Below are positions 1-64,000 of a stretch of DNA of 64,000 bases, one piece after another. The notes beneath the pieces are model-generated. The model saw only the letters and a list, made by a program, of their open reading frames with translations, had not been told where the DNA came from and searched no databases. Both the position numbers and the translations under genes were made by a program. The stretch comes from Haliotis rubra (Eukaryota): the NCBI RefSeq assembly GCF_003918875.1, contig NW_025767277.1, forward strand, positions 1-64,000, written 5' to 3'. Position 1 is the stretch's first letter. Each line of letters begins with the position of its first letter.

Positions 1-628
1 GTGTTTCCAGTACGCAGTCCTGATCAGCCTCATCGTCCCCTAGCAGAGGTTCTGTTTGTCATACTCCTCTCTTCACCATCAGAGAGACACGGTACGCACA
101 GAGTTACTTCCCTTAGTTCCTCCTCGCATTATTTTATACATATTAAACCAGCGTCACTGCGAGCGCGTTCTCATCTGATAAATCTGACAGGTTTAATACT
201 GCTGTTCAATTGGATGTCATGCTTGTCTGCCAATGTTTCCATGAACCAATATATCAGCCAGTCAGACTGAACCTTTGCCTTAAGTGCAAATTATCATGAA
301 ACACTTGTTCAGACAGGTATACCTTGAGCCTTCAGTCTCTCAGCTAAAAGTACAAGCAAAAACAAACAAACAAACAAATCCAAAACAAAATAACTTTATT
401 TGTAGAGGGACATTGTTGGCCGAGGATGTAGAATGCAGAGTTACGTCCCTTGGCTCCTCAAGATACTGGTCTGTTCGAGTCCCTCGATACAACCTGGTTA
501 TGTCTAGGGCTTTACCATCACTCTGCCAATTATCGGTTTTACACACAAGCCTAAAGGTCTAAGGCCTCCTTCAGGGCTTACACCACAAAGCTTGGCGAGA
601 TGACAACTTGCGCTTGTGTTTTTATTAG

Positions 629-737
629 GTGGACGACAACATCAAAGGGGACCAATGAAGACATCAATCACAGATAGCTACGGGCTTCAACAGCACTGAC
701 CTGGTGTCCCTCGGCTGGAGACTTTGCTATGGTCAAT
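629..737 (+). CDS. Tetraspanin exon (start of large extracellular loop EC2), with indels
   Basis: Acceptor ttttattag at 620-628. Hand translation with small frame corrections gives VDDNIKGPMKTSITDSY.GFNSTDLVSLGWDFAMVN, which directly precedes the FKCCG exon. The donor is non-canonical (GC). Confidence 0.65.
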
Positions 738-912
738 GCGGGTCATTACCACACTGACCTAATATGCCACACTGTTTCGATACCAAAGCATTTGTAGCAT
801 TACGACCTATCACCAAAACTGTTGTGGTTATTCAAGCCACGATGAGGGCTGTGTGCAGAAGGATCCAGTTTCCATACTTACAGCACTACGTTACAACACC
901 GTGTATCACTAT

Positions 913-1770
913 ACTACTATAGCTCTTGGCTCCAGCACCATATGTCAGTATTCTACAGCACTATGCTACTATAGCCCTTGGCCCTGCACCATATGTCATT
1001 TTACTACCACACATACTATGCTATAGCTCTTGAGCTCCAGCACCATATGTCAGTGTATTCTACAGCACTAAACTGCTATAGCTCGTGGCTCCAGCACCAT
1101 ATGTCAGTATTCTGCAACACTATACTATAGCTCTTGGCTCCAGCACTATATGTCAGTATTTCCTACAACTACTGCTAAACTGTGGCTCGTAGCACCAGCA
1201 CCATATGTCAGTATTCTACAACACTATACTTTGAGCTCCTAGCTCCAGCACCATGTAGTCGGTATTCTACAACACTATGCTATAGCTCCTGGCTCCAGCA
1301 CCATATATGTCAGTATTCTACAACACTATACTATAGCTCTTAGCTCCAGCACCATATGTCAGTATCTCCAGCAACACTAATAGCTCTTAGCTCCAGCACC
1401 ATATGTCAGTATTCTACTACAACACTATACTATAGCTCTTGGCTCCAGCACCATATGTTTGTATTCTACAACACTAAACTATAGCTCGTAGCTCCAGCAC
1501 CATATGTCAGTATTCTACAACACTATACTATAGCTCTTAGCTCCAGCACTATATGTCAGTATTCTACAACACTATGCTATAGCTCCTAGCTCCAGCCATG
1601 CTCATAGGTCAGTATGCTACAACACTAAACTATAGCTCTTAGCTCCAGCACCATATGTCAGTATACTACAAGACTATACTATAGCTCCAGCACCATATGT
1701 CAGTATTCTACAACACTATACTATAGCTCTTGGCTCCAGCACCATATGTCAGTATGCTACAACACTATAC
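913..1770. repeat. Intronic minisatellite, ~49-bp unit
   Basis: Tandem ctatagctcttggctccagcaccatatgtcagtattctacaacactata, roughly 17 copies. Confidence 0.95.
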
Positions 1771-2075
1771 TACAACCTTATACTACCAGAACTACAGTAT
1801 ACTGCAACACTATGCTATAACAGTGTACAGCACTTTGATGCTGCACTTTAACCATCTGACTTTACTACAAAAGTTTACTACAGTCGAATGTGTACTACAA
1901 CACTATATAGGAAGCAACACTATGGAAGTGCCCATGTTCGTGCGTGCAAGTGTGTGTTTGTGCTCGTGTTTTGCGCGTGCGTGTGTGTATGTTTACGCGT
2001 GCGTGTGTGTAGTTCACCCCATACCTGTGTCTGTAGTTCACAACATATTTGCTATCAGGTGTTATTGTGTTTCAG

Positions 2076-2282
2076 TTTAAATGCTGTGGAGTGGACAACT
2101 ACACAGATTTCCAGTCTGCAAAACATTGGAGTAAAGAATATACACCAAAACAAACCAACACCACCATTCCCTAGAAGTCCCCATCGCTTGCTGCAAACTG
2201 AATGGAACTTTCCCCAACATACAGCTGCTGTCAGACTTCACGTGTGCCATACACCCGACATCAGCACTCCAATATAGACAAG
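2076..2282 (+). CDS. Tetraspanin EC2 exon (CCG and PxxCC motifs)
   Basis: Acceptor tgtttcag|. Reads FKCCGVDNYTDFQSAKHWSKEY..., then after a 1-nt slip LEVPIACCKLNGTFPNIQLLSDFTCAIHPTS..SNIDK, with donor AAG|GTAGTG. Net length is 207 nt (in frame). Confidence 0.85.
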
Positions 2283-3150
2283 GTAGTGTAATAACTCTCT
2301 CATGGATAGACAAGGTAGTGTAACAACTCTCTCCAATATAGACAAGGTAGTGTAATAACTCTCTCATAGATAGGCAAGGCAGTGTAACAACTCTCTCCAA
2401 CATAGACAAGGTATTGTACTAACCATCTGATAGATAGGCAAGGTCACTAAGTGTAACAACTCTCTCATGGATAGACAAGGTAGTGTAAAACTCTCTCCAA
2501 CATAGACAAGGTAGTGTAAAACTCTCTCTTACATAGACAAGGTAGTGTAACAACTTCTCTCTCATGGATAGACAAGGTAGCGTAAGAACTCTCTCATGGA
2601 TAGACAAGGTAGTGTAACAACTCTCTCATGGATAGACAAGGTAGTGTAATAACTCTCTCATGGATAGACAAGGTAGTGTAACAACTCTCTCATGGATAGA
2701 CAAGGTAGCGTAAGAACTCTCTCATGGATAGACAAGGTAGTGTAACAACTCTCTCCAACATAGACAAGGTAGTGTAAAACTCTCTCTTACATAGACAAGG
2801 TAGTGTAACAACTCTCTCATGGATAGACAAGGTAGCGTAAGAACTCTCTCATGGATAGACAAGGTAGTGTAACAACTCTCTCCAACATAGACAAGGTAGT
2901 GTAAGAACTCTCTCATGGATAGACAAGGTAGTGTAACAACTCTCTCCAACATAGACAAGGTAGTGTTACAACTCTCTCATGGATAGACAAGGAAGTGTAA
3001 CAACTCTCTGATGGATAGACAAGGTAGCGTAACAACTCTCTGATGGATAGACAAAGGTAGCGTAACAACTCTCTCATGGATAGACAAGGTAGTGTAACAA
3101 CTCTCTCATGGATAGACAAGGTAGTGTAACAACTCTCTCATGGATAGACA
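2273..3150. repeat. Minisatellite, ~32-bp unit containing the tetraspanin splice donor
   Basis: Tandem atagacaaggtagtgtaacaactctctcatgg, roughly 27 copies. Confidence 0.95.
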
Positions 3151-4774
3151 ATCAAGGAACTATCAAGAGTCCTGCCCATCATAAAGAAATTATTATTGAC
3201 AATTGATTATTTCGTTTTGGAAACTCACAGTAAGTTAAGTATGTTTTAAATCCAGTTAGCTTTCCAGTTAATTATGCATTCACCGGGTTGTGTGATTGTA
3301 TGAATACATTAAAGGGGAAGTGTACACGATAAAATCACATTTATTCTTATGTGAACCAAAGTGAAATATTTTAATTATTTAATATCACTGTTTGAGATGA
3401 TACACTCATTTTTCTTACAATGACAGTAAAACCCTCAAAATAAGTGCTGAAATGTTATGCCATATGCGGCCCTAAATGCCGAGCTAAACAGGTCAGAGTT
3501 ACCGCCCTTCGATTATGACGTAATTGGTGCCACTTGATTTTAGACTGGTCTCCTGTCTAGTCCCAAATCAAAAATAATAATACTTGAAATTAATCACGTG
3601 AGAAAAGTTTGTGAAAATACAGAAAGAAGCATAAGAACTGAAAATGTAATCAGCAGGACAGATTGATAATGTGTATTTTCATTCATAGCCTCACCTCAAT
3701 GAAAATACTAAATATGTTTAACAATGTTGACGTACGTATGACATCACTATCGGGAAGTGACACTCTCAAAATGGCGTGTTCACTGACATGAGTACATCGG
3801 ATTTTCGACGGAAAATTTCGTTGTTTCAAGCAACGTATATACATAAATGTGACATGTAAGTAGTCCGAAACATTCTGATAATCTGCTGGTTGTTATTCTC
3901 CTTTGTTTTCATTGTGACCAGGGGTGGAGAATTTCCATCGTGGGTGTTCGTGAGTTTGCGTCAATCATGGCGTCACGCTTTCAGGAACTATAATATGTTG
4001 TGATGAATCTCGAAATCATTGAATACACCTATTTTATTTAACTACCGCTTGCTACTATACCATTCCCGTGCATGGTATAAAACTAACGAGCAAGTGTATG
4101 CAAACAAAAGTAGGCGAACAGATACACAGTGTAAAATCTGAGATTTACTTTGTTTACATTTCAAACAAGTGGTCCTTTCCCAGCGCGGGATTTCACTGAA
4201 ACACTTGGTATTGGTGACAAAGACCATTTGTCATTATATTTTGAACTGTATGAGGAATTCTTGGATTAGTGTAAGTGCACGTGTGACGTTATTTTATAAA
4301 CTCTCTGCAATATGGCTGAAAATTCACTTTGACGTTAACTGTGCGTATTTTCAAAACATTCTCAGCGATTCTCTAGCTGTTGTATCGACAATGTTTCAGA
4401 ACGAGCACTGGTGATTCGATCAACAAAAAAATTAAAAATACCGCTGATCACAATGATACGGGTTCTTGGGTGTGTTATTTTTTTTTTGTCTCTTAAATTC
4501 AATTCTCCAAGCAAAATTTGACATTTGAATTATGACATCAGTACTATAATTTACGCAAAACACAGTGAATGGGGATTTCGTAATCTGTCCAAACTGGCCA
4601 GATTTACGATGCATGTAATTTTCAGTATACTTGTATTTGCCTTTACAATGGGCGTCATAGAAATGGTATCGTAGAAAAACGAATTTCAAACAGAATTAAC
4701 AACTGCCACTTTCATTTATCTTCGGGATGTATTTGGATAATTGTGGTATCGATAGGTAGGAAGAGTGGATATAT

Positions 4775-6036
4775 AATAATAATAATAATGTGTCGTATTT
4801 ATATAGCGTCAAACTCCACACTAGGTATGCTCATAGCACTAACAATCGAGGCCCGGATAGCTGCCTGTTAGGCGCTAGAAGGTTATAGTCATATGACTTT
4901 TTTCCACCGGTACCCGTTTTCCTACAGGGTGAACAGAGGCAATTTTGAACAAACACACTTGCCTAAGGCGAGACCACATGTATCACATGTGCTTCGTTGA
5001 GGACAGGACTCAAATCCTAGAAACTGTCAGGAGTCAAGCTGCCAAACACGGTCACCCATCCAAGGACTCTCCGAGCTCGACGCTGCTTAACTTCACCGAT
5101 TTGTGACCTGGGTGCCGTTCCACTAACCGATCTTAGACCTATGCCAATCGTAAACCCCTAAAATCCCAATCTTAGCGTGACGTTACGATCGGCATACCGT
5201 TCCATTAACCAATCTTACCTAAGTCAATCGTAAAGTTAAGATTCAAAGTCTAAGTTGCTCATGACCAACTTAGGATAGCTAAAATCAATCGTAGAGAAAC
5301 CAAAATGGTGGCTTTCCCTATTCTATGTGAAAATAAGAGCGAGCATTTCACCGTGAGCGTCCCCTAAAATCCCCCATGAAATGAATTTGTATATTTCTGT
5401 GATGTAAACAAACACTGCAACGAAGCCTTACAAATGTCAGGCCAGTCTGACCACTGTCGTCATGGGAACACAACCGAGCGAGTCGGTGTGACACATTTGT
5501 ACAACAATATTGCAACGTCATGGTTAAGAATAACGACAGCCGTGAAGTGAACAATTTTTCTGAAGTTAAAAGATACAAATATGTTTGATTTCACTGCGCA
5601 TATTTGGTGGGGATTCTAAAGGCAAGCCGCGTGTGATTCAAGATTAAATTACATTTGTGACGTCATTCCATTGTCTGCTCGCTCCATTACTTTTCAGGAA
5701 TGGAGCGATGTGTACCAGCTTCAAATTAAAGACTTCATTTTGTCATTTTGACATATAACTTTGATAACAGAAATATTCCCAATACTTTGAATGTAATTCT
5801 AAGTAGGGTAATATCCTCGTAACAATGTGCCTCTCGCACGAAAGAGTCTCGATCTAAGCTTGGATCGGATCGTAAGATCGGGACCGGCTACGATCGGCCT
5901 AAGATCGGTTAGTGGAACGGGTGTAACTTTTAGCTAAGACGATTGTAAAATTGGCGTAACTTGCTAAGATTGATCTTAGATAAGATCGGTTAGTGGAACG
6001 GCACCCTGAGCTTTAAGCACAGGACCACGCGCCACC
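4775..6036 (-). mobile_element. SINE with 5S rRNA-derived segment and L2-like tail, split by a MITE
   Basis: rc of 5049-5100 is ATCGGTGAAGTTAAGCAGCGTCGAGCTCGGAGAGTCCTTGGATGGGTGACCG (5S box A/box C region). Head GGTGGCGCGTGGTC at 6036. Tail GCTATATAAAT...(TAT)n. Confidence 0.7.
5111..6005. mobile_element. PIF/Harbinger-type MITE
   Basis: Perfect TIR ggtgccgttccactaaccgatctta / taagatcggttagtggaacggcacc, 3-bp CTG TSD on both sides, and subterminal copies of the TIR motif. Confidence 0.85.
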
Positions 6037-6990
6037 ACAAATATATATGCAGGAATCAAGTAACAAACGTAGAATGCCGACACATTCACCGATGGCAAGC
6101 TAGGTGTAGTGCATAAACGCTTTAGTTTTTGTGAAAAGCGATACTGTTGAATGACGACCGACTCCAGTTTGAATGTTGTAGTATTTGGTTACGTGGGTGT
6201 TTGTACAATGTATACTTTTATTGTATACAACTGTAACGTCATCTCAGTGTGCAACTGATCACATAGCCAGCTGACGGCCAGCTGGATTAAAACAGTAGCC
6301 TGCGCATCGAGACACTAGAACCACACCTATATCTGCGCCACGTGAAATGTGTCTAACAACGTCATTCGTTTATCTGTTTGGCACCAATGACGTCATTTCC
6401 AAGGGACATAAGCCATGGTGTGTTTACTTCTGGCCATAGAACACTCGGTAAATGTGGAAAATTTGAATCGATATAACGCAAAAAATAAACTAGTTACTTT
6501 TGATATTTGTACTGTTTTGTCTATAAAACTACTTGACAAACACGTTTTATGATGAGAAAGTGCAAGACAAAAAGGTTAATTTTCGTGTAAACTTGCCCTT
6601 TAAGGTGAACATTAGAATGAGCGATTGAGTTCGTTTAGAGTCATGATCATAATTTAGAAGCAGCCCATAAGTAAAGACCTAACTTTGTGTATTGTGTGAG
6701 CCAATTAAATCTCTATTTTATCGTTTAATTTTATGTACGATATTATCAATAACACATTTTCATGTCGATCATCATTAATAATTTTTCCTGTCAACAATAT
6801 TTCCGATTATCGATCGTTTTAACCAGCCCAAGAGATCACTGCATGTATGAATCTCGTGCTAACTTGTCTAGATTAAGAACCACAATACTGGCAAGTCAGG
6901 ATTCGAACCCAAGACTAGTTGGCTCAGTTCCCACAAACACCTAACACACGTGATGCCCAGACCTGCTCACTGTGATTACTTATCTTCCAG

Positions 6991-7077
6991 GGCTGCTACC
7001 AGGCTATCTGGGACATCATCAACGACAACAGCAACATCATAATGACCTTCACAATCTGTCTGATAGCAAATGTTCAG
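6991..7077 (+). CDS. Tetraspanin exon (end of EC2, start of TM4)
   Basis: Acceptor tcttccag|. Reads GCYQAIWDIINDNSNIIMTFTICLIANVQ, the typical GC...Q penultimate tetraspanin exon. The donor lacks one G (CAG|TTATAA). Confidence 0.8.
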
Positions 7078-7197
7078 TTATAATTAATATAAATGATAGG
7101 GCCTGGGTGAATGTTGTTTTCAACCCCGCACTTAGCATGAAATTCGCTGCATTACGTAGGGTTGGTTTTGTTACATACTAACCAGATCCTCATTTGG

Positions 7198-8520
7198 TTT
7201 TGGGGTTGGAGAGGTTGGGGGTTGAGGTTTGGGGTTGGAGGTTGGGGGTTGGGGGTTGGGGGATGTAGGATGGAGGTTGGGGGTTGGGGGTTGGGGGTTG
7301 GAGGTTGGAGGTTGGGGTTGGGGGATAGAGGTTGGGGGTTGGGGATGGAGGATGGGGGTTGGAGGTTGGGGGTTGGAGGTTGGGGATAGAGGTTGGAGGT
7401 TGGGGTTGGGGGGTTGGTTGGAGGTTGGAGGTTGGGGGTTGGAGGGTTGGGGGATGGAGGTTGGGGGATGGAGGATGGAGGTTGGAGGTTGGGAGTTGGA
7501 GGTTGCGGGTTGGAGGTTGGGGGTTGGGGGTTGGGGTTGGAGGTTTGGGGTTGGGGGTTGGGGGATGGAGGTTGGAGGTTGGGGGTTGGGGATGGAGGTT
7601 GGAGGTTGGGGTTGGGGGATGGAGGTTGGGGGTTGGGGGATGGAGGTTGGGGATGGAGGATGGAGGTTGGAGGTTGGGGGTTGGAGGTTGGGGATGGAGG
7701 TTGGGGATGGAGGATGGAGGTTGGGGATGGAGGTTGGGGGTTGGAGGTTAGGGGATGGAGGTTGGGGCTTGGGGATGGAGGTTGGAGGTTGGAGGTTGGG
7801 GGTTGGAGGATTGGGGTTGGGGATGGAGGTTGGGGATGGAGGTTGGGGGATGGAGGTTGGAGGTTGGTGGTTGGAGGTTGGTGGTTGATGGTTGGGGGTT
7901 GGAGGATGGGGTGGAGGTTGGGGGGATGGAGGTTGGAGGTTGGAGGTTGGAGGATGGAGGTTGGGGATGGAGGTTGGAGGTTGGAGGTTGGAGGTTTGGG
8001 GTTGGAGGTTGGGGGATGGAGGTTGGGGGGATGGAGGTTGGGGGATGGAGGATGGAGGTCAGGGGGTTGGAGGTTGGGGGTTGGAGGTTGGAGGATGGAG
8101 GTTGGGGGTTGGAGGTTGGAGGTTGGAGGATGGAGGATGGAGGTTGGAGGTTGGGGTTGGAGGTTGGGGGATGGAGGATGGAGGTTGGGGGATGGAGGTT
8201 GGGGGTTGGAGGATGGAGGTTGGGGGTTGGAGGTTGGGGATGGAGGATGGAGGTTGGGGGATGGAGGATGGAGGATTGGAGAGGTTGGGGACGGAGGAGG
8301 TTGGGGGATGGAGGATGGAGGTTGGGGTTGGAGGATGGAGGTTGGGGGTTGGAGGTTGGGGTTGGGGATGGAGGATGGAGGTTCAGGGATGGAGGTTGGA
8401 GGTTGGGGAGTGGGGGGATGGAGGTTGGGGTTTGGAGGATGGGGATGGAGGTTGAGGTCAGGGATGGGGTTGGGGGATGGGGTTTGGGGGTTGAGGGCTT
8501 GGCAAATGGGGGTTGGGGGT
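7198..8520. repeat. G-rich simple/satellite repeat (GGAGGTT/GGGGTT/GGGGAT units)
   Basis: About 1.3 kb nearly C-free tract. The Gly/Trp-rich ORFs here are by-products. Confidence 0.95.
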
Positions 8521-8894
8521 TACAGAACAGTTCATAGTTAAGGACCTACGATGAGCCTCAACATTGGCTTCGAATACCAGATTTATTGTTATAAGGGATG
8601 TTGCCTATATTAAATTTTACATATTAACATGACAAATGCAGCAGTTTGGGCGAACCTGACACAGTCAGGCTGTATTATTATTGTTATTGTCATTATTCAG
8701 TACCATACACCTGCTTGGTACAGTTCTACTGCCTCTGTTACTAGCGATCTACGTCCAGCATCAGGCTGGCAACCCCTGATCATACTAGACTACTGGTTTA
8801 AGCGGAGTGAAGACCACCTCACTCACTCACTCGCTCACCCAGCTCACTCGCTCACCCAGCCATTCACTCACTCACTCACTGTTTTCTTCCGCAG

Positions 8895-8972
8895 CTCCTG
8901 ATGATCATCTTCGCCTGTATAGTGTGCTGTAAGGAGAAGAAGAAAAACGATGATTATGATTATGACTACTAA
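8895..8972 (+). CDS. Tetraspanin last coding exon (end of TM4 and cytoplasmic tail)
   Basis: Acceptor ttttcttccgcag|. Reads LLMIIFACIVCCKEKKKNDDYDYDY-stop, with juxtamembrane cysteines typical of tetraspanins. Confidence 0.8.
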   Translation, partial: LLMIIFACIVCCKEKKKNDDYDYDY

Positions 8973-11417
8973 TACAACTACTACAACGTCATCGTCATCA
9001 TCATGAACAGCAGCTTCATCATGTTCTGTACTTCATCAACGTTTCAGCATTCTTTAACGATCTGACTAGTGCATATGAGTGTCCGTGCGTCCATTGGAAG
9101 AGGACAGACCCAGTCAGGACCGGGCTGAGAAAGTGTTCACTCGATGGTCGTTCTGTTTTACTTGTGTTTGTGCTTATGTTGTCATAAGAGGCGACTAACG
9201 AGATCGGGTAATCAGACTCGCTGACACATGTCATCGAATCCCTAATCCTAGACCGATGCTCCTGCTGTTGATCACTGGATTGTCTGACCCGGCCTTGGTT
9301 ATGTACAAACCGCCGCCATATAGCTGGAACATTGCTGAGACCGGCGTTAAACAACAATCAAACCAAACCTTCTGTTATCAAGTGTTCCTGGGGATTGTGG
9401 GTTAGACGTCTTGTCCAGCAGCCCCCTGCTTGTCGTAACAGGTGACCAGGATGGAGAGGTTTGGCACGGTGACTCGGATGATTGCGTATCTTCACACAAT
9501 GACGATGTGGGTTGTTGCCCACAGTATCAATCACCTGATTGTCTGGTCCAGACTCGATTAGTAACAGACCGCCGACCTTGTTGCTGGAATATCACAGTGT
9601 ACGGCGTTGACTACAAACCAACAAACGCAACTGTTACAATATATACCTGGTTGGAACGCGACCAAATATATCACTTGTTGTCAGAACGTTATTTAAAGAA
9701 GCTGTACAGGAGTCGTGTTGGCGCATGATGGCTGCCGCTCTTGAAGCAGAGGGCCGGACTGTCGACCGAGTGTCCCCGCTATAGTGCGGTTATGGGTCCT
9801 ATACAGAAGTACGTGATTTGCTCCCATGTATGTTGCTATACTGAAGTATCCTGTTAATTGGGTTAATGTAACCTGTATATACTGTATATACAAAATAGTT
9901 TCGCTATTTCGCAAATGAAAACAATTAACAAATTATCCATAAGCATCGATGTTTTCCCCATAATTGATCGCACGTGCAGGAAAGCCCGGATGTAACAATA
10001 TTCAAGGTATTTAAGCAGTTTCCTGTGATGCCCAAGTTAAGCTCGCATAAATAACATATGGAACAGACATAGTTTTTACATTTCCTGATCGACCTCAGCA
10101 TTTTGCAGGCGGGTTTTTGTGTCAAGTGTTTGAAATCCTATTTTCTACGTCTGCGATCTTGTCTATTCTAGTTTTTATAATTCTAGAGTGTGACGCATCA
10201 CAAAACAATGTACCGTGTCCCTTGTGCACTGAGATAAAGTCATGTGTTTATATATGAGACGATATCAGTTTGAGAAGCGAGTGTCATACACTTTTGCATG
10301 TTCTGTCTCGTGATGCATGTTGTCGTATCCTGCTGCTGGATATCGATGCTCATTATGTCAACCACTGGTCCAGACTCTGTTGTTTTCAAACGTCCGTCAT
10401 ATATGTCGGCTTTCTGAATGTGGAGTTAAACAATAATCAACGAAACAAACATGTTTCCCTTGTTTATATATTATATTGTTGTATCACCGGAAGTGTGGCT
10501 CCCTTCCTTCTCTGTATCCTCTACTGTCTACATGTACCGACGTGAGATCCCCCGGTATCTGTGATATATGTGTATATGCCAAGAATTGAACCATCCAATC
10601 AACATCGTCCACCGCAATATAAGGATCGGAAAGACACGGAGGTCTTCAGAACTATAATATTAAATATCTGATTTTAAGGATACTTTACCAAACCACCAAA
10701 CAGCATTACCCGGCACCGTAGTTCTACTTTATATGGCGGGAGTTTGTGTTTGTATCACATCACGACTTTCTATTATGCAGAATTTATTCACTATATTTTT
10801 ACATTCTGTTGTTAATTTTTGTACTGTAAAATAAGTAAAATGTTTCCATATATTCTCTGTTTGTTTTGTATATTCCTAAATCTGGATGCCCAACTGAAGA
10901 AGACCCCACCCCCACCCTTTCGAGCTCGGCTCAATGCTTATTGTAAGGGTGACGGGATTGGCTCGATACCTTGGTTGATGCAAGTCATCGTATCCTGCCT
11001 GTGCAGATCGTTGCTCTTGATATCTACCACTGGATTGTTTGCTCCAGACTTCAAAATATCAGTTCCAAGTATCGATAAGATATATTGTTCTGTTCTGTTT
11101 GATTGGCTGATTGCTGAACGACTTTTTATTGCTATTAGGAGGGTATATTTGCTGTGAGGGTATACTGTAGGTACGCTGTGAGGGTATTTGCGGTGTAGGT
11201 ACGCTGCAGTATCAATAATTATGTTAATAATGAATTCGTTCATACGTGTATTATTCCTGACTCAGTACTGCAGCTTCTAAATGCCTCTCGAAGAAATTCT
11301 TGGAGACGTAGCCAACCATGAACAGACTTGCTTGACCACAATGTTCCGATCTGTATCCAAACGTCGCTATTATTTGCATACGTTTCCCGTTCATCCATCT
11401 TATCCATAACCACGACG

Positions 11418-11645
11418 ACCTCTGAAGATCCGGGTTAGATGGTCTTCAGCAGCAGTTGCTTGTCGTAAGAGGCGACTAAGGAGATCGGGTGGTCAGGCTC
11501 GCTGACTTGGCTGATGCATGACGCTGTATCATAATGTGTGCAGACCGATGCTCGTGATATCAATCACTGAATTGTCTGGTCCAGGCTCGATTATTTACAG
11601 ACCGCTGTCATATAGCTGGAATATTGATGCATGCGGCTTTAAACA
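11418..11645 (+). mobile_element. SINE family B copy (core GCTTGTCGTAAGAGGCGACTAA, Meta/MESC-like)
   Basis: The same body recurs at ~9170-9365, ~9400-9625, 13300-13716(-), 18065-18299(-), 23300-23530(-), 23640-23808(-) and 37410-37570. Assignment of the core to Meta/MESC is from memory. Confidence 0.75.
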
Positions 11646-13299
11646 AGCAAAAAAATATATATATGAACATAGTCGCTACACGGTCACATATCTGAGAGCA
11701 GAAAAAAACAACAATCTATAAGACCTCCAGAATCGGTTCCCAAACACCCCAAACGTTTTGATACAGAGGGTATACAGGGTGTCGAGCGTTCAGTCACTGG
11801 TTGTCTGGTACTGGGTATTTTCAGGGGTCCGTGATGAGACTGGAATATGGCAGCTACAGTGATAAACAATAATTACTCCCTGTATTGAGTCCACCAGAAG
11901 CGATGTGTCGATGAAAGCACGCGACCTGGGTGTCTTCTACACGTGACCGGCTGCATCCGGCGGATCTCGTACCTGTATTCTTGAGGTTAAACCTTTTGAT
12001 ACAAAACAGCCCAGTTATTATTATTATTATAGGATATTTATATAGCGCACATATCCACGCACTAGTGCATGCTCAAGGTAGCATTGTAGGTATACTCACT
12101 AGTACCATGATCACATACACCAGTCACTGCTGTACAGACCTGCTAGCTGCCAGGAATCAGATACCATGTGGACTTGTTTGTGTTTGTAGTTGAACACATT
12201 CCATATCAATACATCGACGAATAGTGCGTGCGTGCGTGCGTGCGTGTGTACCTTGACCTCCTTCCATTACATGGTGACCGACCTGTCTGACGACTGGATG
12301 TATCTGTAGGACCGATATGGAGAAGCACTGACGGTGGACACCACTGGATTATGTTCACTGGCGGATCTTGTTTTGGTTAGAGGAGGATTTTACAGACGCT
12401 TTTCTTGTTTTATCAATACACACTCTGCTAAAGGAAAGAGACATAAAGGTAGAAAGAAATCGAAACCGGAGTTTTGTTGATACTCATGGAAGTTGAATTC
12501 CGAATATGAATTTGTCATGTCTGCAAGCATCGGGAGTGATTTGTAGAATAAACTACGGCAAACTATGTCTAAAAAGTGTGTGAAAAGCCTTAACACGTCC
12601 TGACTGACAACGGCCTTTGGTGGAACCACGACATTCAGTGACTACACAATGCCATTTAGAAAGTGGTCAGATGTAACATATGTTACATTTGGGATTACAC
12701 TTTCTTAGTAAAGCACAGATTCTAGAACGTTTGTTGCCATGGCAATGCTTAGATGTTTTTGCAAAGCAAACAACCAGAGTGCCTGCCTGCCTGTCCCTCT
12801 GTCAGTATCTCTATGTGTCTGTGTTTGACGCCCATCACGATGAAAACACAGATTCGATGAGAAGAATAGTGTTGGGACAAAACTTGAAGATAGCAAAATT
12901 TATGGTCAGGCTTTAATCTAACAAAAGAAATGTTATCCGGACATTATGGACGCCTACTATTTCAACAAACTACTGCCATGCTCTATCTGGGCGAGTCAAC
13001 TTGACATGGGAGGAAAACCCGAGGTGCTGCAGTCCCAGACGTGTCCCAATGTGGTGAAAAACAGCGCGGACATGGCGGGGACAAACCTGGAGACGTGGTT
13101 CAAACTACGATCACAGGCTTCTGGCCTCTCAAAGAACGCTACTCTGCACAGTAAAGTGAGGCGCACCAGGCCCATGAGTCATCCGTTCCCCAAAAGACAA
13201 AATATTATTTTGTTGAAGGAATACTGGAAGTTATGTCTATCCCTGCATCCTTCATTTTGAGCGACAGTTCCGTGAATCTGGAGTTAGTGAGTGAGAGGG

Positions 13300-13716
13300 T
13301 GGTGAGTGAGTGAGTTTAGTTTTACGCCGCACCCATCAATGTTGCAGCTTTATGGTGGTGGTCTGTAAATAATCGAGTCTGGAGCAGACAATCCAGTGAT
13401 CAACATCATGATCATCGATCTACGCAATTGGGGACATGTGTCAACCAAGCCAGCGAGCCTGATCTGGTTTGTCGCATCTTACGGGGGCGGTGGGGTAGCC
13501 TAATGGTTAAAGCGTTGGCTCGTCACGCCGAAGACCCGGGTTCGAATCCCCACATGGGCACAATGTTTGAATCCCATTTCTGGTGTCCCCCGCCGTGATG
13601 TTGCTGGAATATTGCTAAAAGCGGCGTAAAACCAAACTCAGTCAGTCAGTCAGTCACTCGCCTCTTACGACAAGCATGGGTTACTGAAGGTTCATTCTAA
13701 CCCGGACTCCACGGGT
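13300..13716 (-). mobile_element. SINE family B copy interrupted by a tRNA-SINE
   Basis: Family B body on both sides of 13483-13657, with duplicated tcgc(a/c)tcttac target sequence. Confidence 0.75.
13483..13657 (+). mobile_element. tRNA-derived SINE (family A)
   Basis: Head GGGGTAGCCTAATGGTTAAAGCG...GTC...GGGTTCGAATCCC (A and B boxes, Asp-like anticodon) and (CAGT/ACTC)n tail. Other copies at ~17880-18027(-), 18541-18705(-), 27155-27327(-), 32665-32827(-), 35353-35517(-), 43520-43630(-), 45480-45768(+) and 45862-46000(+). Confidence 0.9.
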
Positions 13717-13769
13717 CACGAGGTGTTATAGAAAGGTGGATAAGAAATCGACATGCACAGTATTAAACA

Positions 13770-14149
13770 GTGAAAAACTTTGATGTGGGGTCAAATTTGG
13801 TTTAAATATCAAATTTGGTTTAAATATCTAAGCTTATTGTAAGCATGGTTCCTAGGTTTCAGCATGTCATCGCATCTTGTGGATCCCATACCTGATATTG
13901 GCAGGTGTTGTTCATTTGTCAATGACTCGTTCCATGATTTGCAAAATGATTGATTGGTGCCATGAAAACCATTATTATGGTTACTCTTGTATCAAGTACA
14001 TAAAGTTAGAATAAAGTGGCTGTCTGCCTAGACAAAGGTTGCCATGTTATTATTTATCCAGTTTTAAATGGATACAATTTCAAATTATAAATCTACGTTT
14101 AAGTAAAGTTGTGAATTTTTGTGATCCTTATCAAAGTGTGAGTAGTATA
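13770..14149 (+). mobile_element. 5'-truncated copy of the Tc1-type MITE at 19011-19391
   Basis: About 350 bp direct similarity ending in the same TIR gatcctta(t/g)caaagtgtgagtagtata. Confidence 0.75.
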
Positions 14150-15067
14150 AATAAACAACCACACAAGATCAAGTATTAAAGACTACAATTTACTGTAACA
14201 CACAGGTTTATGTCTATATTCGTATAAAGCTATAAAGTGGGTGTGGCAGCAGTAATGAGAAACATGCCCTACAAAATGTCTCTGTGCAATCTCGAATGTC
14301 AAGCATTACACTGCCGTATGATTTGAAACAGAAAGATGTGAGTTCTTGAATCCAGAATAGTGTTGGAAGCCGGCAGGAATTCTGTGTTCTCCGGGTACGT
14401 TGTCACTTGGTAAGAAAGGAAGATGAATGTTACATCGAAACGAACGTGAATCGGTGCAGCCAGTCTTCTGGAAACAGTCCCATCCCGAAACCTCGAGAAC
14501 GATCAATTCTGTCATGTTTGCTAACAACCAAGCGAGGTAACTACTCCTGTTAAAATCACGCCACTACCTTTCAGATTTCACAGCCTTTCATGTAATGATC
14601 CTGAGAAACTGTACACATATTCCAATGAAATTTCACACTGAAATCCACGCTTCCTTCTACATGTTGATTTGTAACACTACATATCAAATTCAAAATGCAT
14701 ATTACTGTGAAACGGATACAGAAAACATATTCCAAACTGTGAAACGGATATACAAATAACCACAGTGTCATGTTTTTGGAAATGGTATGTATCCTGCAAG
14801 AACGCAATTGTGTGGAAGGAATTTCGCGATAGCCCTGGTCTCGTTTCACACTGAATACAGAATCTTCTTAATTCATCAAACGTAAGTGTCTATGTTGGTA
14901 TAATGTTTTTGAACGTTCAAGCACTTTCACGATGCCACTGTTTGCTGCAATGGTATGTTGGTAGAAAACACAGTTTAAACATACAACCAGAAAACTACAA
15001 TTATCAACAACATGGAGAGCACAGCAGAATCTCAAATACTTTTGCGATGGTGGAAGTCGATGGAGGA

Positions 15068-16124
15068 TCAACACTTAACATCTCTTGTTGTGTAAATGTC
15101 ATCTGAAACAGATTTTCTCGCTCCTCTGTTCACGAGTAAGTGGTACACGTCTTCATGATTGAAACACGTAGCTAACATGGCTCGGGTCATCCCGTTCTGT
15201 CCCACACTTTTAATGTCCGCAATGTAATGTGAAAGGACATGCTTGACCATCTCTAACAGTCCCCCCGATACAGGCCAAATGGAGGATGTTGTTACCATGG
15301 TGATCCAATAGCCCCACAGTACCGCCTTCACTCACAAGAAGGTCAAGGACATCTCTGTGTCCCCTCATTGCCGCCAACATCAGGGGCGTCCTCCCGTGCT
15401 CTCCCCTGCTGTTCACGTCCACTATGTTCTTAGAGACAACGAAATTGACAATCTTCACGTTTCTTCCAAAACTGGCAAGGTGAAGTATATTGTTACCGTC
15501 GTCATCCACTAGTGCCATAACGGCTCCTTTGTTGACAAGCAAATCAAACACCTCGTGATGTCCCTTCGTTGCAGCCAACATCAGCGGCGTCCGTCCACTC
15601 TGTTCTCTACTGTTGACGTCGATGATGTCGTGTGAGAGGATATCCTTCACTATCGTCATATGCTGCCCAATACAAGCCAGATGAAGGATGTTGTTGCCGT
15701 CACCATCCACTAGTGACACATCGCATCCTTTACTCAGAAGGAGATCAAAGACCTCTTTATGCCCATTCTTTGCTGCAAGCATCAATGGTGTTCTCCCGCA
15801 ATGTCCTCTACTGTTGATGCTCACGAAGTCATTCTTAATGACATGCTTCACTATCTTCACATGCCCACCCATACAGGCCACGTGAAGGATGTTGTTACCG
15901 TCGTCATCTGGCAGTGACACGTCACATCCTTTACTGATCAGTAGGTCCAGCACGTCTCTGTGGCCCTTGTAGGCTGCCTTCAGTACAGGTGTTCTCCCGC
16001 GGTGCCTGCTGTTGATGTCAACTCGACCCTCAAACAGGAGTTGTCTCACCTTGTCGAATTTTCCCAGCCTGCAGGCATCATGGAGGGCAGTATCATCACG
16101 TGATGCATCTCGAGGAGAAGCCAT
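15068..16124 (-). CDS. Ankyrin-repeat protein (about 9-10 repeats, single coding exon, one frameshift in a G6 run near 15262-15267)
   Basis: Alternating GRTPLMLAA..GH..VFDLL and GNNILHLAC..G repeats. ATG at 16124 follows a tattacag acceptor. The repeat register continues in ORF 15068-15331 (LEMVKHVLSH...VNRGA). Confidence 0.9.
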
Positions 16125-16899
16125 TTTTGCTGTAATAGAATATGTTATTTTATTATCCGAAACTGATGTCTGAGCAAGATCAAGTGATGTCTCCTTCGAG
16201 AAATCGCTACAACAAAACGCATCACAATGCATTGCAGATCATTATGACGATAGCATCGCTATCAACAGTGAGTGACGCTTATCGGCATCATGTGTTATCA
16301 GATCAATATCACGACTGGTGACCACGTACTGGGAATCGAACTATTGTCTGCGGTGTGATCACAGAAATCTTATATAAGATTTTAATAATTCTCCAGTGTT
16401 GGTTCAGATGCCTCGTTATTTGAACCGGCGTTCATTCTAAAATCTACAATGGTTCAAATGTGAAATTTCTTATACACAACCAGTAAGGACCAGGAGGTTT
16501 TCTTGAGTTTTGAATTGTCCAGGCAGGTTTATGGATAGTTCTGGAAATGACGGTCAGGTTCATATGTAAAAATAACTCTTAGTAATTTACTTTGATTGGT
16601 TATTTCCAATCAGACTCGCTCACAATATCCTTTTCCCGTTTGTAAAAAAACATCAGACAAGCGCTGAACTGAGGACTTTTGCTTTTCAGGATATTTTTCA
16701 AATTTGTGAATTTGCATTTAAAGACAAAATTTGGCGTTCTTTCACATGTAGTTAATTTTAATTAATTAATTTGTCTTTCTCACCGACATAGACAACCACT
16801 TACATGAATGTCTATGTTATACTGAACAGTACAGTGTTGTCTTAGGTGGAGGGAACGTGTCAATATATTGTATTACCATAGCAATGCCTTTATGATGTC

Positions 16900-17065
16900 G
16901 TTACGATGGTGCTGGTGCCATTCTGTTTGATCGACCGAAGCTCTGCCTGCATGAGATGACCTACACTATTGCAGGCAACACTCCAACACATCAAACTGCT
17001 ATCACCATGCTAGACACTATCACCACCAAGACTGGGAGGATGATACCTCTTCTAGCCGCCTGACC
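16900..17065 (-). mobile_element. Highly degraded Tc1 transposase fragment
   Basis: rc reads DSV*HGDSSLMCW, resembling the Tc1 V.HGGGSVMVW motif. Confidence 0.3.
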
Positions 17066-19010
17066 CACGTTATGTCTTTTACAACTAAGTAATGCAAAAA
17101 ACAAGTGAAATACATACCAACTCAACCAGGATCCCCAAAACCTTCCACGGCCGGACTCCAAGACTTGGACTTAATGTTTCAGTCGCCAAACAGTTATACG
17201 TTCCTTTAGATCATGTAGTTCTGACATTCATCTGCAACCATTCGGTGCAGAATGTATTCAGAAAAGAACGGTCGAATGAGCGTGTGTGTCTAAGGTCACC
17301 CACTACCAATGTATGAACAGACGTATATTTGTTTACTGTAAACGGACTCAGGTTCACGCATTCAATAAGTGCACACACTGTCAAGAACAAACGCAGGATA
17401 TAAACACGTACTTTTAAAGCACATGGCTCTTTAATGGTTCTGTCCAAAACTTGGCGAGTTAATTAACTCATATATAATACTTGAATGTCAGCAACAAGAG
17501 ACAACAAACCGGGAGACATGATCAATTGAATTGCGAACTGTAGAGGCAGTGGAGTGGAAGTGTGTCTAATCCCTTGGGATGACTTCACCTGTAGGCTGTA
17601 TTGTGACATTCCCAATGGTGGTTGCCATGGACACGACAAACACAATCCGTTAGCAAAACCCTCAGGGCCCGCTTCAAGACTTACAGCTCATGACGTAGCC
17701 TACCGTCTTTTCATTATTCCAATGAATATTGACCATCTTAGCAAGAACATGTTTGTGCACTCAATAAAAAATGAAAATAATCTAATCCTTGTGTAGCGTG
17801 TCCATAAATAAAATGCGTTTAAACTCGGGCTGTTTAATGTATGTGAAAACCTTTTCCCTTATTTCATCATATCATTATGAGTGGGTGAGTGAATATGGTT
17901 TTAAGCCGCTTTTACTCCAGCAATATCACGACGGGGGGACACCACAAATGTTCTCCATATAGAGTACCTGTGTGCGGAATGGAACCCGGGCTTTCGGTGT
18001 GACGAGCAAACGCTTCAACCACCGCCCATACATAATTACGAATCTCGTCCTTAGTATGTAATATGTTTTGGTTTGGTTGTTGTTTTACGCCGCACTCAGC
18101 AATATTCCAGCAATATAGCGGCGGTCTGTAAATAATCGAGTGTGGACCAGACAATCCAGAGATGAACAGCCTGAACATCGATCTACACAACTGGGTTGTG
18201 TCAACCAAGTAAGCGATCCTGATCACTCGATCCCGTCAGTCGCCTCTTACGACAAGCATGGGTTACTGAAGGTCAATTCTAACCCGGATCTTCACGGGTA
18301 ATGTAATACATAGAACGATAAGGACAACATACATAGAGAAAACGCATGACACATTTTCAAAAATAAACTTTTTTTTATTCTTTATCACGACGTTTCAAGC
18401 AAGCTGACCAACCGATCCCGTTCACCTCATGAAGGAGAATTTTTTTTCTGATAAGGAATAAGAAATTGTTATCTACAAAAACGTGTCATGTATTCATGAT
18501 TGTCAAACTTCTAAGTGCTTTTCAAAAACGTCATGTCCAGTGAGTGAGTGAGTTTAGTTTTACGCGGCTTTTAGCAATATGCCAGCAACATCACGGCGGT
18601 GGAACACCACAAATGGGCTTCACACATTGTACCCATGTGGGTAATCAACCGGTGTCTTCAGCGTGACGAGCGAACGCTTTAACCACTGGGCTACCCCACC
18701 GACCCCGTCATGTCGAGGGTATATAACACTGGCAAAGCGTTGCTGTACAGCTTATGTTGCACATGCTCTGTCACAACCTATATATAACCGTTTACACAGC
18801 TAGCTGTAGAACACTCAACAATGTGCTCCCATTATGCTGTCAGTGGTGCATTGATAAATCGATAGCGTTCATTGAGTCACGTATGCATATATCCGCGCCT
18901 TCTTGGTAACGTTAACGTCTCTCACCTAAGTTGAGCTAGTCTGACAAGCGGTAATATAAGCTGAGTGATGAGTAAGATTAAACACAGGGGTTCTGAGTAA
19001 TTTGAATAAA

Positions 19011-19391
19011 TATACTATTCATACTTTGCTAAGGATCAAATCATGGATTCAACAGAAAACTATGATGTGGGTCAAATTGGATTTAAATATCTACGCTTAT
19101 TGTTAGTATGTATCCTAGGTTTCAGTTCAGATCCCATGCCTGCTATTGCCAGGTGTACTTGTCAGTGACTCGTTCCATGATTTGCAAAATGGTTGATTGG
19201 TGCCATGAAAACCATTTTTATGGCTACTCATGCATCAAGTGCATAAGGTTAGATTCAGTGGCTGTTTGCCTGAAGAGGGTTTACCATATTATTGTTTATC
19301 CAGTTTTAAATGGATACAATTTCAAATTATGAATCTACGTTTAAGTAAAGTTGTGAATTTTTGTGATCCTTAGCAAAGTGTGAGTAGTATA
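19011..19391. mobile_element. Tc1/mariner-type MITE
   Basis: TIR tatactattcatactttgctaaggatca / tgatccttagcaaagtgtgagtagtata, TA ends. Confidence 0.8.
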
Positions 19392-19953
19392 CATGCTATT
19401 CTCAGTCGTGACTTACTTTCCATTATAAAACAAGCATGTGTTCAACATACACCGGTTGGCATTGGCAACGTTGTGTGTTGTCTCTATACCTGGCTGTTGG
19501 TACTGCGTTTGTTTGGGATACGTGACTGCTACTTAATCGGACCGTGACAATGTCACGTTACACGTCACCTTCCAGTACGATCATGAAGTAAACACCTTGT
19601 ATAATGAACGGGAGTCTTACTAGAGAGTTATGTGACGGGTGACAGGGACGAACTACTACACAAACCCACTTGGTTGTTGACTAGTCATTACCACACGCAT
19701 GTTGCTGTTTGTGCCAAAAGCTTGCATGACATCCCGAATCGTTACCATATGTAGCTGGCACTTCTACTTAAGGCATCATGACATGACATTCGCTGGAGTC
19801 TATACACATGAATAATGCACTGGACCGAATTCGTTCAACACAGATCACAACAATGAGTTAAAGAGACGAAACTTTATTGCAAGTGTAACAAGTGTAAACG
19901 GTAAACATCAAGACAACTGACTTAGTGAGTGAGTTTGGTTTTACGCCGCTTTT

Positions 19954-22536
19954 GATTTAAATAATATTTATTCATTATTAAATGAACGGATTGGTAAACA
20001 GGCTATAAGCCTATAAAAATACCTCTCCGAATACAATGCGATGGGAAACATTTTATATACATTCATCATTACAGACAAGAGAACACACCATTTGAGGAGT
20101 AACACACTTAATGAAAAAGACAGTAGTATAATTAATCAATTAGGTAAAAAATCGTTTTGTTAAGGTAAAATAGTCATGTACAGATTTTACAATATTTTCA
20201 TTGATTTCGTCAGAATATGAGTAACTTCCACAGAGTACAGATTGAATATTAAAACCATTTATGTAATAGAAACACTTCGATCGAATTGTATTAAAATTTG
20301 GACAGATTAATAGAAAATGAATGGCATCTTCATAATGATGGCCACAAGTGCAAGTAGTCGTATTTTGAAGAAAACGGTCAAATTTATGTGCGTTTAAGTC
20401 ACTACAGCCGAGTCTTAACTTACAATGAATTATTTGATTAAATCTATTACCAGTGTTTCTGAAGACATGATGTACGTTGGATGAGACAGTTCGATCAAAG
20501 TGTTTCTTGAACATGGCAACGGAATCTATGTTTCTTATATCATTATCTAACTTGTTCCACTCCATCACAGAGGAGGGTAAAAAAGATTTTTTATATGTTT
20601 CCGTACGACATAATGGTACTTGAAGCATATTACTAGATCTAGATCCATATGTGGATACAAAGGATATGTTTATTGGAATTAGATCTGATAAATACTTTGG
20701 AGTTTTATTATGGAACATTTTATGAAATACATACATTTGGTGATTTTTACGACGTTCCCTTAATGATGAAAAAACAGTTTCATGGTAGATTTTGGAATGG
20801 CTAACTCCTCTAACTGATCCACATATGGTTCTTAAAGCATCTAAGTGAAGTTTTTCTAACAATAACTCTTATGTTTGTGTACAGTTATTCCAAATATAAT
20901 CCCAAAAGTCAAAAAGTGGTAAAACAAATGAACTATACAGGGTTTGGAGGGTTTTCCTCTGAAGGCGGTATTTCAGACTTCTTAAACAATTGATCACAGG
21001 ACTGACTTTAGAAATAATATCATCTATATGTATATTCCAGTGGCCATCACTTTGTAAAGTCAGCACCAGATGTTTATGAGTGTCAACAGACTTTATCGGT
21101 ATATCATTCATTATAAGATCTGGCATTGATGTTACTGTTTTCTTTCTAGAAAAAATGATAGATTCAGTTTTATTGGGATTAAAGTTTACTTTCCATGTCT
21201 GGGCCCATTTAGCTATTATTTCTAAATCATCGTTTAACATATTGGAAGATACCATAGGGTAATCAATTATCACAGATAAGGATGTATCATCGGCAAATAA
21301 TTTAATATTACTCTGTATATCATCAACAATATCATTGATATAAACCAAAAAGAGTGAAGGTCCTAGGACTGATCCCTGAGGCACGCCAGCTTCAATTGAT
21401 TTAACATTTGACTTATACCCATTTATTACTGTAAACTGTTTTCTATTACTTAGATAACTTTCAAACCATAATAAAAGAGATCCGCGAATTCCACTAGCCC
21501 ATAACTTATGCAAAAGACCCTTGTGCCAAACCCTATCAAACGCTTTACTTATATCGCAGAATACAGCGCGTACCTCCTTGCCACTATCCATCGCCTTAGC
21601 TATGTAGTCATACAAATGAGTGAGCTGGTATGATGTAGAATCACCAGTCGTGAAACCTGACTGTAATGAAGTAATAGTTCCATTATCTAGAAAAAAAATT
21701 GACACATATTTAAAAACACACTTCTCAAATACTTTTGAAACACAACTAGTAAGTGAAACCGGTCGATAATTAGTATAATCATGAACATTATTTTTCTTAT
21801 AAATTGGAACAACGGATGAACATTTCCATATATCTGGAAATTGAGAAGAGGACAAAGAAATATCAAACAATTTTCCACGTTAATATCAGATTATACATTA
21901 ACATCATCAGAAGAACTGTTAACCGCTGCCATACTCACAAAGTAGTCATTAAAAATATTTGCTTTCTCAATATCATCTTCATAAACAACACCATTGTGTT
22001 CAATGTGTGGAAATATCTTAGCTTTATCTGTTTTCTTAAGATAATGTTTAACAATCCGCCACCAAGATTTACTACCATGTTCTGTATTGACAACATTATC
22101 AAGCTTTTCAACATACAATGACTTACTTTTACGTATCTCTGAGATAAGCTTATTTCGACTTTTTCTAAATTTATCCCAATCATTAGGCAAGTTACTACGT
22201 GTAGTCTTTCTATGAATTCTATTTTTCTTACGCATAAGTTTTCTTATAAATCCGTTCATCCACGGAGCATAATTTGGACGAATCACAACAGTTTTATTTG
22301 GAATATTTGATTTACATAAGTCTGTTAATGTATTAACAAATTTTGAAGCAATGGCATCAACATCATCATTTTGTGTAAGAAAATCCCAATTAACATCAGC
22401 CACATTTTGCCGAAAGGAATTCATATCAATATTATCGTAATTATAAATAAATCTTGAATAGGCTTCTTTCATCTGTTTAATAGATTTCAGCGACACGCTA
22501 ACTGAACAATGGTCACTGCAGAATGGGGGAGTAACA
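19954..22536 (-). mobile_element. CR1/L2-group LINE, 5'-truncated ORF2 (reverse transcriptase)
   Basis: RT motifs YRPVSLTS, FCDISKAFDRVWH, GVPQGSVLGP and LFADDT. C-terminal CTCGHHYEDAIHFLLICP. Split into three ORFs by stops and deletions. Confidence 0.95.
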
Positions 22537-22848
22537 GCTGCCCGTTAGGCGCAAGAAGGTTCATATATATATAGAAACATGACTTATCCCCGTAGCCATA
22601 CAGCAGTGTTTCATTTATCAAGTTGGAGTAACAGGTACAAATATACGAGAAATGGAAATAAGCAGCACGTTAACATCAACAGGAAATGGATAACAGGTAG
22701 CTCACAGAGAGCACAATTGTGCCACCTTCAAGATATGCAGTTTGATTGTGTCACTACCCACGCCACTGTTGCCAGAAACTATAGATGCCTCATCTAAGCT
22801 TGTCTGCCCCAAATTTTGTTTCATCTGGCAGTGGTTCTATAAACCTTA

Positions 22849-23298
22849 TCACTCATCTCCTTCCGACTTCCATATCTTTCGAAAACTCCTAAGATTTCGC
22901 ATACTACCTATGCCACTGTCCGCAGAAGCTAAAGATTCAGTTCTGACCAGCTTACTGTTCTTGGCAGCAGAAGCTGGAGCTTCAGACACCTGGTACTTTG
23001 ACTTTTTGCCCATTTTATTTTTTTTCAGACGTCGCCGACTGCTTGGGTAAATACCATCGTCAGAAGGCACAGATAGCCGTTTGATAACTGTTCTTTTAGG
23101 AGTTCTCATGTATGGACTTTCCGCACTGCCATCAGCAGGTACAGCTGACGGCACATCGCTGTTAGAAACGCTTGTCTTGTTCAAATGGTTGTTTGTGTCA
23201 GGACCCAGGACACCGTCAGCAGCAGCTACTGATGCCCCAGCCAATGGCGTCGTTTCTGTCTGCGTCTTGAAATAGATACGAAGAGCAAGTTGTTTCAT
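22849..23298 (-). other. Unassigned Ser/Ala/Lys-rich open frame, possible exon or gene relic
   Basis: 149-codon non-repetitive ORF with protein-like composition but no recognised domain. Confidence 0.2.
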
Positions 23299-25014
23299 GG
23301 ATTTGGTTGGTTGGATGTTTAACAGAAATATTCTAGCTATTTGGCGGCGGTCTGTAAATAATGGAGTCTGGACAAGACAATCCAGCGATCAACAACATGA
23401 GCACCGAGCTACACAACTGGGATTCAATGACATGTGTCAATTAAGTCATTGAGTGTGACCACCCGATCCCGTTAGTCGACTCGACAAGTATGGGTTGTTG
23501 AGGACCAATTCTAGCCCGGACCTTCACTAGTTCACTTCCCGGAACATGGAATGTCCCACAACATGCTATGAATACGATGCTAGTTGCACTAAAGCTAATG
23601 CTTGCATGATATGGGCATATGGTATGCTTGTCTATACATATGGCGGCGGTCTGTAAATAATCGAATTCGGACCATGCAATCCGGTGACTGACATTATGAG
23701 CATCGATATACGCGCATCAACCAAGTCAGAGAGCCTGATCACCCGATCCCGCTTCTCACGACAAGCATTTGTTGCTTAAGACCAATTACAACCCGAATCT
23801 TCACGGGTATGTTAGGTATACCAATAAGGACGATATCTACCTGTCGGGAATGCAAACTTCTTTCATTGAGTCGCCTCGCATCTGTATAAACCAAGTGAAC
23901 ATTATGTAAAGTGTGTACTGCATACGCTTGACAAATTGTTTGTTTTATGAATGTAACATTCCACAAGTTGGTGAGTCCAAAATGAAGAATACGACTTTAT
24001 GGATAACAACTTCTTGAGTATTACATAGAGCGACGTGTAGATGTAGATGATAAAAGAGTTGTTATTCATATAGTAGTATGCATCATTATAAGCATTCAAA
24101 TAGGAAATTGATCCCAATCCCAATCCAAGAATAATATGTAACAACCCCAGAATTGATCATATCCACGACTTGATTCGATTGATTTGATTGCATTTGAAAG
24201 AAAATGACTCTGTATAATCCGACATCTGAATTTTCTGACAATCTGTGAATTTCGACATATTTTTGGGTCCCGGCAGCATTCTTCTATGTTAGTAGCATCA
24301 TTTAAACATTGAATATTCCGACATCTGTACATTAAAATTCCGACATAATTTTCTTGAATGGGCTGAGAAAAGGGTTCAATTAATTTTGTGAGATCAATTA
24401 CCAATGAGTCAGTGGTGTCAACTTGAATTGTCACTGTCAGCAATAAATAGCTTGCTACACTGTAGACCATTACCGATGCAAAATGGAAACTCCACCACTA
24501 AAGAGACAAAGAAGAGATCTGATTCAACTCGATCTGTTTGATTGGCATTTTAGAAGTTGATTGATAACAAGCCGGCATCGAAACCCATTTCACCAGCTCC
24601 ATCCCAATGAAAACTCTACTCCAAGCCAATTGCAGGAACACCTCCAAACAACAAACACCCAAAGAAGTTGTTTACAAGATCAGCTGTGACTGTGGTTAGG
24701 CCTATGTTGGTGAAACCTCCCGCCCCATAAACCTCAGAATTAAAGAACACCTAGCATCAACCAAGAAGTCAGACCGTAAATCAGCTATCTCTGAACACAT
24801 AATCAACTGTCATAATCACAACATTGAATGGGACAATGTGGAAATATTATCAAAAAACCTCCAGGACTTCACAAAAAGCAAACTGGCAGAAGCAGTTCAA
24901 ATCCGCCGACACAAGCCCTCAATCAACAGAGACCAAGGGTACCTCTTTCCATCCGCCTACAATGAACTGATAAAAACAACAGAACAGAGCACTCCAGCCA
25001 TCATTGTTAGTAAT

Positions 25015-25935
25015 TCCATCTGCTTCCTCCCATTGTTATTGTATCATTACCTACCCCATCTGCTATGTATATTTTGTTCCGCCTCCTCAACCTTGGCTTC
25101 CTCCCATTGTTATTGTATTATTACCTATCCCATCTGCTATGTATATCTTGTTCCGCCTCCTCAACCTTGGCTTCCTCCCACTGTTATTGTATTATTACCT
25201 ACCCCATCTGCTATGTATATCTTGTTCCGCCTCCTCAACCTTGGCTTCCTCCCATTGTTATTGTATTATTACCTACCCCATCTGCTATGTATATCTTGTT
25301 CCGCCTCCTCAACCTTGGCTTCCTCCCATTGTTATTGTATTATTACCTACCCCATCTGCTATGTATATCTTGTTCCGCCTCCTCAACCTTGGCTTCCTCC
25401 CATTGTTATTGTATTATTACCTATCCCATCTGCTATGTATATCTTGTTCCGCCTCCTCAACCTTGGCTTCCCCTCCCACTGTTATTGTATTATTACCTAC
25501 CCCATCTGCTATGTATATCTTGTTCCGCCTCCTCAACCTTGGCTTCCTCCCATTGTTATTGTATTATTACCTACCCCATCTGCTATGTATATCTTGTTCC
25601 GCCTCCTCAACCTTGGCTTCCTCCCATTGTTATTGTATTATTACCTACCCATCTGCTATGTACACCTTGTTCCACCTCCTCAACCTTGGCTTCCTCTCAT
25701 TGTTATTGTATTATTACCTACCCCATCTGCTATGTATATCTTGTTCCGCCTCCTCAACCTTGGCTTCCTCCCACTGTTATTGTATTATTACCTACCCCAT
25801 CTGCTATGTATATCTTGTTCCGCCTCCTCAACCTTGGCTTCCTCCCATTGTTATTGTATTATTACCTACCCCATCTGCTATGTATATCTTGTTCCGCCTC
25901 CTCAACCTTGGCTTCCTCCCATTGTTGTTGTATTA
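25015..25935. repeat. Minisatellite, 74-bp unit
   Basis: Tandem cccatctgctatgtatatcttgttccgcctcctcaaccttggcttcctcccattgttattgtattattacctac, about 12 copies. Explains three overlapping spurious ORFs. Confidence 0.95.
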
Positions 25936-26045
25936 TTACCTGTCCCATTGTTGTTGTTAATCCCTTTGATGTATTCCCCCATGTTGTCTTACTCAATCCC
26001 TGTTACGTGTATATAAGTCGGTTCTGTGCTGTATTACTTTACTCT

Positions 26046-26085
26046 TGCTTGACAACGGTATAAGAAGCTATACCGAAATGTTGCA
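26046..26085 (+). ncRNA. Minimal type I hammerhead ribozyme motif (Penelope-associated)
   Basis: tgc-TTGACAA-c-GGTATA-agaagc-TATACC-GAAA-tgtt-gca: core with U3/A8 covariation, 6-bp stem II and 3-bp stem I. Confidence 0.65.
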
Positions 26086-27756
26086 TCATACAATCTGTAC
26101 TGGATATCTTGCTCGTCATCCTGCGTTTTCGTGGTTGTAGTCTTGCAGTAGTCTTGTATCACTGTACCCCACTCACGATTGAGAACCTTCGACTGTTAAA
26201 ACGAATTAACTGTACAACAAACTTCGAAACTGGAAAGTGTATCAACTTTCAGTAAACGGAACTGGATCCAGATGATATAAACAACACCTTCTCGTGACCA
26301 GGAATGAATACCAAGGAGACCACACCTCCAACAGCTGTCAAAATGTGATGCAAGTAAGAATGAAGGCAAATCCTAATTATAACCTGCAGTGAAGTACGTA
26401 TGTCTCGACTTTAGACGATCCCAATAATCCCCGGTGGAAGAAAACCCTTTCCAGAGACTGCAACTTGATAGTGTAAACATAGCAGGTCGGAATGACCTTG
26501 GATCCCCCGGATCGTGATGACAATAAGCGACTGTCAAAGCATTAAATACACTGTGAACTGTAATATTTCATACTGACGAGTAAATCACTCGCGACACTTG
26601 TGACTGATAACTGTACCTGTGACTGTACCTGTACATTTGAAGCATACGATCCTGTGATATTCCATCGGAATGAATACGGATCGATTGTTGGATTCTTGGG
26701 ACTGTCAGACGAAATCCGGATGTCAAAGTTGAAAATAACTCCCTAAAATCACTTATCCACAACTAGATACTTAAAGAGCAGACCAAGTGTTAATAACAGC
26801 CATGCTTATTAAAAGTTATGCAAATAAAAATCTCTTATAATGCCAAAAGTAGAATTTAGCTGTGACGCAACCCTGGAACCCTACCTTACTTGTAAAAGTC
26901 AAAATTGCCGCTCCGAAACTAACCTTGACCGGTCTATTTATAGGTGACCTAAGGTCACATGATACGCAAACGTGACGTCAGAATATCCAAGATAGCGACT
27001 GTAAACATGATTGAGCTTACTTGTGCTGGAATTTACTGTTATAGTTGAAACTGTAGTTTGGAAGCAGACTGCACAAAGGTATGTATCTTGGCTGGTATTA
27101 CTTTGGTGGTTGGGGGGCGTGATTATCTCAGTACTTGAAGACCTAGATTAGGCTGACTGACTGAATGACTTAATTTGGTTTTACGCCGCTTGAAGCAATA
27201 TTCCAGCAACATCACGGCGGGGGACACCAGAAATGGGCTTCACAAATTGTACCCATGTGGGGATTCGAACCCGGGTCTTCGGCGTGACGAGCCAACGCTT
27301 TAACCACTAGGTTACCCAACCGCCCCAGACCAAGATTAGACATGACTTTTTGTTACAATATATATATTTTTCACGGTTAGTTTGCTCTTTCCACCAAGTG
27401 AAATCTGTTTGTTAGTACTGTAAGACTAGCCATTCTTTTACAGGTTATTTAGTTGATTTTGTGGAATATTTTTCTGGTTCGGGCAAACAGTCGATCCAGA
27501 TCAATATAAACAGTGTTAACTTTCTAAACTAAACTTCAAGTTTCAAACTATTCTTGCCGAAAAAAAAAACAGATTAAAATTGCTTATAATCGTGTGTCTA
27601 TCGTTAGGTTTTTATGACTTGAACAATGGTGATACTCATAAAATTCTTCACAAGAACTCTACGATGCTGAAGATAATTATCGGTTTTGGAGTAGTAACTA
27701 AATCCTCAATACAAACTCACATAAAATACCAGTGTTAACACATATCGCCAATTACC

Positions 27757-27873
27757 TGGTAGGTCTAGATGCTCGGATGGTGATTGTGTGGATCCCGTAA
27801 TGTAGCATATCATGTCATCCTCCGACTCATAAGGTGTAGAACCAGTTGATGTTCCAGCGTCACTGTCGGACAT
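27757..27873 (-). CDS. Isolated putative first coding exon MSDSDAGTSTGSTPYESEDDMICYITGSTQSPSEHLDLP
   Basis: Upstream tatag acceptor, accATG start and CAG|GTAATT donor. The frame and both splice sites are conserved in an inverted paralog at ~42933-43050. Confidence 0.45.
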
Positions 27874-27958
27874 GGTTGCTTATCAAACTATACTCAAATG
27901 TCAAATGTTGATCTACGTGAATTATTAGTCATAGATTGAGCAGCTACTTCCCAACAGT

Positions 27959-29166
27959 TTAAGTATTAAAATGAGAGTGCATGATCTGTAATCTTCGAAG
28001 CCATTCAGAACGATTCATTCGACAAACATTTTCCGTCTTTGTCGCACCGCTATCTGTGACATAATATGTTCTGGGTCCTTCTTTGTCGTAGAACACAACT
28101 CCCTGACAATAACGAATGGCTACTTCCAATACAACTAAGCCAGCATTCCGTATGGTGTGGAATCTAATATCGACCAAGTCCCTTGGTCCTTCTGTAAAAT
28201 GTCCGTCACGATCCAAGACACAGATGTCAGTTTCCAGCTTCTTGTAAATGTGTTCTCTCAGAGACTCTTGTGATATGTCCAGCTTAAAACCAGTGTATTC
28301 CGGTTTCTTAGTTGTATATCCTTCTTTTGTTGTTAGATTTGATTCGCTAACACCCAAGAAGTATGACCCCCCACCAACAACCTTGGACATAGATGTAATG
28401 TTGTCCTTGAGCTTCAAATAGTTCCATATGTAGTCAGTCAACTGTTTAGCATCTCCCTTAATGCTTGTGACTTCTTTCGTGGCCTGGAATCTTTTCAGCT
28501 GTATATGTCGGTTCTCGTGAAGGTCCTGGACGTTATCTGGTAGTTTTGCAGTAGGGACGCTACCTGCTTGAGTTTCTGTTTTTCTCAGCAACACCTGTAT
28601 GTTTGATGAGTTGATGCTAAGATTTTCACTGTCATTAGTTGCTTTTGTGTTGAAATCAACAGTACATACACTCTCAACTTTCCCGACTGTTATCTGAACA
28701 AAGTCAGTAATATCTTCAAATGTTTCAATCTGACACAAACATTTACGTTCATAGACGTCAGTATAGAGTTCGCCGTTTTCAAGTAACCCTGTCAACTCAT
28801 TTCTGACGGCCTCGTCAAAGTACTCCAGACACCGGTCTTCCTCGGACGTCCCTTGTACGTGGACTAGCAACACTCCTCCACCACTGTTACGTAATGCTGA
28901 CGCTGCTTTGGCGACTTGATCCGCAAATCTCTTCTTTCCTGTTTTCTTTGATTCTTCTCCTTTCTTCTCCTGCCACCCTCGGTTAGAATCTTATATTCGG
29001 TGTGAACTGGTAAAAGTTTGTTGACTGGTTCACGGTTCTCCTTCTCTATGAATATCTTCCGTACTTGAGTACATCTGGAACACACACCTGTAATACAAAC
29101 AAATCCAACTGAAACAGTTGCACCTTCAAATTTGGCGTCCGTCGTCTTGCCAATCGTCTTGACCAA
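27959..29166 (-). CDS. Schlafen-like (AlbA_2) protein, one frameshift, 5' end cut off by a LINE
   Basis: Upstream of the annotated start, the 304-aa frame reads RFADQVAKAASALRNSGGGVLLVHV (SLFN ALLNSGGGV motif). The second lobe has HENRHIQLKRF, GGGSYFLGVSE and VVLEVAIRYCQGVVFY..P. Confidence 0.8.
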
Positions 29167-29171
29167 TAGCG

Positions 29172-31538
29172 CTACGATAGCTTTGTGAAGCGAGGCCAGG
29201 TTCTGTTACCTTCTCTATGGGGTGGTACACACACAAACTCTACAAAAGGCAAGGTCATAGAGGAATGTATTACCAATAATGATTTATGTATTTCTAATGA
29301 TTCCAATACATATTTGCACCCTGCTACAGGCACATATTCCTCACTTGATTTGTCACAAACAGATTCAAGACTGCTCAACGAATTCGAATGGTCAGTCCAT
29401 CATGACCTTTGTGGAAGTGACCATTTACAAACTTTACTTTCACTCGTTCATCCAGCTGATCTTCCCAATTCATCAAGAGATAATTTTACAAAGGCAAATT
29501 GGTCTTTATTTGAGACATTATGCCAACGTACAAGTACACCTGAGACCCAGAATTGCATCTAGCAGGCACTCCAATTAAAACTCTCGAGGAAGCTAAATTT
29601 CTGGGAAATATATTTGACGAACATCTTACTTTTCTTACCACATATTAAATCTCTGAGGGCTCAGTGTCTCGAAGGCACTTGATTTATTAAAGGTTGTTTC
29701 AAACTCCAAGTGGGGGAGGGGACCAGTTAACCCTTCTTCACTTATACAGATCACTCGTCCGTTCTAAACTCGACTATGGCTCCATCATTTATGGTGGAGC
29801 CTGCAAAAGTAATCCTAAATCGTTGGATTCTGTTCACCACTAAGGTGTCAAACTTCGTTTTGGATCTTTTCGAACTTCTATTGAAAGTATTTATGTAGAG
29901 GTTGATGAGCCATCTCTAACAACGCCGCACAAAATTATCCTTACAATATATCACCAAACTATATTCTAAAGAGTCTAACCCCTGCAATTAACTGTGTTTT
30001 TAATCCTCTTCACGAGGATCTGTACAACAAGAAGTCTGCTGTTATTCCGCCACTAGGAATAAGAATTAAACCCTTTCATGCTGGCATTAGTTGGATAATA
30101 TTTCTCTTTTGCGCATACTTTTTCTCCTCCTTTGCAGTTAGTGAGACCAGAAGTTGACCTATCACTCACACCATTTAAACAATCTGAAACTAATGAATTA
30201 CAATATAAACAAGAATTTAATCAATTAAAAAGTAAATACAATACATACAAGTCCTTATTTACAGATGGGTCCAATGATGGTGGCACAGTGGCTTGTGCCA
30301 CTGTCATTGGATCCAGAACAATATCTTCTCGACTACCAAACAACAGCTCTATTTTCACAGTGGAAGCTAACGCCATATTAACAGATGTTAAATATGTTAA
30401 TAGAGACCATAAATATAAACAATACATAATATATTCAGACTCTCTTCATGCCTTCATGCTGTAAAATGTGTCTTCTCAACATCCACTTTTAATTGAAATA
30501 CTAGAATTATTCAACGATCTGGCTACTGGTCAGTGCAACATCGTCCTCTATGTTGGCATTTCTGGTAACACAATGGCTGATCTTGCTGCTAAGGCAGCAC
30601 TCAACAAATCTGTAACACCACTACTGATCCCATATTCCGATTAGAAAGCTGTCGTTAGATCTTATATCCGTGATCTAATGCAAAAAGAGGTAGGACACCC
30701 AAGTAGGTATCAATAAATTAGATGCAATAAAACCAGTTATCGGTTACACCTACTTGGGTTGTCAGTCCAGATTGGAAGAGGTCATTATGCGACGATGTCG
30801 TATTGGCCATACTATATATACTCATGAGTACATATTTAAAGGCGAGGATCCTCCGTTTTGTATCCCTTGTGATGAAAGAATCATGGTCAAGCATGTCCTG
30901 CTTGACTGCATAGATTTTCCCATCACAAAGGCTAAATATGTCAGCGTTAAAACTGTTAAGGATATTTTTTGATAATGTTAATCATCATTTTATTATCGAG
31001 TTTTTAAAAGAAATAGAATTGCTTGCGAAAACGTTTTGAAGGGGGTTGAAGTATCGTAAACTTATTGTCCTTCTCAGAGGGTACGTCAGTCCCAAAACGT
31101 CAAAGTCAATTTTGCTCTACCAAACTTTTTAATCGTAGTATGTTTGTTGCTTTTAATAATGGCTACACCTCCGTACAATCTCAGCGGCTGTAGGGATGGT
31201 GTAGATCCAGCTAGGGTCCAGCTTGGGATATACGTAAATTTTGAAATTATGAATAATGATCTATTTATTCATTAACACACTGATAAAATATCAATCATAA
31301 AAATACCAATATCTCTAACTTATTTTGTCCAGTATATTGTGTATTGTCCAAATAATGCTATTAGTTTTAACTTTACATGCTAGTTTTAATTTAACTGCAA
31401 TAGTCTAGTTGTTTTACTGTCCTTGATCACAGGTGTTATAATACATACATATTGTTTATAAACATCCAATTTCTTCTCGTCACGATATGGCTGAAAATTG
31501 CCGATGTGACGTTGACTTTAACTCACTCACTCACTCAC
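29172..31538 (+). mobile_element. Nimb/I-group LINE remnant (APE fragment, most of RT deleted, RNase H, CCHC, 3' UTR)
   Basis: WGG...TY..P.TGTYSSLDLS...GSDH; LFTDGS, SIFTVEANAI, IYSDSL, GISGN.MADLAAK; CIPCDERIMVKHVLLDC; (ACTC)n tail. Confidence 0.9.
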
Positions 31539-31703
31539 ATGTGTTTACGACATGCTATGTTAAACGTCATAGTAAGCATCACTTACCTTCACCACCTGCA
31601 GGGGAGCTCATCATTCCACATCATCCTAGTTTAACGTCAAGGCGAAACCAATTCAGATGTAAAATATTCTCAGTCATATGACATGTGCGCACATACTTTA
31701 AAC

Positions 31704-34700
31704 ATGTAACCTTATCTGTACCTTGTTGCATGTGACACTGCTGATATATTTGATCATTACAAACAACATGTGATATATGATTACTTTATCTCTCGTAACT
31801 GACCTCATTGATATATGTCACATCGGCAATATTTCAGCCATGTTGTGACGTAAAAGTTATAAAGTAACAATAAACACAATTACATTATAAAACAACCGTC
31901 GACAAAGGACAGTAAAAAGGACTAGATTATCAAACGAATAAATTTAAGACTAGTAATTAAATCTAAAATACTTTAACTATAAGTGACAATACAATGTAAA
32001 AACAGGCTATAGATCGCAAACAACTGAAGGTAGATAACCATACTAGGAACCATGGGGACTTACATATTACTTTTGCTACCTGCATGGACCCTAACTGGAG
32101 TTACATCATACCTCAATTTAGACACATCTGGCCATACATTAAAAATACACATATTCTACGATTAACAAAGTGGAAAGTTCAATTTACTTTGAATGTTTTT
32201 TGGACTTACGTACCACCAGGAACCTTTGAAGCTGATCACTTCTGATCCCGTCACGCTCCATACGACAAACGTGAACTGATGAAGACTTTTCTTTTTTATG
32301 CATCAGGAACCATAGTTCAGCTGCAGTAAATTCACCCCATACAGTATATCTGGTGACAGTGTAATCAAGTACAGTACATTTGGCTTTACACGTATTGGTT
32401 CGAATCCCATACCCACCCTGATTATGGTTACTGGGTTGTCAACGCTACAACACTCTTCCCATGCTACCATTTGTCTCACGGCTTTAAAGTCTGCAGACCC
32501 TTTTGTTAAAGGTCAAACCTATAAAACAAAATAGACTACACTGTACAGTTTCACAATGGTTAGTTCTGTCATTATAACTAGTACAACACTGGAAATGTTG
32601 CTAGTGAGCTACAGTGAGCTTGCTAAGTCAAACAGCTCCTGATCACCAAAGTCATTCCTGAAAGACTGACTGAGTTTGGTTTTACGCCGCTTTGAGCAAT
32701 ATTCCAGCAAATATCACGGCGGGGACACCAGAAATGGGCTTCACACATTGTGCCCATGTGGGGATTCGAACCGGGTCTTCGGCGTGACGAGCCAGCGCTT
32801 TAACCACCAGGCTACCCAACCGCCCCATTCCTGAAAGAAGCATCTGCGTGTGCTTGTTTTTTGTTTTTTGCCGGTGGATCGACATCCTGTACAAATCGCT
32901 ACATTGCGAAACATGAAAGGGTGAAGGTCATTTCCAAAGTTCCTCCACACAACTAGGCTTTCTACAAAAATCAATTAGCAAACAAGTTATTACTTGTGAA
33001 AGACTGGTGGCGACATTCCTATGTGCAAACCGTTGATATACCAGGAAGTGAAACTGTAAGTTATCGTAAACATGATGGATCATGGATGATTCCCTAACTA
33101 TAATAAAGAATACAATTATGGGGAATGATTCCATTTGTAAAATATATTGACAGATAATTTACAGAAGGCCACAAAGGATTGCAAATATTTGAAACTGCCG
33201 GCCCGATACAATAACAACCGGCGCCGGGCCTCCGGGCCTCCGGGCCAGCGATTATTTCGAACGCTAGTCTCACCTGCATCAGGATCCACCCATCAGCTGA
33301 CATCCAATGACACCTGACGAGACACTGTGATGGAAATCACTAGCGAATTACCCTATTTCCTCTAAGATACGCCGGGTATGTATTCGCCCTTAATAAAAAA
33401 AAGATTAAGGCATGGTCCTTTTGGTCATAACTTCCTGTCCTCCCACAAGGCGGCTAAGCTGGTGAAAGGGGTTTTCATGTGTATAAATTTGTATGGGAAC
33501 CGGTGCTAGAGGAACGTTTACAGACCAATCTAAATCCTTGTAATGGCTATGACAGGTATGCTATATCGATAGTGAAAGACAGCAAGCGGACCTCAATAAG
33601 CCCCAGGGTCTGAAAGTCCGTTGTAAAAAGCACCCGAGCGCTTATTTGAGGAATATACTTTAAACATTAAATATTCCTTCTGCAGTAGGTGATAATATAC
33701 TGAGTCAAAAAGAAACTTCACAAAATGTAATTTGAAAAATAATGAATAATTTTTCTCTGATGATACATCTATGTATCCGAAATGGGATCCTATCTTTCGA
33801 CTCCTAGAAAAACGTTAGCAAAACCCACTCAAAACCCATCCATTCGTCGTGCAAATGACGTCCAGTGCCAAATCAGGTTTTGCACGTGCAGTCGATCACG
33901 TGATCTTCGCATCGAAGTTTTCTTCATATGCACGTGTTTGCATTGGCCTCAAGAATTGAAAAACACTTTTAAACCACATTTTCTAACGGTACTTGAAATG
34001 CCACGATTATCAAATGTGCAACGTCAAGCGTCTGCTGTGGGCCCCAACGTCACCTCCGATGGACCCAGAGAGACTGGAATCGAGTCGTCTTTAGAGATGA
34101 ATCCAGGTTTATCCTCAGATTCGCGGACGGCAGGCATAGAGTCTGGTGACGACGTCGTGAACGGTATGCCCAATGTTGTGTACAGGAAGTCGACAGATTC
34201 GGGTGCGGAAGTTGCATGGTTTTGGGGTGCTTTCTGTGGGAACAACCGTTCCCGACTTCTGGTCATCCGTGGAAACCTCGCAGCTGCTGCTTACCGCTAC
34301 CAGGTGCTCACCCTGAAACTCGTTCCTTTGATGGCAGCTCATGTCCCAGGTCCACAGTTCCAGCATGATAATGCTCGGCCGCATACCGCGATATTGACAC
34401 AATGTAACCTTATCTGTGTACCTTGCTTGCATGACACCACTGCTGATATATTTGATCATTACAAACAACATGTGATATATGATTACTTTATTCTCTCGTA
34501 ACTGACCTCATTGATATGTCACATCGGCAATATTTCAGCCATGTTGTGACGTAAAGTTAAAAAGTAACAATAAACACAATTACATTATAAAACAACTGTC
34601 GACAAAGGACAGTAAAAAGGACTAGATTATCAAACGAATAAATTTAAGACTAGTAATTAAATCTAAAATACTTTAACTATAAGTGACAATACAATGTAAA

Positions 34701-37087
34701 ACAGGCTATAGATCGCAAACAACTGAAGGTAGATAACCATACTAGGAACCATGGGGACTTACATTACTTTTGCTACCTGCATGGACCCTATGCTGGAGTT
34801 ACATCATACCTCAATTTAGACACATCTGGCCATACATTAAAATACACATATTCTACGATTAACAAAGTGGAAAGTTCAATTTACTTTGAATGTTTTGACT
34901 TACGTACCACCCAGGAACCTTGAAGCTGATCACCTGATCCCGTCACGCTCCATACGACAAACGTGAACTGATGAAGACTTTTCTTTTATGCATCAGGAAC
35001 CATAGTTCAGCTGCAGTAAATTCACCCCATACAGTATATCTGGTGACAGTGTCAGTACAGTACATTTGGCTTTACACGTATTGGTTCGAATCCCATACCC
35101 ACCCTGATTATGGTTACTGGGTTGTCAACGCTACAACACTCTTCCCATGCTACCATTTGTCTCACGGCTTTAAAGTCTGCAGACCCTTTTTGTTAAAGGT
35201 CAAACCTATAAAAACAAAATAGACTACACTGTACAGTTTCACAATGGTTAGTTCTGTCATTATAACTAGTACAACACTGGAAATGTTGCTAGTGAGCTAC
35301 AGTGAGTTTGCCAAGTCAAACAGCTCCTGATCACCAAAGTCATTCCTGAAAGACTGACTGAGTTTGGTTTTACGCCGCTTTTTGAGCAATATTCCAGCAA
35401 CATCACGGCGGGGACACCAGAAATGGGCTTCACACATTGTGCCCATGTGGGGATTCGAAACCCGGTCTTCGGCGTGACGAGCCAGCGCTTTAACCACTAG
35501 GCTACCCAACCGCCCCATTCCTGAAAGAAGCATCTGCGTGTGCTTGTTTTGTTTTTGCCGGTGGATCGACATCCTGTACAAATCGCTACATTGCGAAACA
35601 TGAAAGGGTGAAGGTCATTTCAAAGTTCCTCCACACAACTAGGCTTTCTACAAAAATCAATTAGCAAACAAGTTATTACTTGTGAAAGACTGGTGGCGAC
35701 ATTCCTATGTGCAAACCGTTGATATACCAGGAAGTGAAAACTGTAAGTTATCGTAACATGATGGATCATGGATGATTCCCTAACTATAATAAAGAATACA
35801 ATTATGGGGAATGATTCCATTTGTAAAATATATTGACAGATAATTTACAGAAGGCCACAAAGGATTGCAAATATTTGAAACTGCCGGCCCGATACATAAT
35901 AACAACCGGCGCCAGGCCTCGGGCCTCGGGCCAGCGATTATTTCGAACGCTAGTCTCACCTGCATCAGGATCCACCATCAGCTGACATCCAATGACACCT
36001 GACGAGACACTGTGACGGAAATCACTAGCGAATTACCCTATTTCCTCTAAGATACGCCGGGGTATGTATTCGCCCTTAATAAAAAAAGATTAAGGCATGG
36101 TCCTTTTGGTCATAACTTCCTGTCCTCCACAAGGCGGCTAAGCTGGTGAAAGGGTTTTCATGTGTATAAATTTTGTATGGGAACCGGTGCTAGAGGAATG
36201 TTTACAGACCAATCCTAAATCCTTGTAATGGCTTATGACAGGTATGCTATATCGATAGTGAAAGACAGCAAGCGGACCTCCAATAAGCCCGGGTCTGAAA
36301 GTCCGTTGTAAAAAGCACCTGAGCGCTTATTTGAGGAATATACTTTAAACATTAAATATTCCTTCTGCAGTAGGTGATAATATACTGAGTCAAAAAGAAA
36401 CTTCACAAAATGTAATTTGAAAATAATGAATAATTTTTCTGATGATGATACATCTATGTATCCGAAATGGGATCCCTATCTTTCGACCCTAGAAAACGTT
36501 AGCAAAACCCACTCAAACCCATCCATTCGTCGTGCAAATGACGTTAGTGCCAAATCAGGTTTTGCACGTGCAGTCGATCACGTGATCTTCGCATCGAAGT
36601 TTTCTTCATATGCACGTGTTTGCATTGGCCTCAAGAATTGAAAAAACACTTTTAAACCACATTTCTAACGGTACTTGAAATGCCACGATTGTCAAATGTG
36701 CAACGTCAACGTGTCGTCTGCTGTGGGCCCAACGTCACCTCCGATGGACCCAGAGAGACTGGAATCGAGTCGTCTTTAGCGATGAATCCAGGTTTACCCT
36801 CAGATTCGCGGACGGCAGGCATAGAGTCTGGAGACGACGTCGTGAACGGTATGCCCAATGTTGTGTACAGGAAGTCGACAGATTCGGGGGCGGAAGTTGC
36901 ATGGTTTGGGGTGCTTTCTGTGGGAACAACCGTTCCCGACTTCTGGTCATCCGTGGAAACCTCGCAGCTGCTGCTTACCGCTACCAGGTGCTCACCCCTG
37001 AACTCGTTCCTTTGATGGCAGCTCATCGCGTCCCAGGTCTACAGTTCCAGCATGATAATGCTCGGCCGCATACCGCGATATTGACAC
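31704..37087 (+). repeat. ~2.7-kb direct tandem duplication (31704-34401 and 34402-37087)
   Basis: Near-identical units differing mainly by 1-2 nt indels. Junction at ...gatattgacac|aatgtaaccttatc. Confidence 0.9.
31810..32218 (-). mobile_element. Nimb LINE 3' UTR fragment (second copy at ~34510-34910)
   Basis: Reverse-complement similarity to 31060-31520, including catggctgaaatattgccgatgtgac. Confidence 0.65.
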
Positions 37088-37172
37088 GAAATTTCCTTCA
37101 AAACGCTGGAATCAACGTCATGGACTGGCCATCGAGGTCCCCTGACCTTAATCCAATAGAGCACGTTTGGGA
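36381..37172 (+). mobile_element. Tc1 transposon, internally deleted, right end missing (partial copy at 33696-34400)
   Basis: Left end tatactgagtcaaaaagaaac. Reads MPRLSNVQRQR, WNRVVFSDESRF, GGSCMVWG, FQHDNARPHTA and WPSRSPDLNPIEHVWD (DD34E-type). Confidence 0.9.
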
Positions 37173-37926
37173 TGCAGACATTGTAAACCCATGTTTTGAA
37201 CGGCGGTGTAGCCTAATTTGTGTACATACACTGCAACGAATGTCCCTTGTCAACCAAGGTAAAGTAACACTAAGCACTATCAAATTTAGATCAAACAAAT
37301 AATTGAGAAACGAAAGGATGTACAAATGGAAACGACTCCCAGGTAAAGGAAGAAAGGAGATTACGTGCCCTCAGTTGCAAAATAAGTCATGGTTATTTCT
37401 TTGACATGCATCGGGTGGTCAGGCTTGTCTGACACATGTCGAATCCCAGTTGCGTAGATTTGGTGCCCATGATCACTGGATTGTCTGGTCCAGACGCCAT
37501 TATTTAAAGACCACCACCGTATAGCTGGAATATTGCTGAATGAGGCGTTTAACAGCACAGAAACAAACAAGCAAACTGACGAATGATTCCAGGAATCCCT
37601 GTATTAGTATTGCAATCAATGTGTATTCTAGAGTGAATGATTTCGATGTAACGATATATTGTTTTATGATTTGTACCAGTTTCATGAGTAATGAAAGCCG
37701 ATGAAAACTGACATGATTGAAACGTTCTTGGCTAATAAAAAAAAAAAAAGAATTGGCATAAACCATATCAACGCGTATATCACAAGAAATATTTGTTCAA
37801 CTTATGTTCCAATTTTTCATTGGCAGAATAATCTAATTATATATCAAAGGTATTTCATGCTACATTTAAAAAGTCCATACTGGCTGACAACATGAATGAC
37901 TGTGATCAGCAAAGTGGCTATATTTG

Positions 37927-38637
37927 CTACTCCCTGTTCCTGGTATCGGAGCTGACACATTTGCAGTCACCCACCACAACTAAGATCGCACCGCCTAACG
38001 AAAGAACTCTGGCGAACAATATGCATTTATTCTTCAGGCCATTGCTAGCAAAAAAATCACTTACAAGCGCCACGTTGAAGATACCGAAGGCGGCAATGCC
38101 TCCTATCCGAGGTACCATGTCCACAGGGAAGGGTAGAAGGTCTGCAGTGAACAGCCCTTGCATGATAACAGACACAGGAGTCACCAACAGCTGGTAGCCA
38201 GTCATCCATAATAGTTCAGTCGACATGAATGTTATACTGCGGAACACATTGACAACAGAAAGAAGGAAAGATATTATCACAAGAGCTATTTGTACTTCTG
38301 CTGTGTAAGGTACACTTGTTGACTTGTCCACGCCAACAATGACGGGGAAAGTACTTTTTCCAAGCATGGCACCTAGCCCTAGAAAGAATATACACTGCAT
38401 GATTTGCATAATTATTATCATCACAGTTGTACAATAGCTTTCATTTGGTATCAATGATGGTTTAATGGTGCTCACATCAGTCCAGTTTATGTTGTGTATG
38501 AGAGTCCCTTGAGGATGTGAGACAGCAGGTCCGTTGTCCCGAGAATCTGCGTCAGTAACATCACAGATGAGGTTCATGGCGTTTTCAGAAAGTGACGTAC
38601 AGTGTACTCTGTAAATACCGGCATCAGTCGGGACCAA
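37927..38637 (-). CDS. Putative multi-pass membrane protein ORF/exon (family unassigned)
   Basis: 236-codon ORF with several hydrophobic segments. Its 5' part overlaps transposon-like sequence, so the real coding part may be shorter. Confidence 0.4.
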   Translation of the reverse strand: MVPTDAGIYRVHCTSLSENAMNLICDVTDADSRDNGPAVSHPQGTLIHNINWTDVSTIKPSLIPNESYCTTVMIIIMQIMQCIFFLGLGAMLGKSTFPVIVGVDKSTSVPYTAEVQIALVIISFLLSVVNVFRSITFMSTELLWMTGYQLLVTPVSVIMQGLFTADLLPFPVDMVPRIGGIAAFGIFNVALVSDFFASNGLKNKCILFARVLSLGGAILVVVGDCKCVSSDTRNRE

Positions 38638-39339
38638 GTAAAAATGCCGGTTTTGACAGAGTGCCGGTTTAGCTAGGTTCGCTTATGACGCCTGCGCACA
38701 CGGAAGTTCGCTGTCGCACTGTCACTTTAGCATTAACAAGATGTTTGAATAAGAAACAAGGCAGTGTCTGAATGCACATTCATGTTGTTTAAATCAAATA
38801 AAAATGTCTGAAATCTCTTATTAAATTTCAACTGATCATATACATGTATTTGTGACAAGACCCGTGGATTCACCATTGTCCTCAATCTCTGATCGTTTTA
38901 TTACCAAAGAGCAATTTTTAAATGTCACAACATAGGCTTGAGATCCACTTGAACCCTGCAGTGTCCAAGCCAGGCTGAGATTTTTGGGAGAAAACAGACT
39001 TGCCCACAGAGATAGAGATTCTCGTGTTACGGTGAAAACTGATTCATGTTGTTGCACCAGTTGGTAACAGAATCTATATAACAGGTTACAGGTTATCTTC
39101 GAAGGTGTAGTCTTCACTGAACCTGTTAAACGCCCAAGCCAAGACTTGTCCTTCTTCATAATAATAATAATCCTCAGTTGCAGATCTTTCCGAAACCCTG
39201 TGTATATTTTGTTTCATTCTATTTATGATGAAATATCTGACATACCTTTAGAAGAACGGAGGCCAATTAAACAAACAACTGAATCTTTTCCCCAAAATGA
39301 AATTAATTTATTAAATGATATTATTTCTATGAAACTTTC

Positions 39340-39604
39340 TGCGGAGACCCGGCGCTTAAAGTTTCCACGGATATAAATATAGATTTTATTATTAGTAGTA
39401 AATACCATTAGTATTCTATTTGGAAACTCCTTTGTAAACATGTGGCACACCCGGCGCTTATTAGAGACCCGGCGCTTATTAGAGACCCGGCGCTTATTAG
39501 AGACCCGGCTCTTATTGGAGACCCGGCGCTTATTAGAGACCCGGCGCTTATTTCTTGAACAGTTGCTTTACCCCCGGCACTTATTGGAGGCCGGCGCTAA
39601 CGGT
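39340..39604. repeat. 18-bp subterminal tandem repeats (gagacccggcgcttatta) of a DNA-transposon/MITE end
   Basis: About 6-7 copies ending at ...ctaacggta, resembling pogo/Tc1-like CCGT...ACGG termini. Confidence 0.55.
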
Positions 39605-39887
39605 AAGTTAGATGGGTGGGACTGTTATGCATAAACAATCTGGTAATTCACGTGCTCGCTCACAGCCTGACAAGCGTAGTGTCTTTTCCTCACTGTCGAC
39701 GGGGTATTGTGTAGGTACATTCTTTGTTCGTGTTGCACAATGTTGGACTTCATGTTACACTTCCTGGATCTTGGACTGTTAGGTACACAAATATTCCTGA
39801 CTGTCCTTGCACAGGGATTTATCTGAACCAGCTCCGAGCCCGATAAGTCGAACGGTGGTAAACATTCCCAGTTTGGTTAAAAAAATA

Positions 39888-41332
39888 TACACTCTTCAAA
39901 AAAAGGAACGCAAAATGAAATTCAAGAATGATACTTACAATTGTGTACACATATGTAAACTCAAACATTATTTTAGGGTTGTACATTGTTTCTGGAATGT
40001 TTTAGAAGATCATGCTTGACCAAACGCAACCAAAAATGATTTTGAACGGTTTTATCGATCAGGATTGTCATGATGTGCGTGGATGTCATGCAGCACGAAT
40101 ATCAGGCACAATGATTGTTTCTCACGTGCAAAGCATGAGTAAAGCATGTGATTATAAAAGACCCAAATGAATCTCACAATTTTATCCGCGATCTTTGCAA
40201 GTACTGTACACGAAAATGGGACGTCTCAACGCTGCCGATCGAAATAGGGCAATTGGACGATTGCAAGCCGGCGAATCAAGCAAAAAAATTCGACAAATGA
40301 CCGTCCAAGATCAGGAAGACCTAGAGTCACCACACCTGCCCAAGATCGGTACATCCGGGTAACCCACCTACGTGACCGCCATCGTACCGCCCGGGACACA
40401 GCACAAGAACAGTTTGGAGCCCGAAGAGTCTCCGATCAGACAATCAGGAGCCGTCTCCGAGAAGTAGGGATACTTGCCAAACGTCCTCCCCCTGACACGA
40501 CTACTTCGACGTCGACGAGTGAGATGGTGTAACACGGCGCTGCCATGGAACCTGGCAAACTGGAGGCGCATATGGTTGAATCCCGTTATCTCCTCAGGCG
40601 ACGTGATGGTAGAGACCGTGTCTACAGACAACGTCATGAACGTTTTGCTCCTAACTGCATTAGACAGGTGGACAGATTCGGTGAAGAAAGTGTTATGGTG
40701 TGGGGAGCGATCTCATACACCCGCTGATCGGAACTTGTGCTTGTCCAAGGCAATCTGACGGCCTATCGATACATCGACCAGATTCTCCGTCCGCACGTCC
40801 TTCACTTTGTTGACCGTCAACGGCAGCTCTTCCAACAGGACAACGCCAGGCCCCACACAGCACGTGCCACCGTGGACTACCTGGCCAATAACAACATCAA
40901 TACCCTCCCCTGGCCCTCCAGATCCCCGGATCTAACCCAATCGAACACCTTTGGGATCAGATCGATAGACGGGTACGTCGACGTCGTATTCCACCACAGA
41001 ATCTTCAACAGTTGTTCCACATGCTGCAGGAGGAATGGTGAAGGATTCCACAACAAAACATCCAACGACTGATTCGATCTGTACCCAGGAGGTGTCGGGC
41101 AGTGGTAGCAGCTGGAGGTGGTCATACGAGGTACTGACTTCAACACCACCTGGTGGACAGCAGTAATGACTGTGATGACTGTTATTCTCATGACATATGG
41201 ACAAGATAGCAATGCATTGCTCCACAAAATTTCATTCATGTATCTTTGTTTTCCGCTGATCTACACGTCCTTGAATAACACCAAATATTCATTGATATTT
41301 GGGTTTTGCGTCTCTTTTTTTTGAAGAATGTA
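39888..41332 (+). mobile_element. Tc1 transposon with both TIRs and a decayed transposase
   Basis: TIRs tacactcttcaaaaaaaggaacgcaaaa / ttttgcgtctcttttttttgaagaatgta. Reads MGRLNAADRNRAIGRLQAGE, RPRSGRPRVTT, FQQDNARPHTA, WPSRSPDL and GGHTRY*. The first catalytic Asp (FSD) is deleted. Confidence 0.92.
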
Positions 41333-41849
41333 TTTATAGATAACAAAATATCATTTCTCAGAAATAAGAGTTTTGTTTTTTTGCCGGGGCACAGTATCAA
41401 CTGCTTGACGTTGGTGTCGCCTTGTCGAAATGATTATCGAGTCGACTGGGTCTGTGACCAGAATGCCCTTCCACCAAGCAGCCTTGGCACCTCGGCAGTC
41501 GTACACCTATGTTAAAATGTGGGGGTGAAGATCGCCTTAGTACTGAGATCGCTAAACATTTGTACAACGACACCATGGTTTATTGTTCGTCCGTTGTTGC
41601 TAAAGTTCGATAACTGATACTTGGAGACAATCGGGATGTAATCTCAGTTCGACATTAAACATCATTGACGACAACATACTCAATCAGTTTCTAATTTACA
41701 TCATAACGCACAGTGCTGTTGGCTGATAACAATGACATTTCAACCGTCTTGTTTATCCTCTTATCTGTTTTTCCTTCCGTCTTCGTTAGTGAGGTTATCG
41801 TGATGAAGTGTCTGAGATAAGGACAGCCTGCTTTGTTATTTTGACTGTT

Positions 41850-41997
41850 NNNNNNNNNNNNNNNNNNNNNNNNNNNNNNNNNNNNNNNNNNNNNNNNNNN
41901 NNNNNNNNNNNNNNNNNNNNNNNNNNNNNNNNNNNNNNNNNNNNNNNNNNNNNNNNNNNNNNNNNNNNNNNNNNNNNNNNNNNNNNNNNNNNNNNNN
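41850..41997. other. Assembly gap
   Basis: Run of N. Confidence 1.
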
Positions 41998-42894
41998 AGA
42001 ATAACCCTGAATATAGCCACGCTTTGTGGTTAATGTATGCTTTAAAGCAGAAGTTAGGTTATTCGTCAGCTTCTTCCAAATACTAAACATTATATAGTTT
42101 TTGTCGACAACTCTCTTATTTATGACGTAATCATGTAGCAGCTGTCCTGCCGACGTAGATAAGGCCGGCGGACCAGGAAGCGGTCACCGACGTCACCCCG
42201 ACACTCTCTACCTGTCATTCTTTGTTGTGTTCCTACAGGTAGACAGACGGAGCTATGGGTGTTTTAGTCGGATGGTCGGATGCATATCAATTTTGCGGTA
42301 GACAGACGGAGCTATGGGTGTATGCATATCAACAGTGAGTTATTGCCCCTGCATGTGAACGACGTGTGTTACCATGGTAACGTGACGATATAACGTTAAC
42401 TATTATCCGACCTGCTAGGCGATATACGACGATATATGTGAATAATGTGTATCACGCTGATAACTACACCATGTGATGTGTGCGATAAGAGTTATTTTCA
42501 TATACCGATAAATAATCTATTATATGGTCACTGATAATATGGACCATTTTGCACATACAATACTGGCTGTCGGCACATGTCCATATTGACCACCGGGCCG
42601 AAAATGCATATCAGTCATATCAGCCCTAGGGCCGAAAATCTATATCAACCATATCACCCCTAGGGCCGAAAGTCTATATCGGACGTATTGCAGGGTTACT
42701 AAACTGGACACACGCAAACGAAACTTCAATAGACGGAGCCTAGTTTATTTTAGAGTTACGTCCCTTTATGTCGTATTATGTTTAAACAGTCAGGATATGA
42801 CAGTTTCCAATTCGCCAGTCACATCAGCCCGAGGATGCTGGCTTAGTTGTGATAGAAGTTGCCATTACTTCATATATATAATAACTCACGTAGA

Positions 42895-43420
42895 ACAACA
42901 TTTGACATTTGTGTATAGTTATATAACCAACCATGTCCGACAGTGACGCTGGAACATCAACTGGCTCTACACCTTATGAGTCGGAGGATGACATGATATG
43001 CTACATCACTGGATCCACACACTCACCATCCGAGCATCTAGATCTAGCAGGTAATTGGCGATATATATTAACACTAGTTATTCTTCTCAGCTTCCATTGA
43101 TTCAGATATTGATTATGTAGTTACTATTTCAAAACTAGAATGTCTTCCTCATTTGAAGTTCTTTTTAAAGAATTTCATAAGTATCACTTTTTTTCATGTC
43201 AAAGAAACCTGAAAATGCCCTGCACTAACAGTAAGAGAGGCAAGAGTTAGAATCTTATATTCGGTGTGAACTTGTAAAAAAGTTTGTTGACTGGTTCACG
43301 GTTCTCCTTCTCTATGAATCTCTTCCGTACTTGAGTACATCTGGAAACACACACCTGTAATACAAACAAATCCAACTGAAACAGTCACACCTTCATTTAA
43401 CGTCCGGTCGTCTTGACAAT
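42895..43420. pseudogene. Rearranged paralog of the Schlafen locus
   Basis: 42895-43210 is an inverted copy of 27605-27915. 43245-43420 is a direct copy of 28980-29165. Confidence 0.75.
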
Positions 43421-44699
43421 GGGTTTCAAAGGCAAGAAGTTTCTATATCTTGCTTTATATGGAAACTTTTAAACATTTTGTCACTTGGTTTCATTCGTGA
43501 TAACGAGGCACATTTAAGAGAGGAGTGGTCTCACGCCCCTTTAGCAATATTTCAACAGAGGAAGACACCAGGCTTCACACATTTTATCCATGTTGGGAAT
43601 GGAACCAGGGTCTTCGGCGTGACGAGAGAACTTTCACACAGAACAGATGTAACAGTACTTTACATACCATACTACTGAGTATTATGACATATCTCAAGTT
43701 TGTTTATTCACCGCTTGGATCTTGGTGAACATGATTCAGAAACTGACTACAACTATTTAGCCATGATCATCCTTATCCTGATACCCTGACCCAAAGTGAG
43801 CTATCTGGGAACCCACCACTTGGTTACTGTAAGTTCAGTCACGTTGCTTTCATTCCTTTTTTATCCGACTTTGACGAGCACCAAGAACCAAGAAGTGCCG
43901 ACATGTTTTCACTCATGTCTACTCAGTTTACTTGGCAACAGACATGATTAACCATGGAGAATATGCTAACAAATATAATTCACATTGTCCTTTAGGACAT
44001 TAACTGTAAAATACCATGTTAACCATTACCAACCTTCATCACCTCTGGTCACGTTCATCATTCCTCATTTTGTTTTGCACACCTGCTATAGAAATAGGTA
44101 AATTAATTGAATTACCTTTAATTAATAGGTGATTCAGATTTAAATGTTCTCAGTCGAATGATTGAATGAAGTTAATAAAAATAAAGATGAAACACGTACC
44201 TACAATGGCTAACAATATATACCTGTCAGGTTGTGTACTTACCTAAACCAGTTTGACAAACAGGCTTCTTCGTGGTAAGGTCCCCGATTTCCTACTAACG
44301 CATTCATGCAGCCCGCCACACACACACCTTATGTTACTTCTTTGTTGCGACCATGACACTGCTTTGAATACGCAGGCATGTACCAGGTCGTGGTGCACCT
44401 ATAGCAGTAGGCTGGCTTGAAACCTCCCGTGATATCGATTATATATCAATCTCCTTGCTGATTTATTGATCTATGTCAGTTCATGTAACGGAGCTATGTG
44501 CAGTTGTAAAATCCAATAAATCGATTTATTAATTCGAACCTATTTGAATTTTAACTAGACTGGTTTGTTGAATTAACATATGGCGTGTTCAAAGCGTTAC
44601 ACTTAAAATATAATATGTTTAATATATACTAAGCTAATTACAACTGGATGAGAAAACTATTGTAAGGTAAAATGCATCTTTTAAACAAGAAAAGTATAA

Positions 44700-45237
44700 T
44701 AAACGTATTATTAAAATCTCTTTTGGAATGTAGTCAAGAAGCCTATTTCTGCTGAGCAGACATCCCTCCTTGACATGCGCTCGCATATTGCTGAGAGAGC
44801 AACATGGAAGATGAGTGCCATGTTTTACTTAAATGTCCATTGTATATGAATGAAAGGTCTATTTAATTAACGAATGTAATGATGAATGTGATAGTTTTAA
44901 TGGTTTAAATGACAATCAAAAGTAAATATTATATTTATCCAGCCCTAATGTGTTGTTTATTGCTGCCAAGACCTGCCATTTTATTCTTTCTAAGCTTAAG
45001 TCATATGTGTATGCATAAGCGTATGTATATAATACCTAATTCAGTTTTATATTTTAAGTGCTTATATTTATTTATTATATAACATTCATCGTTTTATACA
45101 ATAATATTTTATCTTTATGTACATTTTACAGATCTTAGTCTCTCATAACTCCTTATAGGTGTGGCTCAGCTTTTGTTGCTTCTCTATTTAATATTGAGGT
45201 GAGACTGTAATGAACAACTTGTCTGTCTGTCTGTCTG
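44700..45237 (+). mobile_element. LINE 3' end fragment (L2/RTEX-like)
   Basis: NMEDECHVLLKCPLY zinc-knuckle-like motif, AT-rich UTR and (TGTC)n tail. Confidence 0.55.
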
Positions 45238-48200
45238 TTAAATAAAATAGTAAATTGTAATTAGATTACAATGTTAAGAAGATTTAATAGCATCCTAGGT
45301 CATAGCATTCCTCGGCATCTATGATAAGTTATAACAGCCATGGTGTTAACAATAAGACAACTAATCTCCAGCACACAGAGTCAACGATCCAACGATTTCT
45401 AGAATCTGTACTTTACTGGGAAAGTGTAATTATGTTGCATTTAACCACTTTAAAAGCATTAAAGCTCTAACATTAGCGGTTGCGGTGGGGGTAGCCTTTG
45501 TGGTTAAAGCGTTGGCTCGTCACGCCGAAGACCCGGGTTCGATTCAACACATGGGTACAGTGAGTGAAGCCCATTTCTGGCGTCCCCGCCGTGATATTGC
45601 TGGAATATTGCTAAAAGCGGCGTAAAACCAAACTCAGTCAGTCAGACACATGGGTACAATGTGTGAAGCCCGTTTCTGGTGCTCCGCGTCGTGATATTGC
45701 TGGAATATTGCTTAAAGCGGGGCAAAAGTATATGCGCTCACTCACTCACTCACTCACTCACTCACTCACAGTACCGTTCCTGTAAATATGTCCTTTTCAG
45801 TTGGGCTGAGAAGGTTACCATTCATACTGACCTCGGGATGTTGCACACTCCTGATTGAAGGTGGGCGGTGGGGGTAGCCTTGTGGTTAAAGCGTTCGCTC
45901 GTCACGCCGAAGACCCGGGTTCGATACCCCACACGGATACAATGTGTGAAGCCCCGTTGTGATATTGCTGGAATATTGCTAAAAGCTAAACTCACTCGCT
46001 CAGGCACCTGCGTGAAGACATCTTGTGTGCTAATACTGGTCTGGGTGCTGGTTGGGACATGGAAAACAGCATACTGCCGACTTCGGGTGATGTTACTCGC
46101 CGCTATAATATATATACCCCTCGTCCGATTCTATAATGCATTTGAAAGCCCTTGAAAATGCGCTTCTAACAACGTATACCAGCTACATGTGCAATGTTTT
46201 GCAAAGGTGCTACTACACATCTGAAAATGTCGCTTCTGTGTCCGATGCCTCCGACATCAGAGGATGTAGTGTACATGTCCGACAGTTTGAAAGGTGCTAC
46301 ACACATCTGAAGCTGCCGCCGCTTCTGGTGTCCGCGTCACTTCTACCATCAGCGGATGTTCACTTCGACTATATCTTCTATGTCCATGGTCCGATTTTCA
46401 AAATGTCTAATGCAGTCGAAAGCCCTCGAAAGTACGCTCCTAACGACGTACGGACATGTGCGACGTTCTGCTGAGACGTTACACGTCGGTTTATACCGCC
46501 GCTTTTTGTGTCGGCGGCCTTTCAAACGGGCCTTTGTTCAGGCTTTGCCTTATCACGTCTTTGTTTGCTTCTAACTCCGTTATACCTTTCTGCAACATAT
46601 CTGTATTGGTATCATTAGAAAGTTCTTTTGACGTCGGTGACGGTGGTGAACGCAGATTTGATCTATCCTGAACATTAAAATATATATTGCACAATTTGTT
46701 AGAAAAAAATCGTCATTTTTGCTATACTTCTGCCGAAAATCCTATATAACACTTGGTTTCTGAAATTTGCCTTTGTTCCTGGGGCACGACGATGCGTAGG
46801 GCACGGCGATTTCAAAATTGCGACGCTACCCTCCACGTCTGCCCACGGAGGTCGGAAAGATGGTAGTGCATAGAGATAATTCCAACCTCCACCATGATCA
46901 AGCATTTGGTTGACTTTGTGTTTAGCTTGTGTAACGGCACGCGACGTTGCTCATGCTATTCAACATTCGTTCTCCCGCAGATTCTCGATGTACAGACGGC
47001 CATGGTGTAGCAGAACTGAAACATATTGAGTCTTGACAGCTGGCTCAAGGGCGACTTTGCTGGAGGCAAGCTCAAATGTTGGTGTTGCATAGGGGCTGAA
47101 AGGGCGACCCTTAGAGGAGAGGCGATGGTGGTGAAACGATGGCTGGCGCAGGCAAACCAGTTCGAGTCTCGGCAGTGGCTCAGAGGCGATTTGGCAGTAA
47201 GCAAGTGCAAACGGTGGTGATTTTCTGCTGGAAGCAGGACGAAATGCTGGTGTTGCATAGGAGTGAAGGGGCGACCCCTAGAGGAGAGGCCATGGTGGCG
47301 AAAACGGTAGCTGACGAAACCAAACCAGCTCGAGTCTTGGCAATGGCTCAGAGGCGACTTGGCGGTAACTGTGCATGTTTTGCCGTGTCAAATCTTGCAA
47401 TTCCTTAAGGTGTGGCATATGGAAAGGAGAGGTCTATTGCCGTAGTGTCTACAGCTATGTATGTGAGGCACCCAATTGATGGGTAGACGCGAGGGCATGA
47501 CATGCCAGACGGACATTGACGTTTTTCTGACGTTTGTTATGCATGTTGATGTAAATTGTAGTATGTGTTGTTCATCACGTGTAGCAGCTCCACTGCCATT
47601 ATCAACAGTACCTGAAGAAATCACAGAGACCTGATCTACCACGACGACCTTCCTACGTAGACTCAACTGCGCCTTCACAGCAATCAGACTTTGAAACCAA
47701 AGTTGTATCCTTCCAGGATTTATGTTTCGTGCTATTTATTTGAGCTGACATGTTTGAATTACCTGTCCATGTAATTGTTTGGGTATTGAATTCGTGAACT
47801 ATGGTTATCCATGTGGGTATGTGACTGTGCTGCACAAATGCTTCGTACTTATGGTTTAAACATATTTATTCATTTACTCATGATGGATTGGCAAACAAGA
47901 AATAAAACATGCTTAGATCAATGCCGCCCCTAACAATGATACAATAGTATTAACAATAATGATAGTGACGTACACATGAGCTGGGTGCAAAACATAATGT
48001 GAATCTACAAGGAACAATATTGACGATATAATGTGTTACAGTTTGCAAACATACGTTGAAGGCAAATAAACTAGAAGCTGTTGTGATCTCAGTATAACAG
48101 CAAGGCACGGCATGTACAATACAACTAAGTTAGGTAATTTGCGAGAATCTCTGGGCAGATATGATGTACTTATGTACCGATTTTAGTAGTTCCAGGTTTA

Positions 48201-48524
48201 CCTGTTCTGATATGCCCCGAATGACCAAATAAGATTGATGACAAATTAAATCCTCTACTAAAGAAGTATGCATTTGATCTTATGTCGTTAAATATGGGAC
48301 AGATGAGAGGAAGAAATGAAGCGCATCTTCGGTGTGATGCCCGCAGTTACATTCAGGACTATCAGATATATATCTGGAAAACTTATCTCCATTTAGATCG
48401 CTACACCAAAGCCGAAGTCGGGAGTGGCTTATCTGGCCAGACCTTGAACCATGGGAAAGATTAAAGTAGATTTCACTGGTGTAGTGTTCTTTAGTTTGTT
48501 TTGAATTCCCCAAGAGTATTGGCG

Positions 48525-51500
48525 GGCTTATGGACACGAAGTCGACCTTTTGAAATTTTGCTATGGACACGAAGTCGACCTGCGGCTAAACTTTGATGTC
48601 GAAGGTGTTGTTAGAGTCACGCTAATCCGCCAGTGGGTGTTGCACAAAGGTATGCACATAGTTCACCCACGTAGTTCACACAAAATGTCACCAATGTCAT
48701 CAATGTTATCATATAAGAGTGATTTTACAATGATGGATATATAAGGAACGAACTTGAGGTAGTTTACATTCAGTTTCGAAATGGCAAATGCACAGTTGAA
48801 TCAGGGATTTCTTCCTACATTTCGTGGTGGCAGATACCTGTGTGTTGGTGGCTTTATGTACCGTGTGAATAAGAGGAGGAAGAGATTGGATATCTTGGAA
48901 GTGCACAGAAAGAACTGTAACTCCACTGCGTCAACCGTCAATGACATAGTGACGAAGGTGAAATGCGTCCATAGTCATCCCAATGTCGAAGTAGACATGA
49001 AGGTAAGTATTTTCTCAATGCCTAATATCAATATGTTACTGTCCAAGAGCGTTCGTTGTGGCTACTCTCGGATGGTAGTTCGGGATGATGGACAAGAGAT
49101 GGAGGTCAAAAGTCAGAGGTAGTATAGTTGAACACAGCAGCAGCCATGTTTATTATGGTTGGGTAATAATGGTCGAAATGGTACATAAGATGGAAATCAC
49201 GTGACAGGACGCACATCGGGACCGAGTGACCAATGTTCCCCGATGTGGAGAACCCGCTCTATCACTTACACACATTCAGAAGTCGGACGGAGATTCTTCA
49301 TCGTCGACGTAGTCGTTGGTGAGGCGATAGCCTTGGCCGACGCGCCCCGACTAGCCGCACGTCGCGTCTCCCCTGCTTGGTCTCGTGTGAGTCCGGTTTT
49401 ATGCATAGGGACATTACGCCACGTTGTGCAAGGTCACTGACCTGTGCACATGTACATACATAATCATTACAAATCATTCTCACCTACATGCCTTTCATCA
49501 TTGCAGAACTGAAAACGCACATTGAGGAACATCTTGTGATTAAAAACATCTTTACACAAGTACATCTGACATATAATGACTTACATGTGTATGTACCCAT
49601 TTTCTCACAAATATGTCACTTTTAAGATTATTAGATGGGGTTGACATATCAATATACCGGCTGAGAATCGAGGTATATCACTGTAAGTCCCTAAATAAAG
49701 AACATGGTAAAATAGACATATCTACTTATTATTTGGTGATGTTAGTCTGTACACTTGGGGTCAGGGTATCCAGATAGCTCTATTATTACTACTCTGTTGT
49801 GGAGATATTCACCCTAACCCGGGACCAGTTAACTCAGATTTAAGTATTGTACATACTAATGTTTGTAGTCTTACTGATAAAGTAGACTTAGTTTACGCAG
49901 AACTTCATGAATATGATGTTATATGTATATCAGAAACTTGGTTGCATGATGGTATTTCAAATTATGACATTCTTATGCCTGGGTTTCATCCGCCATTTCG
50001 TAATGATAGACAGACTAGGGAGGTGGTAAGCATAGGCCTGACTTACAACTTCCAGGACTAGAGGCAGTGTGAGCGTAGATCACGTGTAAAACAAGAGTTA
50101 TGTTGTCGGTACGTTTTATCGTGTAAATGCTAGTTCCCACTACTGGAATCTGATTGAAGAATCAATAGGCTTAGCGATAGATACTAATATTAAGACTATA
50201 GTACTTGGGGACTTCAATGCTAATTCGTTGAATAGAATAGATCCTAACATTGAACGTATTAAGACAATTTATGGCATGACGCAACTGATAAATGAGGCGA
50301 CACGTATTACTCAACAATCGAGAACACCTATTGACCTAATATTTGTATCGTGTCCCGATATTGTAAATTCCTCGGATGTTACTCCCCATTCTGCAGTGAC
50401 CATTGTTCAGTTAGCGTGTCGCTGAAAATCTATTAAACAGATGAAAGAAGCCTATTCAAGATTCATTTATAATTACGATAATATTGATATAATTTCCTTT
50501 CGGCAAAATGTGGCTGATGTTAATTGGGATTTTCTTACACAAAATGATGATGTTGATGCCATTGCTTCAAAAATTTGTTAATACATTAACAGACTTTATG
50601 TAAATCAAATATTCCAAATAAAACTGTTGTGATTCGTCCAAATTATGCTCCGTGGATGAACGGATTTTTAAGAAAACTTATGCGTAAGAAAATAGAATTC
50701 ATAGAAAGGCTAAACGTAGTAACTTGCCTAATGATTCGGAAAAATTTAGAAAAAAAGTCGAAATAAGCTTATCCTCAGAGATACGTAAAAGTAAGTCATT
50801 GTATGTTGAAAAGCTTGATAATGTTGTCAATACAGAACATGGTAGTAAGTTTGACCGTTTTCTTCCAAAATACGTCTACTTGCACTTGTGGCCATCATTA
50901 TGAAGATGCCATTCATTTCTATTTATCTGTCCAAATTTTAATACAATTCGATCGAAGTGTTTCTATTACATAAAATGGTTTTAATATTCAATCTGTACTA
51001 TGTCGAAGTTACTCATATTCTGACGAAATCAATGAAAATATTGTAAAATCTGTACATGACTATTTTACATTAACAAAACGATTTTTTACCTTATTGATTA
51101 ATTATACTACTGTCTTTTTCATTAAGTCTTTTACTCCCTCAAATGGTGTGTTCTCTTGTCTGTAATGATGAATGCTATAAAATGTTTCCCATCGCATTGT
51201 ATTCGAGAGGTACTTTTATAGGCTTATAGCCTGTTTACCAATCCGTTCATTTAATAATGAATAAATATTGTTTAAATCACATGTACAAACATAAGATCCG
51301 CCGACGTGGGGAGATGTTAATTGACATTTACTGATGGCATTGAGAATTAAGGGTCCTGCCCTGAGGGGGTTTATGATAAAAGGGCTACACCGAATGATTG
51401 CTGAATACATTAAACAGACAAAGGGGATAGAATTTCGGTGCAATTTGGATATATATGGAAACAATTGACATTACTCTATGACATTACAAAGAAAAATATA

Positions 51501-51708
51501 CATGTAAAATAAATATATCTGATCCGAACCATGTTTTGCTGTGTTTCTCAACCGCATAATCCGGATTATCACCTTGTGTAAACACTGGATTATCTCTGTC
51601 TTTTTAATCTCCTGTTGATTGGTATAATGTCAAATGGACAGGATGTCGACCTTTTTCTTACCTGAACCGTGACATGTCACCCAAAGGTCGACGTCCTGTG
51701 CAGACACC
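48525..51708 (+). mobile_element. MULE/Mutator-like DNA transposon derivative with FLYWCH zinc finger
   Basis: 9-bp TSD gtattggcg / gcattggcg. TIRs GGCTTATGGACACGAAGTCGACC vs rc GGTGTCTGCACAGGACGTCGACC. Exon 48781-49002 reads FLPTFRGGRYLCVGGFMYRVNK..WKC..NCNSTAST....VHSH, followed by a GTAAGT donor. Confidence 0.8.
49700..51278 (+). mobile_element. CR1-group LINE copy (APE endonuclease fused by deletion to the 3' end), same family as 19954-22536
   Basis: LLLLCCGDIHPNPGP, DVICISETWL and VLGDFNA. 50380-50848 and 50850-51278 are near-identical (rc) to parts of the 20-22.5 kb copy. Confidence 0.9.
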
Positions 51709-53305
51709 GCATTGGCGTTTACGATATCTGGAGGGAGAGAGTTCCAGATGTTTACCGTGTCAGGGATAAATTACCTGGAGTACAAACTAGTGTTGCATTT
51801 AATATTTTGTAGGTCAGAATTATTTCTCAAGTTATATCCACTTACAGATGATACATTTTCTGGAACTAAACTAGACAAAATAATCTGGAACTAGTTTGTG
51901 AACCATTTTGTAAAATATGTATAATTTTTGACTGCGTCTTCTATTTTCAAGTGAGAGGAAATATTTGTCTCAGAATGTAGTCTGTTATGACTTGTGTAAG
52001 CTGCGAACAGCTCCGCAGGTAGTTCTGATAGCGTCTAGATTTATTTTCGTCTAGAAGAAGCGTTTGCTCTTAGTGCAATTATCCCATACATGACACGCGT
52101 AGTCAAATATTGGTAAAATGAATGATTTGTACATTGTCAGCAGAGTTTTCCTGTTGAAGCGATATTTATAACTTCTTAGGCAGTTTATCATTGGACCGAC
52201 TTTTATGACTTTTTTATTGCCAAGAGTTACACAAGCGCTTAGAGTAAGTGGTGACCTTCATACAGTCACAAAGAGCTAAATTAAATTCTATGTGACGTTA
52301 GCGAAAAAAAATTCAGTGTGTTGTATTTTATATAAATGATTGAGAAATAAAGTAGAGAAATACAATAGACAATAACTCATACACATACATAAGTCAACCC
52401 TAAGGAGTTTAGACAGTCGATATAATAAGGCAATAAGTCAAAATACGCAACATCACCTAGTCTATTCACAAGAAGTGTTTACCATACAGTCTATGTACGA
52501 CCGTGATTCTAAATAGTGGCTGCTCAAATATGTTCAAACTGTATACAGAAAAGGAGGTCATATCTAAGTGAATAATCTACATGATAACACACAGTTTCTT
52601 GCCTTCCGAGCCTTCTCTTATGTGCACACAGTGCCACAACAACACACCCCAGCTCAGTCATGCCTGACCTATTGAGTTTCAGTTGGGTAGTGAATGCAAT
52701 ACCCTTCTTGGTTACAGCATAAGAACGCGTCCCACCCCAGACTATATGTCTTAAACCTCAGTGATGTATTTAGCAATCTCGTGTCTATCCATCTAATGAT
52801 ATGATACATGACAAATTATTTTCCATATAGCTGTGAGGTGAGACTGAACAATCCGCCAGCAAGTCATGTGCTATGTATCCTCCACCCGCTGATGTTGTAT
52901 CGGCACGTGACTGAACAGGTTTTTCTCGGGGAGAAGCAGACGACATTACCAGAAACTAGATATCTCGATAATATAACAGCGCGTGACACAAACGAGTATG
53001 CGTGTCTTTTATGTGAGCTTACATAGAAGTAACAAATCTACACGACTCCCGCTATACACGACGAGAAGGAACAGAAACAAAAAAAACAAAACATATATTA
53101 GCATAAGTCATATTAGTCACTTAACGATGTATGTATAGAAGTATCCAACACAGAGAGGAACAAGAGGAGCGTGACCTTTATTGAAAAATTGCTTACTAAA
53201 GAGACGACGCTACCTACTGAACATGTATTCACATTTCTACCGCATCAAAAGGTTATATTCCGCGGAATTACACAAACGCTATTTAAGTACGTACATATCC
53301 CAGAG

Positions 53306-53345
<40 letters not shown>

Positions 53346-53804
53346 ATTACAGTCACAAGCGCTACCGTTATCATCGGAAGCCATTATTGTCATTACAACA
53401 AATGTCTGAATATTCAGTGGAGCGTGGTATGTAGACCACTGTCAAGACACTCCCACAACTATACCGCGAGGAAGTTGAAAAATCATAACATCGGTAACTA
53501 CATTTCCAACCAGATCGACGTGCGTAGAAAATGTCAAGCACATATTAAAACAAAACACACAAGATTCGCATACACATTCCACTTTAGTTTTTATGATATC
53601 CTTGGAAATATAATTTCCCATATAAAGGTGAAATATGTTTTGTTTCTTTTTTGTTTTGGGGTATGGCGAGTATCATGCGGGTATAATGTTAAGTATTTTA
53701 TCATCAGTCATAGTGTCAATGTCGATATGAAACTCCATTTGTAACGCCACAAGCCCCACGTCACAAGTACACAAATACCCCATTCAAAGATACAACTCTA
53801 TTGA

Positions 53805-54590
53805 GTTAAGTTGAGTTAGGCTTTACGTCACATCGGCATTATTCCAGCCATATTGTGACGAGAACAAGTTTGCATTAGTAAACATTGTGGAGTACATACT
53901 CGGAATGAGTTTTATTTCAATTACATATATTGATTACGTTGTCATTTAAAAGCAGAGAAAGTCATAGCATCAAAATTAAAGGCAGGTAATTTGTTAGTCA
54001 CATTTCATAGGTACAATTTATGGTTGTTACATTTCGCAGTTACAATTTATGATACAGATCAACTTCCCTCAGGTAGTTCACTATCAGATGAGCTCACGCG
54101 GGAGAACAGATCTTTTAGGTTTGTTGCATCATAATGTGAGTCCCTTTGCAGAAGATAAGTCCACGCATTCAAGCAGAATATGCTTGATGGTGAAAACCTC
54201 ATCGCAAGAGACACACATGGGGTCCATACCCCATCCGTTTTCAGCAGATAGTCATGTAAATCGACTGTGGCCAATACGACATCTTCGTAAAATTACCTCA
54301 TCACGTCTTGACTGACAACCCAAGCAGGTATAACCGATTGTTGGCTTCAATTCATGGAGTTTGTTTCTTCCTACTTGAGTGTTCCACCTTTTGCATCAGG
54401 TCCCGAGTATAGCTTTTTGATAGTGGGTTTGAAATCACTGTACGGGATTAGCAGTGGAGAAAGGGGGCTTGTCAAGAGCTGCTTTTGCTGCAGCATCGGC
54501 CTTGGTGTTACCTGCTATGCCGACGTGACCCGGCAACCAGCAGAGGACGATGTCACATTGGCCAGTAGAAAGGTCATTGTAAAGTTCTAA
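53805..54590 (-). mobile_element. Nimb/I LINE 3' fragment inside the Maverick
   Basis: DIVLCWLPGHVGIAGNTKADAAAK (RNase H), RRCRIGHSRFT, CVSCDE..TIKHILLEC and the Nimb tail atggctggaataatgccgatgtgacgt. Confidence 0.85.
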
Positions 54591-55305
54591 TTTGTCCAGG
54601 GTGATTTGGGTGACTTGAAGTCACATTTTGAAGTGCTTGAAGGCAGGATAATGAATCTGTAAAAACGATGAAGTTTTGGAATGTTTTGCTGTTGAATGTA
54701 GGTCAATTGGCCAACTCTGACTGAGCACCTATAGTCCTCCTTTCGCTGGAGTGAGCACACCTCCGACCCATTCACTTCATTCCATAAGCCAAACACTGGT
54801 GTACAAAGACGCGACCCTGAACAAAGATACTACTACTCCTTTATATTGTTGACGACTCAGTAGGTCAGAATGTATGTTGAAAGTATTCGTTCCCAGTCCA
54901 CTTGACCCCATGTCTGTCTGGATTTAACACAATCTTCTTAGTCGACCGATTACACGAGTGGGTAAAGCCTGTATTTGTACCCATTACTGAGAGAAAACCA
55001 AACAACGTGCATGAGCTATAACATATTGTTTTATTGAACCAAAAGCTGTGGTGTAAGTTAACATACATTCTCACAATGATATATATATATATATATATAT
55101 ATTTTACATGTACGAGAAACTGAATTCTACCCGGTAAAATGTCGCTATAGGGAAACCAACACAGAGTTCCGAGGTTCCATGTAACACTTTCAGTGATTCT
55201 GAGTTCCATGTAACACTTTCAGCATATCAGAAAACCTTGTGGTGTCGTCGCAACACAGCATACTGTTTGGACATCATGCTTGCAACACTCAAATATTGTT
55301 TATGC

Positions 55306-56036
55306 TTAATTAATCTGATCATTATCATCATCATCATCATCATCACCACCATCATCATTATCATTATCATCATCATCATCATCATCATTATCATTATCTT
55401 CATCAGCCATGTCAGAGTCAGTGTCACTTTCCGCCGCCGCTTCGGGCATATCTATACGAGTCAGGATGTCTTTCATTTTGGGCTTTAAAAAGAGTTTAAT
55501 TATATTTTTAAGGACTGATGGATCCGTGGAAGGGTCGATATCATCCAAACTGCTAAGAATGGGTTGAAACAGAGGTGCCTGTTTAAAGCATTGTGTGTAT
55601 TCTATCACGCAGCTGAGACTATTGGCTATTTCATTTTCCTACAACTGGTGCATAATTCTGTCCACCAATTCATCCGTTCGACCCTGCTGCTGTTACTTAT
55701 TTCTCTTGAGTTTCATCACTTCGTGGCGGAAGTTATACACCCGCTTCCAGATGCATTGCAAACCCACGTCTTGCCACTCCTCGGCTTCCACGTCAGCGTG
55801 CGGCGGTGGCTGCTTCCCCCACGACGACGATGTGTGACAACAGGACGATCTCCGCCTCGACCACCCTTCTGGGGAAGGGGAAGTCACTGACACCATCATC
55901 ACTGACAATCTCATCATCACTGTCACGCCTTCTTTGACTTTAAGGTAGTATTTTCTGGACACTAATATTTGATATGGCGCTGTAGATCATACATGTTATC
56001 TATCAGCACCCCACAATCAGCACAAGCCTTGGCCAT
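55306..56036 (-). pseudogene. Maverick accessory gene with N-terminal zinc finger and acidic C-terminus
   Basis: Reads MAKACADCGVLIDNMYDLQRHIKY*C, later IEYTQCFKQAPLFQPILSSL, and a poly-Asp tract from the (ATC)n repeat at 55316-55400. Confidence 0.6.
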
Positions 56037-56183
56037 CGTGAACAGACCCCGACTACTACTACTACGCATGTCAGAATCCGTGTCTTCTTCTTCCCGAGCG
56101 AGTTGATTATTATGAGGATCGTTTGAGCTCTTCTTCAGTCGTGGTCAGCTTGAGACGGATACTATCTGGAGAGGAGGCTCTCG

Positions 56184-57050
56184 CTATGCTTGTGGTACTG
56201 GTGAACTGCTGCTCTGTCGGTGTATGCTGCGTGCTCTGAGCTTTAGCACTCTCCTCCTTGGTTTTATAATGTTCACGTTCAAACGGTCCTTGTCGTTTCT
56301 GTTAGGTTTCAGATCAATAGTCAGTTGTCCAAAAGGTTGTCCTGCAACCCGTTCATACATGGACAAGGCGATCAATGTTTTCAGGGAAGATTCTACGAGC
56401 AAAGACCCTGATTTGTTGTCTGTCTATGGGTGAATGAAACAGTGTAACATAATGAGCATTCAAAGCAATGTCTCTGGATTCTCTTTTACCTCGGAAAACA
56501 GGTTTTGTACTAGAAGAAAAATCATCAGCACATTCTTATGATGGGAGGTTTGAGTAAACAGTCTAGAGATACGTTTGTCTTGTTTTGCTTCAGCCAGGTA
56601 ATCATCCAAGACCAACACACTGCACTGACGAGCGTCAAAGTAATCTTCCTCTAATATATCGTAGGGAAGTCCTTTCACAAATGTCACTCGAAGCGATTGC
56701 TCCTTTATGGTCTGATAAAGTGGTTGCCACTGTGTGTAACACCAAACGATATGGTCGGGGAGCGTTGATCAAGCAGCACTGAAGCAGCAACACGGTAGGT
56801 AAACACAGACTTTCCACAACCATTCGGTCCAACAACGAGAACATTCGAAGGGATCAGAAACTTGAATCCCTCATGTCTGTCCATATCATCCGGAGGAGGA
56901 GGAGGAGGAGGAATAGGAGATAAGAATAGTCGTTCCGTGCCTTTGCTTCTGATGTCTCTGTAGGTTGTCTTTCTGTGTAAAAGTCATCCCGCAATCTGAA
57001 CAGGTGGTCGTCACGTCCTTAGGGCAAGAGGACGACGTCTTATCCGTCGT
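56184..57050 (-). pseudogene. Maverick packaging ATPase (A32/FtsK-HerA) with upstream C2H2 zinc finger
   Basis: FKFLIPSNVLVVGPNGCGKS (Walker A 56807-56830), VLVLDD, LFTQTSHHKNVLMIFL.VQNLF, IALNAHY and PFGQLTIDLKP. CSDCGMTFTQKDNLQRHQKQRH at ~56935-57005. Confidence 0.88.
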
Positions 57051-57399
57051 AGGGCAACAGTGAAAATGGAGCTAGATTACCCAGTTGGTCCCTTTTATAT
57101 AGATACCCCTGCAGACCTTTCAGTTTTCACGGCTCTGATACAACTTCTTCTTGTGTCCAGCATAACATGTATGATCGTTATACATACTCTTCTGCGCCCA
57201 TAATAACCATGGTGAGCATACCAAAACCTCTATACTAAGCCGATGCTCTATCAAGCAGACAGGCATTTTGAATGGCATCATCTCTGAGCGCATTGAAAAC
57301 TGTGGTTTCAAAACAAATGCTACAATAGGCATGTAACTGGCGAAAAACTCTTCCAAACACCCACAGTAGTCTATAGGTAAACTAATCTTCGTAACACTG

Positions 57400-57612
57400 C
57401 TAGATAGTTATTTCTATCATTTTCCTTAGGAAACGACGTCTTTCATATCGAGTCACTGGTAATCTTCCCTTTAATAATCTATTGATGATAGCATTGACGG
57501 CAAGGATCTGTTCTCTGTTCTTTTCTAAGATGTCTTGTCGAATTTCCATAACGTCTTGAAACATTAACATGAACCTTAAAGAGTCGCAATGTTTCAACAC
57601 GTACCTAGCCAT
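57400..57612 (-). CDS. Small conserved Polinton-type protein
   Basis: RQDILEKNREQILAVNAIINRLLKGRLPVTRYERRR resembles the short Polinton R.AIL...I.AI.E...N.LKGN.PL...K..L family (recalled). Confidence 0.55.
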   Translation of the reverse strand: MARYVLKHCDSLRFMLMFQDVMEIRQDILEKNREQILAVNAIINRLLKGRLPVTRYERRRFLRKMIEITI

Positions 57613-58175
57613 AATCCTAGAGAAAACAAGCTCTTTACTCCTGTCGTTGTTGGCGCCTCGATGACTTTCATATTTCGAGTCAAACCGTATTTATACAACA
57701 ACAAAACAACAACCCAACTCTATACAGACAACCAATGCATATATATCGATTTATTCTCAACTATTCACAACTATATCGTACATCAACACTCATGTGGGCT
57801 TAGGGGCGCATGTGCGTGCATGCATGCGTGCAAACGTGTAGCACTCGGCTCCAACACCGCATATATATAATGTGTGTGTGTGCGTGTGTGTCTGTATCTG
57901 TGCATCTGTGCGTAGGAGCATGCATGCGTGTGCGTAGGTGTTTTGTAGTGCATGGTGCCACAAAGGAGAAAAAAACATACACACAGCAGACATTTTATGT
58001 TTTTTGTTGTTGTTGTATATACTTCAATACAACACACGAACAAATGGTAATACAGATCATGATATTGGTATGACACATTACACCGAGTTTTGAGGGAATG
58101 GTATTACAAATTTATATATATATGTATATAATTGCTATAAGGGATATACTGACATATATCGATGTACACAAAACA

Positions 58176-58388
58176 CTAAGCGTTTAATGCATTTTTATCA
58201 CTAACAAACACAATGAACACTTTTACAAAGATACACAGTAAAGCAAACACCGTAGGTAACATTCTTGAAAGCATAGTACACCCCAAAAACAACAACAGCA
58301 AAACGATAGTGACACCTGCCAGATAAAAAACACAAAAAACGCCAGATATTACACTGACTTCCCCGATGAGACGCACCCGGGATAGCAC
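58176..58388 (-). CDS. Small hydrophobic (2-TM) ORF downstream of the protease
   Basis: Co-oriented, starts immediately after the protease, with two hydrophobic stretches. Confidence 0.3.
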   Translation of the reverse strand: MLSRVRLIGEVSVISGVFCVFYLAGVTIVLLLLFLGCTMLSRMLPTVFALLCIFVKVFIVFVSDKNALNA

Positions 58389-58392
58389 TTCA

Positions 58393-58899
58393 TTATATAC
58401 TCGTACATATAATGGTCATTACCGATATAGTTGTTTCTGGAAAATGGTCGAGTATGTCTCTCAAACGCCATCCTCTCAGACGGAACAATAGATAGTATAC
58501 GACGTATTGTCCGCACGTTTCCCCGCTGGCTCTGGACGCGGTGTGGTTCCAAATAAGCACTCTTCTACTCCTTCCGCGACAACGACGGTATCTGTAGGTG
58601 ATGTTGTTTATCTCATCCACAAAATCGTGTACTTCTTTTAATCCGCGAATCATGCCATGGTCGTATCCTAGGCTGTCGAAAATGTCTATGGTGTCGGCGT
58701 TTACGTAGATGGCAAACCAGTGTTGACCCGCCTCGTGGGCATATTCGGTATTAACTACTATACCAGTTGGCCGCTGCTCATCTCTCACCACGCGCCCCGC
58801 CAAGTGTATTGTTAAATAGTTCAAGGCGAACACTCCCAAGACTTGGTCTCTAAGTATAGGGTCGCGGTGTATGATGCATTCCAGTTGACGAGTGTTCAA
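58393..58899 (-). CDS. Adenain-like cysteine protease (Maverick PRO), frameshifted near the C-terminus
   Basis: MNTRQLECII, GVFA, IVVNT, GQHWFAIY, IFDSLG and TCGQYVVYYL (His/Asp/Cys triad motifs). Confidence 0.92.
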   Translation of the reverse strand: MNTRQLECIIHRDPILRDQVLGVFALNYLTIHLAGRVVRDEQRPTGIVVNTEYAHEAGQHWFAIYVNADTIDIFDSLGYDHGMIRGLKEVHDFVDEINNITYRYRRCRGRSRRVLIWNHTASRASGETCGQYVVYYLLFRLRGWRLRDILDHFPETTISVMTIICTSI

Positions 58900-58936
58900 A
58901 ATAAATATTTCATCCGTTTCACATTTCTTTTCCCTT

Positions 58937-60240
58937 TCACGCTATGACGTTTCTGCTTTTCTCGATCTGAAAAATGTCATCAAATTCCCCATATACAACG
59001 CACGACACTGTCTCCGGGGCGGGATCGCGAACTGCGCTTCGAGTCTGAGTGTTCCCTGCTTTTGAAAACTCAGGTATGTTCCATCGTTGTTTTGACCGAA
59101 CACCGGATCGAATGAGAAGATGTACAGCGCGTAGCCACCGTGAAAATCGTCTCTGGAAATATCCACGCAGTTGAGGATTTCGACGTTCGTGCATAAGCCA
59201 ACACCCACTGGAGCAGACCAGATTGACGTATGCCGGGATGATGGATCTTCCGCCGGGCGCTGCTTTCTCCTAAAAGCGCAGTTTCATTGACCCGGATTCT
59301 CCGACTGTGGTGCCATTGCAGAACAGCGCTATTTTGCGAAAGGTCCCAGTTGCCGAAGTTATTAAAGTCACCTATCCCTACAGTCTTAGCGGATACGAAC
59401 CTGGTTACTATCTTGTTGGGTCGAACGCGAAGCTGGTTTGCCCCCTTGAAGATGGAGAACATCTTCACTTCCGTCCTGTGGTATGGGTATTTGGCCGGGG
59501 TCTTCAACAGCGCCTTCTTATGACCCCATATGACACCAGGATTCACGCACACTTTCATAACCTTTAGGGCGATGTCTTCGATATGCACTACGTATGCGGT
59601 GTCCGTCTTGGTCGCCATGAGCAGGTACTGGGGGCTGAATCGGCACAGTTTTACTTGCATGTCGACTTGGTTCAGTGTGTACCACTGCATCTGAAACAGG
59701 TCGTGCATCAGCGGGGACTCGAGGTCGAACGTTTTACTCTCGGAAGTGAACTTGAACCTGCTGAACATTCCCGTGTTGGTCCCGTTCGGATCTGTGGCGT
59801 CCATCTCCCCTGCAGTGTCCTTGAAAAACAGTTGAGCCTGCATCTTTGTCTTGTTGTCCATGGCGTTGGTGTTTAGGAACGTTTGAATGATAGCCTTGTA
59901 CGGATAGTGGCTGCTCGTCGAGTTGACGAGGTTCCCTTGCAACCATACGTCCACTTGCGAAAAGGGAATGCAGAAAGAGAGTGATGGGGCCCGCATTCTT
60001 CATCGCTACCCAAATGTGAGTTGTCCACTTGAGTTATCCTACATTTAACACACAGCGACGACCTTCTACAAGGTCGAGATATTTCAACCCGTTCTGACCG
60101 CTGATGGGTGCGGATCCGGATAGAGGCGACACCGGGCGGCAATCTTGAAGATTAGTCCTCTCTACGGCAGTTTGCGTTGACAGCAAATGGAATATCGCTA
60201 GTTCTGGTGGTTTGCGTTTCCGTTAGAGCTTTCTGTCATG
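58937..60240 (-). pseudogene. Double jelly-roll major capsid protein (Maverick MCP), several frameshifts
   Basis: PELAIF...TQTAVE, YLDL, GPITLFLHSLFSQVDVWLQGNLV, YPYKAIIQTFL, LMHDLFQM, AKYPYHRTEVKMFSI, GYALYIF, GTLRLEAQF and VYGEFDDIFQI..SRNV. Confidence 0.93.
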
Positions 60241-60292
60241 ATGATGATGACCGCCGTCCTTTATAAGACTTTTATCTTTTATTATTATGTTA

Positions 60293-60699
60293 TTAACCTA
60301 AAATGTCTTCTATAGTTTTCTCCCGCCTGTGTGCCTGCGATAACTTCGTCTTCTTCTTCCTGCCGCTGACGTTCTTCTTCTTCTTCTCCTTCTTGTTCAT
60401 GACAGCTCCTGTCCTTCGGCTATTATGGGTGGTAGGCGGCGATACTTCTTCTTCTCCTCCCTCCCCGGTAAGCGATCGTCTGGCACTGCCGCCTGTTTGC
60501 CAGCGTCCGCGTTTTGTTGTATTGCTATTAAACCCCATTGTATCAGCGCTCGTCTTCGAGACTGAACCAGGTAATGTCGTCGTATCTCGGCCTTCGCTTG
60601 ATCTACAACCTGTTCGTTCGGGCTTACTATTCTTATGTCCTTTTGTGGAAATGACGTTGTCGTCGTCTGGTAGGGCTTTGTTCGAGTTATTGTTGTGTG

Positions 60700-60741
<42 letters not shown>

Positions 60742-60970
60742 AAGAAGTCGCGTGATGCCAGTGATCGTTCTAGCGTGATCATGCTAGATGTCAGTTTGAA
60801 ACTGATAGATGTCACTACTCGCCTAGCCAGCGGTTGTTGCTGCATCTCTTTCCCCTTGGCGACCTCGTCATAGTATTTTCACCACACAGATATGTTCGGT
60901 ATGTATAGTCCGTCCTCGGTTTCGTCTCTTCTTCTCGCGTTGGGGTGTTCTCCAAAGCCGTCCGCCAACA
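60293..60970 (-). pseudogene. Maverick putative core/DNA-binding protein
   Basis: N-terminal LYIPNISVW*KYYDEVAKG and a Lys/Arg-rich C-terminus ending EDILG, located between minor and major capsid. Interrupted by (TG)n. Confidence 0.5.
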
Positions 60971-61004
60971 TTTTTTAAGCACATGGGCGATGTCCTCCCT
61001 CCGC

Positions 61005-61467
61005 TAGACCAAAACGGATATCGCCTCAGTTGAAGCGTCAGCGATGACACGTCAGTATGAATGGCTGGTTCCCCAGCTGCGTCCGTTATGTATACGTCGA
61101 TTTGTTGTACAATGTCGTTGATGAGCCCAATACCGATGTCGTAGGGGTCGTCTATTTTTATGTTCCACGTATAATTGGTCGTGGATGATGTTGTTTTACT
61201 TCAGCGTCGTAGTAGAGGTTGTCGTTCGCCGCCTACGATGATGGGTTCGCATATAGTAAACAGTAAATGTAGAGCATGTCGTCTGTTACTTTCGTCTTTC
61301 TCCCCTCTTCCCTGGGTCCGTTTGACGTAAAATTCTCTCAGGGCGATGGTCCAATGCCCTTCTAGACGTAACGGTTGTAGTAAATATATAGAAAACTTAT
61401 GCAGTTGGTTGTCTGGGAAATACAGAGCGCTGTTGTTGCTGTTACCTACTATCCATTTGTCTTTCAT
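61005..61467 (-). pseudogene. Minor capsid (penton-like, single jelly-roll) protein
   Basis: SNNSALYFPDNQLHKFSIYLLQPLRLEGHWTIALREF ... IIVGGERQPLLR ... IQQ-type IDVYITDAAGEP ... LTLQLRR. Confidence 0.8.
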
Positions 61468-61544
61468 GGTGGGGATCCTCTGGTAACTGTTGTTTTGTGT
61501 GTGTGTGTGTTTTCCCCCTTTTCGCCCGCGTCTGGCTGCTGCTT

Positions 61545-62697
61545 TTTGTGTGATTTCCTTGGCATCTATCCACGAATTGAACTTGGCCGGGAAGCCGGCC
61601 CATTTAACGGAGTGCTTGTTTGGTTCCTCTCATTCTTCATCCTCCCAACAGCCTTTACTGTTCTGTATTTCAAAATACTCTCTATACGCCAAAGTGCTCC
61701 GACTGGGTTTTGCGAATTTTTTCATTTCAGATTGATAAAATGTGCCCTGTATAGGGTCTGATGGCAGGTCTTCTACCCTGTATACAGGTATACCGTCTCA
61801 GCGCTCTCGTTGTGCGACTCTGAAGACCACCTGCATCCATTTCTCATCGTATTCTTTTCGAATGTTCTTTTGTTCGTGGATAGTCGTACGAGATTGCTGA
61901 CCAGCAAAGCCGTAGTTCGCTGGATAATAATGGTGGTGCGTTGGTTCTTCTTCTTCTTCGTGGTTGTTTTTTCCTCTTTTTTCACGATGACGTTTTTCCT
62001 TCTTTACTTTCGTACTATCAAGCCATATCAGTAGCTTCGTTCGTGTGGTCAATGTCGGAGGGGCTCTCCTTTCAGCGACCTATGCGAGGCGGTGGCTATA
62101 GTTATGTAAAGCGATGTCCTGTATAACGTCCGTGTACCGATACGTTCTCCTGTACGTGAAATATCTGTATAGCATAGTTCTAAGCGTTCGGATGAACAGT
62201 TCGGCGTAGTTGGCTTTAATGTCATTGTTTTGTGTTTGATATGATATCGTCTATAAACTTGTTTAACCTTCTTATTTCGGAATTCCATGCCTTGGTCCAT
62301 TCTCAGAGTGAATGGCGCCTCTCTGCCATGGTTGTGAATACGCTTTTCATGGCTCGAGCCATTTTTCCGAGGAGTTTGTTTTCATGGGCGATCCATACGA
62401 ATCTGGAAAAACAGTCTATAATGATAAGCTTAGGTACTTCATACCATCGTTGCTGTCGGTGATGTTCGACACGTCGCATAGAACTCCACTGACTGCTATA
62501 ACCCGGTTTCTCTTGAATCTTGTGCATGGTGCTTTGTGCAGGCTATATACTTCTTGCTCTCTCAACCAATACCTCGCCTGCGATGGGTTGATATCAGGGT
62601 CTTTTCTTTTCAGGGTTTGTACAAACTTTTGATATCCTCGAATGCGCCTGGTTCGGGGATCGTAATAATGACGAGCTAATACTTCTTGAGGTGCCAT
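61545..62697 (-). pseudogene. rve retroviral-like integrase with C-terminal chromodomain
   Basis: LARHYYDP, WLREQEVYSLHK, IIDCFSRFVW, DQGMEF, AELFIRTL, IQGTFYQSEM and VKWAGFPAKFNSWI. Confidence 0.9.
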
Positions 62698-64000
62698 GAT
62701 CTACCTCCCTCCTCTCTCCTACTACCTGTTCACCGCTGACGACAAACACGCGTTGATATTGCTCTTCTTGCCACTGGTCTGTTTTAAAACGCGTATCTCG
62801 GTAGTCTCTGCATTTGATACTTCAGATAATACAAAGGCGATATGGCGCGTAAAGGCGGGTATATGGCTTATGAGGTCTCCACTAGGCGAGGACGGTCTCT
62901 TCGTTTACAGAGGTTAGTGCTTGTTGGAATGTTTTGCGTTTCGTTGATGTTATGTCTTGGGAAATAACGACGAAGTATGCCGTCGTTAATAGACTATCCA
63001 GTGTTCGTGTGATAAGACCATAGTCGATGGTTTCGTTCCTGAACTGATTCATGACAACGTCTTCTCTGTCGACCTGTGTAGAACGTCGTATGGTGTCCTT
63101 TCTCTGATTAAAATGATGACTTGACCCAAGGAATCTGGGATGTCGATATGTGTTTTGTGTAATGTGTGCTTGACATTTTCTACGCACGCCGATCTGGTTG
63201 GAAATGTAGTTACTGATGTAAGGATTTCAACTTCTTCGCCGTATTGTTGTATGTGTCTTGGTGGTGGCCTACATACCACGCTCCGCGAATATTCAGCCAT
63301 TTGTTAAGCTGACAATAGACGGGTATTTGTATAATAATAACGATTAGCGCTTGTGGGTGCAATAAAGCTCACTTCTTTCACCTCGATTTTGGGGATATAC
63401 ACGTATATTCTTAGCGCTTGTGTAACTCCTGGCAATAACTCCGTCTTAATCATACGCTTTCGTATATGCGACCTTCAGAATGCACGTAATATTATGGCTC
63501 CTCTCCTTTTGTAGTCGGTGTCAGTGGGTAGACGGTGTGTTTTTGTGGCCCCGCGTGCTTGTGTGTTGTCTTGGTCACCGGGTCAGGGGTCGTGGGACAA
63601 GGCCGTGTCGTTCGTTCCGCATGGTTTGCTGAGGTAGGACGAAAAATGTCAGTCTACAGGGAGCTCTATACACTACTGACGTCTTATATGTTAGTGTTAT
63701 CCAACGATAAGACTGGTTTGATATTCTGAATGTGTTTACGGGTAAATTGAATAGAGGCCGTTTTATTTGGATTAAAATCAACTTGACATTTTTAGCCCAG
63801 TCTGATATTACAGAGAAATTATTATTCAGACATTGTGCTGCTACATTTGGATCGTTTATTACTACATAGAGTAAAGTGTCATCAGCAAACAGACTTATAT
63901 TACTGTTAATGCCATCGACAATATCGTTGATATAAACTAAGAATAATAACGGTCCTAAGACGGAACCTTTTGGGACGCCAGCTGTAACTGGTTTTAATTC

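What the first reader, a model, noticed from the sequence alone, without database searches (positions are those of the whole stretch)
27959..29166. Invertebrate Schlafen-like two-lobed nuclease
Seen: joining the two ORFs across a frameshift gives HTEYKIL...RFADQVAKAASALRNSGGGVLLVHV (N-lobe) and HENRHIQLKRF...GGGSYFLGVSE...VVLEVAIRYCQGVVFY (C-lobe). The ORF stops right after the core, with no helicase. Known: vertebrate SLFN11/13/14 cores have ALLNSGGGV and an E-x4-E-x-K tRNA/rRNA-cleaving site with antiviral roles, and nematode SLFN-like proteins process piRNA precursors. Here the second Glu is Gln in the C-lobe while the N-lobe keeps an EYK. Inference: a mollusc innate-immune or small-RNA nuclease family with a possibly relocated or altered active site.
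Basis: partly seen in the sequence, partly recalled or inferred. Interest (0 to 1): 0.75.

Follow-up and report, generated by a model that had tools for sequence, protein, structure and literature searches.

The report
Abalone stand-alone Schlafen-core gene
This is the main exon of an expressed blacklip-abalone gene for a short protein with the complete two-lobed fold of the mammalian antiviral Schlafen RNases; the apparent frameshift is a one-base gap found only in this assembly, and the odd Gln in the active site is a normal, recurrent state of a large snail-specific family.

Summary
On the minus strand, two ORFs (29087-28960 and 28990-27959) join across a frameshift into one Schlafen-like coding exon. 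The frameshift is a 1-nt deletion at 28962/28963. All four public runs laid on it carry the extra base, which restores ...TEGGRRRQGEESKK... An older Haliotis rubra assembly has an intact 380-aa model (LOC124290936, "uncharacterized"). Two RNA-like runs hold contigs that splice exon 1 (window 44061-44034) onto exon 2, so the gene is expressed.

Identity is firm. An AlphaFold model of the 380-aa protein matches only Schlafen N-domains (Foldseek E 5.6e-14; Z 21.9 over 301 residues to SLFN13). A 67-member family profile hits the SLFN11 core at E 2.2e-23. The protein stops after the core, with no linker or helicase.

The catalytic motif is E196-x4-Q201-x-K203 plus E253. Gln is the majority state in the family (43 Q, 18 E) and has flipped at least 7-10 times on the family tree, while the other site residues stay conserved. 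The N-lobe "EYK" is not conserved, so relocation of the active site is not supported. The canonical Schlafen zinc-finger cysteines are absent.

Named relatives are all gastropods. Nuclease activity and an immune role are untested. The scan described a paralog in this genome earlier (s1-347400).

The parts
27959..29087 (-). Coding exon 2 of the Schlafen-core gene, including the stop codon at 27959-27961. It encodes residues 10-380 of the RefSeq model P0001.
   Evidence: ORFs and translations. tblastn of P0001 on the window. P0001 is 333/334 identical to the main ORF. RNA-like contigs end their match at the acceptor.
28962..28963 (-). Site of the 1-nt deletion that causes the apparent frameshift. 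Other data have a C here on the coding strand: AGA CAA GGA, giving ...RRRQGEE...
   Evidence: In one search, table 4, a G is put in behind 28962 in all contigs of all four runs (X1, X3, X6, X7). The paralog P0002 reads KRRQGEE.
44034..44061 (-). Coding part of exon 1 (ATG ATG AAC GTG ACC AGA GGT GAT GAA G = MMNVTRGDE+G), with a GT donor at 44033-44032.
   Evidence: tblastn of P0001 residues 1-10. The loose ends of the X6 and X7 contigs beyond 29089 match 44036 onward exactly.
29088..44033 (-). Intron 1 as assembled (14.9 kb). It holds a LINE fragment, a decayed copy of the start of exon 2, and an N gap at 41850-41997. In the older assembly the same intron is 663 nt.
   Evidence: Whether the long form is real was not testable.
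29071..29082 (-). Codons of C12-S-R-C15, an N-terminal CxxC conserved in the family.
   Evidence: C12 is present in 46 and C15 in 48 of the 67 aligned members; nearly all the rest are alignment gaps at that column.
28874..28897 (-). N-lobe hallmark ALRNSGGG. Vertebrate Schlafens have ALLNSGGGV here.
   Evidence: Searches align it on SLFN11, SLFN12, SLFN13 and SLFN14. N72 is invariant in 67 of 67 members.
28493..28519 (-). C-lobe motif H195-E196-N-R-H-I-Q201-L-K203, the counterpart of the Schlafen catalytic E-x4-E-x-K.
   Evidence: The profile alignment places it on SLFN11 ESQSIEFK, SLFN12 ESTHVEIK and SLFN14 ESTHVEFK.
28343..28375 (-). GGGSYFLGVSE. E253 (28345-28343) is the counterpart of the third catalytic acid, the GVDD motif of SLFN11 and SLFN14.
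   Evidence: for the alignment. E253 is present in 62 of 67 members.
43250..43354 (-). Decayed, truncated duplicate of the first ~105 nt of exon 2. It has frameshifting extra T's and breaks off at ATTCTAAC. It lies just downstream of exon 1.
29185..30650 (+). Fragment of a non-LTR retrotransposon (endonuclease and RNase H pieces) directly upstream of exon 2. It is highly repeated in the genome.
   Evidence: Pfam Exo_endo_phos_2 at E 3.7e-7 and a weak RNase_H hit. Contig depth rises to thousands from 29116 on (table 2).

Best explanation
SHOWN. Window 29087-27959 (minus strand) is the main coding exon of a blacklip-abalone gene, spliced to a 28-nt first coding exon. In RNA-like contigs and in another assembly it is intact. 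It encodes a ~380-385 residue cytosolic-type protein that consists only of a Schlafen core: two AlbA_2-like lobes forming the Schlafen horseshoe, with no SWADL linker and no helicase. That is the architecture of mouse group I Schlafens. The frameshift in the window is a single missing base, an assembly error or a rare null allele. The gene belongs to a large, fast-evolving family found in the gastropods looked up, which standard annotation leaves 'uncharacterized'.

INFERRED. The protein binds structured RNA (tRNA or rRNA type) in the groove between the lobes and cuts it with a metal-dependent C-lobe site made of E196, Q201, K203 and E253. Position 201 tolerates only Glu or Gln. It flips repeatedly between them while the other three residues stay fixed, so I read Gln as a working variant of the site and not a dead one. 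A defence role is plausible by analogy and from the family's expansion, but it is untested. The confidence given (0.8) is for the SHOWN part; for the inferred active-nuclease mechanism I put about 0.45.
For: Identity:
- Single sequence: the best PDB hit is SLFN11 (E 0.17). Pfam SLFN_AlbA_2 scores 16.7 bits, below the cut-off.
- The 26-member Haliotis profile hits the SLFN11 core at 6.6e-7, and all top hits are Schlafens.
- The 67-member profile hits SLFN11 at 2.2e-23, SLFN12 at 5.8e-21, SLFN14 at 1.3e-18, SLFN5 at 2e-17 and SLFN13 at 2.9e-16, over the whole core.
- AlphaFold model: pLDDT 81, pTM 0.80. Foldseek's top 25 are all SLFN N-domains, best E 5.6e-14. VIA-align gives Z 21.9, rmsd 3.8 A over 301 residues to SLFN13-N, and Z 15-20 to SLFN14, 11, 5 and 12.

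Intactness and expression:
- All four runs carry the extra base at 28962.
- The older assembly has an uninterrupted exon 2.
- Contigs in X6 and X7 join exon 1 to exon 2.
- dN/dS is 0.27-0.34 against the H. asinina ortholog.

Active site:
- Position 201 is Q in 43, E in 18 and something else in 6 members.
- The tree needs at least 10 E/Q changes, at least 7 of them forced by well-supported branches.
- 41 of 43 Q-members and 18 of 18 E-members keep E196, K203 and E/D253. Five of the 6 members with another residue at 201 have also lost at least one of these; the sixth, P0089, only has conservative D201 and R203.

Family:
- 185 cluster representatives at E<=1e-3.
- All named ones are Haliotis, Littorina or Batillaria.
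Against: - No biochemical data exist. In mammalian Schlafens, mutating a catalytic Glu abolishes cleavage: SLFN11 E209A and SLFN14 E211A are the nuclease-dead forms in PDB entries 7zep and 9uie, and TOFU-2 E216A is dead in PMC10567574. Glu-to-Gln is a classic inactivating change, so Q201 proteins could be non-catalytic binders.
- The canonical Schlafen zinc-finger cysteines are missing.
- I could not inspect model coordinates, so the geometry of the site and of the candidate C12/C15/H81/H315 metal site is unverified.
- The RNA evidence is Logan contigs from runs only guessed to be RNA, though spliced contigs argue for RNA. These contigs differ from the window by about 3%, so they come from another individual or a sister species.
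- The frameshift could be a genuine null allele in the sequenced animal.
Confidence: 0.8

Rival explanations
1. Non-catalytic Schlafen core. The Q201 proteins bind RNA but do not cut it. They could shield tRNA as mouse SLFN2 is reported to do, or act as the inactive partner of an E201 paralog in a hetero-oligomer, as TOFU-1 and SLFL-3/4 do beside catalytic TOFU-2 in nematode PUCH.
For: - Q replaces the second catalytic Glu.
- Each abalone genome holds both Q-type and E-type paralogs.
- PUCH shows that Schlafen cores lacking catalytic residues work as subunits (PMC10567574).
- SLFN5 keeps the site yet is reported to be defective as an RNase (PMC9256597).
Against: - 41 of 43 Q-members keep E196, K203 and E253. 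Five of the 6 members with another residue at 201 have also lost one or more of them, which is not expected if Q meant a dead site.
- Q and E interconvert at least 7-10 times, and almost nothing else is tolerated at that position.
Confidence: 0.3
2. This copy is a pseudogene. The 1-nt deletion is real in the sequenced animal, and the rearranged upstream region (LINE insertion, 14.9-kb intron, decayed duplicate of the exon start) marks a decaying locus.
For: - The frameshift is in the assembly.
- Upstream of 29154 the window is not collinear with the older assembly.
- Other Schlafen-related copies in this genome were reported broken (s1-322290 and s1-344788; not checked here).
Against: - Every contig of four runs from three studies has the base.
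- Downstream of the indel, the 1002-nt CDS differs from the intact allele at one position and has no stop.
- The spliced transcripts carry exactly this exon-1 variant (GAT) and this exon-2 variant (TEGGRRRQ).
- The deletion lies in a purine run (AGAAGA-AAGGAG) that is typical of consensus errors.
Confidence: 0.12
3. The active site has moved to the N-lobe, using the E40-Y-K42 of HTEYK.
For: Pfam SLFN_AlbA_2 aligns its N-terminal E-x-K region on residues 40-42. The Haliotis Q-type clade P0001-P0012 keeps E40.
Against: - Across 67 members, position 40 is D in 20, E in 9, N in 6, K in 4 and so on. Position 42 is D, S, E, T or K.
- There is no conserved acid-x-Lys pair in the N-lobe.
- The C-lobe site remains conserved in the same proteins.
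Confidence: 0.03
4. The gene is carried by a virus or mobile element, like the poxvirus v-Slfn, and is not a host gene. A Maverick/adintovirus-like element was noted by a first reader at 52-63 kb.
For: Mobile-element sequences flank the locus (note s1-344827, not checked here).
Against: - The gene has a spliced two-exon structure.
- It has relatives annotated in three other Haliotis species (H. asinina, H. rufescens, H. cracherodii) and further paralogs in H. rubra.
- Its paralog has the same host neighbour type, an ankyrin-repeat gene.
- It lies more than 20 kb from the noted element.
Confidence: 0.03

Closest known systems
Mammalian Schlafen N-terminal core domains (rat SLFN13-N 5yd0; SLFN11 7fex/7zel; SLFN14 9nyy; SLFN12 7lre; SLFN5 6rr9)
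   Same: The whole two-lobed fold matches (Z 15-22 over 271-301 residues). Shared motifs are the N-lobe AL(R/L)NSGGG, the C-lobe E-x4-(E)-x-K strand, the GG(S)-x3-G-x2-(E/D) acid, and the C-terminal F-x-(D/E)-x-(G)P-x-(Y/W)...W.
   Different: - About 15-19% identity.
- The second catalytic Glu is Gln here.
- The canonical zinc-finger Cys/His are not conserved.
- There is an extra N-terminal CxxC helix.
- No SWADL linker and no helicase.
- Pfam does not reach its cut-off on the single sequence (16.7 against 25.3 bits).
Mouse group I Schlafens (Slfn1, Slfn2): core-only proteins of about 340-380 residues
   Same: The architecture is the same: the Schlafen core alone (PMC9256597). The length is similar.
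   Different: Orthology is not shown. The gastropod family is an independent, lineage-specific expansion. The mouse proteins keep the vertebrate zinc finger (PMC9256597). From my own knowledge, not checked here, SLFN2 is reported to protect tRNA and not to cut it.
Nematode PUCH subunits (TOFU-1, TOFU-2, SLFL-3/4)
   Same: These are invertebrate Schlafen-fold proteins without a helicase. Some subunits lack catalytic residues and act with a catalytic partner (PMC10567574).
   Different: The PUCH subunits have transmembrane or other extensions and work as an obligate trimer on capped piRNA precursors. No partner, complex or small-RNA link was tested here. They did not appear in my PDB or profile hits.
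Paralog in the same genome described earlier by this scan (s1-347400)
   Same: It is the same snail-specific stand-alone Schlafen-core family, also lacking the zinc finger and also annotated 'uncharacterized'.
   Different: That copy is reported with an intact E-x4-E-F-K motif. This one is the Q201 type and carries an assembly frameshift.

Membership tests
Schlafen core (SLFN N-domain) | Two-lobed, pseudo-dimeric horseshoe fold made of two AlbA_2-like lobes | tested here: met
   AlphaFold model with pLDDT 81 and pTM 0.80. Foldseek's top 25 are all SLFN cores, best E 5.6e-14. VIA-align gives Z 21.9, rmsd 3.8 A over 301 residues spanning 16-376.
Schlafen core (SLFN N-domain) | Significant sequence homology to known Schlafens | tested here: met
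   The family profile A3 against PDB gives SLFN11 2.2e-23, SLFN12 5.8e-21, SLFN14 1.3e-18, SLFN5 2e-17 and SLFN13 2.9e-16. The single sequence is only marginal: PDB E 0.17 and Pfam PF04326 at 16.7 bits against a cut-off of 25.3. Sixteen of 26 members give sub-threshold Pfam hits.
Schlafen core (SLFN N-domain) | Catalytic triad: Glu-x4-Glu-x-Lys strand plus a downstream Asp/Glu in the C-lobe | tested here: not met
   E196, K203 and E253 are present and align on the SLFN11, SLFN12 and SLFN14 residues, but the second Glu is Gln (Q201). In the family, 18 of 67 members have the full motif.
Schlafen core (SLFN N-domain) | [quoted passage not shown] | tested here: not met
   The columns aligned to SLFN12 and SLFN14 'FCC' and 'HFC' carry Cys in 4-6 of 67 members. 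The family conserves C12, C15, H81 and H315 instead. Whether these form a metal site was not testable without coordinates.
Schlafen core (SLFN N-domain) | Endoribonuclease activity on tRNA or rRNA | not testable with these tools
   This needs a recombinant protein assay.
Group I (core-only) Schlafen architecture | The protein ends after the core, with no SWADL linker and no helicase | tested here: met
   A stop follows directly after the last core helix. The structural alignment ends at model residues 373-380. Most listed hits are roughly 330-450 residues long, though about 20 representatives are 480-800 residues.
Group III Schlafens (SLFN11/13/14 type) | C-terminal superfamily-1 helicase/ATPase domain | tested here: not met
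   No such domain is in the ORF or in the RefSeq model. The next gene starts 86 nt after the stop and is an unrelated Ser-rich protein.
PUCH-type nematode Schlafen nuclease | Obligate hetero-trimer of Schlafen-fold subunits acting on piRNA precursors | not tested
   No interaction or small-RNA data are available. This is only an analogy (PMC10567574).

The most novel reading that the evidence does not exclude
Gastropods run their own expanded family of core-only Schlafens. In it the second catalytic residue acts as an evolutionary toggle: Glu-type and Gln-type paralogs would have different activities, for example cutter versus binder or regulator, possibly pairing as in PUCH. A new Cys2-His2 metal site (C12, C15, H81, H315) would replace the vertebrate zinc finger. 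That would be a distinct mechanistic branch of Schlafen immunity or RNA processing in molluscs.
Probability: 0.2. Interest if true: 0.65.

Novelty: new member of a known kind. Interest (0 to 1): 0.4.

Why it matters
A recent review calls Schlafens 'a vertebrate gene family' (PMC9256597). Nematode PUCH and bacterial Schlafens have since widened that view.

This locus shows that snails carry a large family of core-only Schlafens: at least 185 clusters at 50% identity. Annotation pipelines leave them as 'uncharacterized', and Pfam misses them on single sequences.

The repeated Glu/Gln exchange at one catalytic position, with the rest of the site held constant, is a natural mutational series. It could tell Schlafen biochemists what that residue really does.

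For abalone aquaculture, where herpesvirus and Vibrio cause disease, the family is a candidate set of innate-immune effectors to include in expression studies.

For the assembly, the result flags a single-base error and a doubtful 15-kb intron.

Tried and rejected
- Single-sequence searches were inconclusive: PDB phmmer E 0.17 and Pfam below its cut-off. Only the family profiles settled identity.
I therefore used the exhaustive profile search, because the question of distribution was open.
- I looked for the second exon of the downstream gene using the loose end of the X7 contig. It does not occur in the window, even with 3 mismatches.
- A look-up of earlier findings by sequence was blank.
- I considered the N-lobe EYK as a relocated site and rejected it on conservation.
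- I considered a viral or mobile origin and rejected it on gene structure and on relatives in other Haliotis species.
- Model coordinates are not exposed, so I could not measure distances in the active site or in the candidate C12/C15/H81/H315 metal site.
All full-length analyses used the public protein P0001 (333/334 identical over the main ORF) or the pieces by reference.
- The N run at 41850-41997 was left as it is.

Full report
**What is there.**
On the minus strand, an ORF runs from 28990 to a stop at 27959-27961 (343 codons, ending HSHFNT*). One frame over, a second ORF covers the upstream part...VCSRCTQVRKIFIEKENREPVNKLLPVHTEYKILTEGGRRRK. The upstream ORF is coding only from 29087, which follows a polypyrimidine tract and AG (ttgtattacag|GT).

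**Which genome and which gene.**
- The word-index protein search returned 26 proteins, all from Haliotis. The best is 'uncharacterized protein LOC124290936 [Haliotis rubra]' (P0001, 380 aa). It is 333/334 identical to the main ORF.
- Its contig in the older assembly GCA_003918875.1 (locus L001) has a 28-nt first coding exon (MMNVTRGDE), a 663-nt intron and an uninterrupted exon 2.
- The window is therefore another assembly or haplotype of blacklip abalone. Downstream of the indel, its CDS differs from L001 at one of 1002 positions.

**The frameshift.**
- Against L001 the window has 14 extra bases just after ATTCTAA. It keeps the TEGG(R/K)RR(Q) segment seen in paralog P0002 and in H. asinina P0003, but it is one base short of being in frame. 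L001 is 15 bases shorter than the paralog, which leaves it in frame (RTK).
- I laid Logan contigs of four public runs on 27500-30500. The runs are X1 (organism A, DNA-like), X3 (organism B), and X6 and X7 (organism B, RNA-like), from three studies.
- Every contig in all four runs has an extra G behind plus-strand 28962. On the coding strand this reads AGA CAA GGA GAA, that is ...TEGGRRRQGEESKK..., which is in frame and matches the paralog's ...KRRQGEE... (table 4).
- The frameshift is therefore private to this assembly. It lies in a purine run and is most simply a consensus error. A rare null allele cannot be excluded without the assembly's own reads.

**Expression and gene structure.**
- The X6 and X7 contigs stop matching at the acceptor and continue with letters whose reverse complement is ATGATGAACGTGACCAGAGGTGATGA, which is exon 1 (table 7).
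- This string occurs in the window at 44036 and onward, giving a first coding exon at 44061-44034 with a GT donor at 44033-44032. It carries the window's GAT codon, not L001's GAC.
- Spliced contigs mean these runs are RNA and that the gene is transcribed and spliced.
- As assembled, intron 1 is 14.9 kb. It contains a non-LTR retrotransposon fragment directly upstream of exon 2 (29185-30650, plus strand; Pfam Exo_endo_phos_2 E 3.7e-7). It also contains a decayed, truncated duplicate of the first ~105 nt of exon 2 (43354-43250) and an N gap (41850-41997, left untouched).
- I could not decide whether this long form is real or an assembly artefact.

**Identity.**
- The single sequence gives only hints. 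The best PDB hit is SLFN11 at E 0.17. Pfam SLFN_AlbA_2 scores 16.7 bits against a cut-off of 25.3.
- A profile of the 26 Haliotis proteins (A2) hits the SLFN11 core at 6.6e-7, and every top hit is a Schlafen.
- The exhaustive profile search found 185 cluster representatives at E<=1e-3, of which 138 are at E<=1e-10. Most are about 330-450 residues.
- Of the 20 representatives I looked up, all that carry names come from Haliotis species, Littorina saxatilis or Batillaria attramentaria. All are 'uncharacterized' or 'hypothetical'.
- A 67-member alignment (A3) used as a profile hits SLFN11 at 2.2e-23, SLFN12 at 5.8e-21, SLFN14 at 1.3e-18, SLFN5 at 2e-17 and SLFN13 at 2.9e-16, across the whole core.
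- The AlphaFold model of P0001 built from A2 has pLDDT 81 and pTM 0.80. Foldseek's first 25 matches are all Schlafen N-domains, best 5.6e-14.
- VIA-align gives Z 21.9 (rmsd 3.8 A, 301 residues, model 16-376) to SLFN13-N, and Z 15-20 to SLFN14, 11, 5 and 12. The single-lobe relatives SAMD9 and bacterial AlbA_2 proteins follow at Z 8-10 on the C-lobe only.
- The two-lobed Schlafen core is thus established by both sequence and fold. The protein ends with the last core helix, so it has the core-only (group I) architecture described in PMC9256597.

**Active site.**
- The A3 profile alignment puts the family's 'pfqEsrsiqaKsf' on SLFN11 PFPESQSIEFKQF, SLFN12 FTESTHVEIKNF and SLFN14 FTESTHVEFKRF. It puts 'GGsvylGieE' on GGSLFIGVDD.
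- In P0001 the site is therefore E196, Q201, K203 and E253.
- Family-wide counts (67 members):

| Position | Residue counts |
|---|---|
| 196 | E in 61 |
| 203 | K in 62 |
| 253 | E in 62 |
| 201 | Q in 43, E in 18, other in 6 |

- On a maximum-likelihood tree built without the motif columns, the Q/E state needs at least 10 changes, at least 7 of them forced by well-supported branches.
- 41 of 43 Q-members and 18 of 18 E-members keep E196, K203 and E/D253. Five of the six members with another residue at 201 have also lost one or more of these; the sixth (P0089) has only conservative D201 and R203.
- My inference is that Gln is a tolerated, functional state of the site and not a marker of a dead enzyme. 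The caveat is that Glu-to-Ala mutants of mammalian and nematode Schlafens are inactive (PDB titles; PMC10567574). Only an assay can decide.
- The N-lobe 'EYK' is not conserved. Position 40 is D, E, N, K or T, and position 42 is D, S, E, T or K. A relocated site is therefore not supported.

**Other differences from vertebrate Schlafens.**
[quoted passage not shown] They are not conserved here: Cys occurs in 4-6 of 67 members at the aligned columns.
- The family instead conserves an N-terminal C12-x2-C15 at the start of a helix, plus H81 and H315. That these form a substitute metal site is a hypothesis I could not test, because model coordinates are not exposed.

**Selection and context.**
- dN/dS is 0.27-0.34 against the H. 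asinina ortholog and 0.53-0.63 against the recent paralog P0002, which lies on the same H. rubra contig about 100 kb away. This is purifying selection, but relaxed or fast, as in many lineage-specific immune families.
- The paralog locus also has an ankyrin-repeat gene downstream. The window has one as well (15210-16232). This suggests a duplicated block.
- The next gene starts only 86 nt after the stop (ATG at 27873). One X7 contig runs from the Schlafen 3' end through that exon to its splice donor.

**Relation to earlier scan notes.**
The scan has already described a paralog elsewhere in this genome as a stand-alone Schlafen-core gene of a large snail-specific family lacking the zinc finger (s1-347400). 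My independent tests agree. That note came after my own analysis and did not shape it. Other notes report Schlafen-GIMAP fusions in this genome; I did not check them.

The pieces were searched by reference, and full-length work used the public protein P0001.

**Verdict.**
It is wrong on relocation and on the frameshift being a feature of the gene. It is untested on function.
- This is a new member of a known kind. It belongs to a divergent gastropod family with an interesting natural Glu/Gln series at a catalytic position.
- Interest is moderate.

Noticed in passing
window 28960-28990, compared with L001:10790-10830: There are two allelic forms of the linker before the N-lobe. The window and the RNA contigs encode TEGGRRRQ. 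The older H. rubra assembly encodes RTK, which is 15 nt shorter and in frame. DNA contigs of X1 and X3 also show K/R variants at 28944 and 28970. The region is a purine-rich indel hotspot.
   Followed up: partly
window 43250-44300: Exon 1 and the start of its intron are followed by a decayed, frameshifted duplicate of the first ~105 nt of exon 2, which breaks off at ATTCTAAC. That is the same point where the two alleles start to differ. This stretch is 92% identical to the older assembly, against 98-99% for the rest of the gene. It may be a rearrangement or an assembly artefact. An N gap lies at 41850-41997.
   Followed up: partly
window 27768-27873 (minus): Another gene starts 86 nt after the Schlafen stop (MSDSDAGTSTGS..., donor at 27768). 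In the older assembly it is called as a 191-residue product. One RNA-like contig (X7) spans the Schlafen 3' end and this exon, so there may be read-through or overlapping UTRs. A Ser-rich ORF at 22849-23298 (minus) may be its last exon.
   Followed up: partly
window 25022-25948: A minisatellite with a period of about 74 nt, seen as staggered self-matches against L001 and as long repetitive ORFs on the plus strand. It probably lies in an intron of the downstream gene.
   Followed up: no
window 29185-30650 (+) and 20140-22496 (-): Retrotransposon fragments. The first is an endonuclease (Exo_endo_phos_2) plus a weak RNase H hit, directly upstream of exon 2, with contig depth in the thousands. The second is a reverse transcriptase (RVT_1, E 8.5e-31) at 20872-21870.
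   Followed up: partly
window 15210-16232 (-) and L002:17377-18021: An ankyrin-repeat ORF lies downstream of the Schlafen-core gene in the window (Ank_2, E 5e-75). An ankyrin-repeat gene also lies downstream of the paralog P0002. This suggests a duplicated Schlafen-ankyrin block.
   Followed up: no
P0048 (798 aa), P0059 (606 aa), P0113 (723 aa), P0127 (666 aa): A few family members in Haliotis and Batillaria are about twice as long, with the core at one end. They may carry extra domains or be fused gene models.
   Followed up: no

What the first reader, a model, noticed from the sequence alone, without database searches (positions are those of the whole stretch)
52213..63677. Endogenous Maverick/adintovirus-like element with a full virion module but no visible pPolB
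Seen: integrase-chromodomain, penton, core-like protein, DJR major capsid, adenain and packaging ATPase are all co-oriented in ~8.5 kb. Between the intact right end and the left subterminal-repeat remnants I find no family-B polymerase motifs, and only short unassigned stretches remain, too small for a pPolB. Known: Mavericks normally encode pPolB and are about 15-20 kb or longer. Inference: either a post-insertion deletion, or a compact polymerase-less, helper-dependent capsid-forming lineage. The second would be an undescribed satellite-like system in a mollusc.
Basis: partly seen in the sequence, partly recalled or inferred. Interest (0 to 1): 0.85.

Follow-up and report, generated by a model that had tools for sequence, protein, structure and literature searches.

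The report
Decayed Maverick fossil missing its polymerase
This is an old, mutation-riddled copy of a Maverick/Polinton virus-like element sitting inside a LINE retrotransposon in an abalone-like mollusc genome; its DNA polymerase gene really is absent, but one dead, truncated copy points to ordinary deletion, not to a new polymerase-less virus lineage.

Summary
A Maverick/Polinton-type element lies at 52210-63677, with all recognised genes on the minus strand. It is bounded by the two halves of one split LINE reverse-transcriptase ORF. The right terminus is intact and ends in ACTACT, the known Maverick end motif. The left terminus and about 20 flanking LINE codons are missing.

Confirmed genes:
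- double jelly-roll major capsid protein
- adenain-type protease
- A32/B204-type packaging ATPase with an N-terminal zinc finger

The integrase with chromodomain is weakly to moderately supported. The penton and the "core-like" protein rest on position only.

The order matches the known vertebrate Maverick module integrase, minor capsid, PW, major capsid, protease.

No family-B polymerase signal was found in the element or elsewhere in the window. The free space is 1.39 kb between protease and ATPase and about 0.88 kb between ATPase and the left repeat. That second interval also holds an 0.87 kb nested LINE fragment.

The copy is a fossil. The repeat arms are about 84% identical, and integrase, capsid and ATPase each carry several stops or frameshifts.

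The best reading is a defective, deletion-bearing copy. A polymerase-less lineage is not excluded. Interest is low.

The parts
52210..63677 (-). Whole Maverick/Polinton-like element as it stands (11.47 kb), genes on the minus strand
   Evidence: Bounded by the two halves of one split LINE RT ORF. Inverted-repeat arms. Gene content.
63149..63677 (.). Right terminal inverted repeat. The inner ~300 bp (63149-63445) is homologous to the left arm. The outer 232 bp has no left counterpart. The terminus is ACTACT at 63672-63677.
   Evidence: The end motif 5'-(AGT)2//(ACT)2-3' is described for vertebrate Mavericks in PMC8097293.
52210..53559 (.). Left repeat arm, terminally truncated. 53250-53559 is homologous to the right arm. 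52247-53249 has no right counterpart. A second copy of the subterminal motif lies at the very edge (52212-52246). A (GT)18 microsatellite lies inside.
   Evidence: No AGTAGT terminal motif on this side.
61552..63148 (-). Integrase (rve core plus C-terminal chromodomain), a pseudogene. At least 8 interruptions (stops or frameshifts). The N-terminal bound is approximate.
   Evidence: rve E 0.0026 and Chromo E 0.017 on single open-frame pieces. The chromodomain part of Mytilus protein P0024 matches 61552-61902, E 3e-10. Interruption count.
60540..61467 (-). Minor capsid (penton) candidate, assigned by position only. A pseudogene with at least 3 interruptions.
   Evidence: It lies between integrase and MCP, as mCP does in vertebrate Mavericks (PMC8097293). 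No Pfam or PDB hit. Count.
60293..60538 (-). Small uninterrupted ORF (81 aa) rich in Lys/Arg, at the position of 'PW'.
   Evidence: translation; no interruption. No family hit. Function not tested.
58940..60222 (-). Major capsid protein of the double jelly-roll type, a pseudogene. At least 3 frameshifts and 1-2 in-frame stops relative to intact relatives.
   Evidence: P0003/P0006 cover residues 10-438, E to 3e-55; Haliotis proteins 67-71% identical. Model of P0003 with Foldseek hits to a bracovirus-borne Maverick protein (5e-18), Sputnik MCP, D13, PBCV-1 Vp54 and PRD1 P3.
58396..58941 (-). Adenain-like (clan CE) cysteine protease. An uninterrupted 182-codon frame with His, Asp and Cys candidates present, but no ATG where the relative starts.
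   Evidence: Peptidase_C5 E 0.034 for the window frame and 1.6e-4 (above the cut-off) for relative P0008, which is 60% identical. ASFV S273R protease 6lj9, E 0.0073. Translation.
57009..58395 (-). Unassigned 1.39 kb between protease and ATPase. One of the two places where a polymerase could once have been. No long open frame on either strand.
   Evidence: No Pfam hit better than E 0.007, and none to a replication protein, in 30 open frames of at least 30 aa on both strands. At least 8 interruptions if read as coding.
55306..57008 (-). Packaging ATPase of the A32/FtsK-HerA type, with an N-terminal C2H2 zinc finger and an acidic tail. A pseudogene with at least 1-2 frameshifts and at least 7 stops.
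   Evidence: Pox_A32 1.9e-8 and Adeno_IVa2 in relatives. (STIV/STIV2 B204 packaging NTPase is the top 14 PDB fold hits). Count.
54678..55309 (.). Unassigned element DNA downstream of the ATPase (632 bp). Contains an AATAAA, an (AT)n run and a 20-nt direct duplication.
   Evidence: No family hits.
53812..54677 (-). Nested 5'-truncated LINE fragment (RNase H and C-terminal zinc-knuckle region plus 3' end)
   Evidence: Colinear with window 30418-31525. RNase_H E 7e-4 and zf-RVT E 0.013 among the open frames of this interval. Sequence read.
53560..53811 (.). Unassigned element DNA (252 bp) between the nested LINE and the left repeat arm
51843..52209 (-). Left flank: downstream half of the host LINE RT ORF that the element split
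   Evidence: Matches window LINE 20656-21015.
63678..63997 (-). Right flank: upstream half of the same LINE RT ORF. About 20-22 codons of the LINE are missing between the two halves.
   Evidence: Matches window LINE 21079-21405. The reference LINE carries RVT_1, E 9e-31.

Best explanation
This is a genomic fossil of a Maverick/Polinton (adintovirus-like) element. It integrated into a LINE copy and has since decayed.

Shown:
- It keeps one canonical terminus.
- It keeps the conserved morphogenesis module in the known order: integrase, minor-capsid position, small basic ORF, double jelly-roll capsid, protease. A packaging ATPase lies on the same strand.
- It has no family-B polymerase gene.

Inferred:
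- The polymerase was lost by deletion, either after integration or in a defective progenitor. The loss was in one of two intervals flanking the ATPase: 57009-58395, or 53560-55305 where a LINE fragment later or simultaneously inserted.
- The copy is now inert. It makes no capsid and cannot replicate or move.
For: Boundaries and age:
- The flanks are two colinear halves of one LINE RT ORF. The right junction falls exactly after ACTACT.
- The repeat arms are about 84-86% identical.
- The left terminus and about 20 LINE codons are missing, so at least one deletion has demonstrably hit this copy.

Decay:
- Lower bounds on interruptions are 8 in the integrase, 3 in the MCP and 9 in the ATPase.
- An 866-bp LINE fragment is nested at 53812-54677.

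Absence of the polymerase:
- No DNA_pol_B or DNA_pol_B_2 hit, even at E up to 1, in the open frames of the element's unassigned regions, nor at E up to 0.01 in the rest of the window.
- The element's own free DNA is 1.39 kb plus 0.88 kb.

Priors from the literature:
- Mollusc Polintons encode pPolB (PMC10748475).
- In vertebrates pPolB lies next to the ATPase. Intact elements are 12.7-24.6 kb, and 96% of loci are degraded (PMC8097293).
- Partial Polinton copies are common in C. elegans (PMC11414722).
- About 10.6 kb of own DNA plus a 3-4 kb polymerase gene would fall in the normal size range.
Against: - No polymerase remnant and no recognisable deletion scar was found. The deletion is therefore inferred from priors, not seen.
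- No target-site duplication of the nested LINE could be read, so its insertion cannot be tied to a loss.
- Pfam scanning of short open frames in a gene this decayed has limited sensitivity. The other genes gave only E 0.003-0.03 by this route.
- No sister copy was examined.
Confidence: 0.62

Rival explanations
1. The copy belongs to a family of polymerase-less Mavericks that spread using the polymerase of a full-length relative. These could be a non-autonomous deletion derivative or a truly compact helper-dependent lineage. The layout seen here would then be the layout in which it integrated.
For: - The morphogenesis module, the integrase and one canonical terminus are all retained while only the polymerase is missing.
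- No polymerase remnants were found in either candidate interval.
- Relatives that replace or lack pPolB exist elsewhere in this virus group: Tlr elements with a helicase (PMC4028283) and PLVs and virophages with other replication proteins (PMC11161782).
Against: - This is one copy only.
- It is demonstrably damaged by other deletions and insertions.
- No alternative replication gene was found.
- Mollusc Polintons described so far carry pPolB.
- Most Maverick loci are degraded fossils.
Confidence: 0.2
2. A polymerase remnant is still present but is too decayed and internally deleted to be recognised. The most likely place is the 1.39 kb between protease and ATPase.
For: - That stretch is on the coding strand between two module genes, has no other assignment, and is as interrupted as the neighbouring pseudogenes.
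- The Pfam route is weak on such fragments.
Against: No DNA_pol_B-type hit at E up to 1 in 30 open frames of at least 30 aa on both strands. In vertebrate Mavericks small conserved genes of unknown function (PM, PZ) also lie next to the ATPase, so the stretch may hold those instead.
Confidence: 0.12
3. The missing polymerase is an assembly artefact, a collapse or mis-join inside a repeated element.
For: The window is repeat-rich and holds one assembly gap elsewhere.
Against: - There is no N run inside the element.
- Both flanks are colinear halves of one LINE.
- The inverted-repeat arms pair as expected.
Confidence: 0.04

Closest known systems
Maverick/Polinton elements of animals (Orthopolintovirales; 'adintoviruses')
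   Same: - Inverted-repeat ends with the AGTAGT...ACTACT end motif on the preserved side
- rve integrase with chromodomain
- Double jelly-roll MCP, adenain-type protease and A32-type packaging ATPase
- Module order integrase, mCP position, small ORF, MCP, protease, as in vertebrate Mavericks (PMC8097293)
- Nearest protein relatives are in Haliotis, Gigantopelta, Pinctada and Mytilus
   Different: - No pPolB
- 11.5 kb, against 12.7-24.6 kb for intact vertebrate elements
- The ATPase lies on the same strand as the capsid module; in vertebrates this is reported only for Xenopus tropicalis
- All large genes are broken, the left terminus is lost and no target-site duplication is readable
Degraded Maverick 'genomic fossils' (Barreat and Katzourakis 2021) and partial Polinton copies in C. 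elegans
   Same: Stops, frameshifts, foreign insertions, missing ends and missing core genes in single loci.
   Different: None in kind. Here the host is a mollusc and the gene lost is the polymerase.
Tlr elements, polinton-like viruses and virophages (relatives that lack pPolB)
   Same: A capsid module plus packaging ATPase without a family-B polymerase.
   Different: Those carry another replication protein (S1H, S3H, primase or PolA fusions). None was found here. The capsid, ATPase and integrase here are of the animal Maverick type.

Membership tests
Maverick/Polinton | Terminal inverted repeats of tens to more than 1000 bp | tested here: met
   About 300 bp of arm homology, 84-86% identical in the best part. 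The outer parts differ between the arms.
Maverick/Polinton | Canonical end motif and 6-bp target-site duplication | tested here: inconclusive
   ACTACT lies exactly at the right junction. The left terminus and about 20 flanking LINE codons are lost, so no duplication can be read.
Maverick/Polinton | Retrovirus-like (rve) integrase | tested here: inconclusive
   rve E 0.0026 and Chromo E 0.017, both below the Pfam cut-offs. A C-terminal match to a Mytilus chromodomain protein, E 3e-10. No PDB match.
Maverick/Polinton | [quoted passage not shown] | tested here: not met
   No DNA_pol_B-type hit in the element or elsewhere in the window. The free space is too small.
Maverick/Polinton | Double jelly-roll major capsid protein | tested here: met
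   Homologues in molluscs. The model of relative P0003 has low confidence (pLDDT 47), yet its significant Foldseek hits are almost all DJR capsid proteins.
Maverick/Polinton | Single jelly-roll minor capsid (penton) protein | not testable with these tools
It is assigned by position only.
Maverick/Polinton | Adenain-like maturation protease | tested here: met
Maverick/Polinton | FtsK/HerA-type (A32-like) packaging ATPase | tested here: met
Polinton-like viruses / Tlr-type elements | Alternative replication protein (helicase, primase or PolA fusion) in place of pPolB | tested here: not met
   No such domain in any open frame of the unassigned regions. The only P-loop protein is the packaging ATPase.
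Helper-dependent (satellite-like) lineage | Several independent insertions sharing the polymerase-less layout, with genes under constraint | not tested
This needs sister copies. The one copy here is not under constraint.

The most novel reading that the evidence does not exclude
The window holds a dead member of a compact family of mollusc Mavericks that kept integrase, capsid, protease and packaging ATPase but no polymerase, and that spread with the replication machinery of full-length relatives. This would be a capsid-forming satellite of an animal Maverick.
Probability: 0.12. Interest if true: 0.65.

Novelty: new member of a known kind. Interest (0 to 1): 0.2.

Why it matters
As it stands this is an ordinary genomic fossil. 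It adds a mapped example of a Maverick in an abalone-like gastropod. It shows that the vertebrate module order (integrase, minor capsid, PW, major capsid, protease) and the AGT/ACT end motif also hold in a mollusc copy.

It would matter more only if a genome-wide census showed the polymerase-less layout to be shared by independent insertions. That would mean animal Mavericks have helper-dependent, capsid-encoding derivatives, in parallel with virophages and satellites of protist viruses.

Tried and rejected
- Pfam on single open frames gave only sub-threshold hits for the decayed genes. Intact relatives had to be used instead.
- The PDB sequence searches of pieces from the left region, the integrase and the penton candidate found nothing useful. 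Profiles of the MCP and ATPase families also found no informative PDB sequence match.
- The protease search returned a single relative.
- The representative search with the 92-aa P-loop piece returned mostly unrelated P-loop proteins. One true relative, P0013, unlocked the ATPase family.
- I considered that the 560-aa P-loop protein might be a replicative SF3 helicase, because of a weak RNA_helicase hit. I rejected this: relatives carry Pox_A32 or Adeno_IVa2, and the fold matches the STIV B204 packaging NTPase.
- I considered that the polymerase might lie outside the repeats or elsewhere in the window. I rejected this: the flanks are two halves of one LINE, and no polymerase hit occurs in 1-51800.
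- I looked for terminal repeats or duplications that would mark 52247-53249 as a nested insertion and found none. An alternative is loss of this stretch from the right arm by recombination between two copies of the subterminal motif. This is untested.
- 'F54H12.2' is not mentioned in the paper library.
- An exact look-up of the host ankyrin ORF, to name the species, found no record.
Full report
**1. What is there**

The region has no long open frame. The longest is 309 aa, and all recognisable coding signal is on the minus strand.

Two inverted-repeat arms frame it. 53397-53559 pairs with 63149-63305 at 86% identity over 163 bp, E 2e-44. A full alignment shows arm homology of about 300 bp, 53250-53559 against 63149-63445, and none further out. 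Over the first 200 aligned columns identity is 84%, K about 0.18.

A 17-nt subterminal motif occurs three times in the window, where 0.3 are expected by chance. Two copies lie 1041 bp apart in the left arm and one lies in the right arm.

**2. Exact limits**

The DNA just left of the element (51843-52209) and just right of it (63678 onward) are two colinear pieces of one LINE reverse-transcriptase ORF. I judged this against another LINE copy in the window at about 20.1-21.9 kb, which carries RVT_1 at E 9e-31.

The right junction falls directly after ACTACT at 63672-63677. This is the end motif 5'-(AGT)2//(ACT)2-3' reported for vertebrate Mavericks (PMC8097293).

On the left there is no such motif. 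The outer 232 bp of the right arm has no counterpart there, and about 20-22 codons of the LINE are missing between the two flanks. The left terminus was therefore lost together with a little flanking DNA, and no target-site duplication can be read.

Because the flanks belong together, nothing of the element lies outside 52210-63677.

**3. Genes, reading the minus strand from 63.1 kb downward**

- **Integrase (about 63148-61552).** One open-frame piece gives rve at E 0.0026 and another gives Chromo at E 0.017, both below the Pfam cut-offs. The chromodomain-bearing C-terminus of a Mytilus coruscus protein matches 61552-61902 at E 3e-10. The PDB sequence searches gave nothing. I rate it probable.
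- **Minor-capsid (penton) candidate (61467-60540).** No evidence beyond position.
- **Small basic ORF (60538-60293).** An uninterrupted 81-aa Lys/Arg-rich ORF. Its function is untested.
- **Major capsid protein (60222-58940).**
  - The longest open frame finds 'uncharacterized protein F54H12.2-like' of Haliotis asinina and H. rubra at 71% and 67% identity. Relatives also occur in Pinctada and Gigantopelta.
  - Relatives of 434-441 aa map over nearly their whole length to this interval.
  - An AlphaFold model of relative P0003, built from only seven sequences, is poor (pLDDT 47).
  - Even so, its significant Foldseek matches are almost all double jelly-roll capsid proteins. They include a Maverick-type protein carried by a Cotesia bracovirus (E 5e-18), adomavirus LO7, virophage and Sputnik MCP, vaccinia D13, PBCV-1 Vp54 and PRD1 P3.
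  - TM-scores are low (0.2-0.36). The fold assignment rests on the consistency of the hit list, not on a good superposition.
- **Protease (58941-58396).**
  - This is an uninterrupted 182-codon frame.
  - Its one relative, P0008, is 60% identical and passes the Peptidase_C5 cut-off.
  - The frame itself matches the ASFV S273R cysteine protease at E 0.0073.
  - Candidate His, Asp and Cys residues are visible in the translation.
- **Unassigned (58395-57009).** 1.39 kb with no assignment.
- **Packaging ATPase (57008-55306).**
  - The P-loop piece led, through the representative search, to a 560-aa relative (P0013) and its family.
  - Members carry an N-terminal C2H2 zinc finger. Two of nine carry Pox_A32 (1.9e-8) and one carries Adeno_IVa2.
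  - The family model has pLDDT 80-90 in the ATPase core. Its 14 best PDB matches are the B204 genome-packaging NTPase of STIV and STIV2, with target TM 0.50-0.59.
  - A replicative helicase is therefore unlikely.

The order integrase, minor-capsid position, small ORF, MCP, protease equals the 'second module' of vertebrate Mavericks (integrase, minor capsid, PW, major capsid, protease). In those elements the polymerase sits in the other module, next to the ATPase (PMC8097293).

**4. State of the genes**

Counts only:

| Gene | Breaks |
|---|---|
| Integrase | at least 8 interruptions |
| Minor-capsid candidate | at least 3 interruptions |
| MCP | at least 3 frameshifts plus 1-2 stops against intact relatives |
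| ATPase | at least 1-2 frameshifts plus at least 7 stops |
| Protease | none, but no ATG at the relative's start |
| Small basic ORF | none |

Together with the divergence between the arms, they make this an old, inert copy.

**5. The missing polymerase**

I scanned every open frame against Pfam, each on its own:

| Frames scanned | Region | E-value limit |
|---|---|---|
| at least 40 aa, both strands | 51800-56500 | up to 1 |
| at least 30 aa, both strands | 56950-58450 and 60100-61500 | up to 1 |
| at least 30 aa, minus strand | 61100-63700 | up to 0.1 |
| at least 95 aa | 1-51800 | up to 0.01 |

No DNA_pol_B or DNA_pol_B_2 match appeared. The one 'DNA_pol_phi' hit lies in the Asp-rich tail of the ATPase and is compositional. 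No primase, helicase or Rep domain appeared either.

The interval between the ATPase stop and the left arm (53560-55305) also contains an 866-bp nested fragment of a LINE 3' end at 53812-54677. This fragment is colinear with window 30418-31525 and explains the RNase_H and zf-RVT hits. That leaves about 0.88 kb of the element's own DNA there, plus the 1.39 kb between protease and ATPase.

Sensitivity is limited. The same route gave only E 0.003-0.03 for the genes that are certainly present, so a short remnant could be missed.

**6. Interpretation**

Mollusc Polintons described so far encode pPolB (PMC10748475). Polintons are defined by pPolB and integrase and measure 15-20 kb (PMC4028283 and PMC5718144). 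Intact vertebrate Mavericks measure 12.7-24.6 kb, and 96% of loci are degraded fossils (PMC8097293). Partial Polinton copies lacking one core gene are common in C. elegans (PMC11414722).

This copy has about 10.6 kb of its own DNA. It has demonstrably suffered one terminal deletion and one nested insertion. Adding a 3-4 kb polymerase gene would bring it into the normal size range.

I therefore favour loss of the polymerase by deletion, in this copy or its immediate defective progenitor (confidence about 0.6). The deletion itself is inferred; no scar or remnant is seen.

A family of polymerase-less, helper-dependent Mavericks remains possible (about 0.2 for any non-autonomous family, about 0.12 for the stronger satellite-like reading). 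It cannot be judged from one dead copy.

**7. What was left out**

The test that would decide between these readings is whether sister copies carry a polymerase. It requires fetching DNA of related Maverick or adintovirus-like loci from public collections.

No contig that I take for human was met. The N run at 41850-41997 was left as it is.

**9. Host**

The nearest relatives of the MCP and ATPase are from Haliotis species, then other gastropods and bivalves. This supports a mollusc, probably a vetigastropod. The species was not identified.

Noticed in passing
window 7202-8521: About 190 tandem copies of a G-rich 7-mer (GGGGTTG), also readable as a 21-mer. GC skew reaches +0.85, and the array produces spurious long ORFs in all frames.
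   Followed up: partly
window 25022-25948: A young tandem array of a 74-bp unit, 12.5 copies, 96% matches, in a strongly C/T-skewed stretch.
   Followed up: no
window 915-1772 and 2274-3151: Two further satellite-like arrays: a 49-bp unit x17 (with a higher-order 151/299-bp period) and a 32-bp unit x27.
   Followed up: no
window 15213-16238 (minus): An uninterrupted 340-aa ankyrin-repeat ORF (Ank_2 E 3e-82). It is possibly a host gene or exon. An exact look-up found no record.
   Followed up: partly
window 19953-22413 and 50500-51279: 50500-51279 is 96-97% identical, in inverted orientation, to two separated parts of the LINE region at 19.9-22.4 kb. This indicates a recent, internally deleted second copy. 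It is far younger than the LINE copy that the Maverick split.
   Followed up: partly
window 36679-37299 (plus): A DDE_3 (Tc1/mariner-type) transposase fragment, E 1e-11.
   Followed up: no
window 52212-52246, 53253-53290, 63406-63438: Three copies of a ~30-nt subterminal motif. The single right-arm copy resembles the outer left copy in sequence (91%) and the inner left copy in context. This would fit loss of ~1 kb from the right arm by recombination between two motif copies.
   Followed up: partly
window 55306-57008; proteins P0013, P0017, P0022: The packaging ATPase of this mollusc Maverick group carries an N-terminal C2H2 zinc finger, a possible second zinc-binding element and a long helical, acidic C-terminal half. 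It is about 500-560 aa, roughly twice the usual size. One Haliotis copy is annotated as 'translation initiation factor 5B-like'.
   Followed up: partly
window 41850-41997: An N run of 148 bases, left untouched.
   Followed up: no
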